A stretch of DNA of 62,838 nucleotides, counting the filler, from Nemertoderma westbladi (Eukaryota > Animalia > Xenacoelomorpha): assembly GCA_032718475.1 (NCBI GenBank). It is 4 parts of 4 records of this genome, joined end to end, with 100 filler letters (N's around TTAATTAATTAA, not from the genome) between each part and the next. Parts side by side here need not be neighbours in the genome. Positions count along the whole stretch, not along the records: positions 18,799 to 33,869 come from JAUCBJ010003991.1; 3 more parts are not named here. The stretch is one strand, 5' to 3'. The translations under genes and the position numbers were made by a program. The notes under the pieces were generated by a model. The model worked only from the letters and a program-made list of their open reading frames with translations, had not been told where the DNA came from and searched no databases. Of the stretch, positions 1-62,838 are shown one piece after another; positions within the stretch are counted from its first letter, which is position 1, and every line of letters begins with the position of its first letter.

Positions 1-2469
1 TTCCAAGCACTCGATGAGGAATCTAAGTTTCTCTCCATTAGATAGTACAGAGTTCTGTATGTTATCTTTGTAATATTCATTAAAAGGTAACCATTTCATC
101 TCATCTCCATTGAACTTGACGATCTCTCCCACCTTTACCGCTTGCCGGGCTTCGGTTCTAGCCATTTGACGCGTAAAACTTTCTTGGGCCATCGTGTTGT
201 TTAATATCGAGTTATCGGTATATAAATTTTTCGGATTATGATCAGGTCTATAGGGAATGTCATTATCAACAGGTCTATAATTACCCTTAATAGGGTTCAC
301 TATAGGAGTTTCTACTTCGCTAGCAGTATATATGCGTGTAGGCTCAACACCTTGCGCATGAGATACTTCAGACCTAACAGGTTGACACATTGTTACCGAG
401 GGTGGTGGTATACCCCTTTTTGTATTTACTAATTTATCGTGTTCTAGCGCGATACTTTGCTGCACTTCTTGCAACTCAAGCCTACTTTCCCTTACTGTGC
501 CCTTGAATTGCTGAACAGTCTCCTGCATCTGCCCGAGCAGGAGATCCATCCCCCGCCGTCTCTCGTCCACCCATTCGACCGCCGAAGCGGGAGTCGCCAA
601 CGTTGTAGCGGGCGGACGAGGGACAACGGGCGACAAATCATGGATATTTCGCTCGGGGTCCAGGACCTGAACTGTCTCCTGGGCAGTTCTACTGGGCACA
701 GGTAGCTTAGTGCTATGCAGAGGGAATTTAGAGGTAGCTTCAGGGAGCACAGGTGTGTCTATCACCGTAGGGGTGATTTCAAGAACAGGCCTAATTATTT
801 CAGGCTCATCTACTATAGTAGGGAGTCTTTCTATTTTAATTATTTGGTCTGTAGGCTCTGTACTACCTAAGTTAGTGTTATTTAGTTGCCTTCTAACAGC
901 TGGAGGCAAATCAGGCAATTTCTGACGGTGGAATGTTCTTTTACGTCTGCTTAGACGAGATCTATTTCCCTTGCCTTCAGTATCGGTGGTATCGCCTTCC
1001 TCAGATGATGTATATCCCTGTCTTTTGGGAGTAGATCGATTCATCATCTGCATATTACTAGCTGTTAACTGTTTATTTATGCAGTCTTGATTCTCCTGAA
1101 TGTTTTCCAATTCTAATTGGGTGGTTTCTTCAGTCGCTCTCCGTTCTGCTTCTGCTACTGCCTCTGCCGCCTTTCTTTCAGCTTCGGCCGCTTTTGCTTC
1201 TGCCGCTGCCGCTGCCGCTGCCGCTTTTGCCTCTGCCGCTGCTTCTGCCGCTGCCGCTTTTCTTTCTGCTTCTGCAGCTACCACTGCTGCTTTCTTTCTG
1301 TCTTCTATACGTTTTTTCTTTACTTGTTCTTCTTGGACTCGTGTCAGGCGGAGTTGTTCATCAAATTTAGCCTGATTCGCAGCCCTCATTTCCACATCGA
1401 TGGCATCCAACACACGCTGAGTTCCTTCGCTATTAGGGCTAAGTCCATCTAACCTTCTCCTCAACTCGTCATCACCTAAAAAACGTTCATAGTCTGACAG
1501 ATAGATGTCAATGGCATCCCTCTTATGCGGCTTCTCTGCCGTCGCTTCACTTTCCTCTTGGGAAAAAGTAGCGTCTGTTGATTCTCCATGGGTTGAGCGC
1601 TCCTCCAGCTGAGCTTTCCACTGAGCTGTTCCTTGAACCTGGCGACTCACCCGTTGAAACCAAGTCTTTACGGCAACTTGCAACGACGTGTCTTGTCTTC
1701 TTTTAGAAGCCTCTTCAAAGGCTGATAATATTAGCCTGATTCGCAGAATTCTTTCTCTAACTTGATAAAGCAGTTGTCCCTGCTCTTGAGGTCCTTGAGG
1801 TTGTTGTAACAGTTGTTTTTCTACTCGCTCCATAGAGCTGAAGAATCCCTGTGCGTATCCGGCTGCGGACCTCTTCCACACAGCTGGATCGATGGTTTCC
1901 TTGGCTACTCCCATCCGGTGTATGTCTTCCCAGGCAGCTTCTGATAAATCAAACGGGAGTCCGGGTCCGGGGAAGTTCCATTGCGACTCGACCATGGACT
2001 TCAGTTCTTCCCTTGTGTATCCCGCATAACTATCTTTAGTTGAGCGTTTACTTCTCGCCCAATCGATCTGATGTTCTTCCACAGCGATCAATAACCTAGT
2101 GAGTACGGCTGCAGGAAGGATGAGAAGAGGATCCGAATAAACCGCATCCGTCATCCTTGCTCCGCGCTCGGGTGTCAGTTCTACAGTATCTTCACTACTG
2201 GAGCTGTCGGGCCGCTGAGAAATAATTTCTTGGCTCACGGGTTGTTGCTGTTCCGCTGCTTCTTGGTCCCGCTTGACCTGAGCTCGAGTGCCTATGATAG
2301 ACCTACGATGTTGGACCAGCCTAGGTTCTGTTATTACTACAGGAGGGATGACCTTCCTCACAGTGGGAGGTGAACTGAACTTACGACTAGACGGTTCTAC
2401 GCCTCTATCTGAGTCGCAGATAGTTACATCTAATAAACTATCGGACAGGTTCTGCTTAGTATCAGACAT
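1..2469 (-). CDS. BEL/Pao LTR-retrotransposon Gag (DUF1759-like) ORF, runs off the left window edge
   Basis: ATG at 2469 (MSDTKQNLSD...) is in the same frame as position 1. The last codons read GEIVKFNGDEMKWLPFNEYYKDNIQNSVLSNGEKLRFLIECLE, which fits the BEL Gag pattern F.G....W..F...F...I.....LS..EKL..L...L. Ala/Glu/Lys coiled coil near 1130-1320. Probably absent from the ORF track because there is no stop in the window; I spot-checked the frame only. No LTR was pinpointed. Confidence 0.8.
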   Translation of the reverse strand, partial: MSDTKQNLSDSLLDVTICDSDRGVEPSSRKFSSPPTVRKVIPPVVITEPRLVQHRRSIIGTRAQVKRDQEAAEQQQPVSQEIISQRPDSSSSEDTVELTPERGARMTDAVYSDPLLILPAAVLTRLLIAVEEHQIDWARSKRSTKDSYAGYTREELKSMVESQWNFPGPGLPFDLSEAAWEDIHRMGVAKETIDPAVWKRSAAGYAQGFFSSMERVEKQLLQQPQGPQEQGQLLYQVRERILRIRLILSAFEEASKRRQDTSLQVAVKTWFQRVSRQVQGTAQWKAQLEERSTHGESTDATFSQEESEATAEKPHKRDAIDIYLSDYERFLGDDELRRRLDGLSPNSEGTQRVLDAIDVEMRAANQAKFDEQLRLTRVQEEQVKKKRIEDRKKAAVVAAEAERKAAAAEAAAEAKAAAAAAAAEAKAAEAERKAAEAVAEAERRATEETTQLELENIQENQDCINKQLTASNMQMMNRSTPKRQGYTSSEEGDTTDTEGKGNRSRLSRRKRTFHRQKLPDLPPAVRRQLNNTNLGSTEPTDQIIKIERLPTIVDEPEIIRPVLEITPTVIDTPVLPEATSKFPLHSTKLPVPSRTAQETVQVLDPERNIHDLSPVVPRPPATTLATPASAVEWVDERRRGMDLLLGQMQETVQQFKGTVRESRLELQEVQQSIALEHDKLVNTKRGIPPPSVTMCQPVRSEVSHAQGVEPTRIYTASEVETPIVNPIKGNYRPVDNDIPYRPDHNPKNLYTDNSILNNTMAQESFTRQMARTEARQAVKVGEIVKFNGDEMKWLPFNEYYKDNIQNSVLSNGEKLRFLIECLE

Positions 2470-2606
2470 GTTTATGTGTACAGTTGAATGTCTACTGCTG
2501 TATTACAGTCTGAGCAAGTCTAGTAACTCAGTATTAACTGCTAGCCTAGTAATTAATTACCGATACTGCTACTCAGTGTAGCGTGATATATATATAATAT
2601 ATTAGA

Positions 2607-2852
2607 ATACCGGTATGCTTATAGTATATATAACTATATAAGTATTATTACAGACTAGGTTTATCACAGAATACTGGTATAATTTTAGCACAAAGATATA
2701 TAAATATATAATAGACCTATCGGGAATACCGGTATACAGCTTACAGTTTGTAGTATATATCATTCTGGATTAGAATTAATTACAAGTACCGGTATAATTT
2801 CAGCCTAAATTTATAGAAATAAAGATAATAGGCCTATCGTAAATACCGGTAT
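2607..2852. repeat. Five palindromic (A/G)TAC(C/T)GGTAT motifs spaced 55-64 bp apart in the BEL leader
   Basis: Motifs at 2607, 2671, 2726, 2786 and 2843. Intervals 2 and 4 resemble each other, suggesting a degenerate ~115-bp higher-order duplication. Confidence 0.6.
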
Positions 2853-3794
2853 ATCAATTATTTTAAATAATTGAATTTCTGAATTTTAGGGTTACTTGGT
2901 TACTTTACTTACCTTTATTACCGTTATTTGAGCAGTAATCCAACTGATATTGAGACCTAATGGTTGTATGGTAGGCCTACTATTTATAAATCGTTAGATT
3001 TGATTTATAATATATATATTCCCGTTTTAATGGGTTTTGTCGATGTTTGAAATAAATGTTATTATTTCTGGGGAGTAATCACTACACAAAGCGGTGCGCT
3101 TTCAGTGAAGTGTTACTTATAGGACACTAAAACAAATAATGCTAATTTACCTAAGTTACTTAATACTACCAATTACTTACAATTCGGGTGAGATTACAAT
3201 CTCTAAATAAACACAAAAATTTACAAAAAACACAAAATACGAATTTTCAGGGTAATTTTACAAGAAGTCTACAAACCAGCCTAACAAAGGGTTAGAAATC
3301 TGGTTATTACAACGGACAGGGTACTGCGGTATTTGAAAATAATACGTAGTAGTAAATACACTGCGTTGTCCAGATAGGAAAATACCACCGCCTGACGACC
3401 TATAGCCGTATCGCTATAGGTACTACGTTATGTATCACGGAGTGTTCCTACCTAGAAGTTAATAGAGCTAATCGAACGTGCCTATCAACCACTTTACAAC
3501 ACAAATATAATGTCTACACTAATTACTTTCGGAAAGCACTGTACACTAAACCCTAAATTAGGTACGAGTACTTGTACAACATATAATCAGTAGTTAAATA
3601 TACTTGAACAGCTAAAAGAACCACGGCATCTGCTGGAGTGACCGGTGCACAAAATCACCAGTCTTTACCTACGCCAAGCAGCCCGTGTAGTACCGGGGTT
3701 AATTTAACTATAGCGGTATGTATAACAAACACAATTATTGTAGGAACAAACTTGGGGAATGAATGTTGCGAATAATCGCATAAACTTTGAATAA

Positions 3795-4361
3795 TAAATA
3801 TTACGCTACGCGTACAAACCACTCAAACAAAATGCAGACCAAATACTGACAGACTACTATCAAGCCTAAATAAACTACAGGACATGCAGACTCCGAAATG
3901 ATTAGGTAGTATGCGTTCTAACCCAGTAGCACGACTTATTCTTTAGTTGGGGGTTTACCTTACAGCTTTGGCTGCCCCTACTTCCTAACCGTTCTTTATC
4001 GGACAGAGGCTCTACACACACTGCAATCCGTTCAGACCTAATAACAGCCAGACAACTATCCAGCCTACAAATTATCTAAATAAATATTATACGCTACCTG
4101 TACAGACTACACAAACAAAGTACAGACTAAACGATGGCAGACTACTCTCAAGCCTAAATAAACTACAGGACATGCAGACTCCGAAATGATTAGGTAGTAT
4201 GCGTTCTAACCCAGTAGTACGACTTATTCTTTAGTTGGGGGTTTACCTTACAGCTTTGGCTGCCCCTACTTCCTAACCGTTCTTTATCGGACAGGTGATC
4301 TACACACACTGCAATCCGTTCAGACTTAACAGCAATCAGACAACAGCCCAGCCTACAAATT
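3795..4361. repeat. 288-bp direct tandem duplication upstream of the BEL gag
   Basis: GACATGCAGACTCCGAAATGATTAGGTAG... occurs at 3881 and 4169. The core is near-identical and the edges are diverged. Confidence 0.9.
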
Positions 4362-5334
4362 GTCTGTACAATATGATCAGGCTTACACGCCTTCTGTTCA
4401 ATACTGGCTTACAAATAAATAAAACTGACAGAAATAAGTAAGCTCAAAAAGAAACAAGGGGTGTACAGTCCCTAATCTCTTAAACAGCCTACCGGTATAC
4501 AATAATCAAATCGAATAATACTAATGTACTTATACGGGAAGTACCGGTTAGGACAGTTGGGCCTACGGACCTACAGAAGTACCGGTTCTGGCAGTTGGAC
4601 CTACGGGCCTACAGCAGTACCGGTTCTGGCAGTTGGGCCTACTGACCTACAGATGTACCGTTCAGGTTTACCGGTTTACCGGTTGACCGGTACTTTCAAC
4701 TTTATTGCTTACTGCAATAAAGAAGCAATATCCGTTATTGTTCGCGCTTTCAGACCTTTGGCAGTTTAACCCGCCAAATTAGGATGTCTTTTAGATAATA
4801 AATCACTTTTAGCCTCTGACAAGTATTTGATTCACTACACTAGTCGAAACCAATCTGTGCGCGATTATTCACCCGCTGGATATACCCGGGAGATTGGGTT
4901 CGACGGCTTAATCTTATTGCTATGTAAGCCTAATGTATTATTCGACTGACAGTATTATATAATCTCTGACAATATTATTCACCTTCGGGGAATATTAACA
5001 GTTCCTTTAGGACGTGGCGCTCTATCTATAAAAACAGAGTTATGACTTAAACTACTCACAACGATATGGCTTAGTTATAATTCACATATATGGCGCATTC
5101 TTTAGGAAATGCTTCGTTATCAGTCTCACTCATACACAATGCTGCACAATACTGCACACTAATCTGCCGATCTTCACTGATTTTAGTCACATATAAAAGG
5201 AACACAGACCGACTCATGTAGGGTCTATCAAATAACATTAGATTCACTTCAAACCACTTTAACATAAGTCACAATCGTTATATGTAACCTTTCTCTCTTA
5301 CCTTCGGTATATCAAGAATATTGGGTTTTCGGGG

Positions 5335-5913
5335 TTATTTATCGTTATTCCAAATATAATAATTCATCAACCATATTATGAAGAACCGACAGTAAATAGC
5401 AGTATAACAATATAAAAGTATGCACAGGTATATTAGATTAGGTATGTTGCGTTGATTGAGTATGGGCCAGTTAACCAGTGGCCAGTGAGACATTAAGTGT
5501 TGATAACGGATATATGTCCTTATAATTAAGCCTACTAGTGTTAGGCTAAAACAGAAAAGCACAAAATATTCCCAAGCCGCTCTCTCCTGGCTCAGGACAG
5601 AATGTAAACACTGCCCATAACGCATTGCGTGATTTCTAGGAAATTTCTGTACAAGAGCCATAAAAATGCTCTGATTGGCTGACTGAACTGAGAGACGCCG
5701 TAGAACAAAGAAAATCAACACGTATGAATATCAGCTGTTAACCGTCGTCATATTAACTACTGTTCAAGAGTAGCTATCACCTTTTGCGTCACGGAATTGC
5801 CATAGAATCATCAACTATGCCTTCCACAGTACACATACGGAGGAAATAGCTCTTAGATCCTCTAAAAAACACCGATACAGTAATAATACGGTCTCTTACA
5901 CCTATTAAATCAA
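5335..5913 (-). pseudogene. iGluR-like gene, degenerate S2 and M4 region
   Basis: DLIGVRDRIITVSVFFRGSKSYFLRMCTVEGIVDDSMAIP* resembles S2, with TGA at 5791-5789. ORF 5335-5721 MALVQKF...GQCLHSVLSQERAAWEYFVLFCFSLTLVGLIIRTY resembles the S2 end plus M4. Stops and a phase mismatch are present. Confidence 0.45.
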
Positions 5914-6001
5914 CTACAGAGTATTTTAATGTAAAAGATAATAAAAATAACGGGGCAATTCAGCAAAGGCTTTTACAAAATGGCTTGCCCCTTCTACTTA
6001 C

Positions 6002-6480
6002 TCTGTAATCAGATAGAATATCCTCGGAGAATATGACAGCCCACTCGGCTCTTCGTCTCATTAGCGTCCCTAGTAACCAAGCCATGTACGTTTGAACTAT
6101 AAAGAAGCAAACTGAGCACCAAATAAACCACAAGATGGCGCTCGACAAATTCCTTGGCAGTAGGCCATCAGGTAGGGAGGGGTGGAAGAACCCAGCTACC
6201 GAGTTGTAATAACAACGGGAGAGAGACCAGGACGAAGAGCTGGGCGGGTTAGTTACATTGCGTCTCCGGGGCAACCGGCGTTGTGAATAGGGACTGAAGG
6301 TTTCGGCGAACCAGAGGGAGACCACGTATAGGTGGACGAGCACGGCGAGTAACCAATAGAAAGACTGGGAATGAGCAAATAGAGATATAGAGGAAACTGG
6401 GCGACCGGATCGGGTTATTGCTACAATAGGGCTGTCGTGGAACCAATCAGAATGTGTTATATTGTTATTATTGGTTGATC
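6002..6480 (-). CDS. iGluR-like exon: end of S1, M1, M2 and M3
   Basis: Acceptor tttttttag|GA and donor AGA|gtaagt. Translates GSTNNNNITHSDWFHDSPIVAITRSGRPVSSISLFAHSQSFYWLLAVLVHLYVVSLWFAETFSPYS...LPRNLSSAILWFIWCSVCFFIVQTYMAWLLGTLM, aligning by eye with iGluR ERFSPYE and PRSLSGRI..VWWFF.LII.SSYTANLAAFL. Confidence 0.8.
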
Positions 6481-6958
6481 CTAAAAAAAATAAAATAAAT
6501 TTTAAAGTAATTTATTTTCTTGTAATGAAATATTTCTTAAAATTCAACTAAGTGAGAAAGCAACACCAGTATTATTAGCCACCCAATCTAGGGAATATTT
6601 TATAAATAGCATAACTATCTAAGTCGCTTGTCAATTAGTCAATAATATCTAGACCTTCTATTCTTTAATAAAAAATAATGGTTTTCAGGTTTTTTATCCA
6701 CTTTTGGAAAATATAAATGAATTAAGCTCTCATAATACATGTTAATCATAATCATTTTATTTTAAATAAACAATGTATAATTTTAGTGTAAAATCACAAC
6801 CACTAAGTTATATTTATTTAAATATCGAAACATTGAATTGTGTTCGTGGTGACAGGGTGATGTGAGAGATGATAGGCCTATGTGAATGATATAGTGAATG
6901 GCTGTATCATCTTGATATGCGAGTATTCAGTCAGTTGCCAATATTAAAAAAAACTTAC

Positions 6959-7150
6959 CAAAATATCCAACTGCAAGGTCTACCGTCCCCCTACTAACGA
7001 CCTCCTGGAATTCGGAATCAGAACGAGGGAACAGATGCAATAATATTGTGTGATTGACAGACAAAAGTTCAAATAAAAATTCCGGAATAATCCCAGTACA
7101 ACATCCAGATCCAGTACCATTGCTTGGAAGAGAACGCCATGAACCACCAC
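6959..7150 (-). CDS. iGluR-like exon: S1 ligand-binding segment
   Basis: ttgtag|GT ... TTTG|gtaag; 192 nt, phase 1 to phase 1. Encodes GCCTGIIPEFLFELL...SRGTVDLAVGYF (compare NMDA CC.G.CIDLL and G.ADLAV). Confidence 0.8.
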
Positions 7151-8717
7151 CTACAATTAAAAGTAACAAATTAACATAAATAATAAAGATCTAAAAAATG
7201 TCGGTGTTCGTGTAGGCCCTATTATAAAGATAATAATTTACAACTTAATTTATGTCCAAAGTTGTTCGTCTATTGTACAGTAATTAATAAACGATTCCAC
7301 CATTCCACGAAATGGAAATTGGCATAAGGTGTGTTGTGAAGTAGGCCTACAGGTTACAGTGACACGTTATTCTAACCAAAACAATACACGAAAGTCAATA
7401 TAGCCTGTTTCAGTTTTATTTTGGAAGTAATCAGCTGTTATTTGCGTTGAAACCCCCCCCCATATCTGTAAAATAAATGCTATAATAATTAATTATGGTT
7501 ACCGGTACTTAATAGGCCTACTGTACTGTACCGATTAGCGCACCGGTACCACCCTAAACCGTTACCTGACTTATGCATTTGAACTTCCCACCAAATCAGT
7601 CCAACCATTCAAATCAAGAATTATCAAATGCGTTCTAGACAATTACTAGAAAGCCAGCAAGCTGGCTGGAAGGAGCCCGGGGGAAAAATCCTAGCCAAGA
7701 CTATTACAAAGAACTATGTCAGTCAGCAGTAAGTAAACTAAAATTGTCTAAACTGCAAGGCGTGAGGCTAGCTGACTTTGTGGCTCGCCCCACATAATAA
7801 AAAATGCAACTTAGCTACCACTAACAAAAATATAATATGAAGCAAATTTAAGCAAAATTATCAAGAACGTTTACAAGATATAAGATGCGATTACCGAATA
7901 TTTATAAAAAATGCCCATGATGCACAACCAGATAAATAACAACGAATAGAGCCAAATAACAAATTTAGTTTCCTTCTATAGGTATTACCCCGTCGTCAAG
8001 CGGAATATCTCTTCCCAGTGAATTCTATGTGAATATGTAATATAGGTACTCCTTAGGCGGTAGGCCAGAGCGAGCTCCTTAAATACATGCAACTACTGTA
8101 TTATAGTGTAGGTCAACTATAAAACATTTTGCAATCCACAGTGAGTATCGACTGCAATAGGACACAACACACTGCTTTGTGTAACTAAAATTCATTCTCC
8201 TGATCCACCCCCTAACATAGCAGAGTGAGTAACCTTATTGTAGATATACCCTTAGGAAGCACTGGGAGAGCAATCAGCTTATGGGGTAATACATTAGAAA
8301 CCAACAGCTTATGTGTGAGTAAACATTGCCTTTCCTTATAGCCTACTAGTAAAACTTGGCAACCAACACGTTTTTCTATGACTGTGTATAACATATTAAG
8401 CCATATTTCATCATGAACACCAGCTGTTATTTTACCATTGCTTTTAATTTCGCGACAAAACAATGTCAAAAAACTAAATATATCGAATACCACACATAGA
8501 ATCGATCTGAAATTTTGTAACGCGATTATGAACCACCAAAGCAATGTACTTGCAAAATTTCATCAAAATCGCCAGGCAGGAAGTGCCTTAACCTAGATAA
8601 TTATCAGTCAGTATGTCAGTCAGTCAGTCAGAGTAATGTATCCTGAGATCTTTACAGAAAGTATCCCTGAGATTCTTACAGTAAGTATCCCGCTGTCAAG
8701 CGGGCTCCTAATTACGT

Positions 8718-8797
8718 GCGCTCTTAATAATTATTAAGAGCGCTCTTAATAATTATTAAGAGCGCTCTTAATAATTGGCTAGAGCGCTCTTGATAAT
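8718..8797. repeat. Tandem 22-bp palindrome (GCGCTCTTAATAATTATTAAGA, ~3.5 copies), probably subterminal in a MITE
   Basis: Read directly. Followed by ATCCCTTTAGGGGCTCCGTA, which looks like a DNA-transposon end. Confidence 0.6.
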
Positions 8798-9020
8798 TTT
8801 TTTTCAAAATATCCCTTTAGGGGCTCCGTACTTTACAGACTCTTTATACCAACACCAAGAAATAGTATTTTCTTATACTGTATAACGTATATTTCAGCGC
8901 GGTAATCAAAATTGATATCGTGCCAAATTTCCCTAGACACAGTATTTATTTAATTTAAAAAATAGAAAAGAGATTGGAAACTACATTTTTATACATAATT
9001 TTAATAACTTTATACTTTAC

Positions 9021-9165
9021 CTTGTGGCCACAGTTGGTGCTGAATGCAGGCTATAGAAGTACCTAAGCACATCGTCTCACTGTTCTTTGCTGACGTGCTA
9101 TCTGCCTCTTGGTGAAATTGCACAAACGTGGGTTCATCAACAACAGCTACATTGATAAATTCTCC
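9021..9165 (-). CDS. iGluR-like exon: start of S1 with Cys-containing loop 1
   Basis: ttttcag|GGA ... CAAG|gtaaag; 145 nt, ends in phase 1 and splices in frame to 7150. Encodes GEFINVAVVDEPTFVQFHQEADSTSAKNSETMCLGTSIAC (compare GluN2 HLSIVTLEEAPFV...C....VPC). Confidence 0.75.
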
Positions 9166-9386
9166 CTGAAAATTGTAAAATATAACATACAATTTATTGA
9201 GCTGTAGAATTATATTTCATTCCTGCGATTAAAGAACCGTACAGTCAGACAGTAGCTCAACACATACTGGTAGGCTCATCAGCCTAAAAAAAACAATAAA
9301 TCACAGAAAAAAATGCTGACTTCCGTTGATTGATTATTGGTTTGGTTCCCCCAATCCGCATCTGAAACGTGCCCCTTTACCAGTTT

Positions 9387-9429
9387 ACTAACCTGCCTAC
9401 ATACAAAGTCAGAAAGTAGGCAGGTTAGT
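9387..9429. promoter_or_regulatory. Perfect 14-bp inverted repeat between head-to-head genes; each arm carries a splice donor
   Basis: ACTAACCTGCCTAC-15 nt-GTAGGCAGGTTAGT gives CAG|GTTAGT on both strands. ETS-like ACTTCCG at ~9319 and a candidate + acceptor at 9691-9692, just before the ATG at 9705. Confidence 0.45.
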
Positions 9430-9704
9430 GGAACATGTTCAGTTGTTGCATGTTGCAGTGGTGTGTTGCAGTGTTGTGTTATATTATAACTGTAGTTTAA
9501 CTGTAGTTTGATTTGAATGTACCAGTACCAGAGTACCGGTACCCCAGGGCCAGTACCCTGTTACTTACGAGTGTACACTGTACAGCTGTACAGGTATAGA
9601 TAGCCCTAACTGCCTAAGCCAGTAAGCCGACCTTCATTGCAGCATTGATCAGTTATTTCTGTATTTGTACAATAATTTGTCTGTCTGACCAGAAGTCATA
9701 AATT

Positions 9705-10922
9705 ATGGATAATTCTGAGAGCATCAACCCATTATTTACACTGTGTATTTCCAGACAAAGCTTTGAGGCTATTAGCGATTATAATCGTGACTTTGTTACA
9801 GCCTTCATTGAAGACTATCTTCGGAAGAACGATGGCTTTCTCTCTGACTTTGTACATGAATATTGCACTGCCCAAGAAATATGCCACTGGTTGACATTAA
9901 AAACCGATTCCCGCCGTAGTCAACATAGCCATGATAAAAGTGTATCTTTCCAAAACGGTCAACATTATCACAGAGATGATTTCATTTCAATAGAACCGAT
10001 AGGTCAACCGGTTAATTCATTAAATAGTGAGAAATGCAATAATGTTCATTTATTGGCTGACACAAATGTTCCTACTGGTATTGGGGTTAACGAGCAAGTT
10101 GGATTTCAGAATGACGCCACTCTTTTACCGGCACCCGTTGCCAATGATCCTACACTTAGTTACCCTACCGATAGCTGTGACTCTTTGCCCGCTCTCCCAG
10201 CCCCAGGGGAACATTACCAGAACGAAAACCAATATAATTACATGGATAGCTGCGAATTGGAAAGTCAATCTGAGTATCCAGAGTCTGACCTGCGATTACC
10301 CGCGGCGGTCTATCGGTCCGATTACATGGCGCTAGGTGGCGTCAAATTTCTGAAAGCGAAACGCGGTCGACCGCGCAAAATACCCATGAGACCGGAAATG
10401 GAAACCCGAGACGGACACAGACAGGGTAACTCCGCACCAATAACAGGCAAATCTGTAATTACTCAAACTAGTACCGGTACCACCGGTAGGCCTAATCCTG
10501 AGGTCAGAAAATTCGTGGCAATAGCCAGTAAATCCGCAACAATAACCTACGGTAGACCTATATCCACAGAATTAACTGATAGACCTAACTCTGCAAGTTC
10601 TGCGGCAATAACCGCGACAATAACCAATGAGTCTGCGGCAATAACCGGTAAAGCTTTGCCGCGACGACGCGGTCGACCGCCCCGGAACCGCGTCGACTCA
10701 GGGGGCGACGACCCCGATGAACCCGGCATCTGTTCCGCCACCCGCAGGAACCGCTACCTGAAACTCTACCAACCCGATCAGTACGACATAATTAAACGGA
10801 GAAATAACGCGATAATGCGACGGTACCGCGCCAAAATGAAGGTCGAGAGGCCGGATAAATACGAGGAGTATAAACTTCGGGTTAGGAGAAGTGGCCTTCT
10901 CAGGGGGCGGGACTCACATTAA
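9705..10922 (+). CDS. Intronless 405-aa putative DNA-binding protein: two AT-hooks and a C-terminal bZIP-like basic region
   Basis: AT-hooks KRGRPRK and RRRGRPPR; basic helix DQYDIIKRRNNAIMRRYRAKMK; N-terminal helical motif FIEDYLRKNDGFLSDFVHEYCTAQEICHWLTLK; AATAAA at ~11013. Confidence 0.75.
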   Translation: MDNSESINPLFTLCISRQSFEAISDYNRDFVTAFIEDYLRKNDGFLSDFVHEYCTAQEICHWLTLKTDSRRSQHSHDKSVSFQNGQHYHRDDFISIEPIGQPVNSLNSEKCNNVHLLADTNVPTGIGVNEQVGFQNDATLLPAPVANDPTLSYPTDSCDSLPALPAPGEHYQNENQYNYMDSCELESQSEYPESDLRLPAAVYRSDYMALGGVKFLKAKRGRPRKIPMRPEMETRDGHRQGNSAPITGKSVITQTSTGTTGRPNPEVRKFVAIASKSATITYGRPISTELTDRPNSASSAAITATITNESAAITGKALPRRRGRPPRNRVDSGGDDPDEPGICSATRRNRYLKLYQPDQYDIIKRRNNAIMRRYRAKMKVERPDKYEEYKLRVRRSGLLRGRDSH

Positions 10923-12402
10923 TAATTAATTAACGACAAATTAGCGATCAGTTAGTTGGTAATGGAGTTTTATAATAGTAGAGATAGTTAAAAAACCATT
11001 TTTCATTTAATCAATAAAAAACGAGCATTAATCAGCTTTGTGCCATACAAAGCGAAATGATGTGGTTGGTCGATCTCTGAAGTAATTAAAATTCCTGGTA
11101 CTGGTACCACGAGATAACCGCACAGATACTAATGCTGTTACTGTGGAGGAACACCAAACAAGTTATAATACTGAAATCATTAACTTGAAAGACTTTGTGA
11201 CGGTGAAACAACTTGGACAAAGTTTAACTTGACATACGTGACAACAACTAGCTGATAATTAACTTCATTATTTTATCAAGAAAGTCAATGCGTTGTATTA
11301 AAAATAGAAAAACAAAGAAGTTGCTTTACTATTTAAGATTTTATATTTTCCCACACTTTTGCCCACCGCTGGAAATATATTTTGAAATTAGACGGAGACA
11401 TTGAACCGTCAATGTAAACGTTCATAACATGTTATATTACGATATTTTATTGGCATTGCGAATGCCGTGCCAATTAATAATTACCGGACTGGTAAATGAT
11501 AAATATTTGATATATTTGCTATAATGAATTTACTTGTAGTATTTAGACTGAGTATTGCGCTAATTACCTTTGTATGCATAACCGATTGATTTTACTTGCT
11601 TAATTCCGCTGCAGGTGTTGTGAAGGGTAGTTGGTTCAGGTATAGAGTAGGGAAGACACCTCATAGATTGTACAAATTTTAATTAAACTTGTGAAAATAA
11701 TTATATTTTCCGATGAATTCTTGTAAACATTTCATTAATTGTAACTATTCATTGTACAGTATCTCTAGTAATATTCTACGTAATTAAATTTGTTTAAATA
11801 AATAAATGTATATGGAAAAGAAATACTCTTCAGTGAGTTGTAAACTTGTAAATTGTTTTAATTATTTTTTGTCTATATTTGTTGTTTGAATGGGGCCGGG
11901 GGGGTAGGGGGGGGGGGGGGGGGGGGAATTGTAATAATAGTAAATAATGTTGCTCTCTTTGAATTGACAATGTAATATAATTATTTTTATAAATATTTTA
12001 ATGGAGCAAATGTGAGGTCAGAATATCAAATAATTTATTTATAATAAGCAACATAGTTTAATTAAACATTAGAATATATCTTTAAAAATAGTTCACTATA
12101 ACTAAATATCCAATTATGTTGATGTAGAACTCCACCCCGCATCTGGAGGCAAAACCCATCTGGGCGAATTAATATCCCGTCTTGATGTTAAAATATAAAT
12201 TAAGGGAAAGGAGCAGGTTACAGTGGCACGTTATTCTGTTATCAGCTTACTATATGTCTGTGATAGAAATTAAGTACTTTAGATTTTAGAATTTCAGAAG
12301 ATTTCTCTATTATTATTCGCACTCATAATCATATTTTTTCAAATTGACGACATTCTAGTTGATTATTCGCATTTTTTATTGGTTTTGACGAGAATGGTCG
12401 AA

Positions 12403-15400
12403 TTATTTCCAGGGGACCCAATTCCAATGATGTAATTTTGGGTTACCCGCTGGGTCGATTGGTTCATTAATTGGCGCAACCAATGTCTTCCTCAACTCTT
12501 CGACTCTGTCAAGCAACTTCTGTAGAATGTTAGGCATCTTCTCACCCAAATTGTTATATTCACATGGGTCATCTTCTATGTTGTAGAGACATGGTTTCTT
12601 TAAGATGTTACAATTAGTTTTTGCATCCGGGGGTTTTGCTCCGCATTTAATCCGCACGGCACGCGGATCCGGGTTTGTTTGGTTGTTTACAGTTGCCGGG
12701 TATTCGCCACTCTCTTGGTACCAATCGCTCCAACTATTGTTGTAATGATCGCCAAATATAACCTTCCATTTGCCGGACCTGTATAGATAATATTTTATAA
12801 TACATAAAAGTCATATATTGAATAGTTATTTTAAATTTAAATTACAATTTTAAATAATTTAAAAGTATTTTAATCTCATATTAAGAAGTGATGGTTGAGA
12901 TTGTTTTTATTACCCTGCCAAATTAATTGTAATAATACTGAAAGTATAATGTACCTGACCTGAAGGCAAATACATTCGGATGTATTTGGATATTGAGAAC
13001 TATTTCCTTACGAGGTGTTGGTTCACCTTTACTTAAAGTGCTCCATATATCAAATCCATCCATCCCTGCAGTCATGCTCTGTCCACCTCCGGCTAAACCA
13101 ATCATTGTAGCCGTGAGGTCTGTTACGTGCATCATCTGATTGGATATTCTTCCGGGCTTTGCTATCAGTTTACTCCAGACGAACCCAACACCCCTAACTC
13201 CCCCTTCCCACAATGTATTCTTTACGCCCCGTAACGGCCAATTTGATGCGTAATTGTAGTCGAAACCGTTGGCGGGGCCGCCGTTGTCCGTCGAGAAGAA
13301 AATTACCGAATCTCGTAACATATCCTTGGCTTTGAGACTTTCTATCAACGCTCCTACGCTGTCGTCCAGGGCTTTTAGTGTACCGGCGAAAGTTCGTCGT
13401 CTTGAATCCCATATATTCGCGAACTGGTATTGGTAAGATGGTGGCGATTGTATTGGGTCATCGGGATTGGCTGAATGCACTGCCTATAAAAGCAACAAGG
13501 TTATCATGACAACAATGCATACAAACAAAAAATATCGAATATCTATTCCCTAACGTCCCATTGAGAGAGGCGGCCCAGGTCACTGCACACGGCCAGTTCG
13601 GTTTGTTTTCACAACATCCAAACTGCGCCAGTCGCTCCTTGCTTCTAACTTCGTTTATTCAATCTCTTGTCCCTCTTGTAAGGAGGAATATGTTGGACAC
13701 ACTATCCAACACCTTTGTGAACGCTTGAGACAGCATCATGATGGGACTGCTAGGGATGGTAGTGAACAAGGCAAGACTGTACACAACCACATTTTGACAC
13801 CGTGGCTTTAAATAATATAAATAATAAACTTTGGTCCTTGCATACCTGCTCCCTTAAAGTTTTACTTAACTTTCACATAAAGTCATAATCCTGTTATAAT
13901 TTGGTCACTTTTAGGAAAATCATCAATGATGCCAGTTGAGCATCAGTCGGATTATTGATGACAACAATATTATCTAACCAAATCAGTCAAGGCATTTACT
14001 ATAATTCCCGGCAATGTATAATATCAATACAATTTGTAATAAATATAAGAAGACACCTAACCTGGTGTGCCATGTATAGAAACAGAGGTTTACTGGTGTC
14101 GTGTTGATCAATAATCTTTGCTGTAGCGTTAGTAAACAGCTCGGTGCTGTACTTTCCGAAAGTTTCGTTTCGCAACACTTTCATTTGGCCGTTATTGTCG
14201 TAACGAAAGTCGAAACCCCAGATTTCGGGCTGGTTTGCATCGGGCCAGTAGGTATGATCGTAGTAATCTTCCATACCCTTGAAAATCAATTAGTTATCAT
14301 TCCTATACATTTTATGACGTAATTTTTTTTTTATAGAAACTACAATGAAATACTATGTTTAACAATAGGAATTGATTTTGATTGATAGTCGAAAAATTTT
14401 TGAATATTAATTATCTACAAGTAGTTGAACCATATATAACAGAAATTGTTAATTCATATAATTCGTTTTACAGGTCAATATCCGAGTTCTACCGACTGGG
14501 GTGTGTGCGTGTATGTATTAACCTAATCAACTTTCGAGTTCGATCGACTATAATGTGTATAAACCTAATCAACTTCCGAGTTCGATCGACTACAGTGTGT
14601 GTAAACCTAATCAACTTCCGAGTTCGATCGACTATAGTGTGTGTAAAACTAATCAACTTCCGAGTTCGATCGACTACAGTGTGTGTAAACCTAATCAACT
14701 TCCGAGTTCGATCGACTAAGTGTGTGTAAACCTAATCAACTTCCGAGTTCGATCGACTATAGTGTGTGTAAAACTAATCAACTTCCGAGTTCGATCGACT
14801 ACAGTGTGTGTAAACCTAATCAACTTTCGAGTTCGATCGACTATAATGTGTTGTGTATTAACCTAATCAACTTTCGAGTTCGATCGACTATAATGTGTAT
14901 AAACCTAATCAACTTCCGAGTTCGATCGACTACAGTGTGTGTAAACCTAATCAACTTTCGAGTTCGATCGACTATAATGTGTATTAACCTAATCAACTTT
15001 CGAGTTCGATCGACTATAGTGTGTGTAAAACTAATCAACTTCCGAGTTCGATCGACTACAGTGGGTGTAAACCTAATCAACTTCCGAGTTCGATCGACTA
15101 TAGTGTGTGTAAACCTAATCAACTTCCGAGTTCGATCGACTATAGTGTGTGTAAAACTAATCAACTTCCGAGTTCGATCGACTACTGTGTGTGTAAACCT
15201 AATCAACTTTCGAGTTCGATCGACTATAATGTGTATTAACCTAATCAACTTTCGAGTTCGATCGACTATAATGTGTATTAACCTAATCAACTTTCGAGTT
15301 CGATCGACTATAGTGTGTGTAAAACTAATCAACTTCCGAGTTCGATCGACTACAGTGTGTGTAAACCTAATCAACTTTCGAGTTCGATCGACTATAATGT

Positions 15401-18400
15401 GTATTAACCTAATCAACTTTCGAGTTCGATCGACTATAGTGTGTGTAAAACTAATCAACTTCCGAGTTCGATCGACTACAGTGGGTGTAAACCTAATCAA
15501 CTTCCGAGTTCGATCGACTATAGTGTGTGTAAACCTAATCAACTTCCGAGTTCGATCGACTATAGTGTGTGTAAAACTAATCAACTTCCGAGTTCGATCG
15601 ACTACTGTGTGTGTAAACCTAATCAACTTTCGAGTTCGATCGACTATAATGTGTATTAACCTAATCAACTTTCGAGTTCGATCGACTATAATGTGTATAA
15701 ACCTAATCAACTTCCGAGTTCGATCGACTACAGTGTGTGTAAACCTAATCAACTTCCGAGTTCGATCGACTATAGTGTGTGTAAAACTAATCAACTTCCG
15801 AGTTCGATCGACTACAGTGTGTGTAAACCTAATCAACTTCCGAGTTCGATCGACTAAGTGTGTGTAAACCTAATCAACTTCCGAGTTCGATCGACTATAG
15901 TGTGTGTAAAACTAATCAACTTCCGAGTTCGATCGACTACAGTGTGTGTAAACCTAATCAACTTTCGAGTTCGATCGACTATAATGTGTATAAACCTAAT
16001 CAACTTCCGAGTTCGATCGACTACTGTGTGTGTAAACCTAATCAACTTCCGAGTTCGATCGACTATAGTGTGTGTAAAACTAATCAACTTCCGAGTTCGA
16101 TCGACTACAGTGTGTGTAAACCTAATCAACTTCCGAGTTCGATCGACTAAGTGTGTGTAAACCTAATCAACTTCCGAGTTCGATCGACTATAGTGTGTGT
16201 AAACCTAATCAACTTCCGAGTTCGATCGACTATAGTGTGTGTAAACCTAATAAACTTCCGAGTTCGATCGACTACAGTGGGTGTAAACCTAATCAACTTC
16301 CGAGTTCGATCGACTATAGTGTGTGTAAAACTAATAAACTTCCGAGTTCGATCGACCACAGTGTGTGTAAACCTAATAAACTTCCGAGTTCGATCGACTA
16401 CAGTGTGTGTAAACATAATCAACTTCCGAGTTCGATCGACTACTGTGTGTGTAAACCTAATAAACTTCCGAGTTCGATCTACTACAGTGTGTGTAAACCT
16501 AATCAACTTCCGAGTTCGATCGACTACAGTGTGTGTAAACCTAATCAACTTCCGAGTTCGATCGACTATAGTGTGTGTAAACCTAATAAACTTCCGAGTT
16601 CGATCGACTACAGTGTGTGTAAACCTAATCAACTTCCGAGTTCGATCGACTATAGTGTGTGTAAAACTAATAAACTTCCGAGTTCGATCGACCACAGTGT
16701 GTGTAAACCTAATAAACTTCCGAGTTCGATCGACTACAGTGTGTGTAAACATAATCAACTTCCGAGTTCGATCGACTACTGTGTGTGTAAACCTAATAAA
16801 CTTCCGAGTTCGATCTACTACAGTGTGTGTAAACCTAATCAACTTCCGAGTTCGATCGACTACAGTGTGTGTAAACCTAATCAACTTCCGAGTTCGATCG
16901 ACTACAGTGTGTGTATACCTAATCAACTTCCGAGTTCGATCGACTACAGTGTGTGTATACCTAATCAACTTCCGAGTTCGATCGACTACAGTGTGTGTAA
17001 ACCTAATCAACTTCCGAGTTCGATCGACTATAGTGTGTGTAAAACTAATCAACTTCCGAGTTCGATCGACTACAGTGGGTGTAAACATAATCAACTTCCG
17101 AGTTCGATCGACTATAGTGTGTGTAAACCTAATAAACTTCCGAGTTCGATCGACTACAGTGGGTGTAAACATAATCAACTTCCGAGTTCGATCGACTATA
17201 GTGTGTGTAAAACTAATCAACTTCCGAGTTCGATCGACTACAGTGTGTGTAAACCTAATCAACTTCCGAGTTCGATCGACTACAGTGTGTGTAAACCTAA
17301 TCAACTTCCGAGTTCGATCGACTATAGTGTGTGTAAACCTAATAAACTTCCGAGTTCGATCGACTATAGTGTGTGTAAACCTAATAAACTTCCGAGTTCG
17401 ATCGACTACAGTGGGTGTAAAACTAATCAACTTCCGAGTTCGATCGACTACAGTGTGTGTAAACCTAATCAACTTCCGAGTTCGATCGACCACAGTGTGT
17501 GTAAACCTAATAAACTTCCGAGTTCGATCGACTACAGTGGGTGTAAACATAATCAACTTCCGAGTTCGATCGACTACTGTGTGTGTAAACCTAATCAACT
17601 TCCGAGTTCGATCGACTACAGTGTGTGTACCGGTAGTGTATACCTTATGATTCATACCTGGTAATACCCGTAGAATGATTCGAACCCTCTGTACGTTGGA
17701 GTGAATTTCTTTTCGAAAAATCCTAAATGCCATTTTCCTACAGAATAAATATTATAAAGCGTAAAAACAGCGAAAACTGTGTAATAATTAATATTAAGCC
17801 TATTATTTTATATTATTTTATATTATTTTATATTATTTTATATTATTTTATATTATTTTATATTATTTTATATTATTTTATATTATTTTATAATATTTTA
17901 TATTATTTTATATTATTTTATATTATTTTATATTATTTTATATTATTTTATATTATTTCTATTATATTATATTCCTTAAAATTTCCTTATAACCAATACA
18001 TAAATAGAAGAACAAAGTTTGGACTTTATTCCTGGTATAAAAAATACTAACATAGGATTGGAATGAAAGCTTGGCAACTTGTTTACAATAGGGAATTTTT
18101 AACACGAAATGCATTGGCTGTTATAGGATGTTTATATTTATCATAATAATGTTTTGAATTTTGAACCTTTGCCCCTATGGAAAACAGAGAGCAAGGTGAG
18201 GTGAAAAGCTCTGAAAATCTTTTCACCTCAGATTTCTGTTCCATCTGATCCAATTGAAAGTGAAAACGCAATTTCGTGGAATGAATTACGCATTTACTTG
18301 CAAAACAAATATATATTTTCAATATAATTTGGTTAGAGGGGTGATGTTTCGTAGTGTTTTAAGTATTACGTCATAACAACCAATTCAATCCATCCATATG

Positions 18401-18575
18401 AGATAGTTATTGTCATGTTCGCAACTTACCAACAGCGTGACGACTGTAATTTAACTTGGCCAGATACTCGGGAAGAAGTTTAAACTTTAAGGGAAGACCA
18501 GCCGCTTGTGTACTGTAGAATACACCGCGTTGCATCCCGGTGTGCATTGGATATCTGCCCGTGAGTAAAGCGCTC
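12403..18575 (-). CDS. ARSB: Arylsulfatase B-like (ARSB/ARSI/ARSJ group) gene; five exons visible, 5' exons lost at the gap
   Basis: Exons 18430-18575, 17658-17737, 14062-14277, 12960-13483 and 12403-12778 are all GT-AG and in phase. They give (R)SALLTGRYPMHTG...HAVGKWHLGFF...PTYRGFESFYGY...KPLFLYMAHQAVHS...FSTDNGG...SNWPLRGVKNTLWEGGVRG...CLYNIEDDPCEYNNL. The CxPSR exon was not seen. Orthology within the clade is unresolved. Confidence 0.92.
13647..13736 (+). mobile_element. Penelope-like GIY-YIG endonuclease relic in a sulfatase intron
   Basis: Translates NFVYSISCPSCKEEYVGHTIQHLCERLRQH, paralleling VVYLYSCGSCNATYVGKTVRHLAVRVGEH in the Penelope ORF at 47631-48863. Confidence 0.7.
14500..17628. 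repeat. 42-bp minisatellite, about 74 copies, intronic
   Basis: Consensus GTGTGTGTAAACCTAATCAACTTCCGAGTTCGATCGACTACA; monomers abut with no unique spacers. Confidence 0.98.
17801..17958. repeat. (TATTATTTTA)n 10-bp tandem repeat
   Basis: Read directly; about 16 units. Confidence 0.95.
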
Positions 18576-18698
18576 CTGCGAAACCACAGATATTTTTTAT
18601 AAGAGAAACGAACACATATATATGATAACTGTGAATGATGAATTATTGTTTTTAAGTAAAAATGACATTTTCAAAATATCATAACGCTGGCATTTCCT

Positions 18699-18798
18699 NN
18701 NNNNNNNNNNNNNNNNNNNNNNNNNNNNNNNNNNNNNNNNNNTTAATTAATTAANNNNNNNNNNNNNNNNNNNNNNNNNNNNNNNNNNNNNNNNNNNN
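18699..18798. other. Artificial scaffold spacer
   Basis: N44-TTAATTAATTAA-N44 (stop codons in all six frames). Confidence 0.98.
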
Positions 18799-20125
18799 TG
18801 AGGCGGAATTGAATACGCTCACACTCCCCCCCATGCTATCTTCCCGGTGAGAAGATAGCATCACCTTCGAGTGCGCTTCAATTCCGCTGGAACCCGATCT
18901 ACTATCGGGTGTGGGGTGCAGTTCTCTTACTTGGAGTCGGCTTACCAGGCCGCTCCCTCTGGGTATGATATTACTACCCTCTCTTGGTGCAACTTCGGCC
19001 TGTGTTGCACCAAGATATCTGGCGTCTCAGTTCGAGACAATTGTGGATTTCTCTCACACAATTTTATCTCCACTCCACTCTAACTGACTCTAACTTCTCT
19101 CCACTTTTCACCCTAACTCTTCTCTACTTCTCTCTACTTCCACTCTAACTTTCGGACCTCCTTGTCCCTCACTCTGCCTCTTACTCCTCCCCCCCACATT
19201 TGAATTGCACCCGCATTCTCTCCACGCGCCTCAACACCACCTCTCACTATCTTTCCTCATACTCCTCTCATACTCTTCTCATGTTCCTCTCATACTCCTC
19301 TCATTTTTGCCCTCACTCTCCACGTCTGCGGTCCCATCAAGTGCCCCTCCTACTCATATCCCGGTAGTGCCCATCTGGACGATTCTTATCCCGCAGGATA
19401 CGAGCTTTCACAATAAATCCTGAACTCCGCCCTGTTGTTTAATGACCACACACTTATCGGGTCCCACATATGTGTGCACCATGTTAGTGGGATCCGTCTA
19501 AGTCTCGTCCTGCTGTTCTAGTCAATTAGTCCCCAGTCCCAGTAGCTAATTGGAAGAAGGTTGTACTTGACTAAGGCATATATTATATAATATATACGAA
19601 TTATATACAATAATTAATTATTTAATTATATATTATATACATTATATTATATGCTCGTCTACATGACGCGTTTCAGTCTCTCTCCGCCTTTCTCGCCTGG
19701 CGAATTCTTCCAGTCGCTTCTCCTCAAGTCTATCCGCTTCCAACTTCTCCCACCTCTGTTATGGTGTATCCACCTCCCTGTCTACTAGATGCCGGCTGTT
19801 GTATTAACCGACTTGCCCTTCAGCCCCGGATGGTCTACCAGACCTTAGAAGGCCACCTTGAAGGCTCTTCTGTAGTTCGGGGGTGATCCTGATATTCTTA
19901 GTTTTATTTTATTCTACCCATATTCCCCCTGTCTGGGCTATTATCCTATCTACCTTTCTACGTGTCGCCCTTAGTGCCCACAACTTCCATGGTACTATGT
20001 GCCCTGCTAATATGTCTACCCAGTACCCTGCTATGTACCCCTCTCTTACTACGTGGCGCTTTTGGTGCCCACAACCCCTCTGCTACTACTTCTATGATAT
20101 ATTGTGCTCTCTATTCTCTTACTGC

Positions 20126-23100
20126 TAACTCTACTAACTCCACTAGCTCTACTAACTCCCTAACTCTACTAACTCTCTAACTCTACTAACTCTCTAACTC
20201 TCTAACTCTCTACCTCTACTAACTCTCTAACTCTACTAACTCTCTACCTCTACTAACTCTCTAACTCTACTAACTCTCTAACTCTACTAACTCTCTACCT
20301 CTACTAACTCTCTAACTCTACTAACTCTCTACCTCTACTAACTCTCTAACTCTACTAACTCTCTACCTCTACTAACTCTCTAACTCTACTAACTCTCTAC
20401 CTCTACTAACTCTCTAACTCTACTAACTCTCTACCTCTACTAACTCTCTAACTCTACTAACTATCTTACTCTCCAACTCTCTAACTCTACTAACGGTACT
20501 ACGTACCCTCTTACTCTCTAACTCTAACCCCACTAACGGTACTACGTACCCTCTTACTCTCTAACTCTAACTCTACTAACACTCTAACTCTACTAACTCT
20601 CTAACTCTAACTCTACTAATGGTACTACGTACCCTCTTACTCTCTAACTCTAGCTCTACTAACGGTACTACGTACCCTCTTACTCTCTAACTCTAACTCT
20701 ACTAACACTCTAACTCTACTAACTCTCTAACTCTCTAACTCTAACTCTACTAATGGTACTACGTACCCTCTTACTCTCTAACTCTAACTCTACTAACGGT
20801 ACTATGTACCCTCTTACTCTCTAACTCTAACCCCACTAACGGTACTACGTACCCTCTTACTCTCTAACTCTAACTCTACTAACACTCTAACTCTAGTAAC
20901 TCTCTAACTCTCTAACTCTAACTCTACTAATGGTACTACGTACCCTCTTACTCTCTAACTCTAGCTCTACTAACGGTACTACGTACCCTCTTACTCTCTA
21001 ACTCTAACTCTACTAACTCTCTAACTCTACTAACTCTCTACCTCTACTAACTCTCTAACTCTACTAACTCTCTACCTCTACTAACTCTCTAACTCTACTA
21101 ACTCTCTTACTCTCCAACTCTCTAACTCTACTAACGGTACTACGTACCCTCTTACTCTCTAACTCTAACTCTACTAACGGTACTATGTACCCTCTTACTC
21201 TCTAACTCTAACCCCACTAACGGTACTACGTACCCTCTTACTCTCTAACTCTAACTCTACTAACACTCTAACTCTACTAACTCTCTAACTCTCTAACTCT
21301 AGCTCTACTAACGGTACTACGTACCCTCTTACTCTCTAACTCTAACTCTACTAACGGTACTACGTACCCTCTTACTCTCTAACTCTAACTCTACTAACGG
21401 TACTACGTACCCTCTAACTCTACTAACTCTCTAACTCTCTAAATCTACTAACTCTCCAGCTCTACTAACTCTACTAACTCTCTAACTCTACTAACTCTCT
21501 AACTCTCTAACTCTAACTCTACTAATGGTACTACGTACCCTCTTACTCTCTAACTCTAACTCTACTAACGGTACTACGTACCCTCTTACTCAATAACTCT
21601 AACTCTACTAACGGTACTACGTACCCTCTAACTCTACTAACTCTCTAACTCTCTAACTCTAACTCTACTAATGGTACTACGTACCCTCTTACTCTCTAAC
21701 TCTAACTCTACTAACGGTACTACATACCCTCTTACTCAATAACTCTAACTCTACTAACGGTACTACGTACCCTCTAACTCTACTAACTCTCTAACTCTCT
21801 AACTCTACTAACTCTACTAACTCTCCAGCTCTACTAACTCTCTAACTCTACTAACTCTCTAACTCTACTAACTCTCTAACTCTCTAAATCTCTAACTCTA
21901 CTCTCTAACTCTAACCCCACTAACGGTACTACGTACCCTCTTACTCTCTAACTCTAACTCTACTAACACTCTAACTCTACTAACTCTAACTCTCTAACTC
22001 TAACTCTACTAATGGTACTACGTACCCTCTTACTCTCTAACTCTAACTCTACTAACGGTACTATGTACCCTCTTACTCTCTAACTCTAACTCTACTAACT
22101 CTCTAACTCTACTAACTCTCCAACTCTCCAGCTCTACTAACTCTCTAACTCTACTAACACTCTAACTCTACTAACTCTCTAACTCTCTAACTCTAACTCT
22201 ACTAATGGTACTACGTACCCTCTTACTCTCTAACTCTAGCTCTACTAACGGTACTACGTACCCTCTTACTCTCTAACTCTAACTCTACTAACTCTCTAAC
22301 TCTACTAACTCTCTAACTCTCTAACTCTCTAACTCTCTAACTCTAACTCTACTAATCGGTACTACGTACCCTCTTACTACTCTCTAACTAACTAACGGTA
22401 CTACGTACCCTCTTACTCTCTAACTCTAACTCTACTAACGGTACTATGTACCCTCTTACTCTCTAACTCTAGCTCTACTAACGGTACTACGTACCCTCTT
22501 ACTCTCTAACTCTAACTCTACTAACACTCTAACTCTACTAACTCTCTAACTCTCTAACTCTAACTCTACTAATCGGTACTACGTACCCTCTTACTACTCT
22601 CTAACTAACTAACGGTACTACGTACCCTCTTACTCTCTAACTCTAGCTCTACTAACGGTACTACGTACCCTCTTACTCTCTAACTCTAACTCTACTAACT
22701 CTCTAACTCTACTAACTCTCTAACTCTCTAACTCTAACTCTACTAATCGGTACTACGTACCCTCTTACTACTCTCTAACTAACTAACGGTACTACGTACC
22801 CTCTTACTCTCTAACTCTAGCTCTACTAACGGTACTACGTACCCTCTTACTCTCTAACTCTAACTCTACTAACTCCCTAACTCTACTAACTCTCTAACTC
22901 TCTAACTCTAACTCTACTAATGGTACTACGTACCCTCTTACTCTCTAACTCTAACTCTACTAACTCTCTAACTCTACTAACTCTCTAACTCTCTAACTCT
23001 CTAACTCTCTAACTCTAACTCTACTAACGGTACTATGTACCCTCTTACTCTCTAACTCTAGCTCTACTAACGGTACTACGTACCCTCTTACTCTCTAACT

Positions 23101-23531
23101 CTAACTCTACTAACTCTCTAACTCTACTAACTCTCTAACTCTCTAACTCTCTAACTCTAACTCTACTAATGGTACTACGTACCCTCTTACTCTCTAACTC
23201 TAACTCTACTAACGGTACTATGTACCCTCTTACTCTCTAACTCTAACCCCACTAACGGTACTACGTACCCTCTTACTCTCTAACTCTACTAACTCTCTAA
23301 CTCTCTAACTCTCTAACTCTAACTCTACTAACGGTACTATGTACCCTCTTACTCTCTAACTCTAGCTCTACTAACGGTACTACGTACCCTCTTACTCTCT
23401 AACTCTAACTCTACTAACTCTCTAACTCTACTAACTCTCTAACTCTCTAACTCTCTAACTCTAACTCTACTAATGGTACTATGTACCCTCTTACTCTCTA
23501 ACTCTAACTCTACTAACGGTACTATGTACCC
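20126..23531. repeat. 3.4-kb modular CT-rich array inside LTR copy A
   Basis: Built from CTCTAA, CTCTCTAA, CTCTACTAA and CGGTACTACGTACCCTCTTA modules. Confidence 0.95.
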
Positions 23532-23705
23532 TTGCTGCCCGCTACGTGGCGCCCTCAGTGCCCACAACTCTCTATAGTACTTGCTATGTACTTTACTGCT
23601 CCCCTACACCTATTTCTTTTACCTCTACTTCCTCACGTGATGCCCTCAGCGCCCACAGGTTTCGCACTTTCCATACTCTTCGGCTATGACATGCGTACAT
23701 ACCCC

Positions 23706-23992
23706 CCGTCACTTTGTGCCCTCTCTACTACTCTACTACCTGGCACCCTTTGTGCCCGCCTCTACTACTCTACTACCTGGCACCCTATGTGCCCGCCTCT
23801 ACTACTCTACTACCTGGCACCCTATGTGCCCGCCTCTACTACTCTACTACCTGGCACCCTTTGTGCCCACCTCTACAACTCTACTACCTGGCACCCTTTG
23901 TGCCAGCCTCTACTACTCTACTACCTGGCACCCTTTGTGCCCGCCTCTACTACTCTACTACCTGGCACCCTTTGTGCCCGCCTCTACTACTG
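23706..23992. repeat. 37-bp tandem repeat, about 7.5 copies
   Basis: Unit GCCTCTACTACTCTACTACCTGGCACCCTTTGTGCCC; starts at 23758, 23795 and onward. Confidence 0.95.
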
Positions 23993-24661
23993 CACCCCTC
24001 AACTATGGTCATGTATACATGCTCCCCCTCAATTCCGTACGTGACGCCCTCAGTGCCGTCAAAGGTGCGTATGCTAAGTTACCCTAGGAGCCATGTTAAC
24101 CTAGGTAACGTTTAACCACCCACACCCTCACGCACACACCCCGGCACGTCCGTACCCTTTTCCATCCAACCCACTGGACCACTCAACAACCTATGGGCCA
24201 TCCCTCCATCACGCATCTCTCCCATTTTTATCTACTTCCTCTACATCTATCTCTGCATCTACTTCCTCTATTCTATCTACATCTTATCTCCTCTACATCT
24301 ACCTTTACATCTTATCCCCTTTACATCTTCTCGCCTGCACATGATGCTCTGAGTGCCGTAAAAGTGGGTATGTTAATTATGTGAACAACTACTAACTCTT
24401 ACTAACTCTACTAACTCTCTACTAACTCTTACTAACTCAACTAACTCTACTAACTCGATTAACTCTCGGTATTACATACCCTCCCACTACTCTCGTGGTA
24501 TGTCAATATACCACACTCCCTAACTTCTTGTGCCCGGCACCTCTTGTGCCCAGCACCCACCCTAATTAACATACCCTGCTCTTGCATCAAACACGTCATC
24601 ACGCCCGTGCCCTGCTCAGTTCAACGCATCCCCTGTACCCTTCTCATCTCTCCCATCTTCC

Positions 24662-24935
24662 AAAAATCGCCTCCGCTTTGCAGGACATTGCTTTCGCCGT
24701 GAGGACCAGCCAGTGCATAATCTTGTACTTTGGCAGCCTCATGGAGTGAATAAGCATGGTGGACAGCCCATGACTTTCTTGAGACGCATTTTAAAGGACA
24801 CTGGCCTTGAAGATGCGGATGATCTAGCAAATGTCATGGGTGATAGGGAGTTGTGGCGGTGCAATTTTGTTGACAAGCCGGCACAGCATTCTTAAAAATG
24901 CAGCTGCAATGCAGCATGCCGATCCTAGTAGTAGT
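24662..24935 (+). mobile_element. 5'-truncated RTE-clade LINE 3' end inserted in LTR copy A
   Basis: Near-identical to the reverse complement of 59105-59365; (TAG)n tail; ATCTTCC duplicated at 24655-24661 and 24936-24942. Confidence 0.9.
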
Positions 24936-25275
24936 ATCTTCCCCCTCTAGCTCGCCTCACTTTCCGCCCCACTCTCTTCCTCTAATCCTTCTCGTTTCTG
25001 GTCACCTGATGCCCTCAATGCCCACAAGTTTCTCCCTCTCCATACTCTTCTTGGTTATCCCACTTCTGACAACCAACGGTATGCATACATACCACCCCTT
25101 TCGATCCCGCATGTGACGCCCTCAGTCTACCTCAGTGCGTATGTTTCTCTTTAACTACCTACACCTTCACGTCGGCACGTCCATACCCTTCTCTGTCCAA
25201 CCTATTGGACCACTCAGCAACCTAAGGGCCACTCCTCCATCAGGCACCCTCCCATCTTCCCCCCTCTAGCTCGTC

Positions 25276-28200
25276 TCACTTTCCACCCCACTCTCTTCGT
25301 CGAATCCTCTTTGTTCTTGGTTGTCCATACTGCCGATACTGTAATGGGAGAATGTCACCATGCCCCCCCCCCCCCCCTCCCACCAATGTTATGTTTGGCA
25401 CTAGGGTTGATGTTAATACATTGGGGCCCATCCATCTATCTGCAATATCCCCCTCAACCGGGTATATGTTATGTCCCTGCATGTTATAGTCATACTGTTC
25501 TGCTGGTACCGGTATAGGCTTATCCACTTCGGGCCTACCTACCGGTATATACTCCGCGACTTCTGGGTTTAATCCCGTCGTCCGCGCTACCCTATCGCCT
25601 ACACTATCTCTCCCAGCATGGCCTATAGTATGTGCAGTAAGGCCTACAGTATGTCCTGCAGTCTGTATCTGTCCCTCCGGACCGAAGTTTAACCTTCTCG
25701 AATAATTCAAGAAGTCCTCCCCGCGACTACCGTACCCTCGATCGGCAGCTATATCCCGACGGGAAGTTTCTCTTCGATCCCCTCTCCCATTCTCGTCCAC
25801 GTACCGGTACGCCCTGTACCCCTCTCTCGGCGTATAGTACACCTCGCCAGCTTGTGTCTCTCTGGGGCGACGGCAATATCCCGGAGTTCGACCCCACTGA
25901 CTCTCCAACTCCATCTCTACTACTGATGGCTCACTATCTGTCCTCGCTCTCCGGTCTCTCGTAACGACACTTCTTCTACTCTCTTCTCTTCTTCTCTCTT
26001 CAGTGTAGCGTCCCCGCTCGTGAGATCTCTCGTCGACCTCTCGGTTAAACTCCACTGTTCTTCTTCCCTCTACTGACTGGGCTCGACGTCTCGTCGCTCG
26101 CCCGCTCGTGACGCCAACTTCCCTCTCTCTAGCCGGTTGCACGCCGCTGGGGATATTCGTAATCCCCCTATTACTCTCTGTCGCCGGGTGCTGCGGTTCA
26201 CCTAGCTCGCCCCGTGCATTGTCCGCCGACGCCTGTGGGACACTCTCTGCCCCCCCCCCCCCCCCCCCTCTCGCCGCTAATCTCTCGTTGTGGGGGGCCT
26301 GTAGCCCCCCCCCCCCCCCACTCACCACCTATTACTTCACTATCTCTCGCTTCGCCTCTACGCCCCTCTCTAGTCGACGCACTATCTCTAATGCGGCTGG
26401 GTCTATTCACCCCCGCCTCTCCCTCTATCACTGCGTGGCCTGGCAGGCTCCCGACGGGTTGACTCACCCCCGCTACTCCCTGTGTATTAACTATTACGTG
26501 GCCTTCCAGGCTCCCGTTGGGGTCTCTCACCCCCGCTACCCCCTGCGTACTAATTATGTGGCCTTGCAGGCTCTCGCTGGCCGGGCCACCTACATCTGCT
26601 GCATTTATATTAATAGCACCATTATTAACATTGTTGTTCAAATTATTTAAATTATTGGAGTTATTCTGTACTGAATTCGGATTATTTTTTAAATTATTTT
26701 GTATATTTGGGTTAGAATCGGGATTATTTTGTTCGTTTGAATTAAAATTATTATTTAGATTATTTTGCGTATTTAAATTTAAATTATTCGAGTTACTTTG
26801 CATATATGTTTAGATTATTATTTGAATTATTTGGATTACTATGTGCGTTTAAATTAGGGATACTCGGATTTAAATTACTGTTACCGGGCAAAATATTATT
26901 ACCTGCAATGAAAGTTTGATTAGGGTTGTCTACTACGGTACTATTAATATTAACGTCTTCTAACGTATTGTTATTACCCCCCCCCCCCCCCCCGCCCGTA
27001 CGGTTACACCAGTCTTGGGTCTGTCATCCGGTCCCTGTAAGTGGGGTATTAACAAACGTTTCCATAACCTCTGGCTCCTCGTAAATACTACCCGAGCCAG
27101 CCTCACTCTCTGATAGTCCCAACTGCGCCAGTTCTAGTCGGCGCTTCTGTTTGGCCTGATATTGTATAAGCCCCCTCAACCGGGCATGCATATCATCCCG
27201 CATGCACTTTCCGGCTCACTCTCTCTCTCTATCCTCTTGCAAACTCTGGTTCGCCAACTCTGTTTCTCTCGCCACCCGCTCTCTATGCTCGCTTTCTACA
27301 CTCGCTTCTCGCTCTCTATGCTCATTCATCTCTCTCGCCTCTCGCTCCTTACACTCGTTCTCCGCTCTCATTTCTCGCTCCTTACGTTCCTTTTCTCGCT
27401 CCTTACGTTCCTCTGTCTCTCTCTCTTCTTGCTCTCTACAATTTCTCGCTACCCTCTCGGTCCTCTCTCTACACTCCCTCGCCAACTCCCTCTCTTTCTC
27501 CAACAGTGCAGTTCCCTCATCCAACTGCCTCTCTAATTCTTTCTGGTCTAGCGCCACCATGTCTAATTGACACGCCAGATCTATCTCTAACACCCTTCTT
27601 GCTTTCGCGGAGGATGTAGCGGACTTATCGGTCGCGACGGACTCCCGTCACCTCTCTGTCCTACTAACTTTCCCCCGCTTACTAGGGTTCTCGCTAACCG
27701 ACGAGACCGAATCCTCGGGGTTAACCTCGGGTTCGCCCTCGTGCGGATCTGCCCAACCCACTAACTTAATTCCCCTAGCATCCACTAAATATGGCCCTAT
27801 ATACACCACTTCAGGCTCCATAACCCCGGATCGCCACAGTTCGAATAGTTCGGTGGCAACCCCCCTCGCTCTCTCACTCGCCAGTTCTCCCTGCCCAAAA
27901 CGGACTAGATATCTGAAATGTTTATTCGACTCACCTAGCCGCTGTCTCAACTTCCTTTGGTTTACCTTTGCCCCCTCTCTGGCCTCCTTGAGCTGTTTCT
28001 TCGTGGCGTTGTAGGCCCGTCGAAGCCGATCGCTGGTTCCGACGTCCTCATCGCCCACATCTCCTCCTCCTCTCCTGGTTCGGCGTCGTACCGGCGGCCC
28101 CACCGTCGCCGTTCCGGTGGGCCGTCCGTCGCCCTCGGCCTGTGGCTGGCCGGCGACTTCGGTACTTCGACCGCCGTCATACGTCGACTCGTCCCTTCCT

Positions 28201-28398
28201 TGCGGTAGACGGCCACCCTCCGCTTGGGCTGCCGAATCGTCTCTCGTCGGCGAATCCGGTGTCGCAGGTCAGTACTGTCGCGTCGCGGCCTCGCCGATCG
28301 TTTGGTTGGTATCGTCCGCCGTCCGCGGCGGTGTCCTCTTTCCCTCTGGTAGTTGGGGTCCTCCTGAACTCATCTTTAACTATCCGTCCTGCAGTCAC
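25276..28398 (-). pseudogene. Fragmented Gag-like ORF of LTR copy A (PEDSVSSVS motif, coiled coil, Asn-rich, Arg-rich)
   Basis: ORFs 27648-28103, 27216-27593, 26198-26803 and 25276-26328 are colinear with copy B. The TGA at 27648-27650 corresponds to an Arg CGA in copy B. Frameshifts occur at G-runs. The Gag identity is inferred from position only. Confidence 0.6.
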
Positions 28399-28427
28399 AG
28401 TTTCAGAGGTTGTTGGGAATCTTGCAC

Positions 28428-29020
28428 TGTGACGGGATCAAGGGATCCCGACCGGTTGTCAGGCTACGCGTCACCATGATATGAAATAAAGTTTGTTGTT
28501 ATCGTCTTGATGTTCGTATTGAAAATTGAATAAACACTGATAATAGTAAACAACAGCACAGTTGATAGATTGATGGAATAACAGTGTACCGGTATGGTAA
28601 TATATGTGATATGTGGTGACGGTGACGGTGCAAGATGTCACCGGTCTGCACTCAACTAATGACTGGAATAACTGAATTGCTATCTCAACATATTGGTAAT
28701 ATATCTAATCATTCCTACATTACTCTGGCCTTTGTCCAGTGGATGATTTCTCCCGCTCCTATTGGCTTATAACCTACTTCACGCCTCTCACCTCTGTGGG
28801 AGTGCTTTCCCCCCCCCCCCCCCCCCCTGTTGGTTATTTGCCCTCTCGAGGTGGTTTGACCTCTAACCTCCCTTTGTGTGGCTTTTGGGGTTTGTGTTAT
28901 CCCCGTTATTGGGTGTGATACGAGATTGGTTGTTATCAATCTCGTATCTCCAATATTGCTGAAAAAGGCGCCACTTCCCAACTTTATGGGGGTAATAAGG
29001 CGGATTTGAATCCGCTCACA
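28428..29020 (-). repeat. 5' LTR of copy A (593 bp)
   Basis: TG...CA termini with short inverted ends. The boundary is fixed by comparison with the copy C LTR, where homology stops at ATCCCGTCACA. Confidence 0.85.
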
Positions 29021-29187
29021 TTTGTAACAGTATTTACAAAATTTCAGAAGGAATGGGGGGGGGGGGGGGGGGCACGCTCGGGAGAACTACAGACCTAGCC
29101 CCTGGGCCATAATTTTAATACCGTAGTCCGGGCAACGTGAAGATTTGTGGCTGCCAAAACGTTTTCAAAGAAAAAATTTAAAATATA

Positions 29188-30622
29188 CAGGGTGTCCCAC
29201 AAAATTTGACACGGTTTCGTTTTCAAATGACTCAGCTGGACCTTAATAATATTCGGGATTATTGGTATCATTAGAAAGCGAGAGTGCTAACTTAAAAAAA
29301 GTAACTTGTTGGAAACGATTATGTTGCTATGGTAACCCCCTGCCGCAGTTCATAAAGAAATAAGGGTTTTGGAAAGGTACATTAATAATTAATTATTTTA
29401 AGCACTTAAAAATTTGTAGTTTGTTAAGGAATACACAAACTTAAAATTGGCAAGGGGGATTTCTTTGCAAAAGAAACATCCATATCATGCATTTCGCAGT
29501 TCGGTGAGGTTGGCAAGAGGCTGGCTGTACACAATGTTCTTTGGATGACCCCACAAGTAAAAGTCACAGAGTGTTAGGTCAGGTGACCTAGGGGATCATG
29601 CTATCGGACCGCCCGCAAAATTAGTCCCCAATTTGGAGGAGCAACGTCTTGCTGGAAGACAACATCTCCGCTTTCGCCAATGCTAGGCACAAAAAACGTC
29701 TGTAACATCTGCAAATAATTATTACTTCTGACGGGTCCTTAAAGTACAGTAGTAGGCTCCTATAAAGCAGCTTTCGGACATTGCAGCCCACAGAGTTACC
29801 TTAGGAGAGTCTCCAAAATGCTCCACTATTTTATGGGGGTGTTCCTTACACCAAACGAGGCAGTTCCATTGGCCATTTAGGTGGAATGTGGCTTATTCAC
29901 TGATGAAGACTCGCTGTAAGTCATTGTTCTGCAAATTCTGAGAGATTTATCCAGCGGTGACAACTCTTGTGGGGTCAGCAGTAGGTTTTAGACCATGGAT
30001 CATTGGAATTTTATATGGCTTACATTTCCGTTTACTTCAGAACGTTTTGCAATTCTTTAGGTGGTACGGGTACCTCCACTCAATTTTATTATATTGTAGC
30101 GGAGTTATTTAAAAGCGAAACCGAAAACTTAAAATGTTTGGAGACATAAAAACCAGGAGGTTTCCATTGCAACTAAATCATTCAAGACCCATGGCAATCT
30201 TAAGTTACTGTAATTCCTTAACAAAGAACAAATTTTAAATGCTTTAAAATACTTAAAAATTTTACTCTTAAAATTGATTATTAATCCACTTTTCGAAAAC
30301 CCTTGTTTCATTATGAACTGCGCCAGGGGGTTACCATAGCAACAAAATGATTGTTTCCAACAAGTTTTTTCTTTAAGTTAGCAGTTGTTGTTATACTGTA
30401 ACTTGTCATTTAAATAGTTCTTACATTAACCGCTTGATGTCGCATAACAATTATAGTTACTAGTAACCAAAGAATGGAAACTACAGTAACTAACTTCTGT
30501 GTGATTCAAATATAATATATTGAAGTACTGTATAGTTTAGAATAATTATTGTATTGTTTTATCATCGAATATATAATATTAAATATTGTGTTCAATATTG
30601 TTAAATTGTGTGGGACACCCTG
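29188..30622 (-). mobile_element. Decayed Tc1/mariner-superfamily transposon with long imperfect TIRs
   Basis: TA|CAGGGTGTCCCACA ... TGTGGGACACCCTG|TA. Transposase relics FISE*ATFHLNG, SPKVTLWAAMS, FQQDVAP and PRSPDLTLCDFYLWG. Internal inverted homology 29290-29460 versus 30170-30380. Confidence 0.88.
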
Positions 30623-30787
30623 TAAATCTAATAAAATCATTATATTAATAATTATTATATTTCAGGTTATAATACTGCATAATATTATTTGTTAAATGCA
30701 TATCTGTGGCTAATATGCCAGGAGTTCAGTAAGTAAAAGTATATAGCAAATAATAACTAAATGAGTAACGAAACTGAACCTTAACTG

Positions 30788-30862
30788 GGGACGGCGGGGC
30801 AGCATGTCTGAACGGCAGGCCTGCAATCTATTGGTTATAGGTTCGAACCCCGGCAGATTCAA
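30788..30862 (+). other. Degenerate tRNA-derived (SINE-head-like) sequence
   Basis: B box GGTTCGAACCC at 30840-30850; the acceptor stem does not pair. Confidence 0.4.
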
Positions 30863-31856
30863 ATAAATAATTTCATAGAATAAGCTTGCTTGCGATTATT
30901 GTGATACTTAAACCTATTAGTAGACTACCGGGCTATAAAATGTTGTACAGTACAAATACCGGGGGGGGGGGGGGGGGGGGGGGTTATAATTTAATTCACT
31001 TATACGATGCTATACGATACGATATGATATAAATTCACATTTCCAGGTTTTCTGGGGCGCTGATTCTAATGAAATACATTTCTAATTTGCCAGATCATTG
31101 CTACTCGTCCAAGTCTTGCCTCACTTCTGGCGTTATGTTAAAATTTCATAAATTAAGCTTTAGAAATAAAATAATAAATTTCGCATACAGTGACGGGGTT
31201 CCATCATTGATAACAGAAGTTTCCCCATTTATGTTGTGGTTTAAATTCCAGTTGTCAGGTATTCGGTGTTTCTAGCGCCTGTGACAATCCACCCCCCCCC
31301 CCCCCTTTTTTTTTTTTTTTAAGATAAACATATATTGCAAAATTCCATAATCCCATTATTTTAAAACTTAAAACATTAGAATTTGAATCTATGAACATGA
31401 TGCCATGTATGGTTTCATTATCTATATCTATGATATTAGACCGAGTTTCCTAATTTGGCGCCGCTCACAAAGTAAAGAAGGCGGGAAAGTTGTCAAACGC
31501 TGCCAAAATTGTTTGTAATTGTAAATGTAAATTGTAACTTTATGAACTGCCCAACCGCAACAAGAACATTAAACCTACAAGGGTGTACCCTAAAAAGATA
31601 ACACAATGTATTCTGGCATCAATCACCATGTTAATGTGAGTTTATTCTGACTACCCAGATCATCAGTTAAGTTTACTGTACTGTAGGCCTAGGCTAATAC
31701 TCCTCACATGCAATTGTAGATATTAGTAATAATATTTTTCATTTTTAATTAAGTTAATTTATCCTTTGTTTAAAATAACTATTTTTTTTCTTAAATACAA
31801 TGTTTATATAATTTAATATTATCCGATTAAGATAATACTGTAGTTGGTGATAAACA

Positions 31857-32866
31857 ATGACCAAACTAAGACTATCTTTACTGCGTACACAAAGACAATA
31901 TTTATTAATCATCACTATATTGTCCATGGTTATCATTGCTTGCTATGTTTTCAATTACTATGATAGTTTTTTTCGCTGCCTCGTCAATTCACCACGACAT
32001 TACTACAAAGAACAGCCTGTATATAATATTACATATACAGATTTCATTATGAACGAAAAGTTCTGCAAACAACTACCAGATATATATATATTATTTCTGG
32101 TGAGAACAGGTCCTTCAGAGTTCGACAAGAGACAAACTGCACGAGATACAATCGGATCCATTAATCATCTCAATGGAAGAATCATTAAGCTATTGTTCGT
32201 CCTAGGTGTTACTGCGGCGGTAAGCAATCGTAATATTGGCGATGAACAATATTTCTGGAAAGATATCGTTCAATTTAATTTCACCGATCACGTTAAGACA
32301 CTGACTTACAAGTTGATATATTCTTGGGGTTGGATTATAAATAATTGTCCCAATGTCTCTTTTGTAATTTCTATGGACGCAGATGTGTTTGTAAACCCGT
32401 ACAATCTCATGGAATACTTGCGAACTCACTCTGCTGATCAACTTCTATATGCTGGTTACAGAAATTCATATTTCCCCAGTAGACGCGTGAAGAGAAACAC
32501 AGAGAGCAAATATTACGTATCGTACGACTCGCTCCCGTGCCAATTATACCAAACCTATAACTCTGGCGGATTTAATGTTATTTCCATGGAAACCTTAAAA
32601 CTCTTCTACGTCGCCCATAGGCACGTTCCTTACATACCAGTAGAGGACGCATACACAGGCCTTCGTTGCCAAGGCAACTGGAGTGGTACCCGTTTCTATG
32701 GATACAGTATTTATGAACGACCACGGTTTGCCTTACGATTACTGTAGCTACCATGGTCGTATCATAGCAACTCACGGATACACATCCAATCAGCTATACG
32801 ATATGTGGGGGCCAATTGCATAAAGACATAGTAAACTCAACCAGATGTGATTTACAAAACATATAA
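31857..32866 (+). CDS. B3GALT: Beta-1,3-galactosyltransferase-like (GT31), single coding exon, with 3' frameshift(s)
   Basis: Type II TM anchor; motifs RQTARDT, LFVLG, DIVQFNFTDHVKTLTYK, DADVFVN, YNSGGFNVIS and EDAYTG. Homology continues after a +1 at ~32661 (FVAKATGV...IATHGYTSNQLYDMW). Confidence 0.88.
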
Positions 32867-33229
32867 CATGAAATTATCGTCATGTATGCACTAGGGCGTT
32901 ATGCTGCTAGACCTAGAAACAAGGCCACCACAAATCACTTGGTCCGCCATACATCAACTTCAGGGTCCTTGCAATAGGTTGCCATAATGCAAGAAAGTGA
33001 GCCACGATAGCAATGGTCGGTTAGCTTTAAGCGCCGGGGATGCAGGGAAACACAGTGGCCCACACCGGCCATCCTTTTCGCAACAAAAACTCAATACTCA
33101 TCTATGGGAAATATCTGCCGTGAAATCTGACGGGAAATTCAACCTGCCGTGAATTTCTGCCGTAAATATTTACGGCAAATTCAATCTGCCGTGATTTTTT
33201 CACGGCATATACTGTATTGTGGGGCGAGC

Positions 33230-33700
33230 CACGAAGTTGGCGGAGCCTTAGCGAATTGACACTGTTAGGGGGTGGGTCAATTTATGCAAATAGTTGTCGT
33301 CGTCGTCGTCGTCGTCGTTGTCGTCGTCGTCGTTGTCGTCGTCGTTACGATTTTGACATGCTAATAACTTTGTCGGATTTAAAGCTGCCAAGTTGAAAAT
33401 TTGTAGGTATCAATATGAGCAAAAGTTGAGATTTTTGAGAGACTTTCAGACACCATCAGTGCAATGGTCTCCCGCTAGAGGGCCACATGTCTAAACATTA
33501 AATGCCCTCCCATTTCTTTGCTTTTAATCCGTTTAAGCTGAAACTTGGCAGATATGTATTAGACCATTAGCTGTGACTTTCAAGGGAGGCGAATCCATCT
33601 GCAGTTCTCCAGTCTGCCGCTAGAGGGCCAACGTGACTATTTGCATAAATTGACCTACCCCCTAACAGTGTCAATTCGCTAAGGCTCTGCCAACTTCGTG
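33230..33700. mobile_element. MITE/HINE-like element with 65-bp inverted repeats and a (GTC)n microsatellite
   Basis: Arms 33230-33294 and 33636-33700 differ at 2 positions. 3' hairpin CGAAGT-CCCC-ACTTCG follows. A related end fragment lies at ~7770-7795. Confidence 0.75.
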
Positions 33701-33869
33701 CTGCGCGAAGTCCCCACTTCGTGTATATTAATATTTAGTCGCTGACTTTTTAAACATACAGCCAATTTGTTACCGATGATCTATCTATCTTGCATTGTAT
33801 TTCCTGCTCCAAAAGTTGGGTCGATTTTCCAATGCAGAGGGATTAATTCTGATTGATAAGCCTGGCCCC

Positions 33870-33969
33870 NNNNNNNNNNNNNNNNNNNNNNNNNNNNNNN
33901 NNNNNNNNNNNNNTTAATTAATTAANNNNNNNNNNNNNNNNNNNNNNNNNNNNNNNNNNNNNNNNNNNN
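33870..33969. other. Artificial scaffold spacer
   Basis: N44-TTAATTAATTAA-N44. Confidence 0.98.
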
Positions 33970-36900
33970 AGGACTGCGGGACTCCGGAGTCCCAAACACA
34001 AAAGCTAAGCTCCTGAAGTTTACTTTTGCACTTTGGACGAAATATTTGTTTTAGTGGACTAATTATAGATGAGAGCAACTCATCCCAGCGAAATTTCACA
34101 AATTTAATTATTTGTTAAGTTTTTATATAATCTCAAATTTGAAAAATATTTTTTTTACTTTGACAATGTTTGGAGAACTGTAGTTCTGAGTCATTGAGTC
34201 ATTAAGTGCAGTAATAACTGAAATTAAACAGACACACCTTCCCTTTATTCAAAACAACTAACAACATTTGTATACATATTACAGTGAAAAAATACCAGCT
34301 GTTTCCGTTTGCGGGATCTGGGAGTCCCGCTGTCCTTAAGTAACTTTTTTATCAAATGAGCTGAAATAACAGGACTTCTGTCAGTCTGATGCCTGTCGAA
34401 CACCGGACAGTGTTTTCACGGTATCGGCGACGATTGGCTGCTTTTAATGGCCCTTACAGATACATTGTCTACAAATTTAACCTACCGGTTCATTTTAGGT
34501 GGTTCGTTTTCTCAATCATATTTACCGGTCACTGCTATCAGCTGTTTAGCAGTCTGGCCTATTTCAGTATTTGTAGCGATGAAATTCAATTAGCTACTTG
34601 CTAGTACTGCTGTACTGTACTAGCCAAACAGCCTAACCAGGGCTGAGGGCTGCTAAGTAGGGCCAGGCTGGCTGTAGGTAATAATTTGGCCCAACTATTA
34701 GTAACTTAATATTATAGCAAGGCCTATATTCTATTCATACAGGACATACGTTAGCAGCCTACTACCGGGAGGGCCTCCACCTGTACTGTACCGGTACTGC
34801 TGTACTGTAGGTATGTGTACAGTAGTACTGACGCAGTGTTCTGTAACCTGCTCCTTTCCCTCAATTGGTTAAGTGGCCGTTTATTGTTTTGGTTAGACTG
34901 TGAAAATACCTGCCTCTATAACCTGCTCCTTTCCCTCATGCCTCAATTGGTTTATGATGTGTGTTACTCAGTTACTTATATTAGGCCTACAGCTGTACAG
35001 TATTACTGTATGTGGAGGCCCCCAAACGCTGTTAATCCCACCACCGGTATTAATTACATGGTTTGGTTACCATCAGACTGTACCTGCAACCTGTATCCTC
35101 TGATCCTGGTATCTGAGTTGAGTGGGGGTACCTACAACCTAGGCCTATATACATTGATACTGTAGGCCTACATACAATTGACAATTATTTAGTTATATGT
35201 TTGGCAATATCTCAATACGGCATTACAGAAACATTCGCTTCAAATATTACAGCATTACTGGTACCGGTACTGTGTTTATCTGTCTGTATAATCTGATAAT
35301 ATTATGGAATCTACCGGTACTCCCAGTTCTGGCTCAAAAATTCGAAAGTTTGTGAAACCCATATCTGTCAGTGGAAACAATGTTTATTCCATTCTCGATT
35401 GTATTGATAGTGATGAGGAAGATGATGTAGAAAATCTTTTAAATGATTCTGATACTGAATTTTTTCATTTTGACGGTTTTGACTTCGAGAGTGAGAGTGC
35501 TCATAATTTAGAAACATTAGAACATCCTTCTTGTGCACCTGGTTTAGAGGCCGTAATTCGGAACACTGAACAAGTAGATAGATCTACTACTGATTCTGAA
35601 ATGATTGAAACGGGAGGCCTAGGTCTATCATCTAAAGTCTCGACTTCTAGTGAGAGTAGTAGGCCTATTGAGCCTAGTGCGAAATCAAACTGTGTAGTAC
35701 CTGTAGAACGCAAACAATATCCAGTCCGCAAACGAGTTCGGATAGTTGATATTTTGAATAGGGGTAGGCCTAAGGAAAAATCGAAGGTAGCAAAGAAAGT
35801 CCCCCAGGCACCTGTTAGTGTACCAGATCTGGCGGAACAGCAGCAGGCCGAGTTTTCCCCTCAAGAACCTGTAATTGTCAGGAATAAGCCTATTCCATCG
35901 AAGAACAGATCATCAAAGTCAACAGGGAATACTTTTGATAAGCCTAGGCCTATAGAATGGAAACGGAGATATGGCCCTAATCCTAAGTTACCTTGTATTT
36001 ATGATGGTTTCCCTAGTATAGTGGGACCTTTATCTGATCTTGATGTCTTCAAAGCAGTTACCAATTGGGATTCTCTCTTACTCATGACTTGCACACAATC
36101 AAATGAGTATGCCTTGCAGAACGGGAGGCAATTTGTTGTTACCCCAGATGAGCTCAGTGCCTTTTTTGGAATAAACTTTGTAATGTCAATTGTGAAACTT
36201 CCCAGTCTCAAAGATTACTGGTCAACTTCTCGTGTCATGAGCCAGCCAATAATCTCTAGTACCATGACAAGGGCAAGGTTTCTGGATATTTTACAAAATC
36301 TACATGTTTCCGACAATAAGCTTGCACTTCCTCGTGACCATCCCAATTGTGACCGAGCTGCTAAGATCCGTCCCTTGATAGACCACCTCAATGCTTCCTT
36401 CAAATCTGTCAAGCAACCTGCTCCCCATCAAGCTGTTGATGAACACATGGTTAAGTATAAAGGCCACCAAATCATGAAACAATTTGTAAAAGGAAAGCCT
36501 ATTCGGTATGGGTTCAAGTTATGGTTTAGATGTGCTTCTAAAACTGGCTTTGTTGAGAAACTAGACATCTATGTTGGAAAGAAGAATTCTGGACCAGAGA
36601 TTGGTTTAGGTGAGTCTGTTGTACTTGATTTGGTGGATGATTTGAAAGACAGCTTTGTGACAATTGCCTCAGATAACTTCTTCACTAGTCCTAATCTTGT
36701 CCAAAAATTAACTGAAATGAACTTGTACTCAGTAGGTACTTGTCGAGTAAACCGCAAACAATTTCCTGTTGATATGCTCAAAGATGACAAGGAAATGAAG
36801 AGAGGAGACATTGATTGGCGTTGCTCAGGATCACTCGTTGCCACCAAGTGGGTTGATAATCGTTCTGTTTATATGTTGGATAATTTCATCAATCCTAGAG

Positions 36901-38069
36901 AAACTGTAGTTGTAAAGAGGCGCCAAGCTGGGACTACTGATAAGCTGTCCATTCAGTGCCCAAAATCAGTCCAAGTCTACAACAAACTCATGGGTGGAGT
37001 AGATCTATGTGATCAAATGAAGGCCAGCTACGAGTTAGATCGAAAGTCCAGGTTTCGGTTTTATTTACGATTAATATTTGATCTATTGGATGTCAGTGTT
37101 GTTAATTCCTTCCGACTCCAGGAACAACTAACCGGTGAGAAGTCCCGACTGCTAGATTATAAACTTAATCTCGCACAGTGTCTAATTGGAAACTTCTGCA
37201 GCCGTACTAGGGAAGCTCCCACCAATTACCGCAAGAAGATTCTTCCACCAATTGTTTCTAATGCTCTGAATGCCCACATGCCTCAGCTAGATGATGGGCG
37301 AGGCAGATGTGCCCAGTGTGCTAAGCAGATAATAGATCATATATTAGATGTAAAGCCTGTCAAGTACATCTTTGCATTGTATCTGGAATCAATGCTCGCA
37401 ATTGCTTCGAAGAGTACCATAATTAGTCTAAACTTTAATTAATTAATAATTTCATAATTAGTCTGCAATAATTGTTACATTGGTACCCAGTACCTGTATA
37501 TAATAGTTCTTAGTGGGAATTTCCAGTTATAAATAATTTTCATAATTTCATTCTTTTTTGTAATTTTCTCAGTAGCCTTTATTGTTTATATGCCTGCCTG
37601 TGCTAAACTTAGTTTAATTATTAATAGTTGTTACTTTGATATATATAATGGCCCTACTCTAGCTTGCATTTCCACTTTCCAGTTAATAAAAATTTTAGTT
37701 ATTTTCGCAATTTTTCATTTTTTTCATTTTTTTTAGAAATTTCTGCTATTTTTCAGAATTTCCGGGAATTCCTAAAACTCTTGGACCTTCTTCTTGGCAC
37801 GTTTAGGTGTACACATATACTGCCAGCTAATTTGGACTGGCCAGTTCATCATAATTTCCAACAATTTATACCTTTTCATTGATTTTATTGAAAAATGCCC
37901 AGGTTCACCTTAAGGACCATAGGGACTCCGGGATCCCGGCTCAGATTTCTATGAAGGCATTGAAATTTTTCAAAGTCCTTTTGTTTTTATGTTTTTATAT
38001 CGGCCTTGACCCCAAATATTCACTTGAATCAAATGTGGCACTTCTGGAACACTTGTGGTCCTCAAAGGG
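33970..38069 (+). mobile_element. piggyBac DNA transposon (left tip lost in the gap)
   Basis: Right end GGTCCTCAAAGGG|TTAA (TTAA at 38070-38073); left remnant AGGACTGCGGGACTCCGGAGTCCC; related subterminal repeats at 34311-34340 and 37909-37940. Confidence 0.9.
35304..37442 (+). CDS. piggyBac transposase, DDD triad intact, C-terminal cysteine-rich domain frameshifted
   Basis: Motifs AVDEHM, KPIRYGFK, ASDNFFTS and YNKLMGGVDLCDQ. Confidence 0.95.
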   Translation: MESTGTPSSGSKIRKFVKPISVSGNNVYSILDCIDSDEEDDVENLLNDSDTEFFHFDGFDFESESAHNLETLEHPSCAPGLEAVIRNTEQVDRSTTDSEMIETGGLGLSSKVSTSSESSRPIEPSAKSNCVVPVERKQYPVRKRVRIVDILNRGRPKEKSKVAKKVPQAPVSVPDLAEQQQAEFSPQEPVIVRNKPIPSKNRSSKSTGNTFDKPRPIEWKRRYGPNPKLPCIYDGFPSIVGPLSDLDVFKAVTNWDSLLLMTCTQSNEYALQNGRQFVVTPDELSAFFGINFVMSIVKLPSLKDYWSTSRVMSQPIISSTMTRARFLDILQNLHVSDNKLALPRDHPNCDRAAKIRPLIDHLNASFKSVKQPAPHQAVDEHMVKYKGHQIMKQFVKGKPIRYGFKLWFRCASKTGFVEKLDIYVGKKNSGPEIGLGESVVLDLVDDLKDSFVTIASDNFFTSPNLVQKLTEMNLYSVGTCRVNRKQFPVDMLKDDKEMKRGDIDWRCSGSLVATKWVDNRSVYMLDNFINPRETVVVKRRQAGTTDKLSIQCPKSVQVYNKLMGGVDLCDQMKASYELDRKSRFRFYLRLIFDLLDVSVVNSFRLQEQLTGEKSRLLDYKLNLAQCLIGNFCSRTREAPTNYRKKILPPIVSNALNAHMPQLDDGRGRCAQCAKQIIDHILDVKPVKYIFALYLESMLAIASKSTIISLNFN

Positions 38070-39633
38070 TTAACAGACTAGCCTAACAATACTGACACCT
38101 GTACTAAATCAGTCTAAAGGGGGTCGTACCTAATGTAACAATACTGCTGCCTAGGCAAAACAACAGTCTAATAAATTATTACTCCTTTTGCCGTAACTAA
38201 ATATCAGATCCTAAATTTACAAATACGAATAGTAAATTACAAAATAGATTCCGCCTGAAAGTAACCTAAAGTAAGCTACAACTAGTAGAGCTCTAAGGGT
38301 ACATATGTTTTAGGGCGTGTGTGTGTGGGTGTGTTACAAATAAAACAATTTTGGTGTACTCCATTGTACTAGGTTTTAGTGATTTTCTGACTGAAACAAT
38401 ACCGTGCGCTAGCTACGAAAATAAGCTAGTCGCGCTCTGTAGAACTTTATACTTACAAATGACATCAAACTCTCTCCTTCCTATCCACAACTCAACCGGG
38501 CAATTACGGTGTTAGTAACTACACCCGTGATCAGGCACAAATACCAGATTCTGGTTGTAAGATAAGAAATAGGGGTTAATTGCTACCGTACGTTAGCTGA
38601 TCTGGTATACAAATTTGATTCTAGAATTTTGTTGCCGGGGTGGTTAGCAGCAATACCTATCAGTACGTGGCAAGGCGCGGTAGGATATTAATAAACCTCC
38701 CTAGGCCAAGCGAAGTGCCGGTAGCAGAAATACTCCTTGCCTGCTCAAATAACTCGGGTTCAGGCAGGGGGGGGGGGGGGGGGGGGTGGTACTAATGTAT
38801 AAACTACAAGCAAACCGGTACCGAACTGTCAGTATTGCGAATCACTAAATTATGGAACATATGCTGTCTGTACCTAATATGCACTCGCGTACTGACGAAC
38901 GGCAATAGTTCACACCTGTAGGGAATACAGGTTAATCCAGGGATTTGCAGTACAGGTTCTGCTCTGTAGCCTACTGTAGCTATTTGATCCTAAATTTTGC
39001 GGCGTCCCAGGACGGCGTCACGCTTACCCTGATCTATAGGTCTTACGGCGGGCAAGGGCGTCAAACAAAGTCGTACCTTCCTCAGAATCGGGCGCTGCAT
39101 GGCAAAGGTGGAGTATTTCGAAGGGGCGAAGGGGGTGCGCGGGCTAATCTAATGTGGGCGCTAGCGTGTTGTGGACATCTTTCCCTGCGTTGCCGACGGC
39201 CTAATGGTTTATGCAGCCATCCTCCAAATGCTGGGCTGTCCCAATGGTGGACAAAGGGAAATATACATGTTCAAAGTTTACAGTATATTTAGAGTAATTT
39301 ACAAAAGAGTTTATCAACCAAATTTACATAAGTTTCAACAAGAAACTTAACAAATGTAACTAAAGAATGGTGATAAAGCAACGATTGTTAGAAATAACAA
39401 GGTTAACAAGATTGGAGACAAGTGATAACCGAAGGCAAACCAGCCCTTATATAGCAAATCTGGGACATAGAATCCGCTAGAACCTTCCAGAGCATTCCAT
39501 GGCCTCACATTGGAGCAATAAGATGTTGTATGCCCTATGATTGGCCCAACTCATCGTTCCATACGTTGTACGCACCTCATTGGCTTATCTAATTAGATCA
39601 AAGTGAAAATAAATTGCCCAATAATGCAAATTT

Positions 39634-39703
39634 CCCGACCGGGATTCGAACTCGTAACCTAGTTGTAATGTAACCAACGCCTTAACCATCTGACCATTGC
39701 GCC
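39634..39703 (-). other. tRNA-derived Pol III head (pseudo-tRNA or SINE)
   Basis: A box TGGTCAGATGG and B box GAGTTCGAATCC; no complete cloverleaf. Weaker tRNA-like heads at ~39945, 40200-40290 and 58135-58220. Confidence 0.5.
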
Positions 39704-41115
39704 AATAGAGTTACCTATGTGTTTATGTGTACCAATATGAATAGGCATATTACACTACTGTAATTTAATCAAAATGCGTCGGATTTTAAAAAGTTTTTAC
39801 GTTAAGCTACAAATGCTACCTTATAGTGAAATAATCCATCACTGGCCTACATCGATAAACGGTATAAAGCGTTTGAAACTAAAAAAAACCTCAACAAAAG
39901 AAGTCAAGCGGCAAACTGAAGAATAGAATATCATAAAAAGTTTATCCCGAATGGGAATAGACCCACTAACATCTCTACTATCAAATTCGCTTCTAGTATC
40001 AAAGTCAATCAATTAAAATGCATAGGCACTTCTTAAATAACATAAATATCTAAAATAAATCTTAGATTTTATTTGAATGGGATATGGGAAATCACCATAA
40101 TATGCCTATACATTAAATAAAATAATACTCTAATAAATATTAATTCCCTATCTAAGAATTTTACAAAACCAAATAATTTTCTTAGTAAACAGTAGTATCT
40201 CCAGGTGGGTTTGAATCCGGTTTCTCGAATTCCAAGTCCAACTCTACCAAGTGAGCTAAACAAAGTGGAAATCAACAACAATAAGAGGAACAACAAACAG
40301 AGGGGCTAGTAGAGATCTTGCAACGCGGACATCCCAGGACCCAAATTGATGCACTACCCATTGCAGAGGTAATTCAAACTCAATTACATACAAAATATAT
40401 CTACCCTCAAAATAACATATACTTTAATAGAACAAAACGAAAGAGTACCTAATTGATTATTGCAAGCTGTCTAAACAAACGTAGGCCTTCACATTTCTTC
40501 GCTAGTATTTTGTCAACTACAGTATTTTTTGTCTCTGGTGTCTATCTCTGTATGTATGAATCTATCTGCCATTAATCAGCATTTACTCGCACAGTTTCGA
40601 AACTTCGCATAGTTATAAAGGTCGTCAGTCTGCGTTTAGGAAATATATTTTATGACAAAGCAGGACGAGTGCAACGAGGCTTATAATTCGCCAGGTTGTG
40701 TTTCTCCGGGGCGACGGCAATCTCCCGAAGTACGATCCCACCGGCTCTCTCCCTCTAGTTCGACTATCGACGGTTCACTGTCCGTCCTATCTTGATGTCT
40801 CTGGTTGCCCATAGCAACATTTCCTCGTTCCTCCTTGCGTCCTCCAATTTTGGCATTATGTCCTCCTTCATGAGGTCTCGTATAGACCTCCCGGATGAAC
40901 TCTACCGTTCTCCTTCCGTCTTCCTAGTGGGCTCGACGTTTTCTTGTTTGGCCTCTTACGGCACCAACGTCCCTCCCTCTGCCTGGTTGTACGGCCTCGC
41001 GGATATTCGTTGCCCTTCTATTATCCTCCGTCGTCGGGTGCCACGGTTAACTTAACTCACCGTAATTTCTCACCGCATTTTCTGTCAACATCTGTGGGAC
41101 ATTTACTGCCCCACC

Positions 41116-44100
41116 TGTCATATCTTGTTATAATGATTACATGTGTTACCGTAGTAATGCTGGATCAGCTGTATAAACTAGAGGCTTCACCGCCATCTAA
41201 CAGCTGATCCAACCTGTCAGCACCTAGTTTTTGGTGGAGGTATATATGGTGGAGGTATATATATATGGTGGAGGTGGAGCCGTTCTTTTGATCATTAATA
41301 TAACAGTTCATCGTTGGTAACAATATCCCGTTATTATATTGCTTGGCTCTCACCAATATACACCATGGCGCTGCGAGATACTGACGCTAACGTCGGGAAT
41401 CAGGAGGACATCGATAAAACTCTGGACCTTCAACCAGAAGATGTTGAGACTCTTGGCCGCAATGAACTCAAACATCATCTGAACAAAATCGGTATTCCAT
41501 TCAAAGATAAAACGTCCACTCGAGTACTACAACAGAAACTCACTGGATAGCTGAACGGCAATGATGACCCACCAGCTGCAACTAAACCACAGTTGCGAGC
41601 TGAAGAACTGGGTGGTATGGCAGAACTTCTCGAACTTCAACAGGACGCGATGTTCTGACAATTCAACAAAATAATGCAGATTCAGGCGGAACAGTTCGAG
41701 TGGATGCTTGAAACTGTTCGAGCACACCCGGGACCAACTGAAGGAGGTAGAAACGACGCAGTCGTCATGAACCCGACTTTCCTCGCCCAGCTGAGCGGTA
41801 CAAAAGGAACCACCCATGCCCCTGAAGTCATCGAAGATGAGATCGACTTCAAGGGATTAAAATGTTGGGAAACTACCTGGCGTAACTACGCGCGTATCAC
41901 CCACCTCGAGGCAAAAACGCACGAAGAACAGGTGGCAACTTTCTTCTCGTACTGTAGCGCCGACTTCCTTAACCGCGTACAGTACGCCATCAAAATCCCG
42001 CAGGACACTGAAAAAACCATGGACGAAATCCTCGCGAACATTAAGGAGCACGTTCGAGCACAACAGAACATAACTGTTGATCGCTATAAACTAATGAGGA
42101 AACACCAAGGTGATAAGGAAATATTTGAGGACTATTATATATCACTCTGCGAGATGGTGGATGATGCTATTGTTGAGACCATGTTGAAGGACGACTGGAT
42201 CACAACCTTGATAATCTGTGGTATCCGCGACGATGACACCCGGAGGAACTTCTCGGAAAGAAACCTGCTCTCTCCCATGACGAAACTGTCAACTTCTGGA
42301 CAAATGGCGAGCTCGCCGCCCGCGACAATCAGAGACTCAAACAGAAAGTCTGCGCCATTAACACTAAACAACGCGGCTGCGGGAATGAAAACTATCAGGG
42401 TGGAAGGAATCGAAGTAAAAGCCTTCTGCACAGAGGTAAGTGTTGGAAGTGTGGGGGTGTCTCGTGTGGGGGGGCCCACGACAAAGACAAACCTTGCTCA
42501 GTGGTCTGTATCAACTGAGGTAGAAAGGGACATATCGCCAAAAGGTGCCGCCATCCGAAAAATGGTGGGGAGAAATCCTGCGCTATAATTATCGGCGCAA
42601 TCAACGAACCAGCTATTAACAATAAACCGATAATCGCGATCGCAATCAGTCCTCCCGGCACCGAACAATTGGTAGGAGTCGACTGTAGTGCGGATACTGG
42701 CTCCCAAGCAACCGCCGCGGACCACACCTCCTCCAACACCTCGGAATCTCCCGAAGGAGCTTGGGGAAGTCTGATGTTCCGCTGCAAACAGCCGACGGAT
42801 CATCGATGTTATGCCTCGGTCAGTTGAACTCTTGTTAGAACTCTCGGGCAGACAGACTCGGGAGTGGGTTTATATATGCGACGGAATGAAGAGGGACATA
42901 TTTATATCCATCAGCGCCTGTAAACAGTTGGGGATAGTTCACGAAGGTTTCCCAACTCCGCTACACAGTGGAACACAGTCGCTACTCTCACTAAGACTTC
43001 CGCTGACACTTGTAGAATAAAAGGTGAGTTGATGAACGAATTTTCCGATGTATTCAACGTCAAGGAACTCCGGGTTATGAGCAGGCCATCTATGAAAATA
43101 GAACCATACGAGGGTGCAAAGCTGTTCTCTATTTATGCAGCCCGTTCAATTCCCTACGCCTTCCGCGAGAAAGCCCGGATTGAGATCGACAACATGGTCA
43201 CCAAAGGGATTATAGAACGAGTTGGTGACCGCGCCACGGAGTGGTGCCATCCTATGGTGGTCTGCAGGAAGCCCCATAACCCAGATGAAGTAAGGATTAC
43301 GGTCGACCTCACTAAACTCAATTTGCAGGTTAAACGTCCTATGCACAACTCAAGAACCCCGTTCGACATTGTCTCTCATCGAGTTCCCGGCGCGCGATAT
43401 TTCACGGTCGTCGATGCGAAAAGCGGCTATTGGCAGGTCGAACTGGACGAAGAGTCCTGGGACTTAACGACATTTATAACTCCATGGGGAAGATATCGTT
43501 ATCGCCGAGCCCCCATGGGTTTCATTTCCACCGGGGACTCATTTAATTATCATGGGGATTTAGCGCTGGAAGGGGTCGACAACGTGAGCAAAATAGTTGA
43601 CGACATTCTAATCGAGGACGTCGAATACGAACTTCATATCTAGCGAGTTCGATCCATGTTGAACCGTTGCCGCGAACACAGTATAACGCTACACCCCGGG
43701 AAATTCAAGTTCGCCGAATCATCAGTTAAATTCGCGGGTTATAACATTTCCCAGGATGCTATTGAAGCTGATCCCGAGAAAACCCGTGCCATATCTGACT
43801 TCCCCATACCTACAAACCTCACAGAACTCAGAAGTTTCATGGGTTTAATATACCAACTAGGTTGCTTCTCGTCTGAAGTTGCAACGGCCGCAACGCGATT
43901 ACGCGAACTACTCCAAGCCAGAAACACGTTTACTTGGTTCGAAGTCCACGAGAAGTCTTTCCGGCCAGTTAAAACTGTCCTCACCCAGCCGCCCGTCTTG
44001 GCTACATTCCAAGTTAATGCTGAGACACGCTTGGAGACGGATGCTAGCCAACTCCACAGATTGGGGTTCAACCTCCTGCAAAAACATGATGAGAAATGGA

Positions 44101-44634
44101 AACTCATCACCTGCGGTAGTAGATTCCTGTCTGACCCGGAATCCCGCTATGCGATGATCGAGCGATGATCTATGCAATGATCGATCGATGCGAGGCAAAT
44201 GCAATTAAATACGCCTTTAGAAAGGGTCGATTATATCTGGCGGGTTTAAACAATTTTACCGTTGCAACCGACCACCGCCCTCTCATTTCCATATTCAACA
44301 AACAAACTCTAAATCAGGTTGAGAATGCTAAACTCCAGCGAATTAAATCCGAACTCCAGTCACACTACCAATTCACAGTTGAGTGGCAGTGTGCTGCTAA
44401 GAACCGTACCGCTGACTGTCTAAGTCGAGCTCCAGTCGATAATCCCGACAATGAGACTTGGGATGAAGTCGACGAATGGGTAATAAACGCGATCCTTCTA
44501 GCCTCCATCACTCCGGACGACGGTTCCGGGGACAACTTAATAATCGAGGAGTTGCGACGAGCCGCGTTAAGTGACGAAAACTACCAGGAGCTTATGCGAG
44601 AAACTCAGAATGACTTCAGCGGATTCAAAACTAA
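41116..44634 (+). mobile_element. Ty3/Gypsy LTR retrotransposon, pseudogenised and 3'-truncated (no integrase or 3' LTR)
   Basis: Putative LTR 41116-41365 (TG...CA); PBS TGGCGCTGCGAG (tRNA-Ser-like); gag with broken knuckle CIN*GRKGHIAKRC; protease ADTGS at ~42690; RT 43029-43643 (VDAKSGYWQV, IVDDILI); RNase H (ETDAS, SRYAMIE, TDHRPL). Confidence 0.93.
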
Positions 44635-47243
44635 CTCTCGTCACTAACTGGTTGCGGTGGGATGTCTGTAGCCCCCCCCCCCCCCCCCCCCCCACCCGTC
44701 ACTTCTCACTTTGCCCCCATGCCCGTGTTCCCCTCCAGTCTACACATTACATCTATTCTCCCTGAGTCCATTAGCCCGCCTTCCTTCCTGCGCAACCGCG
44801 CGGCCTTGTAGGCCCCCGCAAGGCGAATTACCTGTTTCCCCAACATTTGTATTAATTATACCGCCACTAGCCTCACCCTGTTGATTTGTTATATTATTAC
44901 TTGAATTATTTTGATTCATTTCACAGGAATTATTTACAACATTATTATTTCTGTACCCGGGTTATTATTCAAATTATTTTGATTATTTGGCGCACCAAAT
45001 ATTTACATTATTATTAATCAAAACATTATTTCCTGCAAGAAATGTTTCATTGGTATTAGGGTTATCTACTATGGTACTATTAATGTTAATGTTTTCATTA
45101 AATGTATTGTCATTACCCCCCCCCCCCTATCCGTCCGGTCACACCAGGTCTGTCGTCCGGTACCTGTAAGTGGGGTATTAACAAAGGTTTCCATCACCCC
45201 TGGTTCCTCATAAATACTTACCGAACCAGCCTCAATTTCCGATAAACCCATTTTTGCCAGTTCTAATTGGCGTTTTTGTTTCAACTGATACTGCATTAAT
45301 CCCCTCAACCGGGTGTGCATATCATCCCGCATTCTCTTACCAGCTATCTCTCTCTCCCTGCCCTCTCTAACACTCTGATCGGTTAACATTTCCTCCCTCG
45401 CAATCCACTCAGCTTTCCTCGCTTCTCGCTCATTGCACTCGTTCACTTCTCTATCGGCCCTCTCTGCCTCCCTTGCTTCTCACTCTTTGCGCTCATTCAC
45501 TTCTCTCTCAGCCTCCCTCGCTTCTAACTCTTTGCCATCGTTCTCTTCCCTCTCCTCACATTCTCTATAGTTCCTCGCCACCCTCTCGGCACTCTCTTCC
45601 CTTTCAGTTCTCAGTTCCCACTCAGTTCCCTTTTCCTTTCTAGTAATGCAGTCCCCTCATCCAACTGTCTTTCTAATTCCTTTTGGTCTAGCGCGACTAT
45701 GTCTAGCTGACACGCCAGATCTATCTCTAACACCCTACTTGCTTTCGCGGAGGATGTAGTGGACTTTTCGATTGCGACTGACCCCCGTCGCCTCTTTGTT
45801 CTACTAATTTTGCTGTGTCTGCTAGCATTTCTACTGACTGATGACACCGAATCTTCGGGGTTAACCTCGGGTTCGGTGTCATGCGGATCTGCCCATCCCA
45901 CTAACTTAATACCCCTTGCATCCACTAGATAGGGCCCTATGTACACTACACTAGCCGACACCACCTCGGATCGCCACAATTCGAACAGTTATGTGGCGAC
46001 CCCCCTCGCCCTCTCACTTGCTAGTTCCCATGGCCCAAATAGGACTAGGAAGTGGAAATGTTTGTTGCACTTACCTAGCCTCCGGTACAACTTGGGCTGG
46101 TCTACCTTTCCTCCCATTTTAGTGTCCATTAACAACTTCCTCGTGGCGTTGTACCCCCGTCGTATGTTATCGCTCGTCCCAACATCTTCCTCCTGGACTT
46201 GAACTTATCTCCTCGTCCAGCACCGCACCGTCAGTCCCACCATTGCCGTTCCAGTGGGCCGCTCGCTGCCTTCGGCCATTGGTTGGCCGGCGACACCGGT
46301 ACCTCGTTTGCCGCTGTGATCCCGCGTCGACTCGCATCCTTCTTCCCCTCGTTCTCGGCTGCTGTCCTCTCCGACCACCAAATCATCTCTCCTCTCCGAA
46401 TCCGGTGTGGCGGGTCGATACCGCCTCGTCGCTGCTTCCCGAATCGTCTGGTCTCTGTCGCTCGGGGTTCGCGGCGGGCTCGCTTCTCCCTCTGGACCTT
46501 GGGGCGTCTGTTGTTCGCTCATCGTTGGCGTTGGCTGTTGTCACAGTTTATTTTATTTTCTTTTGATGGCATTGACTCCGGTTTTTAACTGTGATGGGAT
46601 CCTGGAGTTGGCAGTATGGATCCCAACCGGTGCGTTGTTTGGGTTATACGCGTCGCCGCGTCCATGGGCTGCGGAAAGGCCTGATAGTATCTGAACTCTA
46701 AGGACAAAGGCCGTTTGAATAACTGAGTTTTAGTGGCAGTTGTTCGTAATGTCAGAATATAATAATGGCACAATCAAAATATAATAGCACGGTAATGACG
46801 ACGGTTAAAAACCATTCCGGTCTCACAACTCTACACATACCAACTGAATCATAAGCAATAAATACAACGGTTATATTTTCAACACATATTGGTTACTTCT
46901 ACTGTTCTAAGTGGCCTGACCAATGGATGCACTCCAATCAGGTGGTATCCTGTCCCATCATTGGCCAACCTATTAATCTCCACTTCGGCACTCCATGTTG
47001 CCACTATCCCCAATTGCTAGCCCCTTTTTCCCCTTGAGATGCTTTATGGCCTCTCAACTCTGTTCGTGGAAGGCAATGTGTATTGCCTAAGTCGGTTATT
47101 AGGTGACATTATATTAGTAATGTCACCTTCCCAACTATAATTGGTAACATTAGTAGATTTTGAGGCGGGAAAGCGAAGATAAATAATGAAAAGAAAAACC
47201 AGCGCTAGTGTCCTGAATTTCATAGTATAATATTACCAAAAAA

Positions 47244-47282
47244 GCAAACGTTTCGATTATATCACATAACCATCATCAGTGC
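47244..47282 (-). ncRNA. Minimal type I hammerhead ribozyme (inverted copy)
   Basis: Exact reverse complement of 49006-49044. Confidence 0.85.
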
Positions 47283-47630
47283 GATCAAGCAGTTCAATGC
47301 AGAGAATAAACTAATATATAATTACGAGAAAAAGCTATAAATTGCAACCTAAATATAAATACTAACTAAAGGCAAAAAATATACTATGGAATGTAAACAT
47401 GTGCACAACTACAGTAGGGCGGCCTAACCAGAAAATAAAGCTAGCTTTATACAACTAAAACCAATCTGTGTGTTAAGGGTAGGGCGTATATCTCGAATGT
47501 ACAATGACTCCTTAATTGAGGTATCGAAACTATTTGTAGCAGCACCAATAATTTTGAAATTATCAGTTGTACAGATAGCGTGATCAGTTTCTAAACAATT
47601 ATGAAATTATAGTTATCTACTCTCTACACA

Positions 47631-48863
47631 ATGCCGACTCCTGACCCTTCCCGTTTTCGAGCGCTGAACGAACCAGTAGTTGATAGTCCGATACTGATTA
47701 AGGGACTCAATAAAGAACAAATGAGAACTCTACTACGTTTTGCCCTGCATAATAATTATTTCACTTTTGACAATTCATTATTTATTCAATGTGACGGCGT
47801 GGCAATGGGGTCCCCCTTAGGCCCAGTTTTAGCTAATGCTTTTCTGGCCCATCACGAACTCAATTGGCTTCAAAATTGTCCCCCTTCGTTTAAACCTAAG
47901 TTTTACCGTCGGTATGTCGATGACACATTTATAGTTTTTGACACAATAGAACAATCCCAGCTATTTTTGTCTTACCTAAACAAACAACATCCCAACATTG
48001 AGTTCACTTGCGAATCTGAAAATAATAGTTCTATATCTTTTCTGGATATTAAAGTAACGCAGCTTAGTGATTTTGGATTTTCCACTTCAGTGTATCGAAA
48101 ACCCACATTCACTGGCCTGTACACTAGTTATTACTCCTTCATCCCCTTCCGTTACAAATTCGGCCTTGTTTTCACTTTAATTTATAGAATTTTTCATATT
48201 TCATCTAACTATACTATTTTCAACGATGCACTAATAGAACTATATTCTATTTTGTTACGCAATGGGTATCCCATGAAACTACTTAATGATATCACTAGGT
48301 TATTTATATCCCGTGCCCAGCTGCCTCAGCCAGTTCCGGCACCTACAGTAGAAAGAAAGAGCGTGTATCTAGTACTACCTTTTGCTGGTGAATTTAGTTA
48401 TTTAATTAGGAATAGATTACGTAAATTATTTAATACCAACTTTGCGCATATAGAACTCAAGGTCATTTTTAGGCCATCTGTAAGACTTGGTTCATTCTTC
48501 GGTTATAAGGACAAGCGTCCCCTTCATACCCGTTCCAAGGTTGTCTATTTATATTCCTGTGGTAGCTGCAATGCTACTTATGTAGGTAAAACTGTCAGAC
48601 ACCTTGCTGTTCGCGTAGGAGAGCATGCTGGCCGCTCCTTCCTTACCGGTAGGCTATCGGTACCGAAGGCTTCAGCCATATACGATCATTGTTTAGAAAC
48701 TGATCACGCTATCTGTACAACTGATAATTTCAAAATTATTGGTGCTGCTACAAATAGTTTCGATACCTCAATTAAGGAGTCATTGTACATTCGAGATATA
48801 CGCCCTACCCTTAACACACAGATTGGTTTTAGTTGTATAAAGCTAGCTTTATTTTCTGGTTAG
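47631..48863 (+). CDS. Penelope RT (C-terminal half) plus GIY-YIG endonuclease
   Basis: Motifs QCDGVAMGSPLGPVLAN, YRRYVDDTF, FLDI, VYRKPT and VVYLYSCGSCNATYVGKT. Confidence 0.95.
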   Translation: MPTPDPSRFRALNEPVVDSPILIKGLNKEQMRTLLRFALHNNYFTFDNSLFIQCDGVAMGSPLGPVLANAFLAHHELNWLQNCPPSFKPKFYRRYVDDTFIVFDTIEQSQLFLSYLNKQHPNIEFTCESENNSSISFLDIKVTQLSDFGFSTSVYRKPTFTGLYTSYYSFIPFRYKFGLVFTLIYRIFHISSNYTIFNDALIELYSILLRNGYPMKLLNDITRLFISRAQLPQPVPAPTVERKSVYLVLPFAGEFSYLIRNRLRKLFNTNFAHIELKVIFRPSVRLGSFFGYKDKRPLHTRSKVVYLYSCGSCNATYVGKTVRHLAVRVGEHAGRSFLTGRLSVPKASAIYDHCLETDHAICTTDNFKIIGAATNSFDTSIKESLYIRDIRPTLNTQIGFSCIKLALFSG

Positions 48864-49005
48864 GCCGCCCTACTGTAGTTGTGCACATGTTTACATTCCA
48901 TAGTATATTTTTTGCCTTTAGTTAGTATTTATATTTAGGTTGCAATTTATAGCTTTTTTCTCGTAATTATATATTAGTTTATTCTCTGCATTGAACTGCT
49001 TGATC

Positions 49006-49044
49006 GCACTGATGATGGTTATGTGATATAATCGAAACGTTTGC
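49006..49044 (+). ncRNA. Minimal type I hammerhead ribozyme
   Basis: GCA-CTGATGA-T-GGTTAT(GTGAT)ATAATC-GAAAC-GTT-TGC: conserved core, stem II and the short palindromic stem III typical of Penelope pLTR hammerheads. Confidence 0.85.
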
Positions 49045-49419
49045 TTTTTTGGTAATATTATACTATGAAATTCAGGACACTAGCGCTGGTTTTTCTTTTC
49101 ATTATAATTGGTAAAAAGCCACTTTCCCCATTTCCGCTGGGTAGTGCAGGGAATTGAATCCGCTTACAAATTTTAATTTAATTAAAATTGACACTTCCGA
49201 AAATAAAAAAAAACAATGTAGTAAAGTGTATAAAGTAAAATGTATACATGTAAAGTGGAAATATGGTGTATATAAAGTTTTTTTTTTACTCAAAAGCCTC
49301 TGTATATTATGATATAAACAAACAATAATTCAAATATAATAACGCACATAAACAAGTACAAATATAACCCACCACCAGCTAATTCAAACTGTTACCTAGC
49401 AACAATACAAATTGGTCCA

Positions 49420-49712
49420 GTACACAGTCCAGAGTCCGAGTCCGCTTTCCCCCTCTCAATGGACGCGTCCGCCACCGCTGCCCGCACCGGTCTTCTAGCG
49501 GCCGACCGGACCCCACGGAGGCACATCAGGGAAGACCAGACACCGGAGTAAGGCGAAGTTGATGCGTCGCCAAGGACTCCCCCGTCAGTGGCTGGAGCTT
49601 CGGCTCGACAGCCACGTTGTGGGCCACCTTGGTCAGGGAGTTGGCGACGAAATCGCGGATCTCGTTGTGTCTGATTGAGGGGAACCCCCCAGTGGGACAC
49701 GACAGAACGTGG
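49420..49712 (-). mobile_element. CRE-like non-LTR retrotransposon relic, internally deleted
   Basis: HVLSCPTGGFPSIRHNEIRDFVANSLTKVAHNVAVEPKLQPLTGE (zinc knuckle preceding the RLE domain) and the C-terminal LMCLRGVRS. Confidence 0.7.
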
Positions 49713-50074
49713 GAAGGAAATATATAGTGGTAGTGAAGTATATATAGTATATACTGTATATAAAGTGGGGTACAGTACATACAGTATGATAGGGTTCAAT
49801 CAAAACAAATGAAATATATTTGTAATCAATCGCAAGTAATAATTTCCGACCAACAAAAATAAATTCAGCAGTTAGTGTAGCTTTTAGGGATATCTAGAGG
49901 TCCCTAAGCAAATCGCACTAACGTGTTAGGGGCACTTACTGTTAGTGAGCTTGGTGGAACAGGCTAAGTCATAAGGGAGGCTCAGGTTAGTGGTACTAAG
50001 CAGTTAGCACTAACACTAAGCAGTTAGTGATAGTTGGTGGAACCGGCTGCAGACCTGTCGACGGATGAGGAAGA

Positions 50075-50240
50075 TTGAGGGCCGTACAGGAGATGGCGCC
50101 ATTGCTGGAAACAAGGTTGGCGCATCACATTCCACCATCCATATACAGCAGTGTGGACATGTTTGGTCCAATAAAGATAAAGGTGATGCGGCACACAGAG
50201 AAACACTACGGCATAATCTTTGTGTGTAACAGAGCCTGTT
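50075..50240 (+). mobile_element. BEL/Pao integrase relic
   Basis: QEMAPLLETRL...PPSIYSSVDMFGPIKIKVMRHTEKHYGIIFVC resembles BEL MADLP..R...PPF...GVDYFGP......KRYG.LFTC. Confidence 0.7.
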
Positions 50241-51046
50241 TCAAAAGTGGCCACCCTAAGCATTGAAATATAAATCTTTAATTATTGTATTTTTTTATGA
50301 TAGAATATTGTCGATAATAGATTAAAGTGTGGGAAACCATTAGTGAATGTTTATCTAAGCTGATAATTCGATTTTACTGAGCAGGTACTGTAGGGAAGAA
50401 ATTTATAGAATTTCAAGAATTACAAGCAGTATTGAATACAGTATTAACAGAAGTAGTCCTTGTATCTCATTTTGAAAAAATAAAGTAGGAAAGTATTATG
50501 GCATGATACCGAGTCCAAAACACAAATGTTCCAAACTCTGATGTAAATTGCAATAATACAATGGCTTGTGCAAATCTCAGTTCCGTACGTTACTTTCATA
50601 CGTTACTTTGACTTCGAATCTTTATCACAGAAGTGGTAAATGAAAAGAGAAGGCTTTGTAACCTTCAAAAGTTATAATTTATGTCATGGTCCACAACTCT
50701 ATAAAATATCAGTCCGTCATTTTGGATTCCAGCAGATTTATTGGAGGTCAAAGTTATTTTCCATACGTTATTGTACCTAACGTTTTTCCTTACGTTATTA
50801 AATTTATTAACAAATTAAAAACTTGTAACATTTTGTTACATCGAGATTCTACTACTTGTGGATAGATTTCTAAATTTTATAATTTTGAGAGGGTTGAAGC
50901 TACCTGTGCTATTCAATTATTGTGCAATTGAAAAAGTGCAATATGAAAATATAAAACCAATCGTAACAAAATGCAATAATTACTGTAATGTTCTAATTAC
51001 TTGTTGTGTACTGTACCGGACCGAGTTAGTACATGATGTTACTGTA

Positions 51047-51323
51047 GGACAATTGCGACCTAGACAATTGCGACCCGGACAATTGCGACCCGGTCAATTG
51101 CAACCCATGATTTTAGAAAAAATTGATGGGTCGCAATTGACCGGGTCGCAATTGTCCGGATCCAGATAGAAAGATGTAAGGCTATATCATTGATAAATAT
51201 CTTTGTATTATTATATATCATTGACAATTGCGACCCGGACAATTGCGACCCGGACAATTGCGACCAGGGCAATTGCGACCCACAATTTTTATTTAAAAAC
51301 ATGGGTCGCAATTGTCCAGGTCG
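51047..51323. repeat. Two fold-back clusters of 15-bp GGACAATTGCGACCC repeats (MITE-like)
   Basis: 4 direct plus 2 inverted units (51047-51159) and 4 direct plus ~1.5 inverted units (51223-51323), each around a ~19-bp AT spacer. Confidence 0.85.
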
Positions 51324-52067
51324 CCTGATTGGCCTACTTCTGTACTTCATACTTCCCATAGAGGTATATTACAGTACATACTGTGCATCATTGTGCTATA
51401 AATTATTTCATTATTGGTGCTAATAATTGTAGCTCCAATACTTTAATTATACAATATAACTCAAAATATAAAAGACGTCCTTTTGTCCACACGTTACTGT
51501 CCATACGTTACCAACGACTTCAGTCACTGCAATGGGTATTGAGATTTAAACCAATGCACACTATACAGTGTAACACCACAAAGACGGTATAATGACGGAA
51601 AAAGTATCAAAATGTCTTTTGAAGTCAACAGAAGTAACTTTTTTTCATTTATTTACTGCTTCCTAAAATACCTGTAAATGACATGGAGCCAGACTGTTTT
51701 ATTAAGGTGTAATTAATAACTGGCAGCATTTAATAATATTGTAGTGTGACTATGTGTCTCGGCTTTCTTGCAAAATGGCTCCAATACTGGATAGGCCTAC
51801 TAGACACTATTAAACGTACACTATAAAGGTAAACAAAATCCTTATCGCATTTTCAGCTACAGTGAGTGACAGTTCGCGGCAAACTACAGAGAGTTTCCAG
51901 ATTACTAAGCGTTTCAAAAGTATTCAATTGTATCCTTTGGCGAAAAAATTTTGGTTGTTGCCAATTCAATTATGTTCAATTGTCCCGTTCAACAACATTA
52001 CATTACACTGGTACACATTTGATAAAATGTGTTCACAATTGTACAAATCTGCGTTTTCTGGTGGCCT

Positions 52068-52353
52068 GTACTGTACATGTACTAATGCCGGGTTAATGGG
52101 ACCATACATAGGATTAGAAGAGTACATACTGTACGTACTAATGCCAGATCAATGGGACCATACATAGGTTTAGAAGAGTACATACTGTACGTACTAATGC
52201 CAGATCAATGGGACCATACATAGGATTAGAAGAGTACATACTGTACGTACTAATGCCAGATCAATGGGACCATACATAGGATTAGAAGAGTACATACTGT
52301 ACGTACTAATGCCAGATCAATGGGACCATACATAGGATTAGAAGAGTACATAC
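52068..52353. repeat. 56-bp tandem repeat, about 5 copies
   Basis: CATACTGTACGTACTAATGCCAGATCAATGGGACCATACATAGGATTAGAAGAGTA at 52125, 52181, 52237 and 52293. Confidence 0.95.
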
Positions 52354-52799
52354 ATACTACCCCATAGATAGAGTGTACTATGGGTGGCTGGATCAATAGG
52401 ATCAAAGTTTTCTAGATTATAAGATTACACTACGTACGTAGGGGGTGTACTTGATACCGTAGATTATAAAGTGTACTACGGGTTGGACCAACAGGTCACA
52501 TTAATAGATGAAGATTATGAATTAATAGATTAATTGAAGATTAATAGATTATTACATTATTTTATATTCCGTAGATAGTGTACTACGGAGGCTGGGTTAT
52601 AATAGAACCAAATTATTTACTGGTACATACGTACTAATGTGGATGATGTATTCCATACGGGGAGAGGTAGGAAGGTAGTTGATAAAGGAGCCTATTAAGG
52701 AGCCTATTAGTAGAAACATTATCAGTGGACAAGCTGCTTTCAAGGCATCGATAATTATTTTATTAAATAATATAGCGCAATGTAAACAGTTAAAGTGGA

Positions 52800-53911
52800 A
52801 TAAGCAACAACAAGTCCCAAGCTTAGGTTCGAATAAAATCAGATATAACTTATCCCAACTAGCTACAGTACTGGGAGGGGGGACTTTCTGACAAATGTAC
52901 CAGACAAACACAACTGGACAAGACCATAATGACTGCAGTCATCACATGTGTGGTCACACATGTGCGACTGGGGGACCCTTACAAGAGTGAGAGAATATGG
53001 GGGGTTGAGTGGTGAGGGGTGTAACGTCTGGGAAATGTGGTGAGCGAGTCGGGGGAAGAGGATGAGTCCTATGGGACTAATGAGACTAATGAAACGTGTG
53101 AGAAGTGAAGAAATTGGGGCCCGCGGATCCGATCCAACGGTACCCAATTTAAAATTGTAGATAAACGTTTATTTCATCATTTATCACATTATCTACTGTG
53201 GTATAACAGAGACACCGTATACCTTGGCGAAACATAACTCGCAGGAGTGCCAAGGATTGGTAGGGAGATCAGACCCAGTGGGGCCAGATTGGGGACTGGT
53301 CCAAGATAAGATAGTCCCACCCCACATCTAATGCTAGATTGGATTCCCCGGAATGGAGCGCAATTTACTGTGATGCAATCTTCTCACCGGGAAGATAGCA
53401 TGGGGGAATGTTAGCGGATCCATTCCGCTGTACATTTCCTCCATAAAATGGGGGGGGGGGGGGGGGGGGGGGGGTGCTATTTACCAAGTTGGCCATCAAG
53501 GTCTCCAATAGGGCATACGAGCAAAGGGATGATGCAATTAGATACTGTAGCACATGTCAATGAGTGTATCGACCGGAGGCCAACAACGTGTCAGCCTAAG
53601 GGCAGTATATTTCCCCTTAAACATATATACAGTATATTAACGGATGTGTATTAACTTAGTTGGCATTTATTCATGTGGGACAATGAACAGTTTTCACCGT
53701 CAGCCGTAACTACTGTAATACTGATTGTGCTATGATCATTTTACCGGTAACTATCCTGACCTATTATACATTAACGACAAACAAACTCAGAACTCTAATA
53801 GGTCTTATTTACCGAGCCTTCTGCCGTCAGTATTCCCTAACGCGGCGACGCAGAGTTAACATCATAAAGTCAACCCGGTCGGGATCCCTTGCCAACCAGT
53901 ATCCCGTCACA
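52800..53911 (+). mobile_element. LTR family copy C: 3' region, PPT and 3' LTR (53409-53911)
   Basis: ATCTTCTCACCGGGAAGATAGCATGGGGGAA|TGTTAGCGGAT matches the reverse complement of ~18811-18856; the LTR ends ATCCCGTCACA. Confidence 0.82.
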
Positions 53912-56192
53912 AATCTATTTTGAAATCAAATATAATGCGACGCACTTCCAGTGGCTGAAGTTGTAATACTTTAAGACGTTCCATGTACTTTATAATCCAA
54001 ATTACAACGTCTAAAAGGACGTGTAAAAAGTCGCTACACCCGTTCAATTACGTCTATACAGTACAACCTACATGATATGGCGACCATATGGGCTTACAGT
54101 ACTCGAGTAAAGGGCGCACATAGGATTTAGAGGCAGAAATTAAAGCTCTACAGTTGTTTGTATGAAATCACTTAAAAATCAAATACGCCATTTTGAAGGC
54201 GTTGGCAGCTTGATCCCTACAATAAATATTAAAATTTAGACTACTGCACCCAAGTCTTTACAGGAATCGTCAATAGTTAATATATTTTCTCCTAATGTAT
54301 AGGCCTACTGCAAATCATTGCGATACAACAAAATTTAAATTTACCCCCAAAATATAGGTGGCAAATTTGATCTGCCACCCAATTGCCTGTTGCCCATTCC
54401 AGTACAAATTTGTGTGTCTTTCAATCATTTGAATTTCTCATGCTATCTGCTATTCAGCTATTGCTGTATTGGTCTATGTACAGATGTAGCTAGGATTGCA
54501 CCTTTCAGCCTTTTACAGTTTTAGAGGCTTGACTCTGATTGACACTCTGCTGCTCTGACATAGTCTAACGCAAAGCTGCAAAGCAACTTGGGAATGTGTA
54601 ATGTCTCGTCTCAACCTCATGTCCAAAGTCTCATTGCACCAAGCTGCCACTGCAATATGCAATATTGCATTGCAATACTGCACTGCAATAGGCTGACAGG
54701 CTGATAGGCAGATAGCAGGATTCGCAGATAAGCCCACAGCAATACAGCAATACTGCAATAGGCCTAGCCTATCAGAATAGTCACAAACCACAAACTGTCA
54801 TCAGGTCGTAGGCCTAGTCAATAATCCATGTACAGATGTAGATCATACAGTCATATCCTTAATACAATACAGTCAGACAGAACTGCAGTAATACAGTAAT
54901 AGGCCTATCATAATAATTGTAACTTCTGAACTTGATAATCTCGCTGGCTGGCTGGTAAAACGAACTTAGAGTACCTAACAGAGTAAGGCCTGACTTTTTA
55001 AAGTAGGCCTACTGAAGTTGGATAAGAAGATTGACGATTGATGAAATGACTTCATAACATAACATCTGAACTGAACATACTGCTGTACTGCTGTACTCCG
55101 TACTGCAGTACTGACATAGTCAGATCTGCGCAGATCAGCAGATAGCTGGATAGGGCCTAGTGAATACAGGAATAGAATCTCCCGACCCGACTGAGTGAGA
55201 TTGGAGATGACCTGAGATCTGAGAAGATAAAGAAAAAAGTGAAGTTCTGCCTTCCTCAGTTCCTAAGCTTCTGAGCTTAGGCCTACCGTACCGCGCAGTT
55301 GTTGAGCATGAGATTCTGAGATTGGGGATGTGGATTGCTTTCGTCGCTGGATTGCAAAGTGGGGTATCTTCTGTTCTGTTCTTTAAAACTCAAAAACTCA
55401 AACAAGACCAGAAGACCCTAGACCAGACAACCAGCACTGCAGCATCCGGTACTAATATTTTATTTGACCATGTCTAGACCAGTGTCCGTGCCGGTAGCTT
55501 GTGGTGTTGTTTGTGGATTTAAGGAAAAGGTGTTAGGTTTATTTAATTCACTCAGCAGTTGTTTATCTACTGTGGTACAACTTCTGCGGAATAATATTAA
55601 CAATGTTCATTCTTGTGATGGAAGTAATGGACCATTAACTTCAGGTCCATGCAACTGTATATCCAGGTCGGTACCGTTATAGCAAACTATAGCATAGCAT
55701 ACACATTGCTGCATTGCATACTGTACTGACATACTGTACATCAAGGCATAAACTATTGTCTGATTATAAACGGTGTGTAACGGTGCCGTGGGTGCTGTCT
55801 GTAACTACTGCATACTGAACTAGGTTGTCAGTGCAGCAGTGTCACAGCTACAGAGCTACACACATTGTGCAATGATTAAAAATATGTAAAAAAATTGTGT
55901 TATCAAACGGTTTACGAGACCTCCAATCCGCACAATAACCTACATAGCCTCAATCTGTCAGTATACCGGTATAGGCCTACCTGCCTGCTGCCTACCTAAT
56001 TTTCGGGTAAAGGCAAACGGAAGGCGTATATTATATATATTACATTTTCTCTTCATATAGCTGTATGAATCACAGAGCAACAGGTGATAACAGTTACGAA
56101 TACACCAATTTAGAACATCTGGCTAACTGTTTTAGTCATGGGGTTAGTTTTTACAATTTAATAAAATAATACAGGTACCGATATTGTAAAGG

Positions 56193-56292
56193 NNNNNNNN
56201 NNNNNNNNNNNNNNNNNNNNNNNNNNNNNNNNNNNNTTAATTAATTAANNNNNNNNNNNNNNNNNNNNNNNNNNNNNNNNNNNNNNNNNNNN
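56193..56292. other. Artificial scaffold spacer
   Basis: N44-TTAATTAATTAA-N44. Confidence 0.98.
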
Positions 56293-56599
56293 CTTAAATC
56301 GACTTGTACTCCCATTTTAGAGTGCCTTACCTTTTTATATTTTTAAATCAACTGTACATAATGTCCTATCAAATATTTTTATTTATTTTGTAATTAACAA
56401 GCAACTAGTGTTTGAGACAAAAGCTGTAAATTTTAATTTAATTTTGAACTAATTTATCGGTGGTTGTCCCCGAACTAATAGTGAGAATTAATGGCACAAT
56501 TCTTATTTTAGGTTTGCTTTTATTTTTTTTAAATTAATAAATCTATAATAACTATTAACACTTGCCTAAATATTTTTTATAATACAGTAGTCAAAGCGA

Positions 56600-57170
56600 G
56601 GACCGTTTACAAATTCTAGAATGGACGTATCCCAGATTGGAAGATCTCAGAAGGTAAAACTACCCTAAGTTATTCCACAGTAAAAAAAGTTTGGGGAATT
56701 ATGTTTACTTGTCTAGTCAGCAGAGCGGTTCACATAGAACTTATTTGTGCTCTTGATACACCTACATTCAAAAACGCTTTTAGGATCTTTTTGGCAAGAA
56801 GAGGGTCATGCATAAAGGTAAAAAGTGATAGAAGCTCCAATTTTGTAGGAGCATATAATCAAGATAAGGAAGTGGTTGACATTAACTATAAAACCCTCAA
56901 ATTGGACCTTCACTGACAAGGAGTTGAGTGTGAGTTCAACCCCAGTCATTCAAGTCAAGTATGGAATATGGGATCGAAAAATTCGCGAAATATGGAAATA
57001 TATAGACGCTGCTATTATCCTTGCAGGACCTAAGCATCTGTCATGAGATGACCTAAATACGCTATTGGTAGAGTCGACAGCAATAATAAACTTAACACTG
57101 TTGTGGAAATATTCAGATCATATTAATGACCCTAACATCTCATTCTTTCCATGCGCTTGACACTGAAGGA
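56600..57170 (+). mobile_element. BEL/Pao integrase core relic
   Basis: VWGIMFTCLVSRAVHIELICALDTPTFKNAFRIFLARRGSCIKVKSDRSSNFVGA, followed by stops and frameshifts. Confidence 0.88.
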
Positions 57171-57184
57171 TCAACCCGAACAGA

Positions 57185-57612
57185 TATCATAGCTTTAATT
57201 TAAATTTGTCCCAAATAGGTTGTTTTTGTCCCATATAGGGTGTTTGTATGCCAAATAGCGTATGACTTTCTCAAAATGATTTTACATAGTTTATAAATAT
57301 AATAGAATACTCAAAATAAAATATAATTCACTATCATAGCTTTAATTTAAATTTGTCCCAAATAGGTGTTTGTGTCCCATATAGGGTGTTTCTGTCCTGA
57401 ATACGGTGTACATTTATTATAATGATTTTAAATAGTTTCTAAATGTAATGGAATACTCAAAAGAATATAGAATTCACTACCATAGCTTTAATTTCAATTT
57501 GTTCCAAATAGGTTGTTTATGTCCCATATAGGGTGTTTGTGTCCCATATAGGGTGTTTGTGTCCCAAATTGCGTGTGACTTTCTCAAAATTATTTTACAT
57601 AGTTTAAGTTTA
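57185..57612. repeat. ~147-bp tandem repeat x3 with internal ~21-bp subrepeats
   Basis: TA(T/C)CATAGCTTTAATTT at 57185, 57332 and 57478. Confidence 0.85.
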
Positions 57613-58254
57613 TAAATACATGAAAGACATCATTCCATTATATTAACTCCTGTGGTACCTTCCAGGTAGCACGCAGTGATATAATGACTGGTATGTGATA
57701 GAAATGTTCTCGAAAATGAATATTACTTTATTTTGTTCTGTTGTCCCGCTTAAATTGATATACAGTGTAGGCATGGGGCATGTGATGGTTGGGGGGATTT
57801 ATTTTTTAAGAAACGATACAGTGGATAAGCTTATTTGGATCAACGGATCGCGATGTTGAAAACAAAAAGCAATTAATCTGGAAATTTTTATTGTTTCAGT
57901 ATTCAAGAAAAGGTAACAGAGCTGTTAGGCAGCTATGTAAATTAAACAAGGGCGAAGTAGCTTAAATATCCTCATCTATTGACGCCTTGATTATATTCAC
58001 TTTAGTAAAGTTTAAACTAAACATGGATCTGTCTTCTCCTTAAATGGCTTACTACCAACCTGAATCATGCTTTCAAGTTTCAATTAAACCTATCTTACAA
58101 AACCATATTATTTTCTTCGAAAAAACAACATGAATGTGGTCTTGAATTCGGTAGCTCGAATTTCAAGTCTATCACTCTACAAATTGAGCAATAGCAAAGT
58201 GGAAATCAACAACAACAACAAATGGAGTGGTAGCCCAGTGGCATTGGATTCCAT

Positions 58255-58650
58255 TGTTGCGCCGGGTTCACTGTGTCAAATACAATGCAAACATCTCCAA
58301 CCAGACTCTATAGAACATTGGAGGTGTTCCATTAGTCTCCCCTAGCTTGACACTTGAACGGAACCACCTCTACTTTGCAGGACATTGCTTTCGCCATGAG
58401 GCCAGCCACCCAGCGCATAATCTTGTATTTATGTTGGCGGCCTCATGGAGTTAATACTCATGGTGGACAGCCCATGACTTTTTTGAGACGCATCTTAAAG
58501 GACACTGGCCTTGAAGATTAAGATGATCTAGCAAATGCCATGGGTGATAGTGAGTTGTGGTGGTGCATTTTTGTCGACAAGCCGGCGCAGCATTCTTAAT
58601 ATCTATGTAATATATATATAATGCAGCTGATGCAATGCAGCATACCGACA
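58255..58650 (+). mobile_element. Older, diverged RTE LINE 3' fragment
   Basis: Homologous to the reverse complement of 59120-59465 with many substitutions; tail-to-tail with the long copy. Confidence 0.85.
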
Positions 58651-59082
58651 GTTTTTAGTAGAAATGCCTTTGCGTTAACTAATGCGGCATAATGTCCACT
58701 TGGTTAAGCCCTGTAGGATTGGATCCCATTGCGTTAGCTTATCTCATACAACTGGTGTAAAATGATTTATATGGAGAGGGTGAGAAAGCAAGGGAACATA
58801 ATATTGCAATTCTACAATATCTTAGGATGAAGACAATGGAATCTTTTAGAAAATGTTTCCTTTATTTAAATCTTTTAATAGTTAAACGATTATGTGAATG
58901 AAGTATAGTTATCTAATTAGTATTCACTAAAAATATATTTGACAAAAGATGAGAATTCGATACAAACATGATATTTACACTTGTTATCAGTTCTTAGATT
59001 TGTGACAACAATAGAGTGGTTATTATTAATTAAAATAATTTGCAATACACTACCAGTGTCAGAAGAATTATATTTTAACAAA

Positions 59083-61833
59083 TTATTCTGCATAGGTTGT
59101 AGTACTACTACTACTAGGATCGGCATGCTGCATTGCAGCTGCATTTTTAAGAATGCTGTGCCGGCTTGTCAACAAAATTGCATCACCCATGACATTTGCT
59201 AGATCATCCACATCTTTAAGGCCAGTGTCCTTTAAGATGCGTCTCAAGAAAGTCATGGGCTGTCCACCATGCTTATTCACTCCATGAGGCTGCCAAAGTA
59301 CAAGATTATGCACTGGCTGGTCCTCACGGCGAAAGCAATGTCCTGCAAAGCGGAGGCGATTTTGTTCTCGTGTCAAGCTTGGGGGAACCAATGAGACACC
59401 TCCAATGTTATATAGTGTCTGGTTGGAGATGTGTGCATTGTACTTGACACAATGAACCCGGCGTAGCATTCTTGTGAATGTGCCATCCAGAGATTTGGTG
59501 TCCTCAGCAGTTAGAGCCCAGCATGGACTCCCGTAGAGGAGTACTGGAACTACTGCTGCTCTAAATAATTGGACCTTAAGTTTCCGATTAATTCTCGGTG
59601 ACTTCCAAATCCTGGAAAGCCTATTCAAGGCTGCCCATGCCTTTCCCTTACGTATTCGAAGGTCCTCACCTGACTTCCGGATCCATGATCCCAGGTAACA
59701 GAAGTCGTCCACATGCTCAAGCATACCATCCTTTGAGCTTATGCTCAACCGATCAGAGACTTGCTGAGGACTTTCAAAGTTAACTGTCAGAATTTTGGTC
59801 TTTCTGGAGTTAATAAAAAGACCAACACTAGAAGCAGCATGTTCTAATGAGCTGAGGAGCCGTTGGGCTCCCTCTAATGATTCTGAGAGTACTCCTAAGT
59901 CATCAGCAAAGTCTAGATCAGTTAGGTACTTGGCAGGATTTCCTCGACTTCTGGAGCCAGTAGGTGGAGTTATCATCACCCCATCATCATTATAATGATC
60001 TAAGGACATGCGTAGAACATAGTCAACCACAATAATGAACAAGAATGGTGCAAGTGTGTCTCCTTGGAGGACGCCCCATAACACTTCAAATGGTTCTGTG
60101 TCACCGTCAACAGTAGACACAAATGTTGTCGAACCATCGTATACTGATCTGATTGCTGCAATAATTTCATCAGGAATCCCATATAATGAAAGTATGCTGA
60201 ACATACGTGAGCGAGAGACTGAATCAAAGGCCTTGAAGAAGTCAACAAAGATAACAGCCAGATGCCTGTCTTTCTTTTTTGATAACTCTTCAATTATCCT
60301 TCTAAGTGCCAAAATGGGCTCCATGGTCCCACGACCTTTACGGAACCCATTCTGATTTCCACGGAGCAGTCTCTCAATGGGATCCCTGATGCGATTTAAT
60401 AGAATCCTATTGTATAGCTTTGCAGCAATCGAGATCAATGAGATTCCCCGAAAAGAACCATAGAGTGTTAGGTTGCCCTTCTTGGGAACTGGCACCAACT
60501 TATTTGTTTTCATTTCTTGTGGGACTCTTGTTGTTCGGTACATGTCTACTATGATGGGATAGATGAGCTTTAAACACTCAGGTATTTTAAAGACCTCAGG
60601 GGGAACACCATCTACTCCACTGGCACGATTGGTCTTAATGCTCTTTGCAGCAGCCTTCACTTCTGCAAAGGAGATATCGCCAATGGGAATATCTGGGAGT
60701 ACAGACTCAGACACTTTTACTTCTATAAAGTTATCAGGCAATACCCTGTCATTATTGAGTAGCTTTTCAGAGTGGGCCTTCCAACCATTGAGGCGATCGG
60801 CTGGTGATTCAGCCTTAACCTTGGTGGTTGGTTGGCTTTTCCACCCAGTAAGCAAGTTGATCGATTTCCATGCCTGGGATGATTGCCTGCTGTCGTCAGC
60901 ATCATTGATGGCATCAACCTGTTGGTTTATTAGCTCCTGTAGATTAGCAGAGTACTGCCTGTTCAGGGACCTAGATGCAGCCCTAACTGCATTCTTGGCC
61001 GCTGTAGTCTGTTTGAGTCGGGACTCTTTCTGCGCCTTATGAAGGTCATTTTGGCACTTCTGAATTTTGTTGTCAGTCCAGGGGGCCCTTTTCCTGTTTC
61101 GAGGGTATACAGGAACTGTTTCTGCAGCTGCTAACTTAACTGCTTCTGTAAAGGCAGTATAGCCCTCACAGTGATCTGCCGCCTCGGAGGCAAGAACCTC
61201 ATACCTGTTGCTCAGCTGTAGTGTGAAGCTGGATCTCACACTTGGCTGTTGCAACAGAGAGGACCAGTCATGCCGCGGCAAGGCAGATTTCGTTGTTCTG
61301 CTAGCACGCAGACTAAGTCTTACCTTGGCCACAATAAGGCGGTGATCACTGGAGAAGGGTCGAAGTGTAAATGCATTACAGTCTTGTATAGAGCTCCTGT
61401 ATTTCCTACGAAAGAGAATATGGTCTATCTGGGACTTGAGACCACTGGGTCCACTATGAGTCCATAGCTTTCCAGTTCGCTTCTTGAACTGGGATCCAGC
61501 CGAAAACAATCCATTTCCAGAGATAAAATCCTGAAGATGGACAGAATTTCGGTTAACACTATTGCTATAGACCCAGGGCGATGTAGGTGATTGATGCAGA
61601 CTTGCATTAAAGTCTCCCAGAAATGTTAAGAATGCATGCTGATCCACTCCATCAGTAGCTGCTTGTAGATTGTGGTAGAGATTTTCCACCTCCTCTACAG
61701 GGGCAACATTAGGTTGTAGTAATCTTACTTCAATAGACAATCCAGTTTGTTGTGTAGGGTTTTTCTGTATTAATCGGGCAGAAACGTCAATAACTTCATC
61801 ATTTGGCCATGATGTAGACACAATCATATCCAT
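59083..61833 (-). CDS. 916-aa chimeric ORF: Ulp1-like N-terminal fragment fused in frame to RTE APE-RT
   Basis: The first ~41 aa match the Ulp1-like ORF at 62390-62836; the junction LLQP|NVAPVEE lies at the TSD. Confidence 0.85.
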   Translation of the reverse strand: MDMIVSTSWPNDEVIDVSARLIQKNPTQQTGLSIEVRLLQPNVAPVEEVENLYHNLQAATDGVDQHAFLTFLGDFNASLHQSPTSPWVYSNSVNRNSVHLQDFISGNGLFSAGSQFKKRTGKLWTHSGPSGLKSQIDHILFRRKYRSSIQDCNAFTLRPFSSDHRLIVAKVRLSLRASRTTKSALPRHDWSSLLQQPSVRSSFTLQLSNRYEVLASEAADHCEGYTAFTEAVKLAAAETVPVYPRNRKRAPWTDNKIQKCQNDLHKAQKESRLKQTTAAKNAVRAASRSLNRQYSANLQELINQQVDAINDADDSRQSSQAWKSINLLTGWKSQPTTKVKAESPADRLNGWKAHSEKLLNNDRVLPDNFIEVKVSESVLPDIPIGDISFAEVKAAAKSIKTNRASGVDGVPPEVFKIPECLKLIYPIIVDMYRTTRVPQEMKTNKLVPVPKKGNLTLYGSFRGISLISIAAKLYNRILLNRIRDPIERLLRGNQNGFRKGRGTMEPILALRRIIEELSKKKDRHLAVIFVDFFKAFDSVSRSRMFSILSLYGIPDEIIAAIRSVYDGSTTFVSTVDGDTEPFEVLWGVLQGDTLAPFLFIIVVDYVLRMSLDHYNDDGVMITPPTGSRSRGNPAKYLTDLDFADDLGVLSESLEGAQRLLSSLEHAASSVGLFINSRKTKILTVNFESPQQVSDRLSISSKDGMLEHVDDFCYLGSWIRKSGEDLRIRKGKAWAALNRLSRIWKSPRINRKLKVQLFRAAVVPVLLYGSPCWALTAEDTKSLDGTFTRMLRRVHCVKYNAHISNQTLYNIGGVSLVPPSLTREQNRLRFAGHCFRREDQPVHNLVLWQPHGVNKHGGQPMTFLRRILKDTGLKDVDDLANVMGDAILLTSRHSILKNAAAMQHADPSSSSTTTYAE
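59105..61709 (-). mobile_element. RTE-clade LINE, 5'-truncated inside the APE domain
   Basis: GDFNA, SQIDHIL and SDH (APE); QNGFR, FVDFFKAFDS, GVLQGDTLAPFLF, DFADD and YLG (RT); (TAG)n tail; 12-bp TSD TAGGTTGTAGTA at 59093-59104 and 61710-61721. Confidence 0.95.
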
Positions 61834-62132
61834 ATGTTCGTTTGTGAGTTTATATGTTCATCCAAGCATATGCTTAAGCTCATAAACATCCATTCATAGA
61901 TTCCCTCTGGTAGAAGTGTCACTACGAGTAGAAAACAAATTCGATTCATAGATTGATAACTCAAGCCATCTTCTGACTCACTGCCGGAGCTATCATCGTT
62001 TAAACTATCAACGTCATGGTTTACGGGCTCTACGGGCTCGCCCAAACAATTCTACATATAAAAAAACGAATCTTACAATACGAATTGCACATACTAAATC
62101 TAAAATCACATTTGAAAAAGTTTTCTTTTAAC

Positions 62133-62838
62133 CTAACACCTTTTACAGAACCATTTACCTATTAAAGGTGATTGCGCTCTGTTATAACACTGTTTATGAT
62201 ACCAATTATGACATTTAGTACATTTCACCATACCACCAGGAATTTAATCTGGAAGACGGCAATCGCAGTAAATATTTTCTTCAAATGAAAATACGGGATA
62301 GTTGCTTCTTATGTAGTTCCGACGACTTTGGAAGAGAAATATGGACCGGATTTATCCCCATTAGTACAGAACGGGCAAAAGCAAGGCTATCAATCACAAT
62401 CATATAAACCACAATCATGAGAATCCGGTTGTTGTTGGACTGACATGACCTTAAATATCAGGCGTTCCAAAATAGGCTGGGAGACTTTACATACAATGTC
62501 CACAAGGTTAATTGGGTATTTTCTAATTTTAGGAATCATGCTATCATAAACATGAAAAGTACACTTGTTATCAGTTCTTAGATTTGTGACAACAATAAAG
62601 TGGTTATTATTAATTAAAATAATTTGCAATACACTACCAGTGTCAGAAGAATTATATTTTAACAAATTATTCTGCATAGGTTGTAGTAATCTTTCTTCAA
62701 TAGACAATCCAGTTTGTTGTGCAAGGTTTTTCTGTATTAATCGGGCAGAAACGTCAATAACTTCATCACTTAGCCATGATTTAGACACAATCATATCCAC
62801 ATGTTCGTTTGTGAGTTTATATGTTGATCCAAGCATAT
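62133..62838 (-). pseudogene. Ulp1-like (C48-type) cysteine protease plus PHD finger, transposon-accessory-like, disrupted
   Basis: WLSDEVID, NNHFIVV, VYDS and QQQPDSHDCGLY; after a frameshift IYCDCRLPD*IPGGMVKCTKCHNWYHKQC...KWFCKRC* (62133-62279). A second tandem copy lies at 61722-61871 plus 58966-59104. Confidence 0.8.

Follow-up and report, generated by a model that had tools for sequence, protein, structure and literature searches.

Self-priming of reverse transcription has been worked out experimentally in the fission-yeast element Tf1 and is inferred elsewhere. The Tf1 mechanism is described in PMC7175516 and PMC10085805 (both in excerpt), and within the Tf1/sushi group self-priming extends from fungi to vertebrates (PMC4600332, in excerpt). 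Tf1 and Tf2 of Schizosaccharomyces pombe, Tj1, Tosmo1-3 and the Tf1/sushi elements are Ty3/gypsy chromoviruses of fungi, vertebrates and non-seed plants. For the vertebrate Tf1/sushi elements self-priming has already been proposed (PMC10085805, PMC4600332, in excerpt), so that self-priming in an animal is not the novelty that the original prediction for the present locus had implied. In plants, self-primers were predicted in 12% of the surveyed elements (PMC6317226, in excerpt); these predictions span gypsy and copia lineages, so that the trait is not the property of a single clade. The Belpaoviridae carry an 18-nt site for tRNA-Arg or tRNA-Gly (ICTV, PMC8742986).

The window analysed here, a stretch of 62,838 nt from Nemertoderma westbladi, consists of four sequence pieces joined by runs of N around a short linker (18699-18798, 33870-33969 and 56193-56292). 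It contains three LTRs of one family, copy A in the second piece and copies B and C in the third; LTR C is an additional copy that the original prediction did not include. Because the pieces were joined artificially, the neighbourhood of the copies in the window is not a genomic one. The LTR features are:

28428..29020, minus strand: 5' LTR of copy A, TGTGAGCG...CCCGTCACA, 593 nt; its start agrees with the starts of the A 3' LTR and of LTRs B and C, its end with that of C
18799..18845, minus strand: polypurine tract of copy A and first 25 nt of its 3' LTR, truncated at the end of the sequence piece
46590..49168, minus strand: 5' LTR of copy B, split by a nested element of 1.9 kb
53409..53911, plus strand: 3' LTR of copy C, preceded by a polypurine tract and followed by unrelated flank

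Direct TG...CA terminal repeats and a polypurine tract ahead of the 3' LTR identified copy A as an LTR retroelement, and copy C likewise. Only 25 nt of the 3' LTR of copy A, which begins at 18823 (minus strand), precede the end of the piece; they match the first bases of the 5' LTR and follow the purine tract. From 5' LTR to 3' LTR, copy A runs through decayed reading frames, more than 3 kb of simple repeats and the purine tract. The 3' end of copy B was not found within the window, where no copy of the family has both element ends. LTR C can be aligned with A and B only as far as TCACA, and this loss of similarity marks the LTR end. The original prediction had given this end correctly, though without evidence. 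The LTR does not begin with TGTTAC (29029 in A, 47150 in B) but with TGT.AGCG, the start that the copies share.

The 1.9-kb element in LTR B (47183-49105) has 421-nt inverted ends (99.5% alike), a weak RT match and a 12-nt stretch repeated on both of its sides; it may be Penelope-like. A and C share a block of about 200 nt ahead of the polypurine tract (18823-19032 versus 53205-53408), 71% alike and with no common open frame; it is possibly a cis-acting RNA element. Elsewhere the window holds a 42-nt satellite (14520-17629, 74 copies, 93% matches), an open frame of 716 codons with a DDE_Tnp_1_7 (piggyBac-type) match (35292-37442), a LINE ORF2-like frame of 924 codons with endonuclease, RT and DUF6451 (59083-61857), and a sulfatase piece that is 42-57% identical to echinoderm, arthropod, lancelet, cnidarian and other proteins (best 120 of 765 matches). 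A galactosyltransferase search aimed at placing the host gave no match at 1e-20.

The sequence following the LTR was compared with the LTR itself, which yielded these features:

28419..28427, minus strand: primer-binding position of copy A, GTGCAAGAT, immediately 3' of the LTR, without TGG
28628..28636, minus strand: candidate self-primer segment of copy A, ATCTTGCAC, with 9 Watson-Crick pairs to the post-LTR site
46580..46589, minus strand: primer-binding position of copy B, GTTAAAAACC
46804..46813, minus strand: candidate self-primer segment of copy B, GGTTTTTAAC, with 10 Watson-Crick pairs and one G-U
53689..53697, plus strand: third segment variant, in copy C, AGTTTTCAC, in the same register, 214 nt from the LTR end; the matching primer site lies outside the window

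A TGG was absent from the 30 nt downstream of the LTR in A and in B, in agreement with the original prediction that no TGG-type primer site follows the 5' LTR. Thus both copies have no tRNA 3'-end site and carry instead a post-LTR sequence complementary to their own LTR, as in Tf1. In A, 28636-28628 pairs with 28427-28419 in 9 Watson-Crick pairs with a mismatch next; in B, 46813-46804 pairs with 46589-46580 in 10 Watson-Crick pairs and one G-U. All coordinates and letters predicted for the two duplexes proved to be correct. The partner segment ends 200 nt (A) or 214 nt (B) ahead of the LTR end and abuts CGTC. Pairing with the own LTR was perfect in both copies that have a post-LTR site, i.e. 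in the only two complete primer/site pairs, since C is without a primer site. Both sides had changed at positions 3, 4, 7 and 9 of the 9 pairs common to A and B. This bears out the claim of different but perfectly complementary duplexes, with four double changes and for the own LTR only: in cross-tests the post-LTR sequence of A or B paired over just 4-5 nt with the other two LTRs. The duplex energies were -11.8 and -11.1 kcal/mol for the own pairs and -0.1 and -1.6 kcal/mol for the swapped pairs.

Chance complementarity has to be considered since the B duplex is short and AT-rich and such matches occur at 0.5-0.9% of the positions of the window; the empirical null over 60,051 positions gave a match of at least 9 nt in 0.87% and of at least 10 nt in 0.47%. 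Yet, two copies share one register and differ by four double changes, for which independent drift would have a rough chance of 2e-5 to 1e-4. A dinucleotide-shuffled LTR contained the complement anywhere in 13 of 20,000 cases for A (584 nt) and in 28 of 20,000 for B (593 nt, a few of them from the nested element). We regard chance as an extremely improbable origin of the pairing.

Six public runs of the same species are listed, five of which contain part of the window, and none is recorded as RNA. Contigs covering 28300-28800 numbered 397, 600 and 416 in three of four runs and 5 in the fourth, the runs representing at most two samples. Contig depth peaked at the hairpin and LTR end and rose a second time over the region of the segment. 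Among the best 40 of 181 rows, the primer-site positions 3, 4 and 7 had other letters in 8-20 contigs of each run. All three belong to the four positions at which A and B differ, and the public letters were those of B at positions 4 and 7, not at 3. As to the mirror changes expected in the segment, no variant rows of any kind were listed for this short stretch of the public contigs. Metagenome and viral contigs contained no copy by protein or by the U5 hairpin pattern.

We consider it likely that the now decayed elements A and B were self-primed, with a segment of their own LTR in place of a tRNA. By analogy with Tf1, the RNA would fold back so that the primer site pairs with the LTR segment of 9-10 bases; an RNase H activity would cleave between AC and CGTC, where the duplex ends on its 3' side, and synthesis from the 3' end so produced would proceed across the LTR end. 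The Tf1 primer is reportedly not removed. Retroviral tRNA sites are recopied from the primer during plus-strand synthesis. If the primer site of the present family were likewise recopied from its primer, both strands would drift together with no host tRNA pinning the sequence. Copy A is without a detectable pol, and the enzymes would therefore have to come from a partner element outside the window.

The duplex is accompanied by further predicted helices:

28613..28627, minus strand: R strand of the long-range R-U5 stem of A; a 6-nt tandem duplication creates two registers, the second being preferred in the fold
28469..28477, minus strand: U5 strand of the R-U5 stem of A
28433..28450, minus strand: U5 hairpin of A, 7 bp, with 5 nt between it and the primer site; pair probability 0.86-0.98 in 21 of 21 constructs
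46651..46803, minus strand: R-U5 stem of B (46803-46797 with 46657-46651), 6 Watson-Crick pairs and one G-U; predicted probability at most 0.57
46595..46625, minus strand: U5 hairpin of B, 8 bp; pair probability 0.94-0.97
53698-53706 with 53843-53850, plus strand: R-U5 stem variant of C with one bulged base
53880-53906, plus strand: U5 hairpin of C, 6 bp
28640..28646, minus strand: GACCGGT of A, just 5' of the segment, complementary to 28456-28450; it crosses the primer duplex
28394..28401, minus strand: leader sequence ACTGTGAC of A, complementary to the LTR end and the first two bases of the primer site (28433-28426); the same in B

The R-U5 stem and the U5 hairpin were present in all three LTRs, those of C beside the third segment. 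Between A and B the R-U5 stem showed one double change, besides the G-U pair in B, and the U5 hairpin one. The stems described in the original prediction are thus real, but their co-variation was overstated. C lacks the helix between GACCGGT and U5, which has 5 bp in B, and A and B do not differ in the leader helix; hence neither helix receives support from co-variation. Compared with the three-duplex 'pretzel' of Tf1, a central duplex, an upstream hairpin and an overlapping stem of LTR end and leader were observed. U5 and the stretch immediately 3' of the primer site formed no conserved stem, and Rfam returned nothing at gathering level for the LTR region of A. The leader motif AAACTGTGAC (28384-28403, 46534-46550) is identical in A and B amid divergent flanks, with CAG next. 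It pairs with the LTR end and could in addition be a splice acceptor.

These helices raise the question of whether the duplex is a structural or regulatory element of a two-state leader, e.g. for packaging, dimer formation or translation control, while priming occurs otherwise. The primer duplex has two competing helices in A as well as in B, and the U5 region contains the palindromes ACCGGT and GGATCC, as would suit such a function. On the other hand, the 3' strand of the duplex begins exactly at the first post-LTR base in A and in B, where priming must occur, no alternative primer site is visible, and one of the competing helices, the upstream one, is missing in C. A purely structural role is decidedly unlikely, and self-priming remains the preferred interpretation of the duplex.

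Where the RNA starts determines whether the segment would be its 5' end. Two motif pairs and their counterpart in C bear on this point:

28670..28703, minus strand: TATA-like motif (28703) and initiator-like TCAGTT (28675-28670) of A, 37 nt upstream of the segment, as motif matches only
46842..46875, minus strand: TATA-like motif (46875) and initiator-like TCAGTT (46847-46842) of B, 32 nt upstream of the segment, as motif matches only

In C an initiator-like TTAGTT lies 31 nt upstream of the segment behind a TATA-like run, so that in all three LTRs a TATA-like run is followed about 30 nt later by an initiator-like hexamer (consensus TCAKTY; PMC3601003, in excerpt). Since the segment has these motifs 31-37 nt upstream of it in each LTR, the primer may be located inside the RNA rather than at its 5' end, the position known from Tf1 and presupposed by the original prediction. 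An RNA start at the segment would fit the sharp edge of the duplex and the pyrimidine-purine step found at the start of each segment. We regard the choice between the two as near even and slightly favour a start about 31-37 nt upstream. A longer primer produced from there would have to be trimmed, or copying would have to stop, to give the sharp duplex edge. For Tf2, the choice of the start site decides on priming competence (PMC5341516, in excerpt). A scan of three LTR stretches found no canonical AATAAA in sense orientation.

Folding was computed as nested equilibrium without pseudoknots and Gag chaperoning, and within this frame the duplex depended strongly on the RNA start. With starts 0-5 nt before the segment its predicted probability was 0.59-0.99 in A and 0.51-0.99 in B, compared to 0.01-0.13 with starts at least 20 nt upstream and a leader of 60 nt; B with a start 35 nt upstream gave 0.00-0.03. 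Starting at the initiator-like motif, the duplex reached 0.02 (A) and 0.01 (B) with the 60-nt leader, and without a long leader 0.97-0.98 in A, while it was lost in B. In minimum-energy folds starting 14 and 12 nt upstream the duplex was absent, with a z-score of -0.66 for B.

The low probability of the duplex with an upstream start would suit a different primer: a host tRNA fragment, such as the 5' half used in some copia-type lineages, or a small RNA, for which the LTR segment would only keep the site masked beforehand. Pyrimidine-rich and ending in AC, the three segments presumably resemble, to our eye, anticodon loops. Half-tRNA primers do exist and make a TGG unnecessary (PMC6317226, in excerpt). 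Yet, A and B would need different tRNAs together with four matched changes in the mask, and a primer fixed by the host should resist variation of the site, which was seen at three positions among the best 40 of 181 rows of the public contigs. ARAGORN detected no tRNA gene in the window. A stretch at about 39630-39705 (minus strand) appears tRNA-like and of SINE type by eye; ARAGORN made no call there. Overall we rate a host-derived primer as quite unlikely and favor the LTR segment as the primer.

A more specific version of self-priming would combine an internal primer with the competing helices. In a lineage that is unclassified, invertebrate and not a chromovirus, the primer would lie about 30 bases inside the RNA behind a gate of two folds, with the upstream-U5 and LTR-end-leader helices in the closed state and the primer duplex in the open state; the site would be rewritten from the primer in each cycle, and the primer sequence could drift freely within the genome. 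We put this forward tentatively and consider it doubtful as a whole.

The coding content was examined for the placement of the family:

25276..28373, minus strand: decayed frames in gag position of copy A, ORF1 (with coiled-coil-like and Asn-rich parts) and the Arg/Gly-rich ORF2, without family match

The ORF1 regions of A and B were 72% alike over 1515 columns, and 57 of 109 differences fell on third codon positions (137 codons); by this substitution pattern ORF1 is a real gene. No relatives of ORF1 were found among 1036 candidates, and a comparison with 1.84 billion proteins gave only two weak, unrelated matches. The ORF1 pieces of A and B had no Atlas match, and the selected ORF pieces scanned (16 + 12 frames) gave no Pfam match, Gag and Pol of BEL/Pao included. 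A structure model of an ORF1 piece was poor, with a mean pLDDT of 51.5, and had no fold match. A tblastn search with the RT pieces of the window itself detected no pol remnant in copy A, and no pol or chromodomain of this family was found within the window. At the place where pol of copy A would be expected, 20107-23991 is occupied by more than 3 kb of short tandem repeats (units of 8-43 nt, then a 37-nt unit); a LINE fragment lies at 24663-24936. The RT/RNase H at 42924-44647 was rejected as pol of the family, since the plus-strand block containing it (about 41115-44635) has no counterpart in A and is thus part of another element. This block is a decayed Gypsy-type array of gag, protease, RT and RNase H nested in B, in which an integrase was not seen.

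With neither a pol nor a relative of ORF1, the superfamily of the elements is unplaced. The original prediction had tied the family to the Tf1/sushi group. This tie is unsupported, as A has no detectable pol, the RT in B belongs to a nested element on the opposite strand and ORF1 is without relatives. What stood is self-priming with a drifting primer, which is the best reading of the duplex and a likely one.

Among known systems, the Tf1/sushi elements resemble the family in its signature. Both have no tRNA site, a post-LTR sequence that pairs with an upstream LTR segment, and a further duplex just upstream of the site (PMC10085805, PMC7175516, PMC4600332, in excerpt). The duplex has 11 bp in Tf1 and 9-10 bp here. 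While the Tf1 primer is the 5' end of the RNA, the segment of this family is possibly located 31-37 nt inside the RNA. The long-range stem lies beside the segment in this family, whereas Tf1 has a conserved stem directly after the primer site (PMC10085805, in excerpt). In contrast to Tf1/sushi the host is an invertebrate, and copies with 72% similarity in ORF1 have different primers. The published 3' motifs of Sushi and rGmr1 fit the LTR ends of A and C (PMC3601003, in excerpt), which is a resemblance and not a placement.

Copy A presumably recalls the TR-GAG type, non-autonomous LTR elements that keep only the gene in gag position: it shares LTRs, primer site, polypurine tract and a conserved 5' ORF without detectable pol. 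Unlike these, it measures about 10 kb with arrays of simple repeats, and the absence of pol is known from one copy. The Ser-rich stretch of ORF1 followed by a coiled-coil-like run recalls, as we assume, the N-termini of BEL/Pao Gag. Belpaoviridae are also metazoan LTR elements with an LTR length in the same range, but their 18-nt tRNA 3'-end site has no counterpart here, where no TGG occurs within 30 nt of the LTR end. The plant elements Tcn1 (gypsy) and TAR, Houba and Osr-1 (copia) are predicted self-primers with the same sequence signature (PMC6317226, in excerpt); they differ in their plant hosts and in being classified by pol.

In the literature searched, outside of which lay the primary Tf1/sushi papers and the supplements including the prediction lists of PMC6317226, no co-varying self-primers in an invertebrate family were found; the excerpts of PMC554778, PMC3118150, PMC2864245, PMC6934838 and PMC5006619 contained no such case. 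The basic trait of self-priming is not new. Taken together, the self-priming signature is real, well supported and of a known mechanism, in an unplaced family of an invertebrate with a possibly different position of the primer. A primer located inside the RNA would, if true, broaden the known mechanism. Where primer and site change together among the many copies of an animal family within one genome, the copy-back idea would become testable by counting copies.
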